This document shows, piece after piece, positions 1-64,000 of a stretch of DNA of 64,000 nt. The notes under the pieces are model-generated. The model did not search any database and had not been told where the DNA came from. It worked only from the letters and a program-made list of their open reading frames with translations. Every line of letters begins with the position of its first letter. Positions within the stretch are counted from its first letter, which is position 1. Origin of the DNA: Anaerolineae bacterium (GTDB taxonomy: Bacteria > Chloroflexota > Anaerolineae > CG2-30-64-16); contig JBBQRS010000012.1 of assembly GCA_038214535.1 (NCBI GenBank), forward strand, positions 517 to 64,516. The letters are read 5' to 3'. A program made the position numbers and the translations under genes.

Positions 1-752
1 ACAAAGACTGGCTGTTCGCACATCTGAATCTCACCGGCGATGAGTTGGCAATGTATGAACGCGTCTACGCCATTCTCGGCGAACAACTCCCCACACCCGC
101 GCTGGTCGTCTATCTCAAGGCTTCAACCAACACACTGATGCAGCGCATCGCCTATCGCGACCGCGCCTTCGAACGCCGCATGTCCCGCGACTACATCGAA
201 GCGCTGGGCGCTGAATACAAGAACCTGTTCGCGCATTACACCGATGCGCCAGTGCTCATTATTGATACGGATGACCTGGACCTGGTGAGCGATCTGAGCG
301 CGCGCGCCGGCGTCAACAAACAGGTTCGCGAGGCGCTCGAAGGGACGCCGCAACAGCCGCTTTTCCCCCAAATCGCCGCCGATCGCACCGGGGCAATCGG
401 CGCGCCCCGGCCCGGTGGCCGCCTCATGGATTTTCAGCGGCATCGTCGCTCACTCGAACACGTCAATGGCGACCTTGCCGACATCTTCTATGACTATCTG
501 TCCCTCTCGCAAGCCATCGGCCACCTGGGCGACACACTGAAACAGGTCTGGGTGCAGCAAGACAAATTGCTCCCGAAGCTCGGCAACCGGCAGGAAGCGC
601 GCGACCTCGCGGTGGAAGGGCTGAGGGCCACGCTGCAAGAAACCCTGGGCGATACCCTCGATCGGCTGCTCAAGATCGCGAATGATGCGGGCATTGACCT
701 GGAGAATGCCTACCTCAGCGCCCTCGAGCGCGCCGAGAACAGCCATGATTAA
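1..752 (+). CDS. Deoxynucleoside kinase, 5'-partial (runs off window start), with a ~120-aa C-terminal helical extension (possibly MazG-like)
   Basis: The frame is open from position 3. The dNK C-terminal motifs (DRAFERRMSRDYIEALG...) are paralogous to the next gene. The stop overlaps the next start (ATGATTAA). Confidence 0.55.
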   Translation, partial: KDWLFAHLNLTGDELAMYERVYAILGEQLPTPALVVYLKASTNTLMQRIAYRDRAFERRMSRDYIEALGAEYKNLFAHYTDAPVLIIDTDDLDLVSDLSARAGVNKQVREALEGTPQQPLFPQIAADRTGAIGAPRPGGRLMDFQRHRRSLEHVNGDLADIFYDYLSLSQAIGHLGDTLKQVWVQQDKLLPKLGNRQEARDLAVEGLRATLQETLGDTLDRLLKIANDAGIDLENAYLSALERAENSHD

Positions 753-1383
753 GCGTTTTGTCGCCATCGCAGGCAACATCGGCGTGGGAAAATCCACCCT
801 GACGGGTCTCTTAAGCAGCCGGCTCGGCTGGGAACCTTTTTACGAAGCCGTATCCGATAACCCGTATCTCGCCGACTTTTATCACGATATGCCACGCTAT
901 GCATTTCACTCGCAGGTGTTTTTCCTTTCGCGTCGCTTGCGTCACCATCGCCGGTTACTGGATTTCCCAGGTTCCGTCGTGCAGGACCGCACGGTATACG
1001 AAGACGCCGAGATCTTCGCTCGCGCGCTCTACGAACAGGGTCACATCTTGCCGCGTGACTATCAGACCTATCGCGAACTCTATGAGGTGCTCACACTTTT
1101 TCTGCCCCCACCCGACCTCGTCGTCTACCTCCGGGCCTCGACGCCCACTCTCTTACAGCGCATCACCTGCCGCGGCCGCGCCTTCGAACGCAACATCGAA
1201 CCGGAATACCTGGAACACCTCGGCGCGCTGTACGAATCCTGGCTGGACGATTTCGCCATCTGCCCGGTGCTCACCATCGCCACGGATGATCTCGATTTCG
1301 TCCACAACAACGCCCATCTCGATCTCATCGTCGCCAGGATCGAAGAGAAACTCAGCGGCAAGGATGAGTTGGTGCTGCCATGA
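745..1383 (+). CDS. Deoxynucleoside kinase (dAK/dGK/dCK family)
   Basis: P-loop GNIGVGKST at the N-terminus, plus ERS/DRAFE motifs and the family length. The ATG at 745 overlaps the upstream stop. Confidence 0.8.
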   Translation: MIKRFVAIAGNIGVGKSTLTGLLSSRLGWEPFYEAVSDNPYLADFYHDMPRYAFHSQVFFLSRRLRHHRRLLDFPGSVVQDRTVYEDAEIFARALYEQGHILPRDYQTYRELYEVLTLFLPPPDLVVYLRASTPTLLQRITCRGRAFERNIEPEYLEHLGALYESWLDDFAICPVLTIATDDLDFVHNNAHLDLIVARIEEKLSGKDELVLP

Positions 1384-1520
1384 AATTGGCAGTTGATTTG
1401 CCTCCCATCGTATGGCGTGCTAGAATTATGTCGTGTTGAGGGACAGGTTGCCCTTCGTTCCTGATCGCTTTCTTTTCCATTGACCGTTCACGCGCCACCC
1501 CCGCGCGAGGAGAGGCCGCT

Positions 1521-2585
1521 ATGGCAAACAACAACCCCTGGAGCGCCACCACACTTGTACCCGATGCCGGCGCGAATAGCCGCGAACCTTCTTTGGCCTT
1601 CAGTGGTAACGCGCTTCATCTGGCCTGGAGTCGCAATAAAACGCTCTATCACGCCGTTTTCGACGGCAGCGCATGGAGCGCCCCCGTCAGAATCGCGAGC
1701 GGAGAACAACCGACTCTGGCAGTGACCCCGGATGGCAAGCTGCACTGTCTCTTCACACATGAATTCATCGGCAATTACGAAGTATATCACGTAGTCCGGG
1801 AAGACGGCAGGTGGTTGCTGCCCGAACCGGTCTCCCGAACCCCGGGCGTTTCCACCGACCCGGCGATTGCCGTCGCCCCCAATGGGAGCCTGCACGCGAC
1901 GTGGGCCGACACCACCCCCGGCGAGTCCACCATCTATTATGGGACACTTGACGGCCTCTTCTGGACCAGTTCACCCATCCCCAGCGGTCGCGGCGCGCTT
2001 CCCAGCATCGCGATCACGTCTGCGGGCATTATTCACGTTGCCTGGCAAGACCGCACCGGCGCGGCTGCCCGTTACGAAATCCTCAGCGCCGCCCTGAGCA
2101 ACAAGCTCTGGTCTGTGCCGCAGATCGTCTCCAACAGCCCCGCAGCCCATTCCTTGCGCCCGCAATTGCTGGTCGGCGCAAACGACGACTGTTATCTGGT
2201 ATGGCAAGAAGAAGTCGCGAATCTCTACCACGTTCGCTATGCAGAGCGCGGCGAAACCGGTTGGCGTTCACCGGCCGATCTCTCCCCCGGTTCAAACGAT
2301 TGCCGCCTCCCCTACCTTGCGCGTAACAGCCAGAACTTCCTGCAGATCGTCTGGCTGGAAGGTTCACAATTACGCCACCGGATACGCCCGCCTGAGAAAC
2401 AGGCCGACTGGTGGCCGGTTGAGGTCGCAATGGCAAACAGCGAAGGTTTGAGTGAACTCAGCATGGCGATTGATCAGCAAAACCGGGTTCACATCGCACT
2501 CAGCGGCTATCTCGGTTCCGAAACGCATGAGCTGTTCTATTGTAACCGCAACCCGGTCCTCGAATCCGTGATTATCACCACATAG
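1521..2585 (+). CDS. Hypothetical beta-propeller repeat protein (BNR/Asp-box-like ~45-aa blades), no signal peptide
   Basis: Repeated pattern hLHhAW...YY......G.WS.P across the ORF. RBS GGAGAGG sits upstream of the ATG. Paralogous to the ORF at 29073. Confidence 0.5.
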   Translation: MANNNPWSATTLVPDAGANSREPSLAFSGNALHLAWSRNKTLYHAVFDGSAWSAPVRIASGEQPTLAVTPDGKLHCLFTHEFIGNYEVYHVVREDGRWLLPEPVSRTPGVSTDPAIAVAPNGSLHATWADTTPGESTIYYGTLDGLFWTSSPIPSGRGALPSIAITSAGIIHVAWQDRTGAAARYEILSAALSNKLWSVPQIVSNSPAAHSLRPQLLVGANDDCYLVWQEEVANLYHVRYAERGETGWRSPADLSPGSNDCRLPYLARNSQNFLQIVWLEGSQLRHRIRPPEKQADWWPVEVAMANSEGLSELSMAIDQQNRVHIALSGYLGSETHELFYCNRNPVLESVIITT

Positions 2586-2613
2586 ACGTCAATCTGAAAT
2601 GTCTCGCCAATCA

Positions 2614-2646
2614 AAAACCCGGTCTTTGCGACCGGGTTTTGTTTTC
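2614..2646 (+). terminator. Rho-independent terminator (AAAACCCGGTC-TTTGC-GACCGGGTTTT + T-run)
   Basis: An 11-bp perfect GC-rich stem followed by TTTTGTTTT, immediately after the stop at 2585. Confidence 0.65.
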
Positions 2647-2729
2647 CAGACGGCGATTCGATAGCACTGTGGCTACACGAAACCTGCACTTCGCAGTTTG
2701 GTGCAGGCTCAGTGCGTGCTCGCAGACAG

Positions 2730-3938
2730 CTAACGACGACGGCCTCGTAGGGCAAGCCCGCCCAGAACCAGCGCGCCGACGATCGCACCCGCCGCGATGG
2801 CGGTCGTGCGCGGCTCGACGCCAGGCATCACCACCTTGCCGTCACCATAGCTCTGGAACATGCGCCCCCATTTCGTATCCAGCGCATCCTCGACGCGCTT
2901 GCGGCCCACCGCCGGATACCAGTAGACGTTGTGATAGAAGTTAGACGCGAAATAGCTCCACGGGACAATGGGCGAGCGCAATAACAAGTTCTCCGCCGGC
3001 TTCAGCGGCCCATGATAGATCAATTTCTGGCCGCGGCTGGCGAACGTATCCTCCTGGACGAATCCCCAATCCTCAGCCGACACATCATAACCCACGATCT
3101 CGATATCTTTAGGGTCGCCGATCCCCAGACCCAGCTCGTGCGCCAGGCGGATGAACTTCAGGTCCATGGGGTTGAACCCCTGGATTTTAGCCGAAATCGC
3201 ATCAATCGCTACTTGATCGGCGGAAGCCAGCAGGATGTCCTTCTCATGCCAGCGCATCGCGCGCGGGCCCGGCCCATCGCCGGCAAACGTCCCATCCATC
3301 ACCGCGAACAAGCCACTGTGAATCTCCTGCTGAATCGCCAGCAGGTCTACCACGGTTTCATGGATCACGCTGTGCGTCCAATGTCGCTTTTCCGTCAACA
3401 AACCCCCGAAGGCGTTCTTCATCGCGCCCGTAATCGTTGTGAACACGTGCGTCTTCACGGTAGGCAACTGGATGATGTTCTTATCGAAGAAGTATGCCGG
3501 CAGCAAGATGCCTTCCGGGAAGATGCGATCCAACACCAACATCGGCGTTTTGGGCGTATAGCGAACCCAGGTGATCTCCGGTTCATACAGGTGGACGTTG
3601 CGTATCCCATAAGCATCCACGACGGCCTTATGCTTGTTGTTCTTCTCGCCGACGTATGCGTCTACCACAACCGTCTTGTTATGCGCCGCCGACAGATCAC
3701 GATAGCCGTCGGCCTGCAGCTTGCGGATTACCCCTTCGACCTGCCACGGTGTGCTGGAACAGGCAGGATACCACGTCTGCCAGGAGATGTTGATCTTCAA
3801 TATCGTTTCGCGGTCTTTGGGCAGCGCCGCCTCGTAGCCCGCCATATCCATCACGCGGCCCACATCATCCAGAACCGTTTCAGGGCGCGTCTTCAAAACG
3901 GCCACTTTACCCTTACCCGGAAAATCTTTCGGAATCAC
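2730..3938 (-). CDS. DUF362-domain protein with C-terminal TM helix
   Basis: Motif LPTVKTHVFTTITGAMKNAFGG is typical of DUF362. GTG start with GGAGGT 8 nt upstream. Hydrophobic C-terminus AIAAGAIVGALVLGGLAL. Confidence 0.55.
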   Translation of the reverse strand: MIPKDFPGKGKVAVLKTRPETVLDDVGRVMDMAGYEAALPKDRETILKINISWQTWYPACSSTPWQVEGVIRKLQADGYRDLSAAHNKTVVVDAYVGEKNNKHKAVVDAYGIRNVHLYEPEITWVRYTPKTPMLVLDRIFPEGILLPAYFFDKNIIQLPTVKTHVFTTITGAMKNAFGGLLTEKRHWTHSVIHETVVDLLAIQQEIHSGLFAVMDGTFAGDGPGPRAMRWHEKDILLASADQVAIDAISAKIQGFNPMDLKFIRLAHELGLGIGDPKDIEIVGYDVSAEDWGFVQEDTFASRGQKLIYHGPLKPAENLLLRSPIVPWSYFASNFYHNVYWYPAVGRKRVEDALDTKWGRMFQSYGDGKVVMPGVEPRTTAIAAGAIVGALVLGGLALRGRRR

Positions 3939-4016
3939 TTGTTTAACCTCCGACGCACTGATAGCACCGCCCGCCAGAAAGCATCTGGCGGGCGGTGAAG
4001 ATGGCGTACTGCGCGT

Positions 4017-6101
4017 CTATTCGTCTTCGGCTTCGTCGTGCTCGTGCTTAGATTGCGCGATCACCTGCTCGGCGATGTGCGCCGGAACCGGTTCATAGTG
4101 CGACAATTGCATCGTATAAATGCCGCGACCCTGCGTCATCGAACGTAAGTCAATCGCATAGCGTTGCATCTCGGCCATGGGAACCTGAGCCGTCACAATG
4201 CCCTTGCCGCGCGTCTGCTCCATGCCCTGCACACGACCACGGCGGGTATTGAGATCACCCATAATATCGCCCATGTACTCTTCGGGAACAGTGATGCGCG
4301 CCTCCATGATCGGCTCCAACAGCACGGGACCTGCCTGCAAGAAGGTCTTCTTGAACACCTCACGGCCGGCGATCTGGAATGCGATATCTTTCGAGTCAAC
4401 CGGATGCATCTTGCCGTCATAGATCTCGCAGCGCACGTCTACGACGGGATATCCCGCAAGCGGACCCGCATCCAACCGCGAGCGGATGCCCTTTTCAATA
4501 GACGGGAAGAAGCTGTTGGAGATCGCGCCGCCAAAGACGCGAGACGTATCAAACTCGAAACCGGTTCCCCGCTCGACGGGCTTGATTTCCATGTGAACTT
4601 CGCCGAACTGCCCTGCGCCGCCGGTCTGCTTCTTGTGGCGGTGATAATCCGCCGCACTCCGCGTGATAGATTCGTTGTAGGGCACCTTCGGCATCGCCGT
4701 CGTCAACGCCACACCGAACTTGCTCTCCATCCGCCGAATCGCGAGGTCGAGGTGCACCTCGCCCATGCCGGAAAGAATCGTCTCATTCGTGCCGGGTTCG
4801 AACCGCACGCTCAAAGTCGGGTCTTCCTCGACAGCGCGGGTCAAAGCCGGGCCCATTTTCGCCGAGTCGCCCTTCGTCTTCGGGCTGACGGCGAGCGAGA
4901 AGAGCGGTTCCGGATAGTTCACGGACGGCAAGATGATCTGGGCGGACTTTTCGCACAGCGTGTCGCTCGTGTTGGTGTTGGCTAACTTTGTCACGCCGCC
5001 GAAGTCGCCGGCCACCAGTTGATTGATGGCCAACTGCTCTTTGCCGCGTGGCACGAAGATCTGGGCAACGCGTTCCTCAGTGGCATCGGGCATGGTGTAA
5101 ACCCGGCTATCCCCGTGGAACTTCCCGGACTGCACGCGGAAATACGAAATCTTGCCGACGAATGGGTCGGCAACCGTTTTCCAGACGAATACAGCCAGCG
5201 GCCCGTCTGCGGAGATTGGCAGCGTGATTTCACTCTCGTCCGGTTTGTGAGCCACAATCGGCAGTAACTCAGACGGGTCAGGCATCGCCGCGATCAACGC
5301 GTTCATCAGCGGGATGATGGCCATGTTATTCACCGCCGAACCACAGAACACCGGGATCACGTTGCCGGAGGCAATGCCCGCCTTCAGACCCTTGCCGATT
5401 TCTTCGGGCGTGAGATCGCCGCCATCCAGATATTTCATAATCAGGTCGTCGTCGCCCTCGGCGGCAGCCTCGATCAGTTGCGTGCGCGCCGTCTCTGCGG
5501 CCTCGACCATATCAGCCGGCACATCCATCGGATCGGCGGAGTCGCCCAGATACGCCTTCAGCGAGATCAAGTCTACGATCCCGCGAAACTCCGAGCCTTC
5601 ACCGATAGGGAGCTGCGCAGCCACGATGTTACCGGGAAATGCCTCGCGCAGAAGCGCCAGCGCGTTGCTGAAGCTGGCATTATCGCGATCCATCTTATTG
5701 ATGAAGACCGCGCGCGGCAAAGATCGCTCGTCAAGAAACCCCCAACCCAGGTCCGTGCCGACCTCGACCCCGGCAACGGGATCAATAACCACAAGACCCG
5801 AATCGGTAACGGCGACCGCGCTTTTGGTCTCACCCGAGAAATCTATGAAACCGGGCGTGTCAATGATATTGAGTTTACAGCCCTGCCACTCACTGGGGAC
5901 CAATGAAGCTGAGACCGAAATTTGCCGGCGAATCGCTTCATCATCCCAGTCGGCGACCGTAGTCCCATCCTCGACGCGGCCGCGCCGGCTGGTGGCGCCA
6001 GTGTTGAAGAGCATCGCCTCAGCCAGTGTCGTCTTGCCTGAGCTGCTATGCCCAATCAAGGCCACATTTCGCAACCGCTCTGTTGTATAATTCTCCATCA
6101 C
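4017..6101 (-). CDS. fusA: Elongation factor G family GTPase (EF-G paralog)
   Basis: G1 motif GHSSSGKTTL and DTPGFIDF (G3), at EF-G length (694 aa) with domains II-V recognisable. Confidence 0.8.
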   Translation of the reverse strand: MMENYTTERLRNVALIGHSSSGKTTLAEAMLFNTGATSRRGRVEDGTTVADWDDEAIRRQISVSASLVPSEWQGCKLNIIDTPGFIDFSGETKSAVAVTDSGLVVIDPVAGVEVGTDLGWGFLDERSLPRAVFINKMDRDNASFSNALALLREAFPGNIVAAQLPIGEGSEFRGIVDLISLKAYLGDSADPMDVPADMVEAAETARTQLIEAAAEGDDDLIMKYLDGGDLTPEEIGKGLKAGIASGNVIPVFCGSAVNNMAIIPLMNALIAAMPDPSELLPIVAHKPDESEITLPISADGPLAVFVWKTVADPFVGKISYFRVQSGKFHGDSRVYTMPDATEERVAQIFVPRGKEQLAINQLVAGDFGGVTKLANTNTSDTLCEKSAQIILPSVNYPEPLFSLAVSPKTKGDSAKMGPALTRAVEEDPTLSVRFEPGTNETILSGMGEVHLDLAIRRMESKFGVALTTAMPKVPYNESITRSAADYHRHKKQTGGAGQFGEVHMEIKPVERGTGFEFDTSRVFGGAISNSFFPSIEKGIRSRLDAGPLAGYPVVDVRCEIYDGKMHPVDSKDIAFQIAGREVFKKTFLQAGPVLLEPIMEARITVPEEYMGDIMGDLNTRRGRVQGMEQTRGKGIVTAQVPMAEMQRYAIDLRSMTQGRGIYTMQLSHYEPVPAHIAEQVIAQSKHEHDEAEDE

Positions 6102-6219
6102 CCCTCCTCGCCAAAATGGCAGATAGTCAACCGCGTCATTTTACGTCCAGGGAGCCGTTCTGTCAAAGAAGCACGACTATGTGCTTAACTCCACACCTTA
6201 AACACGCGGCGCGACGGCG

Positions 6220-7509
6220 TCACGACATGGCTTCAACCATGCGCCAGCCCCGGCTTTGCGCCTCCACCATGATCGCATCTTCATCCAGCGTGAGTAGCCG
6301 CCGGTCGCGCATCAACCAGGTTCCGGCAACCATCAGGTCACTCACGTCCCGGCTCTGCGCCGTGTAGAGCACCGTTTCGAGCAACTCAGTTCCACCGCTG
6401 AGTCGGGCAGTATCCCGGTTGATCATCAATAGGTCGGCGGCAAAGCCCGGCGCGATCATCCCGCTCTGCCCAAAACCCAGTGCCGTCGCGGCGGCGTGCG
6501 TCGCCATCTGTAAACTGAATTGATCCACCGTGGCTTCGTCGGCGTCTTTCGCTTGCCACAGGGCCGCCAGGCGCGCCTCGTGCAGCATATCAAAACGGCC
6601 GCTCACCGTCGGTCGTTCCGACCCGAGGGCGACGGCCACGCCGTCGGCGCGCAAGGCAGCGACCGGCGTCGCCCCCAGGCCGCAGCGAGCCTGATACGTG
6701 GGGCATTGCACGCAGACCACAGCCTTCGAAGCAAGAATCTCACGGTCAATTTCGGTAATGTGAATCGCGTGCACCGCCAGCACCGGCACATCGAGGACGC
6801 CGTTCCGATTGAGCATCTCAACAATCGTCATATCGTATCGTGCGAGCGCCTGATCGGCCTCGCGCTGCGTTGCGGCCAGGTGCAGATGGATACTCGACCC
6901 CAGGCGCGCGGCAACCGCCGCCGTGCGCGCCAGGAATACGGGCGAGCATTCGACCGGCGAGTGCGGCCCGAACGCTGTATGCACTCGCCCATCACCTGCG
7001 CCTTGCCATTCTTCCACGAACCGCGAGATACCGGCCAAATCGCGACCGATTTCCGTGTCGCGGCCGAAAGTACACCACGACAGGCTGGCACGCAAACCGC
7101 TCTTGACCACGACTTCGGCCACGCGATCCATGAAGAAATACTGGTCAGCGAACCCAACCACGCCATTGCGAATCATCTCACAGGCGGCCAGCGCAGCGCC
7201 CCAATACACATCGTCCCCGGTCAACCCCGACCCGCGCAAAAATTCCGGATCCTCTAACCACGGATCCAGGGCATTGCCCGGCGCCCATCCTCGAAACAAC
7301 GCCATCGGGCTGTGTGTGTGCGCGTTGAAGAGACCCGGCATCACGATATGTCCGCGTGCATTCACCGTCTCATCGGCGACAAAACTCGGCGGCGGCACGC
7401 CCACCGCCGTGATTGCGCCATCCGTGATCGCAATGTCCGCGTCGAACAACAGCCGGCCATCGGCGTCGAGCGTCAAAATATCGCCATGCTGAATCAGGAT
7501 TTTGCTCAT
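6220..7509 (-). CDS. Amidohydrolase-family deaminase (MtaD/SsnA/chlorohydrolase-like)
   Basis: Metal-binding motif NAHTHSPM near the N-terminus, with TIM-barrel amidohydrolase length. Confidence 0.6.
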   Translation of the reverse strand: MSKILIQHGDILTLDADGRLLFDADIAITDGAITAVGVPPPSFVADETVNARGHIVMPGLFNAHTHSPMALFRGWAPGNALDPWLEDPEFLRGSGLTGDDVYWGAALAACEMIRNGVVGFADQYFFMDRVAEVVVKSGLRASLSWCTFGRDTEIGRDLAGISRFVEEWQGAGDGRVHTAFGPHSPVECSPVFLARTAAVAARLGSSIHLHLAATQREADQALARYDMTIVEMLNRNGVLDVPVLAVHAIHITEIDREILASKAVVCVQCPTYQARCGLGATPVAALRADGVAVALGSERPTVSGRFDMLHEARLAALWQAKDADEATVDQFSLQMATHAAATALGFGQSGMIAPGFAADLLMINRDTARLSGGTELLETVLYTAQSRDVSDLMVAGTWLMRDRRLLTLDEDAIMVEAQSRGWRMVEAMS

Positions 7510-7644
7510 ATCATCCCCCGAATGCTGAGTCTACACCAGCTTCTTACGGGCGACGAATCACCCGGTTGCGCGATCCGGCTTTGCATCCTGCCCCGGCTAC
7601 CGTATAATGTCTTCAGCATACCGACCCAACCCGGAGACCCACCC

Positions 7645-8016
7645 ATGGGCCAGTACGAAAAACATATCTTTGTGTGCACTTTTGGTTCGTGGTGTCAACG
7701 CGATGGAGACACCGAGGCGCTGACGCGCGAGCTGAAATATGAGGTCGCCCGAGCCGGCCTGAAAGGCAAGGTCAGGGTCAACAAGGCTGGCTGTCTCAAC
7801 CAGTGCGGGCATGGGCCGATGGTCGTCGTCTATCCGGCAGGGCATTGGTACGCCGGCGTCGCCCCCGAAGATGCGCCGGAAATCGTCGCCGAAGACATCC
7901 TCGGCAACCGGATCGTCGCACGGCTGGCGTATTCCGCCCCGCCCGGCGATAACAAAGACCTCACCGCATATCCTGCCGAGCTTGTGGCCGCCGAACGGGC
8001 CGCCAAACCGGATTGA
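7645..8016 (+). CDS. Thioredoxin-like [2Fe-2S] ferredoxin
   Basis: Cys pattern C-x4-C ... C-x3-C (FVCTFGSWC ... GCLNQCGHGP) at ~123 aa. Divergent from the amidohydrolase gene. Confidence 0.6.
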   Translation: MGQYEKHIFVCTFGSWCQRDGDTEALTRELKYEVARAGLKGKVRVNKAGCLNQCGHGPMVVVYPAGHWYAGVAPEDAPEIVAEDILGNRIVARLAYSAPPGDNKDLTAYPAELVAAERAAKPD

Positions 8017-8033
8017 ACCCTTAGGCGCTGCTC

Positions 8034-9473
8034 TTGAATACCACCCTGATCTTCATCCGGCACGGCGAATCCCTGCAAAACCGGGGCGATGTCAAAACCG
8101 AACTCGACAGCGGTCTCACCGAGTTGGGCTGGCGTCAGTCCATGCTGGTTGCCGATTGGCTGGCCCGAACGCAAACCCCCGATATCGTCATTTCAAGCAC
8201 AATGCGCCGCGCCCGGCAAACCGCAGACCTGATCGGGCGTCGGCTGGGCTTACCCGTACAAATTCAATCCGGGCTGGAAGAAGCCGACGGCAGCTATTGG
8301 AATGAGTTACCCGCCGCCCATCAGACGGGGCCGCTATCATTATGGGACGAGTGCTGGCTCCCTACGGCCGAAAACGCCCCCGCATACACGGAATTCAGGG
8401 CCAGGCTGCGTCGCGCGCTGGACGAGATTCTCTCAGCCTATGACGGAAAGACCATCGTTATCGTATCGCACGGCGGCTCTATTGGCACCATCCTGCGCAG
8501 CCTGTTCAGCGGGCACTCCATGCCGGTATTCACACAGAACACCGGCGTCACCCAGCTTACCTGGAAAGACGGGCGCTGGCAATTGGTCGCCCAGAATCTC
8601 CAGGAACACCTCTCGCCGTTTCTGGCGATGCGCAACAGTTCCGGAAACGGCGCCGATTCAGACTCATTTCCCTGGAAGAAACAAGCCGGGTTACAAAGCG
8701 TTCAGGCCTTCTATCGAACCGCTACGCGCGCACCGCGAGGTGAGGTACAGTCCGCCGGGAGTGACGCCTTCCTGATCGAGCTTGCCTCCACGCAATCCGG
8801 AGACGCTGTTCTCGAGGTTGGCTGTGGATCAGGCGCGCTCGCCCTGGCGCTGGCCTCCCGCGCCGGTCGCGTCATGGGGATAGACGCCTCGGCTGCCATG
8901 TTGGAGCGCGCCGAACTTAAGCGTATCGAAGCGAACTGTAACAACCTCGATCTCACGTGGGCTGAGGCCGCCGACCTTCCCATCCCCGACGCATCGCTGG
9001 ATCTGGTCGCCTCGCGCGACCTATGGAATCACCTCCCTGCGCCGCAAACCTATTTATCGGAAGCGAAGCGCGTATTGCGCTCGACAGGCCGTTTATTGCT
9101 GGACGAACTGATCGGCAGCGCCGAACCGGTCAAGCGCGCCACCCAGGAAGCGATCGAAGTGCGTCGGAATCCATCTTTTGCGCACCTGCCCACGCAGGCC
9201 GAGATCGAGCATCACCTTTCAGATGCAAGTTTCAAAGTAACGCAAGCTGAAACCTACCCCGTCAATCTGACGCTCGCCGATTGGCTGGCCGAAGTCGCCG
9301 CCGACGAAAATACCCGAAACGAGGTGCGCAAAATGCTGGAGGCGGGCATGGAAGAGGACGCAGCCGGATTGCACGTTCACCGCCATCGCGACGGCTCCAT
9401 CACGTTCACGCAACAGCGCTTGAGACTTCTCGCGGTTCCTGTTGCGCCTTCAACCTTCAACCTGTCACAGTAG
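8034..9473 (+). CDS. Fusion protein: histidine phosphatase (PGAM-like) N-domain plus class I SAM-dependent methyltransferase C-domain
   Basis: RHGES catalytic motif at the N-terminus and VLEVGCGSG (MTase motif I) in the C-terminal half. TTG start. Confidence 0.6.
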   Translation: MNTTLIFIRHGESLQNRGDVKTELDSGLTELGWRQSMLVADWLARTQTPDIVISSTMRRARQTADLIGRRLGLPVQIQSGLEEADGSYWNELPAAHQTGPLSLWDECWLPTAENAPAYTEFRARLRRALDEILSAYDGKTIVIVSHGGSIGTILRSLFSGHSMPVFTQNTGVTQLTWKDGRWQLVAQNLQEHLSPFLAMRNSSGNGADSDSFPWKKQAGLQSVQAFYRTATRAPRGEVQSAGSDAFLIELASTQSGDAVLEVGCGSGALALALASRAGRVMGIDASAAMLERAELKRIEANCNNLDLTWAEAADLPIPDASLDLVASRDLWNHLPAPQTYLSEAKRVLRSTGRLLLDELIGSAEPVKRATQEAIEVRRNPSFAHLPTQAEIEHHLSDASFKVTQAETYPVNLTLADWLAEVAADENTRNEVRKMLEAGMEEDAAGLHVHRHRDGSITFTQQRLRLLAVPVAPSTFNLSQ

Positions 9474-9491
9474 CGCCAACCGCTTTGCAAG

Positions 9492-10445
9492 ATGCAACTC
9501 GGATTCGTCGTCAACCCCCTCGGCAAGCCCGAACTCAAAAGCCACGACAGCCGGCGCTGGCAGAACTCGCCCCACTTGAGCGTCAGTCTAGCCTATCTGC
9601 GTGACATCTTCGCATATCTTGAGGCGCGCGACCTGCGCATGTATCGCATGTCCTCTTCCCTCGCCCCCTATGCAACCCACCCGGAGTTCCCCAGCTTTGC
9701 AAACCAGCTGGCAGAATGCCGCAATGAGTTGGTTCAATGCGGGCAGATGGCAAGGGCATGCGATCTGCGCCTGTCGTTTCATCCGGGACAATACACGGTC
9801 GCAAACAGCCCGAATCCAGCGACGCTGGTCCTTTCGCTTGCCGACCTCACCCTTCAAGCAGATATCTTGAACGCGATGGATTTGAACGCTGAAGCGGTTG
9901 TCGTCACGCACGTCGGCGGCATTTTTGGGAATAAACAGGCTGCACGCGAACGCTTTGCAACAAACATTCTCACGCTGCCCGAACGCGTCAGGCGGCGTCT
10001 GGTGTTAGAGAACGACGATTCACGGTTTTCGGTGTCCGACACCGTATGGGTTCACGAGAGAACCGGCCTTCGGCTCGTATTTGACAACCTGCACCATCGC
10101 CTCAACAATCCCGATAACCTGTCCGTGAGAGAAGCCCTGAACCTGTGCCTGGCGACGTGGCCCACTAATCAGGTTCCAAAGATACACTTCAGCTCGCCGC
10201 GCACGGAATGGCTGACCGAATCAGGCGACCGGGACGAATCTCCTCGTCTGCGCGCCACGCGCTGGAGCCGCCATTCCGACTATATCAACCCGTTCGAGTT
10301 CATTGATTTCATGGAGACCGCAAGCAGGCTGCGCGAATTTGATGTCATGCTCGAAGCGCGCGCCAAAGACCTGGCCGTGATGCGCCTGCGCGAAGATATG
10401 GCGCAATACGCGCCCGCCCTGGCCGCAAACCGATCGCTTAACTGA
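9492..10445 (+). CDS. uvsE: UV damage endonuclease UvdE (UVDE/UvsE family)
   Basis: Family-typical N-terminus (GFVVNPLG..., TIM-barrel AP-endonuclease-like) at ~317 aa. Confidence 0.7.
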   Translation: MQLGFVVNPLGKPELKSHDSRRWQNSPHLSVSLAYLRDIFAYLEARDLRMYRMSSSLAPYATHPEFPSFANQLAECRNELVQCGQMARACDLRLSFHPGQYTVANSPNPATLVLSLADLTLQADILNAMDLNAEAVVVTHVGGIFGNKQAARERFATNILTLPERVRRRLVLENDDSRFSVSDTVWVHERTGLRLVFDNLHHRLNNPDNLSVREALNLCLATWPTNQVPKIHFSSPRTEWLTESGDRDESPRLRATRWSRHSDYINPFEFIDFMETASRLREFDVMLEARAKDLAVMRLREDMAQYAPALAANRSLN

Positions 10446-10468
10446 ACTTCTTTTGGAGGTGATTCACC

Positions 10469-12517
10469 TTGCATATTGCACTTGGCATTGATACCGGCGG
10501 AACGTACACAGACGCAGTCCTCGTCAACCACGACGATGGCAGAGTGCTGGCCGGAGCTAAAGCACTGACAACCCGGCACAACCTCACCGAAGGCATTGCA
10601 GCCGCGCTGACCGCCCTGTTTGAGACGCCTGCGGCCGGCGCAATCAACCCGCACGACATCGGTCTGGCGTCTATCTCCACAACGCTGGCGACCAACGCCC
10701 TGGCTGAGGGACATTCCGGCGCGGTAACCTTGTTCCTGATCGGCTACGATCGAGAGCTGATGAAACAATATGGCTTCGCCGGTCAGCTCTCCACCGATGA
10801 CGTGATTTACATCCAGGGCGGTCACAATGATCGCGGCGAAGAGGTGGCCCCACTCGATCTGGAACATGTCGCCCGTGAGGTTGAGGCGCGCAAAGGCAAG
10901 ACGGAAGCCTACGCCGTTTCCGGTTATTTCAGCGTCCGCAACCCGACCCACGAACTACAGGTGCGCGACCTGATCGCCCAACACACCGATTATCCCGTAA
11001 GCTGCGGACACCAGCTCAGCAGCCGCCTGAACGCCGTGCGCAGGGCCACAACGACCGCGCTCAACGCGCACCTGATCTTGCCCCTGAATGACCTGATTCG
11101 CTCGGTTCGACGCACATTGTTGGAGCGGGGAATTACCGCGCCGCTGATGGTTGTCAAGGGAGATGGTTCGCTGATCCGCGCAGACATGGCCCTGGAGCGC
11201 CCGATCGAGACCATCCTCTCCGGCCCCGCCGCCAGCGTCGTCGGCGCATGGCACCTTGCGGGACGACGTAACGTGTGGGTCGTGGATGTCGGCGGCACCA
11301 CCACAGACATCGCCGCTCTTTCCGATGGCGCGCCCCGTCTGAGCCGGGAAGGCGCGCAGGTCGCGGGTTGGCGCACCATGGTCGAGGCCATTGACGTGCA
11401 CACCAGCGGGCTGGGTGGTGACAGTTACGTGCGGATTGACGGCGAAGGCGCGCTGCTCATCGGCCCCAGGCGTGTCATTCCCATCTCGCTGCTGGCAAGC
11501 CAATTTCCCGAGGTGAAGCAAGAGCTTGCGTTACAACAGGCAATGCCGGGCCGCAAGCACCTGGCGGAGGCTGCGCAATTCCTGACCAGGTCGCGTAACC
11601 CCGGCTATACACTATCGGCCGAAGAGGAAGAACTCCTGGCGACGCTTCAGGGCGGCCCGCAGTCGTTGCTTAACCTGGCGAAACTGGCGCGCACGCGCGG
11701 CCTCTACCGTCGCGGCCTCGAACAGATCGAGCAACGCGGGCTGGCCCGTCGTGCCGCCTTCACCCCAACTGACGCCCTGCACGTCATGGGCGTGTACCGG
11801 CGTTGGGACACCGAAGCGGCAGAACTGGCCGCGGAGTTGCTCGCCCGCCGGCAGGGGATCTCCGTCTCCGAGCTCTGCGAACGCGTCATTTCGGGGATGT
11901 CAACACGGATCGCCGCGGAGCTCGTCTCCAAAGTTCTCGAAGATTCCGGCGCGGCCGCCGCGTGGGATCGCGAGCCGACTGCCGCCGCGTTCATGCACTG
12001 CGCGCTCAACGGTGGCAATAACGCGAGCGAACTGGCATGTAGCCTCACCTTGCGCCGGCCCGTGGTCGCCATCGGCGCGCCGGTCGCCGCCTACTTGCCC
12101 ACCGTCGCATCAAAGCTCAACACCGATCTCATCATCCCGGAATGGTCTGAGGTCGCGAACGCCGTGGGCGCGGTCGCCGGCAGCGTTACGCAGCGCGCCC
12201 GCGTCTCCATCGCGCCGATTGACCAGGGCGAACGCTATCGCGTCTATCTCCCCGACGGCTTCCACGACTTCGAGCACCTGGAAGACGCCGTCGCATTCGC
12301 CCGCGCTATGATTCTGCCTGAGATCGAAATGCAGGTGCGCGCCGCCGGGGCAGAAGAGGTGGAATCGGATATGGTGCGTCGCGACGAGTACGCGCCCATA
12401 TCGGATGATCCCGCTGACCAGCTCTATCTCGGCACCGAACTGGATTTCAGAGCGGGCGGGCGACCCTCATTTGCACGTGAACCGTCGCCGGCCGACAATC
12501 AAACTGCCAAAAAATGA
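10469..12517 (+). CDS. Hydantoinase/oxoprolinase (HyuA-like) family protein
   Basis: N-terminal ALGIDTGGTYTDAVL ATPase motif of hydantoinase A, at 682 aa. TTG start with GGAGGTG RBS. Confidence 0.65.
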   Translation: MHIALGIDTGGTYTDAVLVNHDDGRVLAGAKALTTRHNLTEGIAAALTALFETPAAGAINPHDIGLASISTTLATNALAEGHSGAVTLFLIGYDRELMKQYGFAGQLSTDDVIYIQGGHNDRGEEVAPLDLEHVAREVEARKGKTEAYAVSGYFSVRNPTHELQVRDLIAQHTDYPVSCGHQLSSRLNAVRRATTTALNAHLILPLNDLIRSVRRTLLERGITAPLMVVKGDGSLIRADMALERPIETILSGPAASVVGAWHLAGRRNVWVVDVGGTTTDIAALSDGAPRLSREGAQVAGWRTMVEAIDVHTSGLGGDSYVRIDGEGALLIGPRRVIPISLLASQFPEVKQELALQQAMPGRKHLAEAAQFLTRSRNPGYTLSAEEEELLATLQGGPQSLLNLAKLARTRGLYRRGLEQIEQRGLARRAAFTPTDALHVMGVYRRWDTEAAELAAELLARRQGISVSELCERVISGMSTRIAAELVSKVLEDSGAAAAWDREPTAAAFMHCALNGGNNASELACSLTLRRPVVAIGAPVAAYLPTVASKLNTDLIIPEWSEVANAVGAVAGSVTQRARVSIAPIDQGERYRVYLPDGFHDFEHLEDAVAFARAMILPEIEMQVRAAGAEEVESDMVRRDEYAPISDDPADQLYLGTELDFRAGGRPSFAREPSPADNQTAKK

Positions 12518-13266
12518 GCTTGAATCTCGACTGTAGCGAACTCGACCCGCAAGCGCCCGCCCTCGTGGTTGTGGTCAACAGCCCGGATGACCTGGCGCGG
12601 GCGCGCGATGCCGGATGGTATCGCATCCCGCATGCGCGTGCCCCGCAGCGCACCGCCGCCGAATATCTCGCGTTCTATCAGACCGCCGCGTTTCCCCTCG
12701 AAGAACGGTGGCAGACTCGCTGGTGCGCGCCGGTGCGCGGTTACTTCCTGGTCACCCGCAGAGAATTGATCCCGGAGCAGCCAAATCACCCGCGTGCAGA
12801 TGACCTGTATTACAAAGTCACGCTGGGGCCGTTGCTCGCCTTGCCGCGCCCGATTCCAAGCCGGCGGCTCAGGCGCATCACCTTCATCCCCACCACGATG
12901 GGACGTTTATGCGCCGCACATGAGATCAACGACCTATGGATTCGGGCCGGCGCCCACGAAAAGCTCTGGAATGCCCTGCAACAGGCCGCGCTGGAAGCCG
13001 AATACGAATATCCGATTGCTGACGGCGACGAGGGGCGCCCCATTGACTTCGCGCTGCCTTGCCGTGATGGCAAGGTGGCCGTGATCGTCGAGGGCGCGCC
13101 GGGCGTCGCCCGGCTGAACGAAGCGACCGATCAGACCATGACCTATCTGCTGGCCGCACAAGGCTGGAGAACGGTGCGCCTGACACTCACAGACATCAAT
13201 CAGGATGCAACGGCCTGGGCCGCGCGCCTGGCCGCAATCTGCACAGAACTGGGTGGACTCACATGA
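12514..13266 (+). CDS. Hypothetical protein, possible C-terminal DUF559/Vsr-like PD-(D/E)xK domain
   Basis: Start and stop are translationally coupled (ATGA) to both neighbours. The C-terminus (IDFALPCRDGKVAVIVEG...AQGWRTVRL) resembles DUF559 endonuclease-fold proteins. Confidence 0.4.
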   Translation: MSLNLDCSELDPQAPALVVVVNSPDDLARARDAGWYRIPHARAPQRTAAEYLAFYQTAAFPLEERWQTRWCAPVRGYFLVTRRELIPEQPNHPRADDLYYKVTLGPLLALPRPIPSRRLRRITFIPTTMGRLCAAHEINDLWIRAGAHEKLWNALQQAALEAEYEYPIADGDEGRPIDFALPCRDGKVAVIVEGAPGVARLNEATDQTMTYLLAAQGWRTVRLTLTDINQDATAWAARLAAICTELGGLT

Positions 13267-14438
13267 CACAGACCGACTATGACTTCGACGCGATCATTGA
13301 CCGCCACAACACAGGCTCCGAAAAGTGGGATCGTTACGGGCCGGAGATCCTGCCCTTCTGGGTCGCGGATATGGACTTCCGTTCGCCGCCGCCGGTGATC
13401 GAAGCCCTGCACCGGCGGGTAGATCACGCCGTGTTCGGCTACTCGTCCGGGGTTCCCGGCCTGAAAGAAGTGCTCGTCGAACGGTTGGACAGGCTTTATG
13501 GTTGGCGCGTGAAACCTGAAGCCATCGTACCGTTGCCTGGCGTCGTCCCTGGGCTCGATCTGGCATGTCTGGCGCTCACTCGTCCCGGCGAGACGGTCGC
13601 GGTCATGCCGCCCGTGTACCCGCCGATCCTGAACGCCCCCGCCCATGCCGGTCTGACCCGGCTGGACGTTCCCCTCTGTGCCGGGGATGATCTGCATTAC
13701 GAACTGGATCTGGATGCCTTCGAAGCCGCCCTGACGCCGCAGACGCGGCTGCTGATCCTGTGCAACCCGCACAACCCCGTGGGGCGCGTCTTCACGCCCA
13801 CGGAGTTGCAGGGTCTGACGGAGATTTGCCTGCGCCACGGCGTAGACCTCTGCTCGGACGAGATTCATTGTGACCTGCTCTTTGCCGGGAACGAACACAC
13901 GCCCATCGCAGCCCTCTCGCCGGAAGTCGAATCCCGCACGATCACCCTCATGGCCCCCAGCAAGACCTTCAACATCCCCGGCCTGAAATACTCTTTTGCG
14001 GTGATCCCGAATCCCGCGGTGCGCGCCCGCTTCGAGGCCGCTCGCGCGTATCTTGTGTCCGAGCCAAACGTATTGGGGACGGTCGCGGCCCTGGCAGCCT
14101 ACGAAGAAGGGGGCGATTGGCTGGCAGCGTGCCTGAGTTATCTTGAGGCCAACCGGGACTACCTGGTAAACTTCGTGCGAAGCAATATGCCGGGCATACA
14201 CGTCACCGCACCCGAAGGGACCTATCTGGCATGGCTCGACTGCCGGACGCTCGACCTGCCTACCGGCCCATACCAGTTCTTCCTGAAAGAGGCGTGCGTC
14301 GCGTTGGGCGATGGGGGTCATTTCGGGGTGGGCGGCGCGGGATTCGTCCGGCTCAACTTCGGCTGCCCGCGCGCCATGCTCACCGAGGGGTTAGAGCGCA
14401 TGGCCGCAGCCCTTGAAGCGAACGCCGCGACCGCATAA
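13263..14438 (+). CDS. PLP-dependent C-S lyase / aminotransferase class I-II (MalY/PatB-like)
   Basis: N-terminus FDAIIDRHNTGSEKWD and overall similarity to cystathionine beta-lyase PatB/MalY. Confidence 0.7.
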   Translation: MTQTDYDFDAIIDRHNTGSEKWDRYGPEILPFWVADMDFRSPPPVIEALHRRVDHAVFGYSSGVPGLKEVLVERLDRLYGWRVKPEAIVPLPGVVPGLDLACLALTRPGETVAVMPPVYPPILNAPAHAGLTRLDVPLCAGDDLHYELDLDAFEAALTPQTRLLILCNPHNPVGRVFTPTELQGLTEICLRHGVDLCSDEIHCDLLFAGNEHTPIAALSPEVESRTITLMAPSKTFNIPGLKYSFAVIPNPAVRARFEAARAYLVSEPNVLGTVAALAAYEEGGDWLAACLSYLEANRDYLVNFVRSNMPGIHVTAPEGTYLAWLDCRTLDLPTGPYQFFLKEACVALGDGGHFGVGGAGFVRLNFGCPRAMLTEGLERMAAALEANAATA

Positions 14439-14479
14439 CGAACAGCGAACTCCTCGCCATTGAGGAGCTCGCTGTTCAC

Positions 14480-14555
14480 TGGTATCCCAGAGAGGACTTG
14501 AACCTCTGGCCTCTTCCTCCGCAGGGAAGCGCTCTATCCACTGAGCTACTGGGAC
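14480..14555 (-). tRNA. tRNA-Arg, anticodon apparently GCG
   Basis: The reverse complement folds as a cloverleaf with D-loop AGUGGAUA (A20 Arg identity), anticodon stem CUUCC/GGAAG, loop CUGCGGA, T-arm GGUUCAAGUCC and an encoded CCA. Confidence 0.65.
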
Positions 14556-14582
14556 ATATTCGCCCTGTCTCACAACAGAGCC

Positions 14583-14678
<96 letters not shown>

Positions 14679-14694
14679 TAATCCTGCTCTTTAC

Positions 14695-14785
<91 letters not shown>

Positions 14786-14990
14786 AGGGAGCAGCCCTCG
14801 CCTCACCACCGCCGTGCAGTGTATCACGGACGGGATGCTCTGTCAAAAGTCGCGGCCACATTGCTCAGAACTTCTGCTCAATCGCGCTATGTCACCCTGA
14901 GCGGGTTGACGATTCAACATTCGTCGCGCCTGGACTCCAGCAAAGGGTCTTGGCCTCGTGTCGCGAGATTCTGCGTTAGAGACGGTTACA

Positions 14991-16280
14991 TCACCCGCCA
15001 GCCTCGATGCGCTCCATCCCACCCATATACGGTCGCAACACCTCCGGCACAACAATGGCCCCATCCGCCTGCTGATAGTTCTCCATCACCGCAATCATCA
15101 CGCGCGGCAGGGCCAGCCCCGAACCGTTCAGCGTGTGGACATACTCCGGTTTGGCCCCCGGCTCAGGCCGATAGCGGATATTGGCCCGTCGCGCCTGAAA
15201 ATCGAGAAAATTACTGCACGAGCTGACTTCCAACCACTCGCCGCAGCCCGGCGCCCACATCTCCAGATCGTACTTGACGGCCGCGGTGAAGCTCAGGTCA
15301 CCAGTGCACATCTGGATCACCCGGTAAGGGATGTTCAATCCGCGACACACATCTTCCGCGTTATCCACCAACTGCGCCAATTCATCCATCGAATTTTCCG
15401 GCTTCACGAACTTCACCATCTCGACCTTATCGAACTGGTGCCCGCGTTTGATGCCGCGCACGTCCTTACCCGCGCTCATCTTCTCGCGCCGGAAGCACGC
15501 CGTGTAGGCCACGTATCCCAACGGCAGTTGCGCACCGTCCAAAATCTCCTCGCGATACATATTGGTCACCGGCACTTCCGCCGTCGGAATCCACCAGAAA
15601 TCCTCTTCGATGTCCCGATAGAGCGTATCGGCGAACTTCGGCAGATTGCCCGTGCCCACCAGGATTTCGCCGCGCACCATGTACGGCGGGTAGATTTCGG
15701 TGTAACCATGCATGCCCGTATGCAGGTCCAGCATCCACGCGATCAGCGCCCGTTGCAAACGCGCCCCCGCCCCCTTGAGCAGATAGAAGCGCGTGCCGCT
15801 GAGCTTGATGCCCCGCTCGAAATCGAGGATGCCCAGCTCCGGCCCCAGCTCCCAGTGCGGCTTCGGCGCAAAGTCGAAAACCGGGATCTCGCCTTCCGCC
15901 CGCACCACCACGTTTTCCGTCTCATCCTTGCCCACCGGCACGCTCGGATGTGGCAGGTTCGGAATGCGCAGCATCGCGTCGTTGAAGGCCGCTTCGACTT
16001 CATTCAGTTCCACATCCAGGGTCTGGATCTGATCCCCAATGATCGTCATACGCTGCTTCAGCGCCTCAGTGCCCTCGCGTTTGCCTTCGCGCATCAGTGC
16101 CCCGATTTCTTTAGACCCGGTGTTGCGCTCGGCGCGCAACGCTTCGACTTCGGTCAGAATCACCCGGCGGCGTTCGTCCAGCGTCAATGCGGCTTCAACC
16201 GGCGCATCCGTTGCCCCCAACGCCACCATCGCCGCCAACACGGCCTCCCGGTTCTCGCGCATATATCTTATGTCAAGCAT
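14991..16280 (-). CDS. serS: Seryl-tRNA synthetase
   Basis: N-terminus [14 protein letters not shown] and class II aaRS motifs. ATG at 16280 with GGAGG upstream. 17 bp downstream of the preceding gene. Confidence 0.85.
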
Positions 16281-16299
16281 ATCCCCTCCCCCCAAAGAG

Positions 16300-17583
16300 T
16301 CAAACTGGTTGTTCGCTTGCGGCGATCATCTTGAGGCGCTGGATCGTTTGAATCATCGAGCGCACCGTATGATAGCTGATCTTCCAGGCGTGACCCAACG
16401 CGTCATCAATCGGGACGCCGGCGCGGTCCACGCGTTCATACCATTCGCCGCCTGCCGGCAAATTGACGAACTTCGCAAACACGAAGTCATAGACGTTACG
16501 GAATGCTTCCCAGTACTTCTCATCCCCAAAAAGCAGATACGCGTCGAGCATCCCCACCAGCAGCTCGGCCTGCTGCCAGAACTGCTTTTCGGTGATCGTC
16601 GGCGGCGCGTCGTATGGGCCTTCCACGTACAGGCCACCATACTCCCGATCAATCCCATACCGCACACACTGATCGAAGATCGGTCGCACAATTTCCGCAT
16701 ACCGGCCGCGTTCCTGCCCCAGCACGTCCGCAGCGTGAAGCAGCAACCACGCGAACTCGACGTTATGCCCGTAGGACGTATACGCCAACGGCCGCTCTAC
16801 GCCATCTTCGGGTTTTGCATCCCGTCCCCATTCGACCTCAAACAAGATCGCGGGCAAGGGGGTGAAGTCGAGCGCGAACTGGATATATCCCGTGCCCGAT
16901 TCGGGACGCAGCATCTTGTCGGTGATCAACGCGATGCTCTCTTTCAGCCTCCGCCGGTGTGTCGGGCTGCCCGTGAGCTCGTAGTAGGTGGTCAGCGCCT
17001 CCATCATGTGCATGTGTACGTCCATGCTCTTACGGTCGCCGCCATAGACCCCGGGGCGCTCCGGCTGCCAGTCCGGGCGCATAATCTCATAATACCCACC
17101 ATAACGCGTATCTGCCATATGCTGGGAAATCGCCGCATAGGTCACCGCGGCCGTATCACGGCCCAATGTGTGACCGGTCGCCAGCGCGTACTCGCTGAAC
17201 GCATACATCGCGAAGCATTGCCCATAACCGATCTTGTTCATCACGGTGGGCCGGCCCGATCGGTCGGCGATCCAGAACCAACCCCCGTTGTCTGCGTCCC
17301 AATAATGCTGCGTGATAAACTCGGCCCCCATCTGCGCCAGTCGCGCGCAGGTCCCGCCGCCATACCCCGCGCGATGCGCACTCGCCATCGTATAGAGCAT
17401 CCGGATCTGCATCAGGAAGGTCTTGACCGTCTCACCCGTGGGTTGCCCGTCTCGGTCGAAATACGTCAAAAAACCGCCGTGCCCCGCATCCGGAGAGCGT
17501 TCGATCCAGAACGGCAACAAGTTATCCGTCAGATAATGCTCAGTATCCTCAAGAACTGCCTTTACTTCCCCGGTTCCGGGCAT
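16300..17583 (-). CDS. N-acylglucosamine 2-epimerase (AGE)/cellobiose 2-epimerase family protein
   Basis: (alpha/alpha)6-barrel AGE-family similarity along the full length. Confidence 0.65.
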
Positions 17584-17697
17584 CTTAACCTCCTACTGCA
17601 CGAAGAACTCACATACGCAAGTTGTTGCGGGGTCTATTTTACCACTTCGCGCGCATCATGCGACAATGTCGCGACAGGGCTTGCATGACCTATGTAT

Positions 17698-17726
17698 TTG
17701 ACTGAAGATAGGCGCTATGTTAAGAT
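17698..17726 (+). promoter_or_regulatory. Candidate sigma70-type promoter (TTGACT-17 bp-TAAGAT)
   Basis: Near-consensus -35 and -10 hexamers with 17-bp spacing, in the 600-bp intergenic region upstream of the glycan locus. Confidence 0.3.
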
Positions 17727-18192
17727 GACTTTTGTGTGTGATGCGGATCGAGTTGCCGTCGGCTCATCCCAATGGTCTGTTGCATTGCACCAGAGATTCT
17801 CATAGAAGAGCTTACCCGAAGATGCCTGATAAGGGTCAAGCGTTGTCGCTGACCATTACGCCTGAAAAACTCCCGCGCGCCCTGCCACTGAGAGCGACTG
17901 GAATTGGGCGTCAATATTTGGACTCAGTTCGGGTTGGCTTCATCGCTTTCACCTCTACAGCCACAAGCATTCGGCGAACGTCCCAGTCCATTCATACCGT
18001 CCCGTCAGGAGTCCTCGCGCCGAGATGGCGCGCGCCGGATGGGTGGTCTCTTTCCCGGCCATACGCGCGGCTGTTGCAGCTCGCAGTTTAGCTCCAGCGC
18101 GCGACACATCGAACACTTACCGTTCACCCGCACACCCTCCGGTGCTGCGGCGCGGCAGCGCCTGCCCACTTACCTTTCAAACCGAGAGGCCC

Positions 18193-18954
18193 ATGACGAC
18201 AGAACCTTCAACACCCAACCCCAGGCATCAATCTACTCTGGGACTGTATATCAGCCGACAGTCGAGCAGCCTGGGCCGCTATATACTCGAACAATTGGTC
18301 ATGGGGCTGGCTGGTTGGATACCGAGCGTGATCGGTGTGGGCGTGCGGGCCGTGCTCTACCGGTTGATTCTGCACATGGATGGCACAGCCGCCATCGAAA
18401 ATAACGTGCGGATACGGTTTGCGAATCATATCCACCTCAGTGATGGCAGCTATCTCGACTACGGTGTGTATCTCCACGCCTGCCCCGATGGCATTACCAT
18501 CGGTGAGAGTACATACATCATGCATGGCGCAGTGCTCCATGTCTACAATTTCCGCGACCTGCCGCATGCCTTCATCCGCATCGGCAATAACAGTCTCATC
18601 GGCGAGCTCAACGTCTTGCGTGGACAGGGCGGCATTACCATCGGGGACCGGGTCTACACCGCGCCCCTGGTTCAACTGCTGGCCGTGAATCATATCTACG
18701 ATGATCCCACCCACCCAATGGTGGAACAAGGGATCACTGCCGACGGCATTGTCGTTGAAGACGATGTCTGGATCGGCGCAGGCGCCATTGTGACCGACGG
18801 CGTGCGGATCGGGAAGGGCTCCGTCGTCGCCGCGGGAGCCGTCGTCACTTCCGATGTACCTCCGCACACGGTTGTCGGCGGAATCCCGGCCCGTGTGCTC
18901 AAACAGATCGAGGGCCCACCGTCGCCCACTCGTAACACGCCGATTTATTATTAA
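18193..18954 (+). CDS. Hexapeptide-repeat (left-handed beta-helix) acetyltransferase
   Basis: Multiple [LIV]GxxxxIG hexapeptide repeats. GAGAGG RBS before the ATG at 18193. Confidence 0.6.
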
Positions 18955-19027
18955 GCCGGAGAATCGGCCCCGGCCCCATGCCAGCCAGCCTGCCCCAATC
19001 ATCGGGTGGGTCAGGGGGGAACGAATT

Positions 19028-20242
19028 ATGACAACATTGTCCCTGGTCATTCCTGCGCTCAATGAAGAAGACGGCATCGAAGAGGTGATGGCGCGTGTCC
19101 TCTCTGCAAAACCTGGCCTGGCGGAGCTTGGCATTGACGATCTTGAACTGATCGTCGTAGATGACGGCTCCACGGATCGCACGCCAGAGCTTGTCGAGGC
19201 CACACCGGGCGTCATCCTCATTCGCCATGAGGTCAACGGCGGTTATGGCGCGGCCCTGAAAACCGGCTTCGCCGCGGCGCGGGGCGAATGGGTCGGCTTT
19301 CTCGACGCCGACGGTACCTACCCACCTGAGTATTTTCCCGCCCTCTGCGCGGCAGCTCTTGAGCAAGACGCCGACATCGTGATCGGCTCGCGCATGGCCG
19401 GCGCAGACAGCGAAATGCCGGCCGTCCGCAGGCTCGGCAACATCATTTTCGCCAACCTCGTCAGTATCATCAGCGCCCAGAAAATCACCGACTCCGCCAG
19501 CGGAATGCGGATATTCAAGAAGTCCATCCTGGAGCAGCTTTATCCGTTGCCTGACGGCTTGAATCTTACGCCCGTGATGACCACGCGTGCACTACACGAA
19601 GACCTCAAAATGATCGAAGTCGCCATCCCTTACAGTGAGCGACTCGGGCGTAGCAAGCTCAACGTCGCCCGCGATGGTGTGCGCTTTGCCCATTCCATCA
19701 CCTGGACAGCCATGACCTACAACCCCGTGCGCCAACTGGGCATGGTCGGCCTGGGTGCGCTGGGCATTTCAGCGATCATCGGCCTCATTTTACTGATTTT
19801 GCGCTTGCAGGGCACGACCACGTTGGGACCATGGGGCGTATTCGCCGTATACACGGCAGCCGTGTTCGCCGTCGCAGGCGTCAGCCTTTTCATCCTGGGC
19901 ACGATGTTCAACTATCTGGTATCGCTCTTCTACGATCAACCCATCCGGCAAGGCCTGTTCGGTAAACCCATCTTCAACACGCCGCTCGATCGCCGGTTTT
20001 GGTGGATGGGTCTGGGTGCAATAGCCATCGGCGCCATCATCGCCGTTGTCACACTGATCCTGGGCATCAACGGCTGGCCGATTTCACGTTTGTGGTTCTG
20101 GCAGCTCATCGCCGCCATGACCTCCCTCATCGGCTTGCAACTCTTCATCGGCTGGTTCATCATCCGTGTCCTCGAAGACCTGAGCCAGCGTGATCGCCTG
20201 GTCAGCTACGACATGCGCCGCGACGTAAAAAATAAGGTGTAA
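19028..20242 (+). CDS. GT2 polyprenyl-phosphate glycosyltransferase (DPM1/GtrB/ArnC-like) with C-terminal TM helices
   Basis: [10 protein letters not shown]...DDGSTD...DAD motifs, then three to four hydrophobic helices, the GtrB-like architecture. Confidence 0.7.
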
Positions 20243-20250
20243 ATCCAGAA

Positions 20251-20286
20251 CTTGTAGTCTAGCCCCTTGTGGGCGCCGACTACGAG
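20251..20286. repeat. Intergenic hairpin repeat, copy 1 of 3 (core GTAGTCTAGCCCCTTGTGGGCG)
   Basis: The 22-bp core is identical to the copy at 60209 and 20/22 with the copy at 46375. Flanked by the short inverted repeat GTAGTC/GACTAC. Confidence 0.6.
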
Positions 20287-20541
20287 CCATATCCTAAGCG
20301 TACAGTGAGGGATGCCCCCCTTTGAAACTGGTCTCTTCAGAATGATGTGAGGTGTGATGTGTCGGAACAAACAACGAAAAAGCCGGCTGGCAGTGTAGAG
20401 TGGACTGAACTACCACCTGAAATCAAGGCGAACCTGGGCACCCGGCGCGTACCGCCTCTGCCCGCCGCGCGCTTTCCTGACGCCGGCGCCGCCGTGCAAA
20501 CCCTGACGTCATCCACGCGGCCGGCCGGCAGCGTAGATATC

Positions 20542-22028
<1,487 letters not shown>

Positions 22029-22032
<4 letters not shown>

Positions 22033-23828
22033 CCCAATCCGCTATCGCCGAATCGGCTACCGCCTCCAACTCCCGGTCGCGCACCAACTCGACCCGGACC
22101 ACGGTTGCAGATCGCCGATTCGTCTTGTTCTGGCTGGCCGCGTTGGTTTTTTACGCGGGGACCCTGCTCTCTTTCTGGGCCGCTTATGACCGGAGCGCGG
22201 CTTTCGGTCGGCTTGCGGCCCTAACGGCCGGCCTGGTCGCGACCGCGGTGATCGCTCTGCTTGCCCGGCGCGGCCACCATGCGCTGATTGCCTGGATGGG
22301 CCTGGGCTGCCTCGCGCTTGCGGTGCTCATCGGCAGCTATTTCCTGCTGATCTACGATTGGCAAGCTGCCGGTGCCGGTAAGGTCGCGATCATCTATCGG
22401 CTTGGGCTTTGGCTTCAAGCCGTTCGGCCAACGATACCGTTGCCGTTTTCGGATGACATTAACGGCAATGTCGCCGGTGGGGCCTTAGTGCTGCTGCTCC
22501 CATTAGGTCTGGGCGGCGCAGGCTGGTTGATGCAAAATCGGTCCGCATCGCGGGTGGTCCGCCCTCTGGGCGGCGTCGCCGTTACCGCGGCAGCGATTTT
22601 CGTCCTTGCCGCCATCATGATGACCCTTTCGCGCGGGAGTTGGTTCGCTGTGGCCGCTTCCCTGGTCGCCGCAACCTACGTGGCGTGGCGCGGACGCATG
22701 GAAAAGGATCGTCTCTGGTTAGACGTGATCTTCTTCGCTGCGATTGCGGCTTTTCTCATTGGAATCTTCGCGCTGGCGGTACTCTGGCCCGGCTCGAGCG
22801 CCGGAGTCAGCGGCGTGGACGCCTTGCTCGGTTCAGCGACCGGCGTCGGCGGCTCAGGAGCCGGTAGAGTATCGCTCTGGCGAGACATGTTGCCTCTCGT
22901 TGCCGACTATCCCTTCACGGGGGGCGGCCTGGGCAGCACGATGATGGTCTTTTCGAGTTACATCTTGATGCTGCACGTCGGCTTCATCGGCCACGCACAC
23001 CATCTGTTTCTCCAGATCGCCGTCGAACAAGGGTTACCAGCCATGGTCGCCTTCAGTGTGATGACGGGAACCGCAGCATGGGGCGTGTTGCGTAGCGCGG
23101 CGCAGCCGGGCCGGAGACGCGATTTTCCCGCGTCGGCAGCCATCGCAGCGATCGTCGCCATGCTCATCCACGGCACAGTAGACGCCGGCACGTGGACCAG
23201 CAAGCTCGCGCCGGTGGTTTTCCTGCCGCTTGGCTTCGCGCTGGCGACTTGGGCGCTTCCAGTGTCCGACGGATTCAACTTACCGCGGAGTTCGGGGCGC
23301 ACCGCGTGGGCAGCAAGCGCACTGGCACTTGCCGCACTGTTCATCGTGGCCCTGTTGCCGTCCACTCGATCTGCGGTCCAATCCAACCTGGGGGCCGTCG
23401 CGCAAACCCGGGCCGAACTCGGTCTCTATGCGTGGCCGGAGTGGCCGATTCAGGACGCCGTGCGCCGCTCAGGTCAGATTGATCTGACGCCCGCCATGCG
23501 TCACTATGAGGCAGCCTTGAGCCTGAACCCGACCAATGCAGCCGCGAGCCGCCGGCTTGGTCAGATCGAGTTATCTCTGGGACAATACGAGGCGGCGACC
23601 AAACATATCCAGGCGGCCTTCGACGTCACGCCCGACCGGCGGCCCGAACGACAGCTTCTCGGGGAGATTCGAGCCATCAACGGCTCGCCGCAAGGCGCAG
23701 CGGAATTGTGGCGCACGATATCTTTGACCCATCAACAGTTGGCCCTGCGACATTGGTGGTACAATGAAATCGGTGAACCGGAGAAGGCCGCGCTCGTCGC
23801 TCAGGGCGCTCAACTCGCGGGGCAATAG
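22029..23828 (+). CDS. O-antigen ligase/polymerase (Wzy_C, WaaL-like) family membrane protein with C-terminal TPR repeats
   Basis: Multi-TM core with a periplasmic loop and the HNxFLQIAVEQG motif typical of the O-antigen ligase family. The C-terminus shows TPR-like YEAALSLNP...LGQYEAA. TTG start overlapping the upstream stop. Confidence 0.55.
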
Positions 23829-23974
23829 TGGCGCCCGTGGGTGAACGAGCGTCGAATCATCGTCGTTTCCGGGCGACCCAAATATCCAGGAACGGATGAT
23901 TAGCGCCATCCGACCCGATTTGTAATTTATATCGAAACCGCGCGTAAGCGCACAGCAAAGGAGTTCTCTACCTC

Positions 23975-24910
23975 ATGCCAGAACGCATCCTGGTGACCGG
24001 CGGCGCCGGTTTTATTGGTTCGCACATCGTTGACGCCTTCCTGACGGCAGGCCACGAGGTCATCGTGGTTGATAACCTGCATACCGGACATCGCGAAAAC
24101 GTCAATCTGGCGGCCCGGTTCTACGAACTGGACATCCGGGACGCCGATGGTCTGATGCGGTTGATGCTGGCGGAAAAACCAACCGCCATTTCGCATCAAG
24201 CGGCCCTGGCCGATGTGCGTGGCAGCCTGCGCGAGCCGGCCCTTTATGCAACCGTCAACGTCGTCGGCACGATCAACATCCTGGAAGCCGCGCGCGCCGC
24301 GGGAACCGTGCGTAAGCTGCTCTTCGCGTCCACCGGCGGCGCGATCTATGGCAATGCGGAAGAACTCCCCGCCACCGAAGCCTGCCCACCCCACCCACTG
24401 GATCCCTACGGTTCGAGCAAGCTCTCCAGTGAGCACTTCATTGACAACTATCGCCATAATTATGGCCTGGACTACTGTATTCTGCGCTATGCCAATGTTT
24501 ACGGCCCCCGCCAGGACCCGCGTGGCGAGGCCGGCGTCGTCGCGATTTTCACCGGCGCAATGCTCGAAGGCCGCCCGACCGTTATCAACGGCGATGGCAC
24601 GCAGCAACGTGATTTTCTATACGTCGGCGATGTCGCCCGCGCCAACGTGCGCGCCGTCGAGCAGGGTCAGGGCATATGCAACCTTGGCACCGGCGTTCCC
24701 ACCGACATCAACACGATCTTCCGCGAACTGGCGAGGCTGACCGAATACGAACAGCCCGAACGTCACGGCCCGGCGAAGCAGGGCGAGGCTTACGCCGTCT
24801 ACCTTGACGCAGGCCGCGCAGGTCGCGAACTCGATTGGCAGGCCACCGTATCGCTCACCGATGGCCTTTCCCGCACCGTAGATTTCTTCGCCGGCCAACA
24901 GGGACAATAA
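23975..24910 (+). CDS. NAD-dependent epimerase (UDP-glucose 4-epimerase GalE-like)
   Basis: TGGAGFIGSH Rossmann motif and the YGSSK catalytic YxxxK. AAAGGAG RBS. Confidence 0.7.
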   Translation: MPERILVTGGAGFIGSHIVDAFLTAGHEVIVVDNLHTGHRENVNLAARFYELDIRDADGLMRLMLAEKPTAISHQAALADVRGSLREPALYATVNVVGTINILEAARAAGTVRKLLFASTGGAIYGNAEELPATEACPPHPLDPYGSSKLSSEHFIDNYRHNYGLDYCILRYANVYGPRQDPRGEAGVVAIFTGAMLEGRPTVINGDGTQQRDFLYVGDVARANVRAVEQGQGICNLGTGVPTDINTIFRELARLTEYEQPERHGPAKQGEAYAVYLDAGRAGRELDWQATVSLTDGLSRTVDFFAGQQGQ

Positions 24911-24916
24911 GCTTAC

Positions 24917-25897
24917 ATGCGTTATCTCGTCACCGGTGGAGCCGGTTTCATCGGCAGTCATCTCTGTGAGCTATTGCTCAGTCAGGGCCACCGTGTCGTC
25001 GCCGTAGATAATCTCGCCACGGGGCAGTTGACGAACATCGCCCACCTGCAACCCCTGCCGCACTTTCAGTTCGTGCGCGAGACGATCATGAACACACAGG
25101 TGCTCGATCGTCTCACCAGCGAATCCGACGCCGTGATTCACCTGGCGGCGGCCGTGGGCGTTCAACTCATCATCCAGGACCCGGTGTATACCATCCAGAC
25201 CAACATCAACGGCACGGAAGCCGTCTTGACGGCCGCGCACCGCTACGGCTGCAAGGTGCTCATCGCCTCGACCTCGGAAGTCTACGGCAAGGGCGTGCGC
25301 GTGCCTTTCCGCGAGGACGATGACAGCCTGATGGGGCCAACCTCGCGCAGCCGTTGGGCTTACGCCACGTCTAAAGCAGTAGACGAATTCCTGGGTTTGG
25401 CTTACTTCCGTCAGTTTGGCCTGCCGGTCGTCATTGCCCGGCTGTTCAATACCGTCGGCCCGCGCCAGACAGGGCAATACGGCATGGTCGTGCCGCGTTT
25501 TGTTCGGCAGGCGCTGCGCGGTGAGACGCTGACCGTCTATGGTGACGGTAGCCAATCGCGCTGCTTCTCCGACGTTGCGGACATCACGCGGGCATTGGCG
25601 CAACTCGCCGAACACCCCACCGCAGTTGGCGAGGTGTTCAACGTCGGTGCAACTCAGGAAATCACCATCCTCGACCTGGCCCATAGAATCATCGCGCTCT
25701 CCGGCAGCGGCTCCGAAATCGAGCTGGTGCCTTACGATCAAGCCTACGGGATCGGCTTCGAGGACATGCAGCGTCGCGTGCCCAGCATCGAGAAGATCGC
25801 TGAGGCCATCGGCTATGCTCCTCGCAACACGTTGGACGATACGTTGCACAAAGTCATCGCCTACGAACGAATCAAGCTGGAGCAAGATGGTCAGTAA
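24917..25897 (+). CDS. NAD-dependent epimerase/dehydratase (UDP-glucuronate decarboxylase-like)
   Basis: TGGAGFIGSH motif, YATSK catalytic motif, extended SDR fold. Confidence 0.65.
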   Translation: MRYLVTGGAGFIGSHLCELLLSQGHRVVAVDNLATGQLTNIAHLQPLPHFQFVRETIMNTQVLDRLTSESDAVIHLAAAVGVQLIIQDPVYTIQTNINGTEAVLTAAHRYGCKVLIASTSEVYGKGVRVPFREDDDSLMGPTSRSRWAYATSKAVDEFLGLAYFRQFGLPVVIARLFNTVGPRQTGQYGMVVPRFVRQALRGETLTVYGDGSQSRCFSDVADITRALAQLAEHPTAVGEVFNVGATQEITILDLAHRIIALSGSGSEIELVPYDQAYGIGFEDMQRRVPSIEKIAEAIGYAPRNTLDDTLHKVIAYERIKLEQDGQ

Positions 25898-26837
25898 GAT
25901 CGAGCAGACCCATCCAGCCGACCCGGTTGACGCAGGAGAGATTGTCTCCACGTCGCGAGACGCGACGTCGCCTCCCGTGGGCCATCCTCTCACCACTGCG
26001 GGGCCGCTCCAGACAACGCTCATCAAACCCGACAGTGGCCTTATGCTGCCCGACCTGGGCGCGGTGTGGGAATATCGGGAACTGCTGCTTTTCCTGGTGT
26101 GGCGCGATGTAAAAGTCCGTTACAAGCAGACCGCGCTGGGCGTCGGCTGGATCTTGCTGCAACCGCTGCTCAGCGTAATCGTGTTCACGGTCATCTTTGG
26201 CATGTTGCTCAACGTGCCTTCCGGCGACGTGCCTTACCCGGTCTTCGCATTGGCCGGTCTGCTGCCCTGGCAATATTTCTCCAGTTCGATGAGCCGCGTC
26301 GGCACAAGCCTGGTCAATAGCTCCCAACTCATCACCAAAGTCTACTTCCCGCGGCTGATTATCCCGGCCTCCGGCGTGCTCTCGACTCTGGTAGATTTCG
26401 GAATCGGCTTCATTGTCCTGCTGGCGCTCCTGTTGTTCTATCGTATGCCGATCTCGCCACGCATCGCGTGGATCGTGCCCTTCTTGCTTCTCGCCATCAT
26501 CACCGCGTTGGCGTTTGGCCTCTGGCTGGCGGCGCTCAACGTGCGCTATCGCGACATCAACTACCTGATCCCGTTTCTGCTCCAACTCTGGATGTATGTC
26601 ACACCCGTCATCTACGGTAGCGCGATCATCCCTGAGCGTTACCGCTTTCTACTGGCGCTCAACCCGATGACGGTCGTCGTAGAGGGTTTCCGCTGGGCCA
26701 TCATCGGCAAACAGAGTACGGATTCTGTGATTTCGATCCCACTGTTCGCCGTTTCGATCCTGATTACACTGGTGACGTTCGTGTCCGGTCTGATCTACTT
26801 CCGTAAGACCGAACGAACTTTCTCTGATATCATCTGA
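25887..26837 (+). CDS. ABC-2 type polysaccharide export permease (Wzm-like)
   Basis: Wzm-like N-terminus (VRYKQTALGVGW), six TM segments, immediately upstream of the ATPase gene. Confidence 0.7.
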   Translation: MVSKIEQTHPADPVDAGEIVSTSRDATSPPVGHPLTTAGPLQTTLIKPDSGLMLPDLGAVWEYRELLLFLVWRDVKVRYKQTALGVGWILLQPLLSVIVFTVIFGMLLNVPSGDVPYPVFALAGLLPWQYFSSSMSRVGTSLVNSSQLITKVYFPRLIIPASGVLSTLVDFGIGFIVLLALLLFYRMPISPRIAWIVPFLLLAIITALAFGLWLAALNVRYRDINYLIPFLLQLWMYVTPVIYGSAIIPERYRFLLALNPMTVVVEGFRWAIIGKQSTDSVISIPLFAVSILITLVTFVSGLIYFRKTERTFSDII

Positions 26838-26842
26838 CAATA

Positions 26843-28129
26843 ATGACTGAAACCGTTATCCAGGTCGAGCATCTCTCGAAAATGTTCCATATCGGACGGT
26901 CGCGCCAGCAGCATGACACGCTGCGCGATTCGCTGATGGCCGGCCTGAAATCCACCACAGGGCGCTTACGACGCCAGGACCCGGCAACAGACCAGGCCCG
27001 CGACGATTCTTTCTGGGCGCTTCAGGATATTTCGTTTGAAGTTCAGCCGGGTGAAATCGTTGGCATTATCGGTCGCAACGGGGCCGGCAAAAGCACACTC
27101 CTGAAGATTCTCTCCCGCATCACCGAGCCGACGCAAGGCCAGGCCCTCATCCACGGTCGGGTCGGATCGCTGTTGGAGGTCGGCACCGGCTTTCACCCTG
27201 AGCTTACAGGGCGCGAGAACATTTACCTGAACGGCGCGATCCTGGGCATGCGGCGCACGGAAATCGAGCAGAAGTTCGACGAGATCGTCTCTTTTGCAGA
27301 AATCGAGCAGTTCCTGGAAACGCCCGTCAAACGCTACTCCAGCGGCATGTATGTGCGGCTGGCCTTTGCCGTAGCCGCGCACCTCGAACCGGAAATCCTG
27401 CTCGTTGACGAAGTGCTGGCCGTCGGTGACATGGAGTTCCAACGCAAATGCCTCGGCAAGATGGGCGATGTCGCGAAAACCGGCCGCACGGTGCTATTTG
27501 TCAGCCACAACATGGCCGCCATCGAGGGCCTGTGTACACATGGCGTCCTGTTGAAAAAAGGTCGCGTAACCAGTTACGGTCCCGTAAAAGACGTGATTGA
27601 GGATTATCTTGCCGACCAAAAGGCTCCGGCAGCGCGCAGTGTGGGTGGCGTCCTCGGCCAGGATCCAACCAGCGGCGTATCCATTCTCGACATCGGCCCG
27701 CTCGACCGTAACGGCGCGTTCGTGCCCATGACCCGCAGCGGCGATGATCTGAACCTTGCGGTCACCCTGCAACTCGAACGCGCCATCCCGCGTGCGACGG
27801 TCACCATCGGTTTGAATGATGTCTATGGCACCCGCACCACGGTCCTGCACAGCAGCATCGCCGGCTTCCCGCTCTCACTCGATACCGGCGCGCAGATGGT
27901 CACCGTCCACATACCGAAATTCCAGCTCAAAGCGGGCAGCTACACCATGGATGTCCAGGTCTTTTCAGGCATGGAGAGCGTCCTCTGGGCGCCGAGCCTG
28001 GGCCCGCTGATGGTTGAATCGGGAGACTTTTACGGCAGCGGCAAGTTACCGGACGCATCATGGGCAGGCTACTTCTATGCCTCCCAGGCATGGAAGGCCG
28101 CCCCATCCGCAGAGGGCCAAAAATCGTGA
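26843..28129 (+). CDS. ABC polysaccharide export ATP-binding protein (Wzt-like) with ~170-aa C-terminal extension
   Basis: Walker A GRNGAGKST, signature YSSGM, Walker B LLVDEVLAVGD, plus an extra C-terminal beta-rich domain as in the Wzt glycan-binding domains. Confidence 0.75.
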   Translation: MTETVIQVEHLSKMFHIGRSRQQHDTLRDSLMAGLKSTTGRLRRQDPATDQARDDSFWALQDISFEVQPGEIVGIIGRNGAGKSTLLKILSRITEPTQGQALIHGRVGSLLEVGTGFHPELTGRENIYLNGAILGMRRTEIEQKFDEIVSFAEIEQFLETPVKRYSSGMYVRLAFAVAAHLEPEILLVDEVLAVGDMEFQRKCLGKMGDVAKTGRTVLFVSHNMAAIEGLCTHGVLLKKGRVTSYGPVKDVIEDYLADQKAPAARSVGGVLGQDPTSGVSILDIGPLDRNGAFVPMTRSGDDLNLAVTLQLERAIPRATVTIGLNDVYGTRTTVLHSSIAGFPLSLDTGAQMVTVHIPKFQLKAGSYTMDVQVFSGMESVLWAPSLGPLMVESGDFYGSGKLPDASWAGYFYASQAWKAAPSAEGQKS

Positions 28130-29076
28130 CGCCGACCGTTTCCGTAGTTCTGCCAACCCACAATGGCCGGCGTTACATCCGCCAGTCCCTCGACAGCGTG
28201 TTGGCGCAAACTCTAGGCGATTTCGAGCTAATCGTTGTAGACGATGCTTCGACCGATGACACGGCCGCGATCGTCGGTGAATACAACGACGCCAGGCTCC
28301 GTCTGATCCGCTTGACCGAAAACGCCAAATTGCCGGGCGCGCTCAATATCGGCTTCCGCGCCACCCGCGCCCCATTTCTCACCTGGACGTCGGATGACAA
28401 CTGGTATGCGCCCGATGCCCTGGAGAAACTACACGCACAACTGCATCGTGACCCGGCGTTGGGCATGGTATACGCCCATGCCTATCTGGTGGACGATTCA
28501 GGCCAGACCGTCGGCGAAGCTCCCGTCCGCCCGATGTCCGGGTTCGATGATAATCCCTGGAATCCTGTCGGCGCATGTTTCATGTACACACGGGCGGCTT
28601 ACGAGCGCGTGGGCGATTACAATGAATCCTACCGACTGGTCGAGGATTTCGATTATTGGTTGCGCATTGCCGCCGCCTTCCCCACGACCATCCTGGCGGA
28701 ATATCTGTACTATTATCGCGTCCATGCAGGTTCCTTAACGGGCCAGCACAGCTTTCACGGCGCTCGTCTCACGATGGACCTTTTGCGCGACGGCGGCTAC
28801 ATGTCTCCGGCAGCGCACAAGCGTTGGATTGCCTGGCTCGACCACAACCAGGCCTATGATGCCTGGAAGAATAAGCACAATCGGCGCGAAACCTTTCATT
28901 ACGCTTCGAGCGCCCTCTCCGGCGACGCGCAGTACTGGAAAGACAAAGGGGTCGTGCGCGCATTGGTGTGGGCTTTAATCGGCGACGGGCTGTATGAGCA
29001 GCTTCAACGACTCAAACCCACGGAAACCGTCGCCCCCGCCATGCCGGGCTTTATTGAGGAGAATCACAAAGAATGA
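28126..29076 (+). CDS. GT2 family glycosyltransferase
   Basis: VSVVLPTHNG...DDASTD...DDN motifs (GT-A fold, DXD). GTG start overlapping the upstream stop. Confidence 0.65.
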   Translation: MTPTVSVVLPTHNGRRYIRQSLDSVLAQTLGDFELIVVDDASTDDTAAIVGEYNDARLRLIRLTENAKLPGALNIGFRATRAPFLTWTSDDNWYAPDALEKLHAQLHRDPALGMVYAHAYLVDDSGQTVGEAPVRPMSGFDDNPWNPVGACFMYTRAAYERVGDYNESYRLVEDFDYWLRIAAAFPTTILAEYLYYYRVHAGSLTGQHSFHGARLTMDLLRDGGYMSPAAHKRWIAWLDHNQAYDAWKNKHNRRETFHYASSALSGDAQYWKDKGVVRALVWALIGDGLYEQLQRLKPTETVAPAMPGFIEENHKE

Positions 29077-30500
29077 AACGAACTGCCTGGCTCCTCGCCA
29101 TGCTGGTCGTGGTTTCCATACTGCTGCCTGCATGGCCCGCACGCGCCCAACAAGGCACCGGCTGGAGCGCCCCGGTTGACATGACCGAAGGCAGCGACGT
29201 GGATAAAGGCGGCTTCAGCTACCTGTTGTGCGATCCCTACCAGAACGATCACCTCGTCTGGGCGGCTCGCATCGGCGATCTCGCGTATATCTACTATCAA
29301 ACCGATAAGAGCGGTGAATGGAGCCAACCGAGTGACATCATCGCCACCACGGATCCGCTTGTCACCGGCCCTGTCGCCGTCATCTCGCCGGCAGACAATC
29401 GGATTCACCTGACCTGGGCGAGCACCGTCTTTGGCGGGCGATTCTATTACAGCAATGCACCCCTCGATAACGCCGCCGACGCGAACGCCTGGTCAAAACC
29501 GATCCTGCTTCATCAAGCCATCGGCGGATTGTTTGCGGCCATGGCCGTTGAGCCGTCCGGCGTATTGCACGTCGCTTATGGCGTGCCCAACGACAACGCG
29601 CTGCAACCGGCGCTCGAGCACATCACTTCGACCGATAGCGGCAAAACCTGGTCGCCCCCGACCACCATCTTTTCCACCAACGTGCCGACCGAGTCAACGA
29701 TCTACACCATGATGACGATTGATGATACCGGTAAGATGCACCTCACCTACAACATCCGCTCATTCGAGTACGGCGCTTATTCTGAAGCCGGGTATCTCAC
29801 CTCAAAAGACGAGGGGCAAACCTGGACCCAGGATACGCGCATCGGCGGTAAATCAACCACGTCCCCCGGCCTGGATTATTTGGGCGTCTATACCTTTGGC
29901 GATAACGAGATTCACCTCACCTGGCACGAGCCCCGGCGCATGCATCAATATTCCACCGATGGCGGCGCAACCTGGAGCAAGCCCGCGGAAATCGTCTCCC
30001 TGGGGGCCGCGTTTGGCGGATACAACAAGATCGTGCGGGATAGCGGCGGCAATTTACGCGCCATCACAGGCGTCGCCGACGGCCTGTACGCTGTGCCCTT
30101 CCGCAACGGCGGATGGCTGCCCCCCGAACAAATTGATAATCGTTATCTCGATCCGCACTATTGGAATATGGTGGTCTGCGGAGGCAACCGGCTTTCAGCC
30201 GTCTTCACCGATCGCCTTGGGTCAGAGCACGTCTGGTACTTTACCCGGCAACTTCCGGTCTCGGCCATCGCCCGGCAACCGATCCCGGCTCCTGCGGCCA
30301 CATTCACACCTTCACCTGCCGCGGAGGCAACGCCCGCCGCGGTACAAGAAGTCGCCGCCGTATCCGCGAATGCACCCATTGCAGACACTTCCGCCGGAAT
30401 CCCCCCGCCATCGAATACCTCCACCATGCTGGTTCTGGCGATCGCGATTCTACCCGTGTTGGCTCTGATTGCGGGTGTATTCGTGTTCAAGTTCCGCTGA
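29073..30500 (+). CDS. Secreted BNR/Asp-box-like beta-propeller protein with C-terminal membrane anchor
   Basis: Signal peptide MKRTAWLLAMLVVVSILLPAWPARA. SxDxGxTW motifs (STDSGKTWS, SKDEGQTWT, STDGGATWS). C-terminal TM plus KFR. Confidence 0.55.
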   Translation: MKRTAWLLAMLVVVSILLPAWPARAQQGTGWSAPVDMTEGSDVDKGGFSYLLCDPYQNDHLVWAARIGDLAYIYYQTDKSGEWSQPSDIIATTDPLVTGPVAVISPADNRIHLTWASTVFGGRFYYSNAPLDNAADANAWSKPILLHQAIGGLFAAMAVEPSGVLHVAYGVPNDNALQPALEHITSTDSGKTWSPPTTIFSTNVPTESTIYTMMTIDDTGKMHLTYNIRSFEYGAYSEAGYLTSKDEGQTWTQDTRIGGKSTTSPGLDYLGVYTFGDNEIHLTWHEPRRMHQYSTDGGATWSKPAEIVSLGAAFGGYNKIVRDSGGNLRAITGVADGLYAVPFRNGGWLPPEQIDNRYLDPHYWNMVVCGGNRLSAVFTDRLGSEHVWYFTRQLPVSAIARQPIPAPAATFTPSPAAEATPAAVQEVAAVSANAPIADTSAGIPPPSNTSTMLVLAIAILPVLALIAGVFVFKFR

Positions 30501-30512
30501 GGTTCACGGCCA

Positions 30513-31061
30513 ATGCAATTTACCGAGACAACGATTCCCTCCGTCATTCTGGTCGAACCCAAAGTCTTCGGCGACGCGCGCGGCTTCTTCATGGAAGCCT
30601 ACGAGCTACGCAAGTTCGCCGGAGGCGGCATCACTGCGGCCTTCGTCCAGGACAATCAGTCCGGCTCACACCAGGGCGCGTTGCGCGGCCTGCACTATCA
30701 GATCCGTCAAGCGCAGGGTAAACTCGTGCGCGCCATCGTCGGCGAAATCTTCGATGTCGCCGTAGACCTCCGCCGGTCCTCGCCCACCTTCGGGCGCTAC
30801 GTCGGCGAGATTCTCACCGCCGAAAACAAACGCCAACTCTGGATTCCACCCGGCTTCGCCCACGGGTTCTACGTGCTAAGCGACTGGGCCGAAGTGCTCT
30901 ACAAAGCAACCGACTACTATGCCCCGGAATGGGATCGCACCCTGCGTTGGGACGACCCCGACCTCGCTATTCCCTGGCCGCTCATCAACGGGCAACCTCC
31001 GACGCTTTCCGAGAAAGACGCCCGCGGCAGCAGCCTGGCCGACGCCGACCTGTTTGTCTGA
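30513..31061 (+). CDS. rmlC: dTDP-4-dehydrorhamnose 3,5-epimerase
   Basis: Cupin RmlC motifs (GFFMEAY, RGLHYQ, WIPPGFAHGF) at 182 aa. Confidence 0.8.
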   Translation: MQFTETTIPSVILVEPKVFGDARGFFMEAYELRKFAGGGITAAFVQDNQSGSHQGALRGLHYQIRQAQGKLVRAIVGEIFDVAVDLRRSSPTFGRYVGEILTAENKRQLWIPPGFAHGFYVLSDWAEVLYKATDYYAPEWDRTLRWDDPDLAIPWPLINGQPPTLSEKDARGSSLADADLFV

Positions 31062-31097
31062 TGCCTTTGATCGTTCATTCCTGAGGAGTTAACGTAT

Positions 31098-31958
31098 ATG
31101 CGTGTTCTCGTTACCGGCGCTCGCGGCATGATGGGCATGGATGTATGTCGGGTCTTTACCGGGCAACATGAAGTGGTCGCGACCAACATCGAAGAACTCG
31201 ACGTGCGGGACGCAGACGCAGTCCTCAAGTTCGCTGAACAGGTCCAGCCCGACCTCGTGCTCCATCTTGCGGCCGCGACCGATGTGGACGAATGCGAACG
31301 CAATCCGGACGCCGCGTATCTCGCCAACACGATCGGCACACGCAACGTCGCGCTCGCATGCCAACGCACCGACGCCGAGATGGTCTATATTTCTACCATC
31401 GCCGTGTTTGACGGTCACAAGACCGAACCGTATACCGAATACGATGAACCTGGCCCCCTGAGCGTTTATGGGCGCTCCAAATACGAGGGCGAGCGCATTG
31501 TCCGCAGCCTGCTGAATCGCTATTACGTCGTGCGTGCGGGTTGGATGTTTGGCGGACGTGAACAGGACAAGAAATTCGTCGCCAAAATCCTGGCGTTGGC
31601 GGCTGAAAAACCCTCGCTCACCGTGGTGGACGATAAGTTCGGTTCACCAACCTATTCGGTAGACATCGCGAACGGGTTGCTCAACCTCACGGACACAGGC
31701 TATTACGGAACCTATCACCTGGTCGGAACCGGCCCGTATTGTAGCCGGCTGGCTTTTGCCGAAACCATCCTTGAGTACGCAGGCGTCACTTCCTGCACCA
31801 TCAACCCCATTTCGTCGGCCAGCTTTCCCCTGGCCGCGCCCCGCCCCCGCATGGAGGCAGCGCGCAACTATCACCTGGAACTGATGAGCATGCAACTCAT
31901 GCGACCCTGGCGCGAATCGTTGCGCGAATACCTCGCAGAGTTGGGCGCGAAAGGTTAG
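31098..31958 (+). CDS. rmlD: dTDP-4-dehydrorhamnose reductase
   Basis: VLVTGARGMMG N-terminus and the YGRSK catalytic motif, at 286 aa. Confidence 0.75.
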   Translation: MRVLVTGARGMMGMDVCRVFTGQHEVVATNIEELDVRDADAVLKFAEQVQPDLVLHLAAATDVDECERNPDAAYLANTIGTRNVALACQRTDAEMVYISTIAVFDGHKTEPYTEYDEPGPLSVYGRSKYEGERIVRSLLNRYYVVRAGWMFGGREQDKKFVAKILALAAEKPSLTVVDDKFGSPTYSVDIANGLLNLTDTGYYGTYHLVGTGPYCSRLAFAETILEYAGVTSCTINPISSASFPLAAPRPRMEAARNYHLELMSMQLMRPWRESLREYLAELGAKG

Positions 31959-31961
31959 CTC

Positions 31962-33161
31962 GTGTCAACTCCTGTGGTCAGCGTGGTGATCCCTGCCTAC
32001 AATCACGGGGCATACCTCACCCAAACCATCAACAGCGCCCTCGCGCAGATCTGGTACGACCGCGAGATCATCGTCGTGGATGATGGCTCACAAGACAATA
32101 CCCCCGAAGTCGCCACGTCCTTCGGCTCCGCCATCCGCTTCGTCCGGCAGGAAAACAAAGGCATGGCCGGATCACGCAACACGGGCATTGATGCGGCGCG
32201 CGGCGAGTTCGTCGCCTTCCTCGATGACGACGACCTGTGGGAACCCGAATATCTCGCGCACGTTGTCCCGGCACTCCAACAAGACCCGGCTGCGGGCGCA
32301 TGTCGCACAGGCTTCCAGATCATGGACGGCGTCGGAACGCGTTTGCCCCAGGAAACGGTGCTCGAAATCGCGCCCGATCGCATGTACGACCGGCTGATTG
32401 ACGGCGGGTTCTTTCCGCCATGCACGGTCACCGTGCGAAAAGCCGCCTTCGAGAAGCTGGGCGTCTTCGACACCAACCTGCAAGGTTTCGCCGATTGGGA
32501 CATGTGGCTACGCATTTCAAAGGATTACCGCTATTTGAGCCTGCCAGAAACGCTGGTGCTATATCGGGTGCATGGCGGTGGGCTTTCTTCCAACGTAGAG
32601 CACATGTTCACCGATCATCTGAAAGCCGTGCGAAAACACTTCGGCCCCGAAGAAGGCGACCCCGCATCCTGGCCCACGAATCGTCGGCGTGCGTATGCCG
32701 GGGCATATCTCAGCGCCGCCCTGGCGTATTATCAGAAGGGCGACCTCCCCATGGGTGACCGGCAACTGATCAAGGCGTTTCAGGCATATCCACCCCTGGC
32801 AAAACGTGTGGATGTTTTCTACGAATTAGCGCTCGCCGATCAACCACGCGGTTTCCGCGGGCGGATTGAATCGGAAAACCTTGCGGAGCGCGCCGCGTTG
32901 CTGTATGCCAAAGTCGAAATGTTGAATGCATCCGGGGGCGCCGAAATGGCCGGCCTGCGTTCCACTGCCGCGGCCAATGCAAACCTCGTTCTCGGAATGC
33001 TGGCCGACCAGTCCGGCGATTGGCCGCTGGCTCGGCGCTATTTGCTGCAAGCCGTGCGCGCAAACCCGAACCTGCTCACAAACCCATCCTTTGCTCGTCG
33101 CCTGGCTAAGGTAACCGCAGGGAAGCAAATCGTCGGCCTGGCGCGCAAACCCTCCGGCTGA
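31962..33161 (+). CDS. GT2 family glycosyltransferase with C-terminal helical (TPR-like) extension
   Basis: VSVVIPAYNH...DDGSQD...DDDD motifs. GTG start. Confidence 0.65.
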   Translation: MSTPVVSVVIPAYNHGAYLTQTINSALAQIWYDREIIVVDDGSQDNTPEVATSFGSAIRFVRQENKGMAGSRNTGIDAARGEFVAFLDDDDLWEPEYLAHVVPALQQDPAAGACRTGFQIMDGVGTRLPQETVLEIAPDRMYDRLIDGGFFPPCTVTVRKAAFEKLGVFDTNLQGFADWDMWLRISKDYRYLSLPETLVLYRVHGGGLSSNVEHMFTDHLKAVRKHFGPEEGDPASWPTNRRRAYAGAYLSAALAYYQKGDLPMGDRQLIKAFQAYPPLAKRVDVFYELALADQPRGFRGRIESENLAERAALLYAKVEMLNASGGAEMAGLRSTAAANANLVLGMLADQSGDWPLARRYLLQAVRANPNLLTNPSFARRLAKVTAGKQIVGLARKPSG

Positions 33162-33164
33162 TAC

Positions 33165-34184
33165 ATGATTAAAAAGACCGAGAGACTTCTCAGCCTACAA
33201 ACACTTCGATGGTTTGCTGCCCTCGGAGTCGTTCAATATCATCTATGGTTCAATTATCTGGGTGTCGAAATCAAGCACCCCGGCACCGATTTCTTCCTGG
33301 TGCTCGTCGCCGTGGTGGCCGCTTACTCTCAGGCCCGGTATATCCCCGGCGGGCAGTGGGGGCGATATCTTCAAATCAGATACGTCCGCCTCTATGTTTC
33401 GTATGTCCCGGTTTTCCTTCTCGCCCTGTTGGCGAAACGAGACGAGTTGAACCTGGGCTGGGCCCTGCGGTCGTTGTTCTTCCTGCCCTTGCCCAACGGC
33501 CAGCTTCCCGTGGTCTCCGTCACGTGGATGCTCTCGATGTTCGTGCTCTTCTACTGGATCTTCAGCCTGGCGTTCGTGGCGCGCCGCGAGTGGGTGCTGG
33601 CCCCGATCTTCCTGATCTGGGCAGTCCTGGTCATCGTGTATTCCTGGATGGGTTGGTGGCCGAACCTGCCAGGCGAATGGTCTACACTTTTTTTCCAGGC
33701 CCGCAATCTCGACTTCATCTTCGGTTACGTCGTCGGCATCCTGCTGCGCCAGGATCGCCTCACGCTGAAGCAAGGTCGCGGTATCCTCTGGGCCGGCATC
33801 GCCGGGCTGATCGGCGGCGTGGCGCTGTTGAATATCCCGCCTGTAACTGACGGCAAAAGTATTTTCGTGGGGATCACCGCAGCGTTCGTTGTCCTCGGCC
33901 TCGGCTCCCTGGAGCTTAACCATGCGCCCGATTTCATCCTGCGCTTCATGACGCTCCCGGTCCTGGTCTGGCTCGGCGCGACCTCTTACGTCCTCTATCT
34001 GAGTCACAACACGGTCTTCCGGGTATGGGATGCCATCCTGTCCATCCTGCCCGTTCTCGTCTCGCTGCTGACCCTTGCGGCAGTCCTTGTCGGCGCCCTC
34101 GGCTATCGTTATTGGGAAAGACCGATCCTGACACGGCTGAGGCAGCGTTTTGGGTTCTATCTAAAAACCACAAGTCTTGCCTAA
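33165..34184 (+). CDS. Acyltransferase family 3 (OatA/OafA-like membrane O-acyltransferase)
   Basis: LRWFAALGVVQYH N-terminal motif and about 10 TM helices. Confidence 0.65.
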   Translation: MIKKTERLLSLQTLRWFAALGVVQYHLWFNYLGVEIKHPGTDFFLVLVAVVAAYSQARYIPGGQWGRYLQIRYVRLYVSYVPVFLLALLAKRDELNLGWALRSLFFLPLPNGQLPVVSVTWMLSMFVLFYWIFSLAFVARREWVLAPIFLIWAVLVIVYSWMGWWPNLPGEWSTLFFQARNLDFIFGYVVGILLRQDRLTLKQGRGILWAGIAGLIGGVALLNIPPVTDGKSIFVGITAAFVVLGLGSLELNHAPDFILRFMTLPVLVWLGATSYVLYLSHNTVFRVWDAILSILPVLVSLLTLAAVLVGALGYRYWERPILTRLRQRFGFYLKTTSLA

Positions 34185-35446
34185 TGCGATTACTCTTTCT
34201 TTCAAACCTCTACCCGCCCGCTGAAATGGGCGGCCTGGAACAAATCTGCGAAGAAGTCGTGCAGGCTTTCCGGGCTTCGGGACACGAAGTCGTCGTCCTG
34301 ACCGCCCATCACGGTGCCGGCCGCGCGCCTGCGGATGAGCAAGGCATCGTCCGCACCCTGCACCTCCAGGCCGATGTCAGTCACTATCGCCCTGCAGATT
34401 TCTTCTTGCTCCGCAAACCTCAGGAGGAAGAAAATCTCGCTGAGTTGTCCCGTCTGATCCGTGACTTTGGTCCCGACATCATTCTAGTGTGGGGCATGTG
34501 GAACCTGAGCCGCGCGCTGCCGGCGCTGGCCGAACAATTGATGCCCGAACGCGTCGCCTATTACATGGCTTCCTACTGGGCCAACGATCCCGACATTCAC
34601 GTGGAATACTGGTCGCAACCCGCATCCCGCGCCTTGACCCGGCTTGCCATCAAGCCGTTGCAGGTCGCAGCCCTGTCGCAACTCCATCGCGAATCGTATC
34701 CTCCGCAGTTAGCTTTCGACAACGTAGCCTGCGTCAGTCAATACGTGCGCGAGACGCTGGTCTCCGGCGGTAAAATATCACCCTCCTCCGGGGTGATCCT
34801 GCTCGGCATCCACCCCGAAGCCTTTGTGCGAGCCGGCGCGGCGCGGCAGCCTGCGCCGGATGGCCTTCTTCGTCTCCTCTATTTCGGCAGTCTCCTGGAA
34901 AAGAAGGGCGTCCACACCGCGATCGAGGCGTTAGGTCTCCTCAAAAAACGGGGCCAACATCATAACCTCCAGCTTACCATCCTCGGCGGCGGCCATCCCG
35001 ACTATGAAGCGCATCTACGCCGGCGGATTGTCGAATTGGGGCTGCAAGAGCAGGTGTCCATGCACGGGCGCGTCGCCCGAGATGAAGTCCCATCCTGGTT
35101 GGGCCAGTCCGATGTCTTTCTGTTCACCTCGATCTGGCCGGAACCGATGGCGCGCAGCGTCATGGAAGCGATGGCCGCGGGGATGCTCGTCATCGGCACA
35201 GAAGTTGGCGGCCAGTCTGAAATGCTGATCCATGGTCAAAACAGTCTCACCTTTCCAGCCGATGACGCCGCTACGCTCGCCGACCGGATCGCGCAAGCAG
35301 CTTCCGATCCGAATGCCGCCCGGCGACTGGCAGAAACCGGAAAACAGCTCATCCTCTCTGATTTCGTCATGAAACGTTACTTCGATGAACTGGAATGCTG
35401 GTTGCAATCCATCCATGACAGCCGTGATGCAGCGAACGCAACATGA
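34184..35446 (+). CDS. GT4 family glycosyltransferase
   Basis: GT-B fold with the E-x7-E style C-terminal motif (EPMARSVMEAMAAGMLVIGTEVGG). ATG overlapping the upstream TAA. Confidence 0.65.
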   Translation: MRLLFLSNLYPPAEMGGLEQICEEVVQAFRASGHEVVVLTAHHGAGRAPADEQGIVRTLHLQADVSHYRPADFFLLRKPQEEENLAELSRLIRDFGPDIILVWGMWNLSRALPALAEQLMPERVAYYMASYWANDPDIHVEYWSQPASRALTRLAIKPLQVAALSQLHRESYPPQLAFDNVACVSQYVRETLVSGGKISPSSGVILLGIHPEAFVRAGAARQPAPDGLLRLLYFGSLLEKKGVHTAIEALGLLKKRGQHHNLQLTILGGGHPDYEAHLRRRIVELGLQEQVSMHGRVARDEVPSWLGQSDVFLFTSIWPEPMARSVMEAMAAGMLVIGTEVGGQSEMLIHGQNSLTFPADDAATLADRIAQAASDPNAARRLAETGKQLILSDFVMKRYFDELECWLQSIHDSRDAANAT

Positions 35447-35467
35447 TGACTTTCACCCTGTAACGGC

Positions 35468-36658
35468 ATGAGAATCCTCCAATTAAGCCAGTTCGGAACG
35501 CCCACCGGTGGGGCCGAGGGATATATCGTGGACGTCTCGCGCGCGTTGCTGGCCGCCGGCCACGAAACCCGGCTGGTCTGCTTCCAGCCCGGCGACCCGG
35601 CTGACCTGATGGCCGGCACAGTGTGCGTTCCCGTGTCGCCCGAACAGCCGCTCGAAACAACGCTCTCATCGCTGGAGGCCATTATCCGCGAATACAAACC
35701 CGATGTGGCTTATCTCCACCTCATGTATTCCAACGATGTCCTGCGGTGGATTTCCGAGCGCCTGCCGGTGCTGGCCTATGTACACGGCCCATACGTCACC
35801 TGTCCGGGCATGGCGCAATATTTGCGACGCAGCGCGCGGGTCTGCCCGCGCAGCGGCAACTGGGGCTGCCTCTACTACGCTCAGACCGAACGCTGCTGCT
35901 TCGGGCGCAGCCCGATGCGTCACATTGAACGCGTGATCGCCGCCAAAGGTTCAACCGCGGTCTATCGCAAGATACGTTGCGCCGTGGGCAGCGCCTACAT
36001 GCGTGGCTTGATGGTGCGCAACGGCATCCCCCGTAACCAGGTGGAGTTGCTCACTCCGGTCCTCATGGATGGCCCTTTCGATGCTTACGCGCCGGCCGCC
36101 AGACCCAATACCTTTCTCTTCGCCGGCCGCATCTTGCCGGAAAAAGGCATTGGCGTCCTCCTCGAAGCCGCCGCCAGGCTCGATGAGGAGTGGCGTCTGG
36201 TGATCGCCGGTGACGGCCCAAAAATGGAAACGTGGCAAGCCAAAGCTCAGGACCTGCACATCGCCGATCGGGTGCATTTTGCGGGCCGCCAGGACGACGC
36301 CGGCCTGGATCGCCTGTATCGCGAATGTGGTTTTACCGTCGTACCCTCGCTTTGGCCTGAACCCTTCGGGCGCATTGGCCCTGAAGCATTCGCGCGCGGG
36401 CGTCCGGTAGTCGCCTTCTCAACCGGCGGCATTCCCGACTGGCTGCAGGATGGCGTCAACGGGATATTGGTGGAGCCGGGCAGCGTCGAGGGGTTGCACG
36501 CCGCGCTGTCAACCCTGTTGCAGTCGCGCGAAATGCAAGAGACGTTGGGACGACAGGCCCTCACTATCGCGAACAGTGCATGGTCTTCGACAGAACATGT
36601 CCACAAACTCACTGGCATGTTAGAACGCTCCATCGCGGATTTTCAACCGCGCCCATGA
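35468..36658 (+). CDS. GT4 family glycosyltransferase
   Basis: GT-B fold with the EPFGRIGPEAFARGRPVVAFSTGG motif. Confidence 0.65.
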   Translation: MRILQLSQFGTPTGGAEGYIVDVSRALLAAGHETRLVCFQPGDPADLMAGTVCVPVSPEQPLETTLSSLEAIIREYKPDVAYLHLMYSNDVLRWISERLPVLAYVHGPYVTCPGMAQYLRRSARVCPRSGNWGCLYYAQTERCCFGRSPMRHIERVIAAKGSTAVYRKIRCAVGSAYMRGLMVRNGIPRNQVELLTPVLMDGPFDAYAPAARPNTFLFAGRILPEKGIGVLLEAAARLDEEWRLVIAGDGPKMETWQAKAQDLHIADRVHFAGRQDDAGLDRLYRECGFTVVPSLWPEPFGRIGPEAFARGRPVVAFSTGGIPDWLQDGVNGILVEPGSVEGLHAALSTLLQSREMQETLGRQALTIANSAWSSTEHVHKLTGMLERSIADFQPRP

Positions 36659-36683
36659 CAGGTTCAACAATCAGGCTTATACG

Positions 36684-37283
36684 TTGAAAAACTCGCAAAT
36701 GGACCAGACCTCCAACTCTTCTCTTGGCGACGCCTTGTTGAAGCGGCCCACGCTGCATCGCTACGCGCTGGGTCTCCACTTCACGCTAACGTTGATGGTG
36801 GGCTATGTCCCATCCCAACACATTCGGAAATTCATCTATCACCGCTTGCTCGGCATGAAGATCGCGGATTCGACCATCATCTACGGGGGTGCAGAAATCC
36901 GCTCGCCCCACCATATCCACATCGGCGAACGCTCTGTCATCGGACATCACGCCATCCTCGACGGACGCAACGGATTGGAGATTGGCGAGAACGTCAGCCT
37001 GGGCACCGCTGTCTGGATCTGGACGATGGAACACGACCCGCAATCGCCCGACTTCGCCATCCGCGGCGGGCCTGTTGTGATCGAGGACTACGCATGGATC
37101 GGCGGCCGGGCCGTCATTCTGCCGGGATTACGCATCGGCAAAGGCGCAGTCGTCGCTACCGGCGCGGTTGTCACCAAAGACGTGCCACCCTACACGATCG
37201 TCGCCGGCGTCCCGGCTCGTGAAATCGGCAAACGCACAACCGACTTACAGTATCAGCTTAACTGGTATCAGCCGTTCTTTTAG
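36684..37283 (+). CDS. Hexapeptide-repeat acetyltransferase (WcaF/CysE-like)
   Basis: Left-handed beta-helix hexapeptide repeats in the C-terminal half. Confidence 0.6.
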   Translation: MKNSQMDQTSNSSLGDALLKRPTLHRYALGLHFTLTLMVGYVPSQHIRKFIYHRLLGMKIADSTIIYGGAEIRSPHHIHIGERSVIGHHAILDGRNGLEIGENVSLGTAVWIWTMEHDPQSPDFAIRGGPVVIEDYAWIGGRAVILPGLRIGKGAVVATGAVVTKDVPPYTIVAGVPAREIGKRTTDLQYQLNWYQPFF

Positions 37284-37285
37284 CA

Positions 37286-38505
37286 TGAATTCTCCCTTAC
37301 GCATTCTCTACATCACCACTTGGTGCCCATTTCCAGCGGATAACGGCTCCAAGATCCGTACAGCATACCTGCTGCGGGCGCTGGCCCGGCATCATGATGT
37401 GACCCTATTGACTTTCTCACCCGACGGCCTCTCGGCGGATGACATCGCCGCGCAGGCGCCGCCGCTGGCTGGGATTTATCCTGTCCATGAAGACCCGTTT
37501 CGCTACAACAGCTTGCCATCTTATGTAAAGTACGCCAGCCCGATGCCCATAGCCTTTTGGAAAAGCCCGGCGATGACCCGGCAAGCTACCGCCCTCGCCG
37601 CCGGACCTGCATTTGATGTGGTCGCGGCGATGAGCGTCCCGGTCGCGCGCTACCCCTTTCAGCTCAGGCATACGCCCCGGCTGCTCGACCTGGAGCAATC
37701 GCACACCTTAGTGCTGGAGGACCGCTATCGCGCGGCGAGCACCACGGCCGCCAGACAGCGCGCCCTGATCGGCTGGCGCAAATCCGCCTTCTACGAAGCG
37801 CGCTTCATCCGGGCCTATCAGGCGACGACGCTCGTTTCGCAACACGAAGTAGACTACTACACGCCGATGATTCGGGACGCATCCACCCGATTGAGCATCA
37901 TCCCTAACGGCGTTGATCTGGATCGTATGCAACCAAACATGGCGGCCAGGACAGAGAATCACCTGGTCTTTAATGGGGCGCTCACCTACAGCGTGAACTA
38001 TGACGCCATGCAATACTTTCTCCGGGATGTCTATCCACGCATCAAGCAACGCGTCGCAGATGCTTCGCTCACCATCACCGGCTCGACTCACGGGGTTGAC
38101 CTGAACGGCCTGAGGCTGGATACAAGTGTTAATCTCAGCGGTTACGTCCCCGACATACGACCGTTGGTTGCCGGAGCGACCGTTTGCGTCGCGCCGCTGC
38201 GCCAGGGCGCCGGCACTCGGTTGAAGATTCTCGAAGCGATGGCCCTGGGCACGCCGGTTGTATCCACCAGCAAGGGGATCGAAGGGCTAAACGCCGTCCC
38301 CGAACGCGATTTCCTGCTGGCAGACAATCCGCAAAGTTTCGCCGCCCAGACTATCCGCTTGCTTGAAGACGCCGACCTACGTTGCTCGTTGGCGTTAAAC
38401 GCACGCGGATTGATCGAACGCGAGTATAATTGGATGGACATTGGGGCCAGGTTCTGTCGATTGATCGAAGAAGTAGTCTCAGAGCAAGCGACAAGGCGCA
38501 GTTAA
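37286..38505 (+). CDS. GT4 family glycosyltransferase
   Basis: GT-B fold. N-terminus ILYITTWCPFP. Motif LEAMALGTPVVSTSKG. Confidence 0.6.
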
Positions 38506-38509
38506 CACA

Positions 38510-39940
38510 ATGAGCGCATTGATAAACCGATCCCGTACATTCCCCTGGCCGACGCTATTGGTCATCATGGGTACTCTGGGGTTAGCGGGCCTGATGGGGT
38601 TGCGTCCCTCCGTCCAACTATTGGCGCTTGTCGGCGTCGCGGTGGGCGCGATCATCCTGTTGCTCAAGCCGCAACTCGGCCTCCTGGCGTTGATCGTGCT
38701 GGCCCTCGTAGCCCCGCTCCAGCTCAACACCGGCACCGATGTCGCCATCAACCCCACCACCCTGTTCGTCCCAGCCTTGATCGGCGTTTGGCTGCTGGCA
38801 ATGATCGTGCGCCGGGATCTCGTCTTTGTGCGGGCGCGCGCGAGCCTGCCGTTGATGCTCTTCCTGCTCTCATCCATGCTCTCTCTCATTATCGGGCAAG
38901 CCACGTGGGATCCCTTTGTGCCCCAATCGAACAGCTTCATCCTAGTCCAGATCGCTCAGTGGGCAATTTTCGCCTTCTCAGCAGGCGCTTTCTGGATGGC
39001 GGCCAACTTAATCACGGATGAGGTCTGGCTGCGCAGGATTCTCTTCACATTTATCGGACTCGCCGCGATCATCGGCCTGATGCGTTCGATCCCTGCGGCC
39101 TACCCCATCGTCGTCAAGGCCTTCACCTTCGCGGTCTATCGGCCGCCTTTCTGGTTGCTGTTGGCGGCCATGGCCGGCGGACAACTATTTTTCAATCAGA
39201 GCCTGTCCACGCCGGCGCGCGTCATCCTGGGTGCGATCGTCCTGATGACCGTCCTCTTCGTCTTTATAGTAGAACGCACAACCCTTTCCTACTGGATCGG
39301 GGTCGCCGTCGCGCTGGCCGTCCTCCTCTGGCTCAAGTTACAGAGAAGCCGGATCATCCTCGTTGCTTTGATCGGCCTTCTCCTGCTCACCGGTCAGGTT
39401 CTGCCGCGCGCGTATGACTTTGCCGGCGGCGAAAGCGAGTGGGTAGAGAGCGGCGGATCGCGGATCACGCTTGCAGAGCGCGTCATCTCGGTCACCATGC
39501 GCAACCCCATCACGGGCCTCGGGCCGGCCGCCTATCGCCCTTACGCCCGTATGAAGCCGCTGCCCTATAAAGACGCCTTCTGGGTTTCGCCCAACGTGTC
39601 CGCGCACAACAACTACGTGGACCTGTTCGCGCATTCAGGCATCCTCGGGCTGGGCCTCTTCCTCTGGTTCATCGTTGAATTTATCTTCCTCTGTCGGCGC
39701 GTCAGTCAGAAGAAACTCAGCGGCCTTTCCCTCGGTTATGTCAATGGCATCCTGGCGACCGTCGCAGGCGCCCTGGTCATCATGATGCTCGCCGACTGGA
39801 TTTTGCCCTTTGTGTACAACATCAGCTTCATCGGCTTCCAGGCCAGCGTGTTGGTCTGGCTGATGATGGGCGGCGTGATCGCCATTGATCAGTGGACTGA
39901 AGCGAATGAAGATGTGGAACCTGAAGAGCCGGCCGCATGA
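38510..39940 (+). CDS. O-antigen polymerase/ligase family (Wzy-like) polytopic membrane protein
   Basis: More than 10 predicted TM helices, a large loop with the NNYVDLFAHSGILG motif typical of the Wzy_C family, and an acidic C-terminus. Confidence 0.55.
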   Translation: MSALINRSRTFPWPTLLVIMGTLGLAGLMGLRPSVQLLALVGVAVGAIILLLKPQLGLLALIVLALVAPLQLNTGTDVAINPTTLFVPALIGVWLLAMIVRRDLVFVRARASLPLMLFLLSSMLSLIIGQATWDPFVPQSNSFILVQIAQWAIFAFSAGAFWMAANLITDEVWLRRILFTFIGLAAIIGLMRSIPAAYPIVVKAFTFAVYRPPFWLLLAAMAGGQLFFNQSLSTPARVILGAIVLMTVLFVFIVERTTLSYWIGVAVALAVLLWLKLQRSRIILVALIGLLLLTGQVLPRAYDFAGGESEWVESGGSRITLAERVISVTMRNPITGLGPAAYRPYARMKPLPYKDAFWVSPNVSAHNNYVDLFAHSGILGLGLFLWFIVEFIFLCRRVSQKKLSGLSLGYVNGILATVAGALVIMMLADWILPFVYNISFIGFQASVLVWLMMGGVIAIDQWTEANEDVEPEEPAA

Positions 39941-40881
39941 GTGAGCAGTCACCGCAACTGACGATCGTCATCGTGAGTTGGAACACGCGCCAGTTGCTTG
40001 CCGACTGCCTTGCCGCAGTTTACCGCACAGTGCATCGTTACCCTTTCGAGGTCATCGTCGTAGACAACGCGTCGAGTGACGGCAGCGCCGATCACGTCCG
40101 GCGCGAATTTCCACAGGTCAGGCTGATCGAAACAGGCGCAAATCTCGGGTTTGCGCGCGGCAACAACGTTGCGCTGCGCCAGATTCAAAGCGATTACGCC
40201 TTGCTCCTCAACCCCGATACAGTCGCCCACGACGGCGCCATTGACGACCTGTGCGACGTGCTGGCCGCCGTGCCTGAGGTCGGTGGCATCGGCGCACAAC
40301 TCCTCAACCCTGACGGCTCGTTGCAACATTCCTGGGGTCAGTTCCCCTTCGCCGAGCGCGAGGTGCCCCTGCTGCGCACGCGCTTTGCGAAAGAACCGGA
40401 GCCATTTACGGCATCGGTCAATGGATCAGACGTGCCGCTCTTACGGGTTGATTGGGCCAAAGGCGCTTGCCTCATGATGCGCGGGGAAACCCTGGCCCAG
40501 ATCGGTCTCCTCGATGAAGAATACTGGCTCTATACCGAAGAAACCGACTGGTGTTATCGCGCCCGCCAGGCCGGCTGGGAAATCGTGGGGCGACCCGACG
40601 CCTTCATCACCCACATCGAGCAGGCCTCCTCCGCGCAACGCCTGGGGAAAAGCTTCGTCAACTTTGCCGACTCGCGAGTCCTCTTCGCCCGAAAATATCA
40701 GGGCCGCCTCGCCGCCGCCGTCGTGTGGGGCGTGTTTGCCACCCGGTCCGTCGTTTTCTCGATCTTTCCGCAACGTTCACATCTGGGTCGCCCCGAAGCC
40801 GGCTACGCAGAGAGCGATGTGCGCGCAGCCTACAAAACATTTCTCGAAACATCGTTCAAACGCATCGTCGGCCGCGCATAA
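39937..40881 (+). CDS. GT2 family glycosyltransferase (rhamnosyltransferase-like)
   Basis: TIVIVSWNTR...DNASSDGS...NPD motifs. Start overlaps the upstream stop. Confidence 0.65.
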   Translation: MSEQSPQLTIVIVSWNTRQLLADCLAAVYRTVHRYPFEVIVVDNASSDGSADHVRREFPQVRLIETGANLGFARGNNVALRQIQSDYALLLNPDTVAHDGAIDDLCDVLAAVPEVGGIGAQLLNPDGSLQHSWGQFPFAEREVPLLRTRFAKEPEPFTASVNGSDVPLLRVDWAKGACLMMRGETLAQIGLLDEEYWLYTEETDWCYRARQAGWEIVGRPDAFITHIEQASSAQRLGKSFVNFADSRVLFARKYQGRLAAAVVWGVFATRSVVFSIFPQRSHLGRPEAGYAESDVRAAYKTFLETSFKRIVGRA

Positions 40882-40943
40882 CTCAAAGCGCCCATTCAAC
40901 GATTCCACCCCGCACGTTACGCTATCACGAAGTCTGAGGCCAC

Positions 40944-42329
40944 ATGACGTCGCTTTTTCGTCGCATAAACATGCCGCTCATTATCCTGATTGCGATCTTG
41001 CTGCGATTGGCCGCCGGCGTCTATTTGGGCAATACGGTGCCCCTCAACACCGACGAGACATCTTACTCGGCCCTGGGCGCACGACTGTCAACCGGACACG
41101 GCTATTCGTTCGATCGCGGCTGGTATCCTTTCACGCCGCCCGACACGCCCACCGCGCACTGGTCGTTCCTCTATTCCGCGTTTGTGGCAGCCGTTTACAG
41201 CATCACCGGCCCACACCCGCTGGCGGCGCGTCTCATCAGTGCGGTGCTTGGCGGCATCCTTCTCCCGTGGATCATGTACCGCTTCGCCCGGCGTCTCTAC
41301 ATCGAAGAAGAACCTGCTCAAACGGCCGCGCCAGGCTCGCAAAACGCCGTAAGCCAAAGCCTTTCGGCGGCGCAGATATTGCCCTTGCTGTCGGCCCTGC
41401 TCGCCGCGGTCTATCTCTTCTTCATCATTTTCTCCGCCAGCCTGATGACCGAGACTTTTTACATCACGGCCCTGTTGTGGTCGCTCGAACGCGGCCTGGC
41501 CCTCCAGCAAACGCTGCGCGCAATCTATGCACCCCAACGGCAGGTTCTACTGATCGGGCTGGGCCTGGGGATCGCCCTCGGCATCGCCACGCTGCTTCGC
41601 CAATCCATCTTGCCCTGGGCCCCGGTGATGGGCCTCTGGCTGCTCTGGCGCGGTTGGCGACAAGCGCGGTTCGGCGCGGCCTTCCAGGCGATGGCGGTCG
41701 CCGCCGTGGTTGTCATTGCGTGTATTCTGCCGTTTACGGTGCGCAATTACCGCGTCTATCACGAATTTCTGCTCCTGAACTCAAACGCCGGTTATGCGAT
41801 GTACTCCGCCCAGCACCCGATGCACGGTGATAGCTTCAAAGAATATGCCGCAGCGCCCATACCTGAGGGATTGGGCAACCTTAATGAGGCGCAACTCGAC
41901 AAAGAGTTGATGGCGCGGGGGATCGGTTTCATCCTCGCCGACCCGGTGCGCTACGTGAGGTTGTCGCTGAGCCGCGTCCGCGACTATTTCGAGTTCTGGC
42001 CGACGCCCAACGCGCCGCTCATCAGCAACATCGGGCGGGTCTTCTCGATTGCCCTGCTCCTACCCTTCATGCTTTACGGCATTTGGCTGGCTGTGCGCAA
42101 TCCGAATCGCTCTCCGGCGCACGCCCTGCTACACGGCGAAGACGTGGCCTTCCTGCTGCTCTTCATGGCCTTCTACAGCCTGCTGCACATCCTCACCTGG
42201 GCCATGGCGCGCTATCGACTGCCCGTAGATGCGGTTGCAATACCGTTTGCCGCGCTCGCCCTGCTCGATCTTGCGGAGCGCCTCAACCTTGTGACGCTCG
42301 CCCCGGCTTCCGACGCCGGTGTAGCGTAG
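40944..42329 (+). CDS. GT-C fold membrane glycosyltransferase (ArnT/PMT, GT39/GT83-like)
   Basis: N-terminal TM followed by the DETSY (DE-motif) loop typical of ArnT/PMT-family GT-C enzymes. 11-13 TM helices. Confidence 0.55.
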   Translation: MTSLFRRINMPLIILIAILLRLAAGVYLGNTVPLNTDETSYSALGARLSTGHGYSFDRGWYPFTPPDTPTAHWSFLYSAFVAAVYSITGPHPLAARLISAVLGGILLPWIMYRFARRLYIEEEPAQTAAPGSQNAVSQSLSAAQILPLLSALLAAVYLFFIIFSASLMTETFYITALLWSLERGLALQQTLRAIYAPQRQVLLIGLGLGIALGIATLLRQSILPWAPVMGLWLLWRGWRQARFGAAFQAMAVAAVVVIACILPFTVRNYRVYHEFLLLNSNAGYAMYSAQHPMHGDSFKEYAAAPIPEGLGNLNEAQLDKELMARGIGFILADPVRYVRLSLSRVRDYFEFWPTPNAPLISNIGRVFSIALLLPFMLYGIWLAVRNPNRSPAHALLHGEDVAFLLLFMAFYSLLHILTWAMARYRLPVDAVAIPFAALALLDLAERLNLVTLAPASDAGVA

Positions 42330-42347
42330 CAGAGCCTGCTTTCTCCC

Positions 42348-43574
42348 ATGCGCATTATCTACGTACTCCTATCGCCGACCTTCGGGATGCACCAATACAC
42401 CGCCGACCTCGCGAATCGTGCGGCGGCGGGCGCTTTCAGCTTTGGCGAGACGCCGGACGTACACGTGGTGACAACCACCGGGTTTCCCCGCGATGCGTAT
42501 GGGCCGCATATCCAGATGCACACGCCGCTGGCCTCCACCGGGACAGGCTTCTCACCCGAAGGGGCGGCGATCGGCGCATTGCGACGCACCATCCGCGCCG
42601 TCACACAACTCGCAACCGACCATCAGGTTCCCGAACTGACGATTGTACATATCACAGGCGTACATCTCTGGAACGTCGCGCTGGTACGCGTCCTAACCCG
42701 GCAAGGCGTTCCCACCGTCCACACACTGCATGATCTTCAGGCGCACAGCGGCGTCAAGTTTGGGTCACTGATCCCGCGCTGGAATGCGCTGGTCATGCAG
42801 GCCGGCGCGCATATCCTCGTCCACGGTCAACGTTATCGCGCACAATTGCTTGCCCAGGGCGTTCCAGCAGATCGCGTGACCTATGCGCCGCTGCTCCACG
42901 GATTCTGGAGATTCGGCGCGGGGCCAGATGAACATATGTCAACCCGTTTGTATGCTGCGGAACTTGACAGTGCCGTTCAAGGGTGCAAAGATGATACGCG
43001 TGGGCTAGTATTGTTCTTTGGACGGGTGGAGACGTACAAAGGTGTAGACACACTGCTTGATGCGTGGCATCAAGCGTGGTCGCAGTCAGGCAATGATGAC
43101 CTCGATGTTCGTCTGGTGGTCGCGGGCGCCTGGCCGCAAGGCGTCGAACCTCCCGCCGGCCTCCACAACGTCGAATTCCGAAATTACCGCATCACCGACG
43201 ATGAAGCCATTACGTTGTTTCGTTCGGCGATGCTATTGGTGCTGCCCTATGAAGATGCAACCCAGTCGGCGCTGATCGCCGCAAGCTATGCGTTTGGGGT
43301 GCCGGTCGTCGTGACGGATTCCGGCGCGCTGCCGGAGTATGTGATACCCGGGGAAACCGGCTGGGTCGTCCCGGTTCATGATGCTGTGCAATTGAGCGCC
43401 GTACTGCGACAGGCCATCGCAGGTCGTTCACATCTCGCTCGAATGGGCGACAATGGGCGGCGCTGGTACGAAGAACAACGCCGGGTTGAGACGGATACGC
43501 TGGCCCATATGTATCGCCACTTGATTCATCACGTGGCCGCTAACGTCAGGGGGGCCGAATATGACAACCGATAG
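42348..43574 (+). CDS. GT4 family glycosyltransferase
   Basis: GT-B fold C-terminal motif (PYEDATQSALIAASYAFGVPVVVTDSGALPE). Confidence 0.55.
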   Translation: MRIIYVLLSPTFGMHQYTADLANRAAAGAFSFGETPDVHVVTTTGFPRDAYGPHIQMHTPLASTGTGFSPEGAAIGALRRTIRAVTQLATDHQVPELTIVHITGVHLWNVALVRVLTRQGVPTVHTLHDLQAHSGVKFGSLIPRWNALVMQAGAHILVHGQRYRAQLLAQGVPADRVTYAPLLHGFWRFGAGPDEHMSTRLYAAELDSAVQGCKDDTRGLVLFFGRVETYKGVDTLLDAWHQAWSQSGNDDLDVRLVVAGAWPQGVEPPAGLHNVEFRNYRITDDEAITLFRSAMLLVLPYEDATQSALIAASYAFGVPVVVTDSGALPEYVIPGETGWVVPVHDAVQLSAVLRQAIAGRSHLARMGDNGRRWYEEQRRVETDTLAHMYRHLIHHVAANVRGAEYDNR

Positions 43575-45063
43575 GCTTTCCAGCGTCCAGTCGCCGTCCG
43601 CAGATATGGCGACGCGCCTGCGTGCGCTTCCGCCGCATCTTTCGTTGCCCAGTGTCGGCCTGCGGCGTTCCGAGCGTATCATCCTTTTGTGGGCGGTGGA
43701 TGTCCTCTTGCTGTTCACATCGCTCATCGTTGCCGTCAGGCTCCGGGAAAGCTGGCTCAATGAACCGGGTGCGGTGTTCGCCTACTGGCGCTGGTTCTTG
43801 ACGCTTACGGTCGTCTGGTGGATTTCAGCGCACTTGTTTGATATTTACGATCTGGCGCGCTCAGCCAGCGCTTCACACAGCATGGTCAACACCGGCGCGG
43901 CGGTCGCCTTGACGGTCCTCGTCTATCACTGGATTCCCGTCTATAGCCCGCCGCTGGCCTCACGTGGTCTGGTCTTCATCTTCGCTGCGCTTGCCATCGT
44001 GAGCGTGAGCCTCTGGCGCGGCGTCTATGCCCGGGCCATCAGGCAGCCCAACTTTCAGCGGCGCGCGATTGTGCTCGGCGCAGGCCTGGCCGGCAAGACA
44101 TTCGTTGAGGAACTGCGCGAACTCCCGGCTTACGGCAACCCATATTCCGGCACAGGCTACGAGATCGTCGGCTTCGTTGACGATGATCCGGCCAAACAAA
44201 ACAGCGCGCAGTTCGCCGGCGTTCAGGTGCTTGGCGACAGCACGGAGTTGGCGGCGTGGGCCGAAGCCACCGGTGCGGAAGATGTCGTCGTTGCGATCAC
44301 GCACCGCAACACGCTTTCACAAGCGGCCCTCAACGCGCTACTGGCCTGCCGCGAAAAAGGGATCACCATCACGACGATGCCCGCGCTTTATGAACAACTG
44401 CTCGGGCGTGTCCCCGTCGAACATGTCGGCGGCGATCTCGCCGCGGTGCTGCCCATGCAAAACGGCCCGACAGACCGCCTGTTTCATGGCGTGAAGCGAG
44501 TGACCGATATTTTCCTTTCCACCATTGGCCTCGGTTTGCTCGGCCTGTTACTGCCGTTTCTGGCGCTCGCCAACATGTTTGCCAATCCGGGGCCGTTATT
44601 CTACTCGCAAACGCGCGTCGGGCGCGGCGGGCGGCATTACACAGTCATCAAGCTGCGGTCTATGCTCCCCAACGCCGAAGCCAAGAGCGGCGCAGTCTGG
44701 TCAACCACCAACGACCCGCGGATTACGCCATTTGGCAAATTCCTGCGCAAGTCCCGGCTCGACGAGTTACCTCAGTTCTATAACGTCCTCAAGGGCGATA
44801 TGAGCGTCATCGGGCCGCGGCCTGAGCGTCCCGAATTCGTAGACGAACTGGCCGCCAAGATTCCGTTCTATCGCGCCCGTCACGCCGAAAAACCGGGCAT
44901 CACCGGCTGGGCGCAGGTTCGCTATAGCTATGGCAGCACCATCGAAGATTCACGCATCAAGCTGGAGTACGATCTCTATTACGTGCGTCACGCCGGGTTC
45001 TATCTCGACCTGTTGATTGCCATGAAAACCATCGGCGAAATGTTGCGCCTGAAGGGGCGTTAG
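43561..45063 (+). CDS. Polyprenyl glycosylphosphotransferase (WbaP/CpsE-like initiating sugar-phosphate transferase)
   Basis: N-terminal TM helices, a Rossmann-like middle region, and the C-terminal bacterial sugar transferase domain (PRITPFGKFLRKSRLDELPQ...GDMSVIGPRP). Confidence 0.8.
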   Translation: MTTDRLSSVQSPSADMATRLRALPPHLSLPSVGLRRSERIILLWAVDVLLLFTSLIVAVRLRESWLNEPGAVFAYWRWFLTLTVVWWISAHLFDIYDLARSASASHSMVNTGAAVALTVLVYHWIPVYSPPLASRGLVFIFAALAIVSVSLWRGVYARAIRQPNFQRRAIVLGAGLAGKTFVEELRELPAYGNPYSGTGYEIVGFVDDDPAKQNSAQFAGVQVLGDSTELAAWAEATGAEDVVVAITHRNTLSQAALNALLACREKGITITTMPALYEQLLGRVPVEHVGGDLAAVLPMQNGPTDRLFHGVKRVTDIFLSTIGLGLLGLLLPFLALANMFANPGPLFYSQTRVGRGGRHYTVIKLRSMLPNAEAKSGAVWSTTNDPRITPFGKFLRKSRLDELPQFYNVLKGDMSVIGPRPERPEFVDELAAKIPFYRARHAEKPGITGWAQVRYSYGSTIEDSRIKLEYDLYYVRHAGFYLDLLIAMKTIGEMLRLKGR

Positions 45064-46340
45064 TGGCTCGCATCCTGTTCCTGACACAGGTCCTGCCCTA
45101 TCCCCTGGACGCCGGACCCAAAGTGCGCGCATATCACATGATCCGCCACCTGGCGCAGCGTCATGAGATCATGCTGGTCAGTTTCGTGCGCAAGGACGAT
45201 CAGCGCGCATCCATCGAACATTTACGCGGCATCTGCGCCGATGTCCGCACCGTGCTGATGCAACGCTCCATGCCGCAAAACCTGCGCGCCGCGATCAAGA
45301 GCTTCGCCACCGGCATCCCGATTGTCGCCGCCCGTGATGAAACGGCAGCCATGACCCTGGCCATTCATGAGGCCGTAACCGCTTTTCAGCCCGATGTGGT
45401 TCATGCCGATCAACTCTCGATGGCCGGTTACGGTCAGTTGACGGCCCGGCGGACAGAGCAACGTCGCCCCGCAACCGTCCTTGACGAGCACAACGCCATT
45501 TATCTATTGACTCGCCGCATCGCCGCAGGGGAAACCAACCCACTCCGGCGCGCCATCGTCGAACGCGAGGCGCGCGCCTTCGTGCGCTACGAAGCCGACA
45601 TGTGCCGCGCCTACGATCACATCTTCACGGTCACCGCCGAAGACAAAGATCACCTGTTGGCCCTGGAACCCATCGAAGCGCGGGCCGCCGCTGCGAGCCG
45701 GTTCACCGTTGTGCCCATCTGTGTAGACCCCGACCGCACCGCCGTGGTGCAGCCACAGCACGCCACGCCGCCAACGATCCTGCACCTGGGCACGATGTTC
45801 TGGCCGCCCAATGTGGCCGGGGTGCTATGGTTTGCGCGCGAGGTCTTGCCGCTGATCCATCGCGTTCAGCCGGATGCGAAGTTTGTGATCGTCGGCAAAA
45901 ACCCGCCGGATGAGATCCTTGCGCTCGCCGCAGATCCTCGCATCGAGGTCACCGGCTATGTCGCGGATCCCATGCCTTATCTTACGGCAGCAGACGTCTT
46001 CATCGTCCCCCTGCACGCGGGCGGCGGGATGCGCGTCAAAATCCTCGATGCGTGGTTATGGGGCATGCCCATTGTGTCTACGGCCATCGGCGCGGAAGGC
46101 ATCGAAGTCCTGGATGGTGAGAACATCCTGCTTGCAGACCATCCGCCCGCCTTCGCTTCCGCGGTTCTCGCGCTCTTGCAGGATGAGGCCCTTAATCAAA
46201 AACTGCGCGTCCGGGGCCGCGCCTGGGTAGAAACCCACTACGCCTGGCAAACCGTCTATCAACGCGTCGACCAGGTTTACGACCGTCTGCTTTCGGGCAG
46301 CCGTTCGCCGCAGCAAAGCGCCGTCGCATTATCTGCTTAA
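45063..46340 (+). CDS. GT4 family glycosyltransferase
   Basis: GT-B fold (ILFLTQVLPYPLDAGPKVR N-terminus; C-terminal GGMRVKILDAWLWGMPIVSTAIGAEG). GTG start overlapping the upstream stop. Confidence 0.65.
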   Translation: MARILFLTQVLPYPLDAGPKVRAYHMIRHLAQRHEIMLVSFVRKDDQRASIEHLRGICADVRTVLMQRSMPQNLRAAIKSFATGIPIVAARDETAAMTLAIHEAVTAFQPDVVHADQLSMAGYGQLTARRTEQRRPATVLDEHNAIYLLTRRIAAGETNPLRRAIVEREARAFVRYEADMCRAYDHIFTVTAEDKDHLLALEPIEARAAAASRFTVVPICVDPDRTAVVQPQHATPPTILHLGTMFWPPNVAGVLWFAREVLPLIHRVQPDAKFVIVGKNPPDEILALAADPRIEVTGYVADPMPYLTAADVFIVPLHAGGGMRVKILDAWLWGMPIVSTAIGAEGIEVLDGENILLADHPPAFASAVLALLQDEALNQKLRVRGRAWVETHYAWQTVYQRVDQVYDRLLSGSRSPQQSAVALSA

Positions 46341-46360
46341 AACCGATTTCGCCAAAAGTC

Positions 46361-46439
46361 TATCCTCAAACTTCGTAGTATAGCCCCTCGTGGGCGTTCG
46401 CGACGGGCACAAGGCCCTACACTACGAAATTTGAGGATA
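46361..46439. repeat. Intergenic palindromic repeat element, copy 2 of 3 (19-bp terminal inverted repeat around the conserved core)
   Basis: TATCCTCAAACTTCGTAGT ... ACTACGAAATTTGAGGATA, inverted with one mismatch. The core GTAGTATAGCCCCTCGTGGGCG matches 20/22 with the other copies. It lies between the last GT gene and the next gene. Confidence 0.6.
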
Positions 46440-46470
46440 GATTCCAAGTTTACACTGCCAGGCTAAAAAC

Positions 46471-48786
46471 ATGACCCAAAACAACTTCACTGTCTGTCCA
46501 TATCTCGGCATGTCGGGAGAGCGCACCGTCGTGCGCACCGAACCCGATCTGATGCACCGTTGTTTCGCGCAAAGTCCTGCCGGCCAGCCCGATCTCGACC
46601 ATCAGGCTCGTTACTGCCTGAGCGCCAATTATCCGGCCTGCTCGATCTACAAACAATACGTCGAGCCGGAAACCGAAGAGCTTGAAGAAGACGAAGAAGA
46701 GACGCGCCAGGGAATGAGCTCCGCCGCGCGTCTGGCCCTCTTGTTGATTCCCATCGCATTGTTGCTCACCCTGGCCTTACTCTACTTCCGAGACCTGGCA
46801 TCCGCCCCCACGCCGGTTGCGATCGAAGTCGCTCAACCGACCCAGGCGTCTCCAATCCCGACGCAACCACCCGTTGCGACCACCGATTCTTCTCAGCCGC
46901 AACCGATTGCCGCAGTGACGCTGGTTCGCCCCGAAACGGTCACGCCGGCGCCAGGTGGTCAGGTCTTCTCGGCCACGCCGTTACAGGGTGAAGTCGGCTG
47001 GTGGACCAGCAGTGAGGCGGATAGCAACCACGTCTCCGATTCTTATCTCTATGCCGGATACTACGAAGGAAATTCATTCCTGTCGGCCGTGCGGTTCGAC
47101 CTCAAAGGCGCCCCACGCGGCGCGCCGATCAGCGACGGAACCATCCAACTGACGGGCTTACTGGACGACCGCTTCAACCCGGGCTCAGGCGGAACGTGGT
47201 CCGTTCAACTGATCCCCGGCAAAGCCTTGCCGCCGTTGCAACAGGTCAACTTCCAGACATTGCTCAACACCCCGGCGCAAATGACCCTTTTCCCTGAGCT
47301 TTATCCTGCCGACCTGGGCGTCGGTCAAGTCAACATCGTGAACCTCGACGCATCGGCGCGTTCTTGGCTCCAGGAGCAAATCCTGCTCGGCGAAACCGAA
47401 ATCATCGCTCGCATCACCGGGCCAGGCGGCGGTGATTCGCTCTTCGCCTGGGATAGCGGAGACGGCCCCGCGACGGCCGGTGAAGCGCCGCGGCTCATTC
47501 TCAGCCTCGACGCTCCGCCGCCGACCGCGCCGCCCCTGCCGACCGATGTCTTCCTGGTCGCCACGCTGACGCCTACGCCTGAAAACGTGCTTACCGCGGC
47601 CGCAGAGATTGCCCTGAGCACCCAGCAAGCGCTCGACGGCGCATCGGGGTCACAGATCATCCCCGTTTACACGCCGACGCTCGTGCCTGAAAATCTGGCA
47701 ACCGTGCAAGCCGGTCGGTTGCTCGCGGGGCTACCGCTTTACGTGGTCTACACACCCGTCCCCGCGAATGGGGCGACCGCGACGGCCAACGCATTGGAGG
47801 CGACGGCTATCGCCGTAACCACGGGCACATTCACGCCGGTGCCGCCCGATGCAGTGACCCCAATCATCGTGCTGCCCACGCCCATGCCGGAAAACGTTGC
47901 GACGGCGGCGGCGCAGAAAGCCATCACCACCGCGCAGGCCGCCTCAGTCGGCACGGTCACCCCCTTGCCGCCGAATATCGTCATGGCAACACGCACGCCG
48001 ACCGCGATCGTCGTCACTCGCACACTGACCCCGGAAAATCAACAAACGGCGGCGATCAATTCGCTCATCATGACGGCTGTCGCAGCGACAACCGGCACCT
48101 TCACGCCCTTCCCGCCCAACGTGGTGACGGCCACGCCCAGCCCGTTGCCGACCGCCACGCCAAAGGCACCCTTCCTGATCTATCTCGATCAGATTACACC
48201 CGATCCGACGGCAACCGGCGACGGCAGGATGCCTCAAGAACTGCGCGGCAAGGTTCTGTTCAAGAGCGACCGCGAAGATGGAACTCGCATCATGGCCGTG
48301 GACCCCGCGACCGGACGGCAGGCCAACCTCGCCAGCCCCTGGCCGTACAGCGAAGCCGAACATATCCAGTTGACTTCGCCTGATGGCCGTTTCGTCCTCA
48401 CCGTGGAATATGACGATATCGGGCGCACCCAGATTATCTCCACGGACGTCTCGACCGGCGCACGTCAAAAGATCACGAACAACCGCCTGGGCGCGTATGA
48501 GCCTGCATGGTCGCCCACTGCCAACAGGATCGCTTTCGGCTCGTGGGATTCGGGCAACGAAGACATCTACACCATGGATCCCGATGGTTCCAACGTGATT
48601 CAAATTACCACGAATGGCAGCCAGGATCGCTATCCTTCGTGGTCGCCCAACGGCTCACAGATCGTCTATTGGTCCTCGCGTGACACGGGCCGCAGACAAC
48701 TGTGGGTGATGAACGCCGACGGCAGCAATCCGCGGCGGATGCTGACCTCCAACTATAATGACTATAATCCCATCTGGGTAAGATGA
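46471..48786 (+). CDS. Membrane-anchored protein: N-terminal Cys-rich (zinc-finger-like) cytoplasmic domain, single TM, Pro/Thr/Ala-rich tandem repeats, C-terminal TolB-like (PD40) beta-propeller
   Basis: N-terminal CPY..HRC..YC..AC pattern. TM segment ARLALLLIPIALLLTLALLYF. About 45-aa PEN-x-TAAA...TGTFTP-PPN repeats. C-terminal repeats of SP(D/N)G..(I/V).(F/Y) typical of PD40/TolB blades. Confidence 0.5.
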   Translation: MTQNNFTVCPYLGMSGERTVVRTEPDLMHRCFAQSPAGQPDLDHQARYCLSANYPACSIYKQYVEPETEELEEDEEETRQGMSSAARLALLLIPIALLLTLALLYFRDLASAPTPVAIEVAQPTQASPIPTQPPVATTDSSQPQPIAAVTLVRPETVTPAPGGQVFSATPLQGEVGWWTSSEADSNHVSDSYLYAGYYEGNSFLSAVRFDLKGAPRGAPISDGTIQLTGLLDDRFNPGSGGTWSVQLIPGKALPPLQQVNFQTLLNTPAQMTLFPELYPADLGVGQVNIVNLDASARSWLQEQILLGETEIIARITGPGGGDSLFAWDSGDGPATAGEAPRLILSLDAPPPTAPPLPTDVFLVATLTPTPENVLTAAAEIALSTQQALDGASGSQIIPVYTPTLVPENLATVQAGRLLAGLPLYVVYTPVPANGATATANALEATAIAVTTGTFTPVPPDAVTPIIVLPTPMPENVATAAAQKAITTAQAASVGTVTPLPPNIVMATRTPTAIVVTRTLTPENQQTAAINSLIMTAVAATTGTFTPFPPNVVTATPSPLPTATPKAPFLIYLDQITPDPTATGDGRMPQELRGKVLFKSDREDGTRIMAVDPATGRQANLASPWPYSEAEHIQLTSPDGRFVLTVEYDDIGRTQIISTDVSTGARQKITNNRLGAYEPAWSPTANRIAFGSWDSGNEDIYTMDPDGSNVIQITTNGSQDRYPSWSPNGSQIVYWSSRDTGRRQLWVMNADGSNPRRMLTSNYNDYNPIWVR

Positions 48787-48918
48787 AACCGGAAATCGAA
48801 AAGAGGTCTCGCCCACTTGTGAGCACGCCTCGCGCGTGTTATAGTCCACTCGTTGTGGGCTTCTTGAAACGCGACGTCAAAAGATGCGCGTCTTCCCACG
48901 GCCTCAGGAGATCGTTGC

Positions 48919-50571
48919 GTGGAACTTAAAGACTACATTCGACCGATTCGTAAATGGTGGTGGTTGATTGCCGCATCGGTGCTCATCGCGACGCTGGCCG
49001 CTTATGTCGCGACGCGCCGGCAGCCGCCGATTTACAGCACGCGCACCACCGTCATGGTCGGCAATGCGATTGACAACCCGAACCCCAGTGGGTACGAGTT
49101 TTATCTCACCCAGCAATTAGCCAATACCTACGCCGACATTGCCGGTCGCGACAACGTCCGCGACGCGATCCAGATCGCGCTCGATTTGCCTTACGTGCCG
49201 CCCTACTCGGCGCGTGTCGTGCCCAACACCCAGTTGGTCGAAATAGTCGTCACTGACACGGACCCGCGCCGCGCGCAAAGCGTCGCCGAAGAAGTCGTTC
49301 ACCAACTCAGCCAGCTCAGCCCCACCGGTCAGGGCGGCCAGAGCCAGGCGCGCCAGGAATTCATCCAGAATCAGCTCAACGAGCTGGAAACCAACATTCG
49401 CAACACCCAGGCTGAATTAACCAAGCGCCAGGATGAATTGGCGACGCTTTTCAGCGCCCGCCAAATCGCCGATGCTCAGGCCACCATCGCCGGCCTCCAG
49501 AACAAGCTCGCCACGCTTCAGACCAATTACTCCGGCCTGCTCGCCAACACCCAGGCGGGCGCGCTCAACGCCATTAACATCATCGAAAAAGCTGCCCTGC
49601 CAACGAACCCGGTCGGGCCCAACAAGATGATGACCATCCTGATGGCCGCGGCGATTGGGCTCGCGCTGGCGACGGCCGCGAGCTATCTCCTCGAATACAT
49701 GGACGACTCCCTGAAAAACCCCGAGGATGTCAAGAAGGCCCTTGGGGTGACGACGCTTGGCGCCGTGCCGCGCATTGATGGCACAGCTCCCGGCAACGAA
49801 CTCGCGATCCTTACCAACAGTCAATCCACGGCCGCCGAAGCCTATCGCGTGCTGCGCACCAATCTGCAATTCGCAGCCGTTGACCGACCGCTAGATACTC
49901 TGTTGGTCACCAGCCCGGCCCCCAGTGAGGGCAAATCCATGACCATCGCCAATCTGGCGGCGGCGCTGGCCCAGGCCGGCCAGAAGGTCATCATCGTGGA
50001 CACCGACCTCCACCGCCCGCGCCTGCACAAAGTCTTTGGCCTGCGCAACAACCTCGGCGTCACCACGGCGCTCCTGCAAGAGCATCCCAATATTGACGGC
50101 TTGCTCCAGGAGACCACCCTGCCGAATCTGCGCGTGCTGACCGCCGGCCCATTGCCGCCCAACCCGGCCGAGTTGCTCGGTTCGCAACGCATGGCCGAAC
50201 TTATGGCAACCCTCAAGAACGAGTCGGACATCGTGCTCTTCGATAGCCCGCCCGTAACGGCCCTATCGGATACGGCGATCCTCTCCACGCAGATGGACGG
50301 TGTGCTGCTAGTCATAGACGCCGGCAAGACGCGTCGCGACATCGCGAAGCGCGCCATCGAAGCGCTAAACCGCGTCAATGCCCACGTGATCGGCGTGCTG
50401 CTCAATCGCATGCCCATGCAAGGCGGCGGCGGTTACTACTACTACTACCAGTATGGCGACTATTACGGGTCAAACGACGGCTCCGCCAGCCAGGGTAAGA
50501 AGGGCAAGCGGCCGCGCGCTCGAGCGCGCGGTGCCGAGTCGCCGCAAACGATCACCGAAACGCCGCAATAA
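48919..50571 (+). CDS. Polysaccharide co-polymerase / tyrosine autokinase (Wzc/EpsB-like: Wzz domain + BY-kinase)
   Basis: N-terminal Wzz TM domain, a coiled-coil region, Walker A SEGKS, A' VDTDLHRP, Walker B VLFDSPP, and a C-terminal Tyr cluster GGGGYYYYYQYGDYYG. GTG start. Confidence 0.75.
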   Translation: MELKDYIRPIRKWWWLIAASVLIATLAAYVATRRQPPIYSTRTTVMVGNAIDNPNPSGYEFYLTQQLANTYADIAGRDNVRDAIQIALDLPYVPPYSARVVPNTQLVEIVVTDTDPRRAQSVAEEVVHQLSQLSPTGQGGQSQARQEFIQNQLNELETNIRNTQAELTKRQDELATLFSARQIADAQATIAGLQNKLATLQTNYSGLLANTQAGALNAINIIEKAALPTNPVGPNKMMTILMAAAIGLALATAASYLLEYMDDSLKNPEDVKKALGVTTLGAVPRIDGTAPGNELAILTNSQSTAAEAYRVLRTNLQFAAVDRPLDTLLVTSPAPSEGKSMTIANLAAALAQAGQKVIIVDTDLHRPRLHKVFGLRNNLGVTTALLQEHPNIDGLLQETTLPNLRVLTAGPLPPNPAELLGSQRMAELMATLKNESDIVLFDSPPVTALSDTAILSTQMDGVLLVIDAGKTRRDIAKRAIEALNRVNAHVIGVLLNRMPMQGGGGYYYYYQYGDYYGSNDGSASQGKKGKRPRARARGAESPQTITETPQ

Positions 50572-50642
50572 CCTGAACATTCGCACGCGGGTTCCAACCG
50601 CAATAGACCGCAATTTAGATTGAAATTTCACACTGGAAAGTC

Positions 50643-50671
50643 TTGACATCTGCTCGAAAAGCTGCTACAGT
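50643..50671 (+). promoter_or_regulatory. Candidate sigma70-type promoter (TTGACA-17 bp-TACAGT) in an AT-rich 290-bp intergenic region
   Basis: Consensus -35 with a plausible -10 at 17-bp spacing, about 190 bp upstream of the vWA gene, which has a GGAGG RBS. Confidence 0.3.
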
Positions 50672-50862
50672 TATGATCGGTTTCAGTTGTATTTTCATTC
50701 GACATCGGCAGCGCCGCCCTCATAGTTCTCCCATTCCAGATCTCATTCTTTCGTTAAGGCGCCCTGCTTACAGCGCATACCTCACCCGGTTCCGGTTAGA
50801 GTTGATCATGGGCGCGTATTACAGATGATGCGACTGCTTCGACATTCACGAGGAGGGACAAG

Positions 50863-52314
50863 ATGACATTACTTCCGAAGAGAGCAAACTTACTCCTGAT
50901 TGTGGTCCTGCTGTTAAGCTTCACGCTCGCCATCCCGGTGAGCGCGCAGGCTCCGACGCCGGAACCCAACGACATCGAGCTCGCCCTGGTGCTTGACGGT
51001 TCGGGCAGCATCGGGATCGATAACTTCAGAATCATGAAAGAAGGCATCGCGGCGGCCCTCGCTAACCCCGCATGTGTGCCGGAAGATGGTTCCATCTGGG
51101 TTTCCGTAACCCAGTTCGGTGCGGACGCGACGGTCGAGATGCCGCTGACGGAAGTCACGGTCGCCAGCATTGCCGGCATTGCCGCGACGGTGGCAAACAT
51201 TCCCTACAAGGATTCCTTCACCAATTATCAGGCAGGCATCGAGACCGGCTTGAGCACTTACGCGGGTACCGGTCGCCGCCAGGTCATGAACTTCGCAACC
51301 GATGGTCAGCCGAATACAGGCGACATCCAGCACACACCCACCTTGCGTCAGATGGCGATTGACGCCGGTGTTGATGAACTGGACATCGAAGCCATTGGCG
51401 ACCCTGAGATCCTTAACATCCCGCGCCTTCAGGACCTTGCCCACCCGCAGCCGGGCGTCCTCTGGGAAAATACGCCCCTGCCGACTGCACCGGGTTGGGT
51501 AAAACGGGTCGAGAATTACAATGAGTTCGCGGACAGCATCTGCGCCAAGTTCGTTTCGATCGCCAGCGGTCGCCTGGTCGTCAGCAAGGTCACGAACCCC
51601 AGAGGCGCGGGCCACGTGTTTGACTTCTCATTGACCGGCCCCAATACGAACGAAACGTTCCAGTTGAAGGACGGCGAAAGCTTCAGCACCGAGGCGAACC
51701 TGGCGGACGGAACCTACACGGTTACCGAAATCTACAATGACGACGGAGCCGGGGGCGAAGACGGCTGGACGACAGCCATCTCCTGCGACACCGCGCCGCC
51801 CACCACCTCAGAGACCAACACGATTGACGTGATGGTTGACGGCCCGGTGGAGTGCATCGTCACCAATACCGCCGATCCGACATCGGTGCAACTGGCCGAT
51901 TTCAGCGGCGCCGTCAAGCCGGATCACATCCTGCTGAGCTGGGAAACCGTCAGCGAAGTGAACAACCTGGGCTTCAACGTCTACCGTAGCGACGCCGCCA
52001 ACGGCGCGCAGAGCCTCATCTCGGCCACGATGATCCCGGCCAACAACCCGGGCGCGACTCAGGGCTCGACCTACAGCTTCCAGGACACCAACGTGCAGCC
52101 GGGCGTAACCTACTACTACTGGCTCGAAGATCTGGACGCAACTGGCCAGGCGAGCAAAGCCGGCCCGGTGGCCGTGACCTTCCTCGGCCCCACGTCCGTC
52201 GGCCTGAATAGCTTCACCGCTGCGGCTTCGTCGGCTCCCGCCCTGCTCGGGTTGGGGGGCGCAGCAATGGCTGCCCTCGCCGGCCTCGCCGTCGCCCGTC
52301 GCAAACAAGACTGA
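50863..52314 (+). CDS. Secreted vWA-domain protein with C-terminal PEP-CTERM-like sorting signal variant
   Basis: Signal peptide, the MIDAS-like LVLDGSGSI motif, a central beta-sandwich region, and the C-terminus SAPALLGLGGAAMAALAGLAVARRKQD (hydrophobic helix plus basic tail). Confidence 0.5.
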   Translation: MTLLPKRANLLLIVVLLLSFTLAIPVSAQAPTPEPNDIELALVLDGSGSIGIDNFRIMKEGIAAALANPACVPEDGSIWVSVTQFGADATVEMPLTEVTVASIAGIAATVANIPYKDSFTNYQAGIETGLSTYAGTGRRQVMNFATDGQPNTGDIQHTPTLRQMAIDAGVDELDIEAIGDPEILNIPRLQDLAHPQPGVLWENTPLPTAPGWVKRVENYNEFADSICAKFVSIASGRLVVSKVTNPRGAGHVFDFSLTGPNTNETFQLKDGESFSTEANLADGTYTVTEIYNDDGAGGEDGWTTAISCDTAPPTTSETNTIDVMVDGPVECIVTNTADPTSVQLADFSGAVKPDHILLSWETVSEVNNLGFNVYRSDAANGAQSLISATMIPANNPGATQGSTYSFQDTNVQPGVTYYYWLEDLDATGQASKAGPVAVTFLGPTSVGLNSFTAAASSAPALLGLGGAAMAALAGLAVARRKQD

Positions 52315-52346
52315 CAACGCGGTCACCACTCAAGGAGTTTGAAACT

Positions 52347-52535
52347 ATGGAGAAAATCACACACACGCAGCCGATGGCGACCAGGCAAGTCTGGGAAGAA
52401 CCCGCCATCATCCTTGAACGCCCGTTGGAAGTCGTCGCCCAGGATGGCCCAACCGATGATAACTGGGTCGCACCCAGCCCGTGGCGTCTGCCCGGCCCGC
52501 TTGCCGCATCCGGCGGCGCCGGCTTCTGCCAGTAA
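52347..52535 (+). CDS. Candidate RiPP precursor peptide, copy 1 (62 aa)
   Basis: Strong RBS AAGGAG 10 nt upstream. The C-terminal 47 aa are identical to copy 2 at 54391 despite many synonymous nucleotide differences. A terminator follows. Confidence 0.6.
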   Translation: MEKITHTQPMATRQVWEEPAIILERPLEVVAQDGPTDDNWVAPSPWRLPGPLAASGGAGFCQ

Positions 52536-52561
52536 TCACCTGCCCTGACTCGTAACATGGT

Positions 52562-52596
52562 GCGCCGGGCCTTGCGGCCCGGCGCATTTGTTTTTT
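52562..52596 (+). terminator. Rho-independent terminator (GCGCCGGGCC-TTGC-GGCCCGGCGC + ATTTGTTTTTT)
   Basis: A perfect 10-bp GC stem followed by a U-run, 27 nt after the precursor stop. Confidence 0.65.
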
Positions 52597-52697
52597 CCAC
52601 CGGCGTCTCCGGCGCAAGTTGCTGATCGCAACAGTCGTTGCGACTTATCGTCGCCAGTAGAGATGCCTCAATGACCCGGTAATGTAACTTTGCTTGC

Positions 52698-52726
52698 TTG
52701 ACACTTGCATCACTCCATGCTAAAAC
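52698..52726 (+). promoter_or_regulatory. Candidate sigma70-type promoter (TTGACA-17 bp-TAAAAC) upstream of the RRE/rSAM genes
   Basis: Consensus -35 with an AT-rich -10 at 17-bp spacing, in the 270-bp gap between the terminator and the PqqD-like gene. Confidence 0.3.
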
Positions 52727-52867
52727 TAAAGCGATTGCCGTAGAGGTCGCTTACGGATCTGGGCGGCTGCGATTGTCTTCCTGGTCCGGGCAATGTCGCC
52801 CCCATCACCCGGCAGTGACCCGCTATTTACTGCCAATTCTTTGACTCCCAACGGAGCACAAAACGTC

Positions 52868-53155
52868 ATGTCTCAAACCGATACCCGCAGGCCATCGCAT
52901 CATTCACGAACGGCATCGCGCGTCTTCAGCGGTGAAGCCGTGGTCATTACCCCTGCCGAAAACGTCGTGCGTATGCTCAACCCGATCGGTTCCCGAATCT
53001 GGGAACTGGCCGACGGCACGCGCACGATTGACGACATAGCGTCCGTGCTCACCGGCGAATTCGATGTAGACTTCGCTCACGCCCATCAAAGCGCAACAAC
53101 CTTCGTCGAAGACCTGGCTGCCAGAGGCTTGATCGCATTCGAGGAGAGCGAATGA
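52868..53155 (+). CDS. PqqD-like RiPP recognition element (RRE) protein
   Basis: About 95 aa. The motif GEAVVITPAENVVRMLNPIGSRIWELADGTRTIDDIASVL matches the PqqD family pattern (E.V.L.....y.LN..g..IWeLldG..t..eI). GGAG RBS. The stop overlaps the rSAM start. Confidence 0.6.
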   Translation: MSQTDTRRPSHHSRTASRVFSGEAVVITPAENVVRMLNPIGSRIWELADGTRTIDDIASVLTGEFDVDFAHAHQSATTFVEDLAARGLIAFEESE

Positions 53156-54345
53156 GCGGCATTCCTCTGATGCTCACGCCACCCACAGAGCCTCTGCATC
53201 GCGGTTTCGAGGCTTGCGGCTCAGACAGCGCCCCACACGATGCCTTCGAGGCGCTGCTGGCGCGGATGCGTGACGAGTTCATCCCCTTCACCGTGCTTTG
53301 GGAGATGACCCACACCTGCAACCTGGACTGCATCATGTGCTACAACGTGAAGCAGTCGCAGCCCGAGCTCGCGACCGATGAAGCGTTGGAGTTGCTCGAA
53401 CAGATGGCGCAGGCAGGGACGTTACGGCTCATCATGACCGGCGGTGAAATCCTGGCCCGCCGTGACTTCTTCACCATCGCCAACCGGGCACGCGCCCTGG
53501 GTTTTGCGCTGGACCTGAAAACCAACGGCAGCCTGCTCACGTCCGAATCTGCGGATCGCATGGCCGCGTTGGAACCGGTGCAGGTGGAAATCAGCCTGCT
53601 TGGCGCGACCACGGCGACGTTCGACGCCATCGCGCAAAGCAAGGACACGCTGCGGCGCGTCCTGCGCGGCGTCAAGCTCCTGAAAGAGCGCAGCGTCCGC
53701 GTCAAGCTCAATACCCTGCTGATGGACCTCAATTTCGCCGAGCGTGAGCAGATGTTCGAAATCGCAAGCGAGCTTGGCGTGGAGTACGAACAGGCCATCA
53801 AGATATCCCAGTCTGATGACGGCTCGGACAAGGCCGGCAGCCACCAGATCAGCCGCGCGCAGATCACCGACACGCTGGTCACCTACGAAGCGCCGTTTGC
53901 GCCGATTCAACTCACGCCCAACCGGCGCACCTGTAAAGTGGGCTTGTCTTCGTGTCTCATCAGTCCCTACGGCATCGTTTACCCGTGCGTCGAATTGCGC
54001 ATCCCCGCCGGCGATTTGCGCAAACGCTCGTTCGGTGAGATTTGGGCCGACGCGCCGATTTTTAGCAATTTACGGGCAAACCACACATTCAAGAATCTGC
54101 CGGAATGCCAGGTCTGCCCCATCAACACCTATTGCGAGGGGCGCTGCGCCGGCCTGGCATGGAAAGAGCACGGCGATCCTTACGGCGGTCACATGCTGGC
54201 CTGCCGGCACGCGCAAGCGCGCTTCGCCCAACAGAACCCGGATGAAGCCATCCCTGAGACGCCGTTGCAGGCGCGCCTCAAGCGTGAGCGCGGCGGCGAA
54301 CAAGAAACCGTCAAACACCAACCGATTATGCTTGTTGACATGTAA
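53152..54345 (+). CDS. Radical SAM / SPASM-domain peptide maturase
   Basis: The CNLDCIMC (CX3CX2C) motif after an N-terminal extension, and a C-terminal Cys-rich SPASM region (CKVGLSSC...YPC...CQVCPINTYCEGRC). Confidence 0.8.
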   Translation: MSGIPLMLTPPTEPLHRGFEACGSDSAPHDAFEALLARMRDEFIPFTVLWEMTHTCNLDCIMCYNVKQSQPELATDEALELLEQMAQAGTLRLIMTGGEILARRDFFTIANRARALGFALDLKTNGSLLTSESADRMAALEPVQVEISLLGATTATFDAIAQSKDTLRRVLRGVKLLKERSVRVKLNTLLMDLNFAEREQMFEIASELGVEYEQAIKISQSDDGSDKAGSHQISRAQITDTLVTYEAPFAPIQLTPNRRTCKVGLSSCLISPYGIVYPCVELRIPAGDLRKRSFGEIWADAPIFSNLRANHTFKNLPECQVCPINTYCEGRCAGLAWKEHGDPYGGHMLACRHAQARFAQQNPDEAIPETPLQARLKRERGGEQETVKHQPIMLVDM

Positions 54346-54390
54346 TTTGGTTGTTATGTAAACGTTATAGAGAAGCGAAGGAGTCGTCTC

Positions 54391-54579
54391 ATGGACACAA
54401 AACCATATCCGCAAAATGTCGTAACCAAACGAACGTGGGAAGAACCCGCGATCATCCTGGAACGCCCGCTCGAGGTCGTCGCGCAAGACGGGCCGACCGA
54501 CGACAACTGGGTCGCGCCCAGCCCGTGGCGTTTGCCCGGCCCCCTCGCCGCATCCGGTGGCGCCGGTTTCTGCCAATAA
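54391..54579 (+). CDS. Candidate RiPP precursor peptide, copy 2 (62 aa)
   Basis: AAGGAG RBS. The residue 16-62 region is identical to copy 1 (WEEPAIILERPLEVVAQDGPTDDNWVAPSPWRLPGPLAASGGAGFCQ). The N-terminal 15 aa differ. Confidence 0.6.
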   Translation: MDTKPYPQNVVTKRTWEEPAIILERPLEVVAQDGPTDDNWVAPSPWRLPGPLAASGGAGFCQ

Positions 54580-54607
54580 TTATCCGTACACAACCCTATA
54601 GGCAAAG

Positions 54608-54640
54608 ATTGCGAGGTCTTGGAACCTCGCAATTTAATTT
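54608..54640 (+). terminator. Rho-independent terminator (ATTGCGAGGT-CTTGGA-ACCTCGCAAT + TTAATTT)
   Basis: A 10-bp perfect stem and a U-rich tail about 30 nt after the copy-2 stop. Confidence 0.55.
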
Positions 54641-54671
54641 ACACCCTTTGAGAGGCAGCGTGTCGTTAGCA

Positions 54672-57536
54672 ATGAAAAACCACAAGCGCGCCTGGGGCGT
54701 CATCTCGGCTATCCTCCTGGTGTCCATGCTCGTCACACCCGGATATGCCGGCAGCGCCGCGCAGGCTTCCGAACCGATCACACTCAGCGTCCGAACTCCC
54801 GAATATCAACTTGACGCGGCCGGTCTGCGCGTGCCCGGCTATACCACAAATCGTACGCCCGGCGCGCCGGCCCTTCCCGTCTATCAAACCATCGTTGAGT
54901 TGCCCCCATCGGGCGATTTCCAATTAGTGGTGACCACGCCCGGCGCTCAGGAGATGGCGACCTCTGTCACCATCCCCGCCGCGCCGTCACCCGATCCATC
55001 CGCCGATCATCCTCGCACCGGCTCCGATCCGGATGAGTTGCCCACCGACGCCGCCATGATCGTGCAACCCGACCCCGCGATCTACGACGTGGACGCCTTC
55101 TATCCGGGCCAGCCGGTCATCGCGGGCGAGGTGCAAATCCAGCGCGGCCGCCGGTTCCTGCCGCTCCAGGTGTTCCCCTTCCAGTACAACCCGACCACCG
55201 GCGCGCTGCGTTATCTGCCTGATATTGGCGTCACCGTGGAAATCACGCCCGCCGACAGCCAGGCAACCAACATTGCTGCACCCGATCTGGCACAGGTCAA
55301 CCCGCCTGCCGTGAACGGCGCCGCGCTGCGCATCTACATCTCGCAGCGTGGGATGCATCGGCTCACGTACAGCGACCTATCCGCCGCTGGCGTGCCGTTG
55401 GCCTCGACCAACGTCTCGGCCTTCGCCATATACTATCTCGGCCAGCCGGTGGACATCCAGGTGCTGGACCGCAACGGCAACAACCGGTTCGACGCCGATG
55501 ACCTGGTCATTTTCTACGCCGAGCCCTATCAGGGCCGCTACATGACCCGCAACGTCTACTGGTTCAGCTATGGCGCGGGCAGCGGGGCGCGGATGCAAAC
55601 GCGCGCCCGCACACCCTCGGGCGGGGAACCTGTCGTAACATCCATCACCCAGACCTCCCGCGTCGAGGTGGACAAGGTCTACGTGAGCGACATTCAGCGC
55701 CCGATAGACGAAGACCATTACTATGACAACTCGCTTTACGCCAACGCCGCCTACCCCACCGTAACCCGGACCTATAGCCTGCCTGTGGACGACCTGGTGA
55801 CCTCAGGCGCCGCATCGCTGCGCGCCAGCGTCTACGGGGGTAAAGTGCAGGGCGCCGCCACCGACCAATCCATGGCGATCCGTGTCAACGGGAACAACGC
55901 CGGAACGTACAAGTGGAAAGGCAAAACGGGATATACCGCCTCGACGGGCGTCTCCGGCGCGTGGCTCACCGATGGCGTCACCCAGGTTACGCTGGAAGCC
56001 GCGTTGAGCCAACTACCGGCGCTATCGTACTACTGGATTTACCCCGATTGGGTCGAACTGACCTATACCGCCACCGCCGACGCCGAAGCCGATCGCATCT
56101 ACATCGAAGCCGCGCCCGCGGGGGCTAATAAAGTCGTAGTGACAGGTTTCTCGTCGCCTGACGTACACGTGTACGATGTGCGCAACCCGCGCCAACCCGT
56201 CCAACTGACGACAGTGCAATCTCAGCCTGCGGGTGGAAGCAACACCATCCACTTCTGGGACGCCGATCTACCGAACCCGAGTTACTATCTGGCAACCGAA
56301 GCCGCACTGCTCGCGCCCGCCGAGATCCAGGCCGATACGCCATCCAGTTGGCAGTCGCCTTCCCGCAACGCGTCTTACATCGCCATCGTCCACAGCGACC
56401 TGTGGAACGCCGTCCAACCGCTACTCGACTTCCGGCAGGCCGAAGGGCTCGCCGTCGCCAAAGTCAACATCCAGGACGTTTACGACGAATTCAGCTACGG
56501 ACTGGTTGACCCCGAGGCCATCCGCGCATTTCTGACTTACGCCTATCAAAACTGGCGCAGCGACGGCAGCCCCCCCGAATACGTCATGCTTGTCGGCGAT
56601 GGGCATCACGATTTCAAGAACGCCGAAAACTCGACGCTCAAGAATCTGATCCCGCCCTACCTCGTGGACATAGACCCGTGGATCGGCGAAACCGCGGCGG
56701 ACAATCGTTTCGTCAGCGTGGACAGCCCCACAGACTTCCTGCCCGAAATGCACATCGGTCGGGTCTCCGCGCAGGATGCAGCAGGCGTCAACGCCTTCGT
56801 CAACAAGGTACTGGCCTACGAAGGCGCGCCCGGCGGGGCGTGGCAAAGCAACGTCGCCTTCATCGCAGACGACTGCAATAACGCGGTGGGCGACTTTAAC
56901 GCCATCAGCGAACTGATCCGTAAGAACTGGTTGCCCGCGCAATACAACGCATCCAGGACTTACTATCGCGTGCCGACGGCGGGCGACAACTGCCCCAATG
57001 CGAACTACACCGACCCGGCGGCGATGAAGAACGCCATCAAGACCGTCTACAACGGCCAGAATCTCATGTTACAGTGGTTCGGGCACGGCTCGCGCTTCCG
57101 CTGGGGCTATTCTTCCAGCCTCTTCAATTACGAAGATATCCCGGCGTTGGCCCCGAACACCGTTTGGCCCGTAGTGATGCACTACACGTGCTACACCGGT
57201 TACTTCCACAACGTCTATCAGAATCTGCAATCGCTGGCCGAAACGGAGTTGACCACCGCAAACCGGGGTTCCGTCGCCAGCTACGCCGCCACCGGTCAAC
57301 ACCTGGGCGTGGACGAACTGGTGATGAACGAGGGCGTCAACAAGGCCCTGTTTTATGATCGCCTGCCGCGGATCGGTCAGGTCATAGACTCGGCCCGCTA
57401 CTTCTACTTCGCAAACTCGCCGGTCTACCTCGACCTGATTGACTCTTCGGTTCTGTTCGGCGACCCGGCGCTCAAGGTCAAGTTGCCGGCGGCCATGGTC
57501 AACGTCAGCACGTACTTGCCAATGATCTCGCGGTAA
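54672..57536 (+). CDS. Secreted clan CD cysteine peptidase, C25 (gingipain)-like family, with large N-terminal propeptide/beta-rich region
   Basis: Signal peptide MKNHKRAWGVISAILLVSMLVTPGYAGSAA. Catalytic-dyad-like motifs WFGHGS (His) and HYTCYTGYF (Cys) in the C-terminal third. A GTG at 54660 is an alternative start. Confidence 0.5.
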   Translation: MKNHKRAWGVISAILLVSMLVTPGYAGSAAQASEPITLSVRTPEYQLDAAGLRVPGYTTNRTPGAPALPVYQTIVELPPSGDFQLVVTTPGAQEMATSVTIPAAPSPDPSADHPRTGSDPDELPTDAAMIVQPDPAIYDVDAFYPGQPVIAGEVQIQRGRRFLPLQVFPFQYNPTTGALRYLPDIGVTVEITPADSQATNIAAPDLAQVNPPAVNGAALRIYISQRGMHRLTYSDLSAAGVPLASTNVSAFAIYYLGQPVDIQVLDRNGNNRFDADDLVIFYAEPYQGRYMTRNVYWFSYGAGSGARMQTRARTPSGGEPVVTSITQTSRVEVDKVYVSDIQRPIDEDHYYDNSLYANAAYPTVTRTYSLPVDDLVTSGAASLRASVYGGKVQGAATDQSMAIRVNGNNAGTYKWKGKTGYTASTGVSGAWLTDGVTQVTLEAALSQLPALSYYWIYPDWVELTYTATADAEADRIYIEAAPAGANKVVVTGFSSPDVHVYDVRNPRQPVQLTTVQSQPAGGSNTIHFWDADLPNPSYYLATEAALLAPAEIQADTPSSWQSPSRNASYIAIVHSDLWNAVQPLLDFRQAEGLAVAKVNIQDVYDEFSYGLVDPEAIRAFLTYAYQNWRSDGSPPEYVMLVGDGHHDFKNAENSTLKNLIPPYLVDIDPWIGETAADNRFVSVDSPTDFLPEMHIGRVSAQDAAGVNAFVNKVLAYEGAPGGAWQSNVAFIADDCNNAVGDFNAISELIRKNWLPAQYNASRTYYRVPTAGDNCPNANYTDPAAMKNAIKTVYNGQNLMLQWFGHGSRFRWGYSSSLFNYEDIPALAPNTVWPVVMHYTCYTGYFHNVYQNLQSLAETELTTANRGSVASYAATGQHLGVDELVMNEGVNKALFYDRLPRIGQVIDSARYFYFANSPVYLDLIDSSVLFGDPALKVKLPAAMVNVSTYLPMISR

Positions 57537-57583
57537 GTTGGCGCTCCGACTATCCCTGTAGCACAAACGCGATTAGAATAGGG

Positions 57584-58777
57584 ATGCAGCATCGGCTGCG
57601 TCCCTATTTTTTTTGGAAAGCGCCAATGGCCGCTAACTCAGTATTCGATCCCTTTGAGCTTTCAACGCGAGGCTCTCTTCCACCGAAGTGGGTGGACTGG
57701 CTGGGCCACACGCTGCGCGCGGAGGGCGCGCCGCCTGCGCCCGATCACCACCTCCTCGCCGAATGGCGCGCCGTGCTGCCCGCACTGGACGTTCACGCCA
57801 TCACGCCGCTGCTCTACCTGCGCCTGCGCGACGCCCGCCTCCTGCAAGCCTTGCCGCCGGAATTTCGCGATGCGCTCTACGTCACATTTCAAGACAACGC
57901 CTTGCGCTCCCTCGTCTTCGAACACGAACTTGAATCCATCATTGCGACCTTCGCGCGTGAGGGCATCCCCCTGATCTTGCTCAAGGGGCTTGCCACCGGG
58001 CGGCTGGTCTACGGCAGTCCCGCCGAACGCCCCATCGGAGACCTCGATCTGCTGGTTCCTTTCGACGATATGGCGCGGGCGCGCCGCACCCTGCGCCAAG
58101 CCGGCTACGAGAGCATCGGCTGGGCCGGGCTGGATCGTGTGGCGCGCTGGCAACACGCCTTCCGCTCGGAGATGCCCATGCTCTGCACCCGGCCCGACCG
58201 CTACGGCCTGGTCACCGAGTTGCACTGGTCGCTATTAGAGATTCCCTACTACATCCAGTGCATCCCTATGGCGGATGTTTGGGCTGCCGCCGCGCCGGTA
58301 TCCGGCCACCCCGGCGTCAGCGTCCCCGACCCGGCCACCCTGCTGATCCACAGCGCCGCGCACCTGGCGCTACATCACAGCCGCGAGCTGCGCCTGATCT
58401 GGTTGCTCGATCTCGACCGGCTCGCCCGCTGGCAGGCAATGGATTGGGCCGGGGTGATCGCATGGACGGAAACCTGGGGCCTCGGCAGGGCCGTCCACAC
58501 GGCTCTGAGCGTCTCACAGCGCTGGCTTGGCACGCCCGTCCCGCCAGACGCCCTTGCGCAACTCTCGCGGCTCACACATAGCGCCGCGGGCGATGCCACC
58601 TGGGGACTGGGCGATGAACAGGCCGGCCGCTCGCGCCGTCGCGCCGTCGTCAGTTGGCAATTGCTGAATGGGCGCGACCGCCTGCGTTACGCTGCCTGGC
58701 TGGGGTTTCGCTTGCTCCTGCGCCCCTTCGAGCTTGCCGGCCGCCCGGACAAACGCGCGAACATGGAGGTTCACTGA
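57584..58777 (+). CDS. Nucleotidyltransferase-fold protein (PF14907-like uncharacterised nucleotidyltransferase)
   Basis: Pol-beta NTase signature PIGDLDLLVP...D. This family is recurrently encoded beside HPr-kinase-like genes in RiPP (lasso) clusters. Confidence 0.5.
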   Translation: MQHRLRPYFFWKAPMAANSVFDPFELSTRGSLPPKWVDWLGHTLRAEGAPPAPDHHLLAEWRAVLPALDVHAITPLLYLRLRDARLLQALPPEFRDALYVTFQDNALRSLVFEHELESIIATFAREGIPLILLKGLATGRLVYGSPAERPIGDLDLLVPFDDMARARRTLRQAGYESIGWAGLDRVARWQHAFRSEMPMLCTRPDRYGLVTELHWSLLEIPYYIQCIPMADVWAAAAPVSGHPGVSVPDPATLLIHSAAHLALHHSRELRLIWLLDLDRLARWQAMDWAGVIAWTETWGLGRAVHTALSVSQRWLGTPVPPDALAQLSRLTHSAAGDATWGLGDEQAGRSRRRAVVSWQLLNGRDRLRYAAWLGFRLLLRPFELAGRPDKRANMEVH

Positions 58778-58778
58778 A

Positions 58779-59621
58779 ATGGCTGACGCGCTCACGCTCG
58801 ACATCAGCGGTCTGAAGATCTCCGTCGGCATCCCCCATCCCGATTGGCGCCCCGGCTTGGCCGAACGCTATGCCGCCTTCCTGAGCGACGACTCGCCGCG
58901 CTGGCGCGTGGATTTGCGCCACGACCCGGCGCTCACAGACACCGAGCATCCCTGGCTGCGCCACCACGGCGCGCTTTCGGTCTTCCGGGTTAACGCCTAC
59001 GCCGGCTGGATAGATATGGCGCGCCGCGCCGGATCGGTCGCCACGCCTTCCCACGCGCGGGCCGTCTCCGCCCTCGAACGCACGTTGGCCTACGTCTGTA
59101 TGCAGGCCCTGCCGCGTGAATACGATGCGCTCCTGCTCCACAGCGTCGGCGTTGAGGTGGGCGGACAAGGTCACGTTTTCTTTGGGCCGTCCGGCGCGGG
59201 CAAAACCATGATTGCGCGTTTGAGCGCAGGCTTCGGGCGTATCCTCAGCGATGAAAGCATCATCCTCCGTGACACCGGCGACGGCATCGCCCTCGACAGC
59301 ACCCCCTTCTGGGGCCTCAGCACGCCCCCGGAGATGGTGCATCGGGTGCGCCGCACGCTACCCCTCACGGCGCTCTACACGCTCGTCCACGCCCCCACCT
59401 TCGAATTGGAACGTCTGCGCCCGTGGGAGGCCGTCTCGACTTTGCTGAACACCGAGAAGGTCGCCGTAGAGCGCGTCGAAAGCGCCACAGTCTGGCTCTC
59501 CATCGTCGAGCGCATCCTGGCGCGCGTGCCGGTCTACCGGCTCAGTTTTCCGCCAACGGCCGATCTCTGGCCGTTCCTCAAATCCGCGCTCCCTGAACGT
59601 GCGTCGCCGCCGGCCGCCTGA
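58779..59621 (+). CDS. HPr kinase/phosphorylase C-terminal-domain-like P-loop protein (putative peptide kinase)
   Basis: P-loop GPSGAGKT preceded by LLLHSVGVEVGGQGHVFFG, like the HprK C-domain. GGAGG RBS. The start overlaps the upstream stop region. Confidence 0.5.
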   Translation: MADALTLDISGLKISVGIPHPDWRPGLAERYAAFLSDDSPRWRVDLRHDPALTDTEHPWLRHHGALSVFRVNAYAGWIDMARRAGSVATPSHARAVSALERTLAYVCMQALPREYDALLLHSVGVEVGGQGHVFFGPSGAGKTMIARLSAGFGRILSDESIILRDTGDGIALDSTPFWGLSTPPEMVHRVRRTLPLTALYTLVHAPTFELERLRPWEAVSTLLNTEKVAVERVESATVWLSIVERILARVPVYRLSFPPTADLWPFLKSALPERASPPAA

Positions 59622-59624
59622 ACG

Positions 59625-60089
59625 ATGCCCACGTCTTCCATCCCGCAGCACCGCGAGGCCGCGGCCTGGGTCCCCCTCCTGCTGGAGATCCTCAACCAGA
59701 AGGGGCGCTGCCGCTGGCCCTTACGCGGCCAGAGTATGCTGCCCACCCTGCCCTCCGACTGCGAGATTGACGTCGCGCCGCTGCCGTTCGACGTGCCGCT
59801 CGGTTCGCTGATCGTCTTCGCCAACGGCGACGCGCTGGTCGCCCATCGGCTGGTGCGGCGCGCCGGCGCCAAATGGATCGCGCAGGGCGACCACCGTCGC
59901 AGTCCCGACAGAGGGCTTGATCCCGCCCAGGTATTGGGCATCGTGCGCGCAGCCTACCTTCCGAACGGGGAACAATGCTGGCCGCCGGCCTTGTCCGGCG
60001 CGCTGGCGTGGTATTGGATTGCGCGCTATCATATGTATCGAGCGGCGCGCTTCGCCATTCGCGCGATGTACGGTCGTCCCAGAGGATAG
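59625..60089 (+). CDS. S24/S26-family (signal peptidase I / LexA-like) peptidase
   Basis: GQSMLPTL Ser-nucleophile motif and a downstream conserved basic residue region (AHRLVRR). 154 aa. Confidence 0.45.
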   Translation: MPTSSIPQHREAAAWVPLLLEILNQKGRCRWPLRGQSMLPTLPSDCEIDVAPLPFDVPLGSLIVFANGDALVAHRLVRRAGAKWIAQGDHRRSPDRGLDPAQVLGIVRAAYLPNGEQCWPPALSGALAWYWIARYHMYRAARFAIRAMYGRPRG

Positions 60090-60195
60090 CTCGTGTGTAG
60101 ATGGGGATTGGGAACCATAACCAGGAACCACAAGGCCGATTGCGGCGTCAAATCGAGTAAGAGCGGGTATGCCCACCCGTTAAAATTTAGAATCT

Positions 60196-60248
60196 ATCCG
60201 CAGATTCCGTAGTCTAGCCCCTTGTGGGCGTTCGCGACGTGCGCGGAT
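60196..60248. repeat. Intergenic hairpin repeat, copy 3 of 3 (core GTAGTCTAGCCCCTTGTGGGCG + TTCGCGACG)
   Basis: The core is identical to copy 1. The TTCGCGACG extension is shared with copy 2. Flanked by the inverted ATCCGC/GCGGAT. Confidence 0.6.
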
Positions 60249-60291
60249 ATGATTGTTAGCGTCACAGGGTTGTTCATGAAGGAGGGTTGCA

Positions 60292-63200
60292 ATGTCGCGT
60301 CTCTTTAAGCTCATAGGGATGATCATACTGGCAGGTCTGCTGGGCGGTTGCACTGCGGGCCTGACACCAGACAGCCCGCCCACACAATCTTCCAGCACAG
60401 GCACAACGTCCGTGCGCGTCATCCGAGCGGCGCAGTTCACGGATTCCGGCCCGATCAGTGAGGGCGGCCCGACAACCGGGCTGCAATTCAGCCTGACCCG
60501 GGGTCAGGAACAGCCGGAGTCTTCCGCGCCCATCACGCAGGCGGTTACTTCGCCGCTCAAGCCGGCCGAGGTGGACGCCCTCCTGCAACGCCTGCCGCCC
60601 CTGGCGAAGGCGACCGGCGATGTGCAAGACCTGGCGCTGCCGCCAACCACCATTCCGCCACCGCGCACCGGCGCCACAGTCAATGAACCTTTCCCGCCGC
60701 CCGCCACGCCGCCTCCCACCGTGCTGCCAGAGAACACGCCGCTCGAGGTCTTGCGCTACGCACCCGAAGGCGACGTGCCGCTGGCCGCCAACCTCAGCGT
60801 GACCTTCAACCAGCCCATGGTCGCGCTGACCGGTCTGCAAGACCTGGGTAACGCGCCGCCGCCCGTGCAACTCTCACCGCTGCCGCCCGGCCAATGGCGT
60901 TGGGTGGGCACAAACACGCTGCTCTACGAACCGGACCCGCGCTTCCCCATGGCGACCCGTTACACCGTCGAAGTTCCTGCGGGCACAAAATCGGCCACAG
61001 GTAACACGCTTGCCAGGGCCGTCACCTGGACCTTCACCACGCCGCCACCGCAGGTGTTGCAATTCTCGCCCACGGGCAGCGGCCTGCCCCTCGACCCACT
61101 GATGGTCGCAACCTTCGACCAGAGAATTGACCCCGATGCCGTACTCGCCGCGATCCAGGTGAAAGCCAATGGCGCAGCCACGCCGATCCGACTGGCGACC
61201 GCCGCCGAACTCGACGGCGACAGGACCGCCGGCGCACTGATCGAGGACGCAGGCGAAGACCGCTGGATCGCCTTCCGCGCGCAAGAGCCATTCGCACCTG
61301 CCGCTTCCGTAACGGTTACGTTTGGCTCCGGCCTGCCCTCCGCGGAAGGCCCGCTGAAGACCGAGAAGCCCCAGGAGTTCAGCTTCGAGACGCACGGCCC
61401 GCTCGCCGTGGTGCGCAGCCAATGCGGATGGGATAGCAACTGCCCGCCGCTCATGCCCTGGAACATCGAGTTCAGCAACCCGCTGAATCCTGACGTATTC
61501 GACGCGTCGCAAGTGAGCATCACCCCGGAGCTTCCGAATACCGTCATCCAGATTTTCGGCAACACGCTCCAGATTCAGGGCCGCAGCCAGGGACGCATGC
61601 AGTACAGCGTCCGCCTGAGCAGAACGATCCGCGATATTTACGAGCAAACGCTCGTTGAAGACCAGACCGTCGTCTTCAACGTTGGCGAGGCCAACCCGGC
61701 GATCTGGGCCGCAGGCACGCCCTTCGTCGTGCTCGACCCGGCCCTGCCGCCGCGCTTCTCCGTCTTCACGGTCAACTTCCCCCGGCTCGATGTCAAAGCC
61801 TACGCGGTCAAACCGGAGGACGGGCAAGCTTTCCAGCTTCATCTGCGATCCTACTATCGCGATGAAAAGCCGACCACACCGCCCGGACGCCTGGTCCTTT
61901 CCAAAAAGATCGAGGTCAAGTCGCAACCGGATCAACTGACGGAGACGACGATTGACCTCGACCCGGCCCTGAAGGACGGCAAGGGTCAACTCGTCCTCAT
62001 CATCACCCCGGAGACGACCGGCCTGACCCGGCTTCTCGAAATGTTCGGGGGTAGGCCGCCCGTGATCACGACGTGGGTTCAGGCCACCCAGATCGGCCTC
62101 GACGCATTCGTGGATAACACGGAAATGGTTGCCTGGGCCACCTCGCTGGCCGACGGCAAGCCGCTGCCGGACGTAGCGTTTGATCTCCTTGACGTGAATG
62201 GCAAGTCGCTCGGCGCGGGCGCGCGTTCGGATGCAGACGGAACCGCTCGCATTGCCCTCCGCCCGCAGACCGCCGCGACCCTGGTCGCGCGCCTGGGCGA
62301 CGATATGGCGATGCTGCCGGCGAACACCTACATGTGGGGCGACGGCGGCTGGACGGCGCAACCCGTCCGCGACCGACTGGCTTGGCACGTCTTCGATGAT
62401 CGCGGCATGTATCGCCCCGGCGAGGAAGTCCACGTCAAGGGCTGGCTCCGCCGGATCGGCGGCGGCGAGGACGGCGACGTTGGCGCGCTGCGCGGCGGGG
62501 TGGAATCCGTGAGCTACCGCGTCATGGATGCGCAGGGCAACCAGGTGGGGCAGGGTTCCGCCGATCTCAGCCCGCTCGGCGGGTTCGATTTGGCTTTCAC
62601 GTTGCCTGAGGGCATCAACCTGGGCTACACCACACTGGATCTGACCGCCGTGGGCAACCTGAATGACTTGGACGGCGCAAACTACGGCCACAACTTCCAG
62701 GTACAGGAGTTCCGTCGCCCCGAGTTTGAAGTCAAAACATCCGCGTCCGAAGGCCCGCACTTCGTCGGCGACGCCGCGACGCTGGAAGTGAGCGCCGCCT
62801 ACTATGCCGGCGGCCCTCTGCCCAACGCGCAGACCACCTGGCAGGTGAGCAGCGCCGCCGGTCAGTACTCGCCCCCCGGCTGGGACGATTTCACCTTCGG
62901 CCAATGGATCCCGTGGTGGCGCGGCTATCAGCCCTCGTTCCCTGCCATGGATAACACGCAGACTTTCGACGGGCTCACGGACGCCGCGGGCGTTCATCGG
63001 CTCCAGATCAACTTCGAGTCCGTCGAGCCGCCCGGCCCCAGCACGGTCACGGCGCAAGCCACCGTGATGGACGTCAACCGGCAGGCGTGGACTGCGCAGA
63101 CTACCCTGCTGGTGCATCCTGCATCGCTCTACGTCGGCCTGCGCAGCGACCGCATGTTCGTCGAGCGCGAAGAGCCGCTGCCTATCGAAGCCATCGTCAC

Positions 63201-64000
63201 CGACCTCGACGGTCGCCCCACAACGGGCGTGAAGATCACCATGCTCGCCGCGCGCATGGAGTGGCGCTACAAGAACGGTGAATGGCGCGAGGAAGCCGTC
63301 GCCCCGCAAAACTGCACCGTCGTATCGGCGGCGCAGCCCGTGCGTTGCACCTTCGAGACGCCGGAGGGCGGAACCTATCGTATCACGGCGGAAGTGACCG
63401 ACCCCGCAGGCCGCCGCAACCGCACGCAGTTCGACCGCTGGGTCAGCGGCGGCGGTGCGCCGCCCGCCCGCCAACTCGAGCAGGAAGAAGCCACGTTAAT
63501 CCCCGACCACAAGGACTATCAACCGGGCGATGTGGCCGAAATCCTGGTGCAATCGCCGTTCACCCCGGCAGAGGGTGTACTCACCCTGCGCCGGTCAGGC
63601 ATCATCAGCACGCAACAGTTCACCATGAACGAAGCCACCACGATCCTGCGCATCCCGATCGAGGAGGCCCACATCCCCAACCTCTACATGCAGGTTGACC
63701 TGGTCGGCTCCGCCCCGCGCCTGAACGCGAACGGCGAGGTAGATGAGAGCCTGCCGCGTCGGCCCGCCTTCGCATCGGGCCAACTCGCTCTGACCATCCC
63801 GCCGCTCAGCCGCACCCTCTCGGTGACGGTCGCGCCGCGCGACGAAAAGCTCGAGCCGGGCGGCGAAACCTCGATAGACGTCACCGTCCTGGATGCGGCC
63901 GGTCGCCCACAGGAACGCGCAGAGGTCACCGTGGTCGTCGTAGATGAGGCCATTCTCGCTCTCAGCAACTACCAGCTTCCCGACCCCATTGCGACCTTCT
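60292..64000 (+). CDS. Alpha-2-macroglobulin-family large lipoprotein, 3'-partial (continues beyond window)
   Basis: Lipobox LAGLLGGC after a signal peptide. The reading frame is uninterrupted for more than 1230 codons to the window end, with MG-domain-like beta-sandwich repeats. GGAGGG RBS. The 866-aa minus-strand ORF here is the antisense artifact. Confidence 0.65.
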   Translation, partial: MSRLFKLIGMIILAGLLGGCTAGLTPDSPPTQSSSTGTTSVRVIRAAQFTDSGPISEGGPTTGLQFSLTRGQEQPESSAPITQAVTSPLKPAEVDALLQRLPPLAKATGDVQDLALPPTTIPPPRTGATVNEPFPPPATPPPTVLPENTPLEVLRYAPEGDVPLAANLSVTFNQPMVALTGLQDLGNAPPPVQLSPLPPGQWRWVGTNTLLYEPDPRFPMATRYTVEVPAGTKSATGNTLARAVTWTFTTPPPQVLQFSPTGSGLPLDPLMVATFDQRIDPDAVLAAIQVKANGAATPIRLATAAELDGDRTAGALIEDAGEDRWIAFRAQEPFAPAASVTVTFGSGLPSAEGPLKTEKPQEFSFETHGPLAVVRSQCGWDSNCPPLMPWNIEFSNPLNPDVFDASQVSITPELPNTVIQIFGNTLQIQGRSQGRMQYSVRLSRTIRDIYEQTLVEDQTVVFNVGEANPAIWAAGTPFVVLDPALPPRFSVFTVNFPRLDVKAYAVKPEDGQAFQLHLRSYYRDEKPTTPPGRLVLSKKIEVKSQPDQLTETTIDLDPALKDGKGQLVLIITPETTGLTRLLEMFGGRPPVITTWVQATQIGLDAFVDNTEMVAWATSLADGKPLPDVAFDLLDVNGKSLGAGARSDADGTARIALRPQTAATLVARLGDDMAMLPANTYMWGDGGWTAQPVRDRLAWHVFDDRGMYRPGEEVHVKGWLRRIGGGEDGDVGALRGGVESVSYRVMDAQGNQVGQGSADLSPLGGFDLAFTLPEGINLGYTTLDLTAVGNLNDLDGANYGHNFQVQEFRRPEFEVKTSASEGPHFVGDAATLEVSAAYYAGGPLPNAQTTWQVSSAAGQYSPPGWDDFTFGQWIPWWRGYQPSFPAMDNTQTFDGLTDAAGVHRLQINFESVEPPGPSTVTAQATVMDVNRQAWTAQTTLLVHPASLYVGLRSDRMFVEREEPLPIEAIVTDLDGRPTTGVKITMLAARMEWRYKNGEWREEAVAPQNCTVVSAAQPVRCTFETPEGGTYRITAEVTDPAGRRNRTQFDRWVSGGGAPPARQLEQEEATLIPDHKDYQPGDVAEILVQSPFTPAEGVLTLRRSGIISTQQFTMNEATTILRIPIEEAHIPNLYMQVDLVGSAPRLNANGEVDESLPRRPAFASGQLALTIPPLSRTLSVTVAPRDEKLEPGGETSIDVTVLDAAGRPQERAEVTVVVVDEAILALSNYQLPDPIATF

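Follow-up and report, generated by a model that had tools for sequence, protein, structure and literature searches.

A ScmC-family kinase-like protein and a PF14907 enzyme in a non-lasso radical SAM cluster of an Anaerolineae bacterium, with likeness to linear polyphosphorylated peptide clusters

An exopolysaccharide (EPS) locus of roughly 30 kb ends, on its 3′ side, in a cluster of eight genes on a single strand. The genes encode, in order, a precursor peptide, an RRE, a radical SAM (rSAM)/SPASM enzyme, a second precursor, a C25 peptidase, a PF14907 enzyme, a kinase-like protein and an S26-like peptidase. Coordinates are those of the window, i.e. the whole 64,000-nucleotide stretch of DNA that was analysed.

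52347-52535, + strand: precursor gene 1, 62 aa, with WEEPAIILERPLEVVA in the leader and predicted core QDGPTDDNWVAPSPWRLPGPLAASGGAGFCQ
52559-52588, + strand: terminator-like hairpin, 13-bp stem with 10 GC pairs followed by a T-tract, found by pattern match only
52868-53155, + strand: discrete RRE of the PqqD family, 95 aa, PF05402 with E 8.9e-16, limits as in the public gene call
53152-54345, + strand: rSAM/SPASM peptide maturase, 397 aa, overlapping the RRE stop codon by 4 nt
54391-54579, + strand: precursor gene 2, 62 aa, the same as gene 1 from Trp16 on
54672-57536, + strand: secreted C25-family cysteine peptidase, PorU-like, 954 aa, PF01364 with E 9.1e-74
57626-58777, + strand: PF14907 (NTP_transf_5) nucleotidyltransferase-fold enzyme, 383 aa, longest ORF from 57584
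58779-59621, + strand: kinase-like P-loop protein of the ScmC family PF27840, 280 aa, longest ORF from 58668
59625-60089, + strand: S24/S26-clan Ser/His peptidase, 154 aa, candidate leader peptidase and LppS analogue

The first-pass annotation had drawn attention to a PF14907 gene paired with an HprK-type gene, with the motifs GDLDLLVP and GPSGAGKT, and this pair is indeed present on the + strand in the ORF map, with a PF14907 match. The limits given at that time (57584-58777 and 58668-59621) follow the longest ORFs. The public gene calls for the same contig place the two start codons at 57626 and 58779, for proteins of 383 and 280 aa, and the 110-nt overlap vanishes; the 5′ extensions of both ORFs were rejected, as the overlapping longest-ORF starts are unused in those calls. 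The RRE and rSAM genes are separated by -4 nt, the PF14907 and kinase genes by 1 nt, and the kinase and peptidase genes by 3 nt, while the remaining gaps between enzyme genes of the cluster are 45-92 nt. A longer gap, of 332 nt and with the hairpin inside it, follows precursor gene 1. Lying directly 3′ of that gene, the hairpin is possibly an attenuator that would raise the ratio of precursor to enzymes.

The EPS genes at 18-50 kb comprise glycosyltransferases, Wzy, a priming transferase, Wzt, RmlD and a BY-kinase, the gene for the last being directly upstream of the cluster both in the window and in two related loci, L051 and L052. Domains were scanned in 40 ORFs over 1.5-64 kb, i.e. most of the long + strand ORFs, with several skipped, mainly in the first 31 kb. 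An 866-aa antisense ORF at 60874-63474 was rejected as a gene; it is the shadow of an alpha-2-macroglobulin gene on the + strand.

From Trp16 on, the two precursor genes differ by 18 synonymous codon changes and no non-synonymous ones. The precursor, present in two copies in the window, ends in FCQ and not in serine, as had been noted. The precursor set comprises 55 sequences, of which 53 are homologues found by search. The leader carries the motif WxxPAI(V/I)LER, with WxxP in all 55, and the cleavage motif is (V/A)-x-A↓Q, with valine or alanine at -3 in 54/55, alanine at -1 in 55/55 and glutamine at +1 in 54/55. GPLxxS is found in 53 of the 55 precursors, and a cysteine close to the C-terminus in 54.

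The kinase cannot use a C-terminal serine, as the precursor lacks one, in line with the earlier expectation of a different target residue. Two serines had been put forward. That of ASGG (Ser55) is part of the GPLxxS found throughout nearly the whole set, while that of SPW is seen in the closest relatives only. Because GPLxxS is kept in this way and the SPW serine is not conserved, Ser55 is the best candidate for phosphorylation as judged from the alignment. It would lie 24 residues into the predicted 31-residue core.

Among solved structures the RRE is closest to 9x8z_B ('PqqD family protein'), after which come TbiB1, a lasso B1 protein, and 9x90_B, recorded as 'lasso peptide biosynthesis PqqD family chaperone'. 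The rSAM/SPASM maturase matches PF04055 (2.3e-20) and PF13186 (9.8e-10). It has a CX3CX2C motif at residues 56-63, and cysteine residues at 261-351 within and just past the SPASM match. It reaches no NCBIfam equivalog cut-off; its best peptide-maturase matches are the sactipeptide maturase StsB (3.9e-35) and MftC (6.5e-34), with models of heme-pathway rSAM proteins scoring higher. An RRE, an rSAM (CX3CX2C)/SPASM enzyme and a precursor with a conserved cysteine are all features of the sactipeptides and ranthipeptides, but the single cysteine of the window core would permit at most one thioether, and no equivalog is reached. No phospho-tailoring genes in the sactipeptide or ranthipeptide classes were found in the literature searched.

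The GPSGAGKT Walker A motif of the kinase-like protein is encoded at 59184-59207. His121, GPSGAGKT and Asp158-Glu159 are invariant in 50 homologues. The AF2 model (pLDDT 94) is matched by Foldseek to ATP-PEPCK (E 1e-8) and to HprK/P (3e-5), and the His, Walker A and Asp-Glu elements match the catalytic layout of HprK. The expected Hpr_kinase_C domain was not recovered, the protein having no Pfam match at E ≤ 0.01; its precomputed Pfam assignment is PF27840 'ScmC'. Against NCBIfam there are weak matches to TIGR04249 ScmC (5.5e-6; 25.9 bits against a cut-off of 125) and TIGR04352 HprK_rel_A (1.4e-5), both far under their cut-offs. The description 'HPr-kinase-like' thus stands for the superfamily, on the grounds of fold, catalytic residues and ScmC/HprK-related models, and falls at the level of the family. 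A true HPr kinase/phosphorylase was rejected, as PF07475 (Hpr_kinase_C) is not matched and TIGR00679 is absent from the NCBIfam matches. The protein has >200 homologues, the best 120 of these at E 1e-183 to about 1e-68, so the pattern seen for the pair is not due to chance. A profile scan of genome contigs with the kinase alignment gave at least three loci among the matches listed; tblastn of the protein against plasmids gave no match.

Known peptide kinases provide a comparison. Asp158-Glu159 has the same position and numbering as D158/D159 of PsmK, whose mutation abolishes phosphorylation (PMC6993621). Clusters for linear polyphosphorylated peptides (LPP; LppA/K/B/S/D/N) have been reported from Bacillota only (Popov et al., Nat Commun 2026, PMC13381572), and TIGR04249 and TIGR04352 label 67 and 65 of 152 LPP and paeninodin kinases (Popov Suppl. 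Data 2, PMC13381572). The top two NCBIfam models of the window protein are therefore those that label most LPP/paeninodin kinases, with scores that are under cut-off. A kinship with LppK, PadeK and PsmK is suggested by shared model labels, fold and residue positions.

The PF14907 enzyme matches NTP_transf_5 with E 2.2e-50 and 172 bits against a cut-off of 31.2, over profile positions 3-249 of 249, in agreement with the earlier assignment. A nucleotidyltransferase of the toxin-antitoxin pol-beta type was rejected, as the match spans the full PF14907 profile and there is none to PF01909. GDLDLLVP is encoded at 58037-58060; its DxD is invariant in nine locus homologues and corresponds to D134/D136 of PsmN, which mutant data show to be essential (PMC6993621). 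Hexosylation of pseudomycoidin is PsmN-dependent and has no established mechanism (PMC6993621). NTP_transf_5 is the LPP 'putative NTP transferase', with 140 occurrences in the dataset of Popov et al., and LppN gave no activity in the sole LPP experiment, which used a heterologous host (PMC13381572). A literature search on PF14907 returned only unrelated phosphonate work, and tblastn of the protein against plasmids gave only weak partial matches, in Deinococcus plasmids.

Two peptidases are encoded in the cluster. The larger has an N-terminal signal peptide, MKNHKRAWGVISAILLVSMLVTPGYAGSAAQA, read from the sequence, and seven loci agree without exception in its catalytic GH(G/A) and Cys. The best NCBIfam model is that of PorU, the C25 sortase of the T9SS (NF033707; E 1e-64 with about 740 residues aligned), at 218.7 bits against a cut-off of 420. 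The C25 catalytic His and Cys are kept as in PorU, but the enzyme is under the cut-off and no CTD-type cargo was identified. No T9SS is known from Chloroflexota. The smaller peptidase has the conserved motifs GxSMxPTL (Ser37), AHR (His74) and GD (Asp89), together with Asp95; LppS has catalytic residues S29/H68/D93 (PMC13381572). PF00717 is matched by 19 of 30 homologues. As a single sequence the protein gave no match in the PDB; with a profile, signal peptidase I (4me8, 0.014) and SEC11A/C (0.4) were matched. Its AF2 model (pLDDT 88.8) has the S24/S26 fold. The models TIGR02754 SodX, TIGR02228 and SipW were matched weakly, TIGR02228 by 2 of 28 homologues (1.3e-4), while the window protein itself matched no NCBIfam model. 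This gene at 59625-60089, the candidate counterpart of the LPP peptidase gene, had been overlooked in the first-pass annotation.

Related loci indicate which genes are kept together. The nearest relatives that bear a name are Chloroflexota MAGs. L051 shows full synteny with the window. L052, in an EPS locus, has the BY-kinase, PF14907, peptidase, kinase, RRE and precursor genes, with no rSAM or C25 gene nearby. The contexts of L002, L005 and L041 are non-EPS or unknown; RelA/nSTAND and DsrE genes flank L002, and YceI and isocitrate dehydrogenase genes flank L005, where PF14907 adjoins the kinase outside any EPS context. L011 (Nitrospirota) and L010 (Anaerolineales) retain kinase, RRE, peptidase and C25 genes. 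PF14907 is facultative: L002, L010 and L011 have none within 10 kb. L010 has no rSAM gene within 10 kb on either side and a precursor lacking cysteine, which suggests a link between cysteine and rSAM. The link is imperfect, as L052 has a cysteine-containing precursor yet no rSAM gene within 9 kb downstream. The peptidase and the kinase also occur singly in other contexts (L015 and L006, respectively), and in L006-L008 the kinase-like protein is alone beside methylamine methyltransferase genes.

The cluster and the LPP clusters share a discrete RRE of PqqD type, an HprK-like kinase with the same top TIGRFAM labels, a PF14907/NTP_transf_5 enzyme and a small signal-peptidase-like leader peptidase with Ser, His and Asp (a candidate in the window), and both lack a lasso cyclase. 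The leader element [Y/W]xxPx[L/V/I] is common to the two, while the rest differs, the LPP leader being YxxPxVLxHQxIxFET↓xxS and that of the window family WxxPAI(V/I)LERxLxxxA↓Q. A further likeness is the placement in a polysaccharide locus beside a chain-length-determinant tyrosine kinase, which applies to the window, L051 and L052 and not to L002 or L005. By contrast, the window-type loci are in Chloroflexota and Nitrospirota, while LPP clusters were reported from Bacillota only, and the window has two further enzymes, the rSAM/SPASM maturase and the secreted C25 peptidase. The phosphorylated serine in LPP is residue 3 of the 45-residue LppA core, far from the position of the candidate Ser55. 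The LPP leader peptidase is labelled TIGR02228 (archaeal-type signal peptidase I-like), a model that the window peptidase does not reach. An MsbA-type ABC exporter is a core LPP gene, and the 40 scanned ORFs of the window include no ABC_membrane protein; the sole ABC ATPase among them is Wzt at 26843-28129.

The paeninodin and pseudomycoidin systems (PadeK/PsmK, PsmN; PMC6993621) resemble the window in having an HprK-like kinase with an acidic pair at 158/159, a nucleotidyltransferase-like enzyme with DxD (in PsmN, where it is essential), an RRE and a W/YxxP leader. They differ in that the window lacks a B2 protease and a C cyclase, and hence a lariat. In addition their acceptor is a C-terminal serine, missing from the window precursor, and leader removal in the window is assigned to a serine peptidase (a candidate).

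Two systems catalogued in NCBIfam and uncharacterised, the SynChlorMet cassette (TIGR04248 ScmD, TIGR04249 ScmC, TIGR04250/04251 ScmE/F) and the HPr-rel-A system (TIGR04352/04353/04355), supply the best or near-best NCBIfam matches of the window kinase and RRE. We take their make-up to be an HprK-related P-loop protein, a PqqD-family chaperone and one or more rSAM/SPASM maturases. The SynChlorMet cut-offs are all missed (25.9 against 125 for ScmC, 40 against 100 for ScmD, 80.2 against 400 for ScmE and 56.4 against 400 for ScmF), and the window has one rSAM enzyme and not two, plus the C25, PF14907 and S26-like proteins. A literature search on ScmC/SynChlorMet found only unrelated uses of the acronym 'SCMC' and no 'SynChlorMet'. 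The earlier suggestion of a new combination of RiPP chemistries was overstated, as LPP clusters have an HprK-like kinase, PF14907 and an RRE without lasso B/C genes (PMC13381572), and SynChlorMet already pairs an HprK-like protein with PqqD and rSAM/SPASM proteins. The literature searched gave no description of the full set, in which an LPP-like quartet of Chloroflexota and Nitrospirota stands together with rSAM/SPASM and a C25 peptidase of PorU type.

We consider it probable that the pair is the tailoring part of a non-lasso RiPP cluster, in which the RRE, kinase, PF14907 enzyme and Ser/His peptidase form a Chloroflexi counterpart of the LPP module, judging from sequence relationships, predicted structures and analogy. 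The following pathway is based on gene content, conservation and folds; we infer all its chemical steps, with the kinase activity, its target and the PF14907 reaction assigned by analogy. The RRE would bind the WxxPAI(I/V)LER leader motif and present the precursor to the enzymes. The rSAM/SPASM enzyme would modify the near-C-terminal Cys61, most simply by a thioether cross-link, and the kinase would use ATP to phosphorylate Ser55 of GPLxxS, possibly several times, as do LppK, PadeK and PsmK. The PF14907 enzyme may then extend or cap the phosphate with a sugar or a nucleotide-derived group, by comparison with PsmN-dependent hexosylation. Cutting of the leader at (V/A)-x-A↓Q by the S26-like peptidase would release the 31-residue core, although the C25 peptidase could remove the leader instead. 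After export, the secreted C25 peptidase would trim or transfer the product.

A different view is that the product is a cryptic lasso peptide, the genes for its B2 protease and C cyclase lying elsewhere in the genome, and that the pair plays its classical role on it. Lasso B1 proteins are among the best solved relatives of the RRE, the leader bears a lasso-like [Y/W]xxPx[L/I/V], and Asp7 of the window core is a possible ring-closing position. Yet core positions 7-9 show no conserved acidic residue, and many cores read QDGPPKGPMAAPGGF. The core starts with glutamine in 54/55 precursors. The first residue of a lasso peptide is usually Gly, Ala, Ser or Cys. The C-terminal serine is missing, and the cluster has a dedicated candidate leader peptidase of non-lasso type. 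As claimed in the first-pass annotation, the lasso B and C genes are absent, with no Asn_synthase (PF00733) or Transglut_core3 (PF13471) among the 40 ORFs scanned over 1.5-64 kb; no SGGxDS PP-loop motif occurs in the six frames of the 64-kb window, and the genes listed for 20 kb around L002, L005, L051 and L052 include no homologue of B2 or C. A lasso product is thus hardly credible, and the lasso-type tailoring pair is within a non-lasso, RRE-dependent cluster with an rSAM/SPASM enzyme.

The ScmC-family protein might also be no peptide kinase, and serve as a scaffold or chaperone for the rSAM enzyme and RRE, or act on another substrate, for example a sugar or lipid carrier, the C25 peptidase or the RRE, with the PF14907 enzyme doing likewise. 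All curated HprK-related models are missed widely, and the top fold match is PEPCK, a small-molecule kinase, ahead of HprK/P. The short name of TIGR04249, 'SCM_chp_ScmC', denotes a conserved hypothetical protein, and the solitary copies beside methylamine methyltransferase genes fit this explanation too. Nevertheless the homologues show no variation in the catalytic His, Walker A and Asp-Glu, which are collinear with the essential pair of PsmK, proven LPP and paeninodin peptide kinases carry the same weak labels, and the gene nearly always adjoins an RRE and a precursor with one nearly invariant serine, so we regard this as unlikely. It is also conceivable that the pair serves the EPS locus, e.g. 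in phospho-sugar decoration of the polymer, with the rSAM RiPP cassette a neighbour by coincidence. The cluster abuts the polysaccharide locus, with a BY-kinase gene upstream as in L051 and L052, and some RiPP loci, L002 among them, lack PF14907. But the kinase keeps its RRE, precursor and peptidase in L002 and L005, which have no polysaccharide genes nearby, PF14907 adjoins the kinase in L005, and in the window start and stop codons are coupled across the 1-nt and 3-nt gaps. Moreover LPP clusters are equally embedded in polysaccharide loci, and their kinase acts on the peptide (PMC13381572). An EPS role for the pair is therefore highly improbable.

Returning to a phospho-tailored, rSAM-modified peptide, we offer a speculative and quite unlikely proposal that the product is a peptide handle on the exopolysaccharide. 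It would have a phospho-glycosyl (phosphodiester) link at Ser55 and a C-terminus made rigid by the rSAM enzyme, and the C25 peptidase would be an extracellular sortase-type transpeptidase that attaches or releases the conjugate. If so, Chloroflexota would have a peptide-primed or peptide-anchored polysaccharide system, with a logic like that by which T9SS cargo is placed on A-LPS.

If the cluster is a counterpart of the LPP module, phospho-tailoring would extend beyond Bacillota, as a mobile unit in Chloroflexota and Nitrospirota that can be combined with radical SAM chemistry. For the chemistry of PF14907 it would provide a second, phylogenetically distant system for study, with a short and highly conserved substrate motif, GPLxxSGGxGxC. 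The repeated adjacency to polysaccharide chain-length kinases, and the PorU-like peptidase, hint at a link between the peptide and a cell-surface polymer.

The eight genes of the cluster lie on one strand and are separated by short gaps:

52347-52535, +, precursor gene 1 (62 aa)
52559-52588, strong terminator-like hairpin (13-bp stem with 10 GC pairs, then a T-tract), directly 3' of precursor gene 1, ahead of the RRE and rSAM genes
52868-53155, +, PqqD-type RiPP recognition element (RRE)
53152-54345, +, radical SAM (rSAM)/SPASM enzyme
54391-54579, +, precursor gene 2 (62 aa)
54672-57536, +, C25 cysteine peptidase with a signal peptide
57626-58777, +, PF14907 protein
58779-59621, +, kinase-like protein
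59625-60089, +, putative S26-like peptidase (154 aa), directly 3' of the kinase-like gene

The hairpin may act as an attenuator with read-through, giving an excess of precursor. The catalytic His and Cys of the C25 enzyme are invariant across seven loci. Upstream of the cluster, at 18-50 kb, is a polysaccharide-biosynthesis locus encoding GT2 and GT4 transferases, two Wzy-like proteins, a priming sugar transferase, Wzt, RmlD, epimerases and a Wzz/BY-kinase. We note that it also contains a second, unrelated radical SAM protein (20347-22032; 561 aa, Radical_SAM at residues 293-452) adjoining a Wzy/TPR protein. At 46471-48786, between the glycosyltransferases and the BY-kinase, is a protein of 771 aa in which a Pro/Thr-rich linker connects a Cys-rich N-terminus to a C-terminal TolB-like beta-propeller.

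Both immediate flanks of the cluster are syntenic in L051, a related locus described below. Adjoining precursor gene 1 upstream is a 483-aa vWA-domain protein with a signal peptide (50863-52314), the C-terminus of which, ...PALLGLGGAAMAALAGLAVARRKQD, resembles a sorting or anchor signal (i.e. a hydrophobic helix with a basic tail); this protein is a possible target of the PorU-like C25 peptidase. Immediately downstream is a gene for an alpha-2-macroglobulin-like protein (Big_5, bMG3, MG2, A2M_BRD) with a lipoprotein-type N-terminal signal sequence (60292-64000, continuing past the window end), so that a protease inhibitor adjoins a secreted protease. An 866-aa antisense ORF at 60874-63474 was rejected as a shadow of this gene.

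The longest plus-strand ORFs of the PF14907 and kinase-like genes, 57584-58777 and 58668-59621, overlap by 110 nt. In a public contig of identical sequence the starts are called at 57626 (383 aa) and 58779 (280 aa), which replaces the overlap with a 1-nt gap. By profile comparison the 383-aa protein is an unambiguous member of PF14907/NTP_transf_5 (E 2.2e-50, 172 bits against a cut-off of 31.2, full profile covered), as the first-pass annotation had proposed. Its GDLDLLVP motif is at 58037-58060, and the DxD within it does not vary among nine homologues taken from related loci. A 448-aa gene on the Deinococcus wulumuqiensis plasmid pDrdI (L050, 6860-8203), annotated as a lasso peptide biosynthesis B2 protein and with a PqqD gene nearby, matches residues 80-145 at 42% identity, which suggests a PF14907-B2 fusion; D. 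radiodurans plasmids give the same partial match.

The second protein of the pair, with GPSGAGKT at 59184-59207, had been called HPr-kinase-like. This label holds for the predicted fold and the catalytic layout; membership of the Hpr_kinase_C family is not confirmed, since the protein matched nothing in a Pfam scan with a local library. With no family match, an identity as HprK/P itself was rejected. The NCBIfam matches of the protein, TIGR04249 ScmC (5.5e-6) and TIGR04352 HprK-related kinase A (1.4e-5), are weak and far under cut-off. The newer Pfam family PF27840 (ScmC) is assigned to it and to all 120 homologues among the matches listed in a public protein collection. An AlphaFold2 model calculated with 50 homologues as input (pLDDT 94, pTM 0.90) matched ATP-dependent PEP carboxykinases (E about 1e-8, TM about 0.54 on the query) and HprK/P structures (3e-5 to 1e-4) in a Foldseek search of the PDB. 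The sequence profile gave PEPCK at 0.005 and HprK/P at 0.022 and 0.09, with alignment confined to the surroundings of the P-loop. Invariant in the alignment of 50 sequences are His121, G136/S138/G141/K142, Asp158, Glu159 and an STPxWG motif; the order His ... GxSGxGK(T/S) ... (D/E)(D/E) matches the HprK/P layout, as in the L. casei enzyme. Asp158 and Glu159 have the same numbering as D158 and D159 of the lasso kinase PsmK, where the double mutation abolished phosphorylation (PMC6993621). When 1.84 billion representatives were searched with a profile, 6,024 relatives were found at E<=1e-10; among 60 distant ones TIGR04249 was matched by 55, TIGR04355 by 45 and TIGR04352 by 39, none reaching cut-off. 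The fold, active site and profiles together place the protein in a large, poorly curated HprK-related family.

The ORF at 59625-60089 had been passed over, and it matters to how the cluster is read. Its family has the invariant motifs GxSMxPTL, AHR, GD and D, and 19 of 30 homologues match Peptidase_S24. The profile finds signal peptidase I (4me8) at 0.014 and aligns the Ser, His-Arg and Gly-Asp with those of SEC11A/C; there are weak NCBIfam matches in the family to the NiSOD maturation protease SodX, archaeal-type signal peptidase I and SipW, and the model (pLDDT 89) has an S24/S26 fold. The product is thus predicted to be an S26-like Ser/His peptidase. A homologue at L015 (5469-6008) stands apart: it is flanked by a sugar epimerase and a GT87-like glycosyltransferase, and the several kb around it contain neither a kinase nor an RRE.

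With a profile built from five precursors, 53 homologues (58-99 aa) were recovered, and residues were counted over 55 sequences. WxxP is present in all 55. The leader ends with V (43), A (11) or S (1) at -3 and A at -1 in every case, followed by Q in 54; this is the textbook -3/-1 motif of signal peptidases, and would fit the S26-like enzyme. GPLxxS is found in 53/55, and a Cys follows its Ser in 54/55, usually six residues on and penultimate before the C-terminus. The predicted core of the window precursor is QDGPTDDNWVAPSPWRLPGPLAASGGAGFCQ. Between the two paralogues 12 of the 15 initial codons differ, while from Trp16 to the stop there are 18 synonymous and no non-synonymous differences. 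These counts are direct evidence for translation of both genes and for strong purifying selection on them, which begins exactly at WxxP. Two serines had been suggested as the target. That of SPW is restricted to close relatives; that of ASGG (Ser55) is the sole conserved hydroxyl residue, and is the best candidate for phosphorylation.

Among named relatives, those nearest to the window genes come from Chloroflexota MAGs (Ardenticatenaceae, 'Chloroflexi bacterium', Caldilineales, Anaerolineales). The gene content of related loci is as follows:

L051 (kinase 82% identical): syntenic from the BY-kinase through the macroglobulin gene; two precursors
L052: GT1, BY-kinase, PF14907, peptidase, kinase, RRE, precursor; neither rSAM nor C25 within 9 kb
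L005: PF14907, kinase, RRE, rSAM, precursor, C25; non-EPS context
L002 (Ardenticatenaceae, 10.4-Mb contig): peptidase, kinase, RRE, rSAM, precursor, C25, without PF14907; ABC exporter 3 kb downstream
L010 (9944-19078, Anaerolineales, 30% identity): kinase, precursor, C25, peptidase, RRE, second C25; no rSAM within 10 kb
L011 (373-11423, Nitrospirota, 24% identity): giant C25 protein, RRE, rSAM, precursor, kinase, S24-like peptidase

PF14907 adjoins the kinase or peptidase in L013, L027, L034, L039, L040 and L046 and is 3 kb away in L041 and L042; the kinase also stands alone in L006-L008, as does the peptidase in L015. Co-location is strong, but not obligatory. The L010 precursor, YIKPAIVQELDLEARA/GSPLG... 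(the slash marking its ARA/GS junction), has a YxxPAIV leader and no Cys. The precursor Cys goes with the rSAM enzyme, as L010 illustrates, L052 being an exception. In L011 a repeat-rich surface protein of 2,671 aa ends in the C25 domain, and the precursor combines a YEKPQL leader with three Cys and, as in phosphorylated lasso peptides, a C-terminal Ser.

Linear polyphosphorylated peptides (LPPs) have been defined in Bacillota, where their clusters lie within capsular-polysaccharide loci (Popov et al., Nat Commun 2026; PMC13381572). There the kinase LppK adds several phosphates to core Ser3, the peptidase LppS (S29/H68/D93) removes the leader only upon presentation by the RRE LppB, and the PF14907 enzyme LppN was inactive in the heterologous host (PMC13381572). 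The kinases of Supplementary Data 2 are labelled mostly TIGR04249 (67) and TIGR04352 (65) (PMC13381572), also the best NCBIfam matches of the window kinase. Ser at core position 2 of the L010 precursor is near the LPP phospho-Ser position. By its gene content the window has the LPP quartet of RRE, kinase, PF14907 enzyme and putative S26-like peptidase, in the polysaccharide setting typical of LPPs; L052 carries an LPP-like quartet too. The window differs in having an rSAM/SPASM enzyme and a C25 peptidase as extras, and no LPP-type exporter was found among 40 window ORFs scanned.

The first-pass observation, a pair of lasso-type tailoring genes in a cluster that is not of lasso type, is confirmed and its interpretation partly supported: the pair is real, but the concept has been known since 2026. 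Two related associations are catalogued in NCBIfam, the SynChlorMet cassette (ScmC, a PqqD-like ScmD and two rSAM/SPASM proteins) and the 'HPr-rel-A system' with its own PqqD chaperone, so an HprK-like protein beside an RRE and rSAM is not unprecedented, though uncharacterised. A full-text literature search found no description of an HPr kinase-like, PqqD and radical SAM RiPP cluster. LPPs and paeninodins are stated to be restricted to Bacillota (PMC13381572), and we found no prior description of an LPP-like module outside that phylum, of one joined to rSAM/SPASM chemistry and a PorU-like C25 peptidase, or of a defined precursor family with one conserved Ser and one conserved Cys.

Other readings of the pair can be weighed against these data. 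In the lasso peptide pseudomycoidin the C-terminal Ser is polyphosphorylated by PsmK, and the nucleotidyltransferase-like PsmN (D134/D136 essential) is required for one or two hexoses on the phosphate (PMC6993621). A cryptic lasso product of the window cluster is very improbable: the 40 ORFs scanned include no Asn-synthetase-like or transglutaminase-like gene, SGGxDS occurs in no frame of the window, and the lasso B and C genes are absent, as had been claimed. The neighbouring locus might point to service of the pair in a polysaccharide pathway, to which we give a slight chance; in L005 the pair lies outside an EPS context, with an RRE and precursor. A kinase homologue, P0116 (85 blocks of the genome collection), is an orphan in L006-L008, where its neighbours are genes for MtmB/MttB methylamine methyltransferases and corrinoid proteins and where RRE, rSAM and C25 genes are all missing from the vicinity, so the ScmC family may have non-RiPP roles. 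Given the invariant active site, we consider it unlikely that the window protein is a non-kinase or acts on a non-peptide substrate.

The most likely mechanism is peptide maturation in six steps, given here in a tentative order. The RRE would bind the leader at WxxPAI(V/I)LER, and the rSAM/SPASM enzyme would modify Cys61, a thioether being the simplest reading. The kinase would (poly)phosphorylate the candidate acceptor Ser55, and the PF14907 enzyme decorate the phosphate. The S26-like peptidase would cleave between A31 and Q32, and the secreted C25 enzyme would act after export. There is a small chance that the peptide becomes conjugated to exopolysaccharide.
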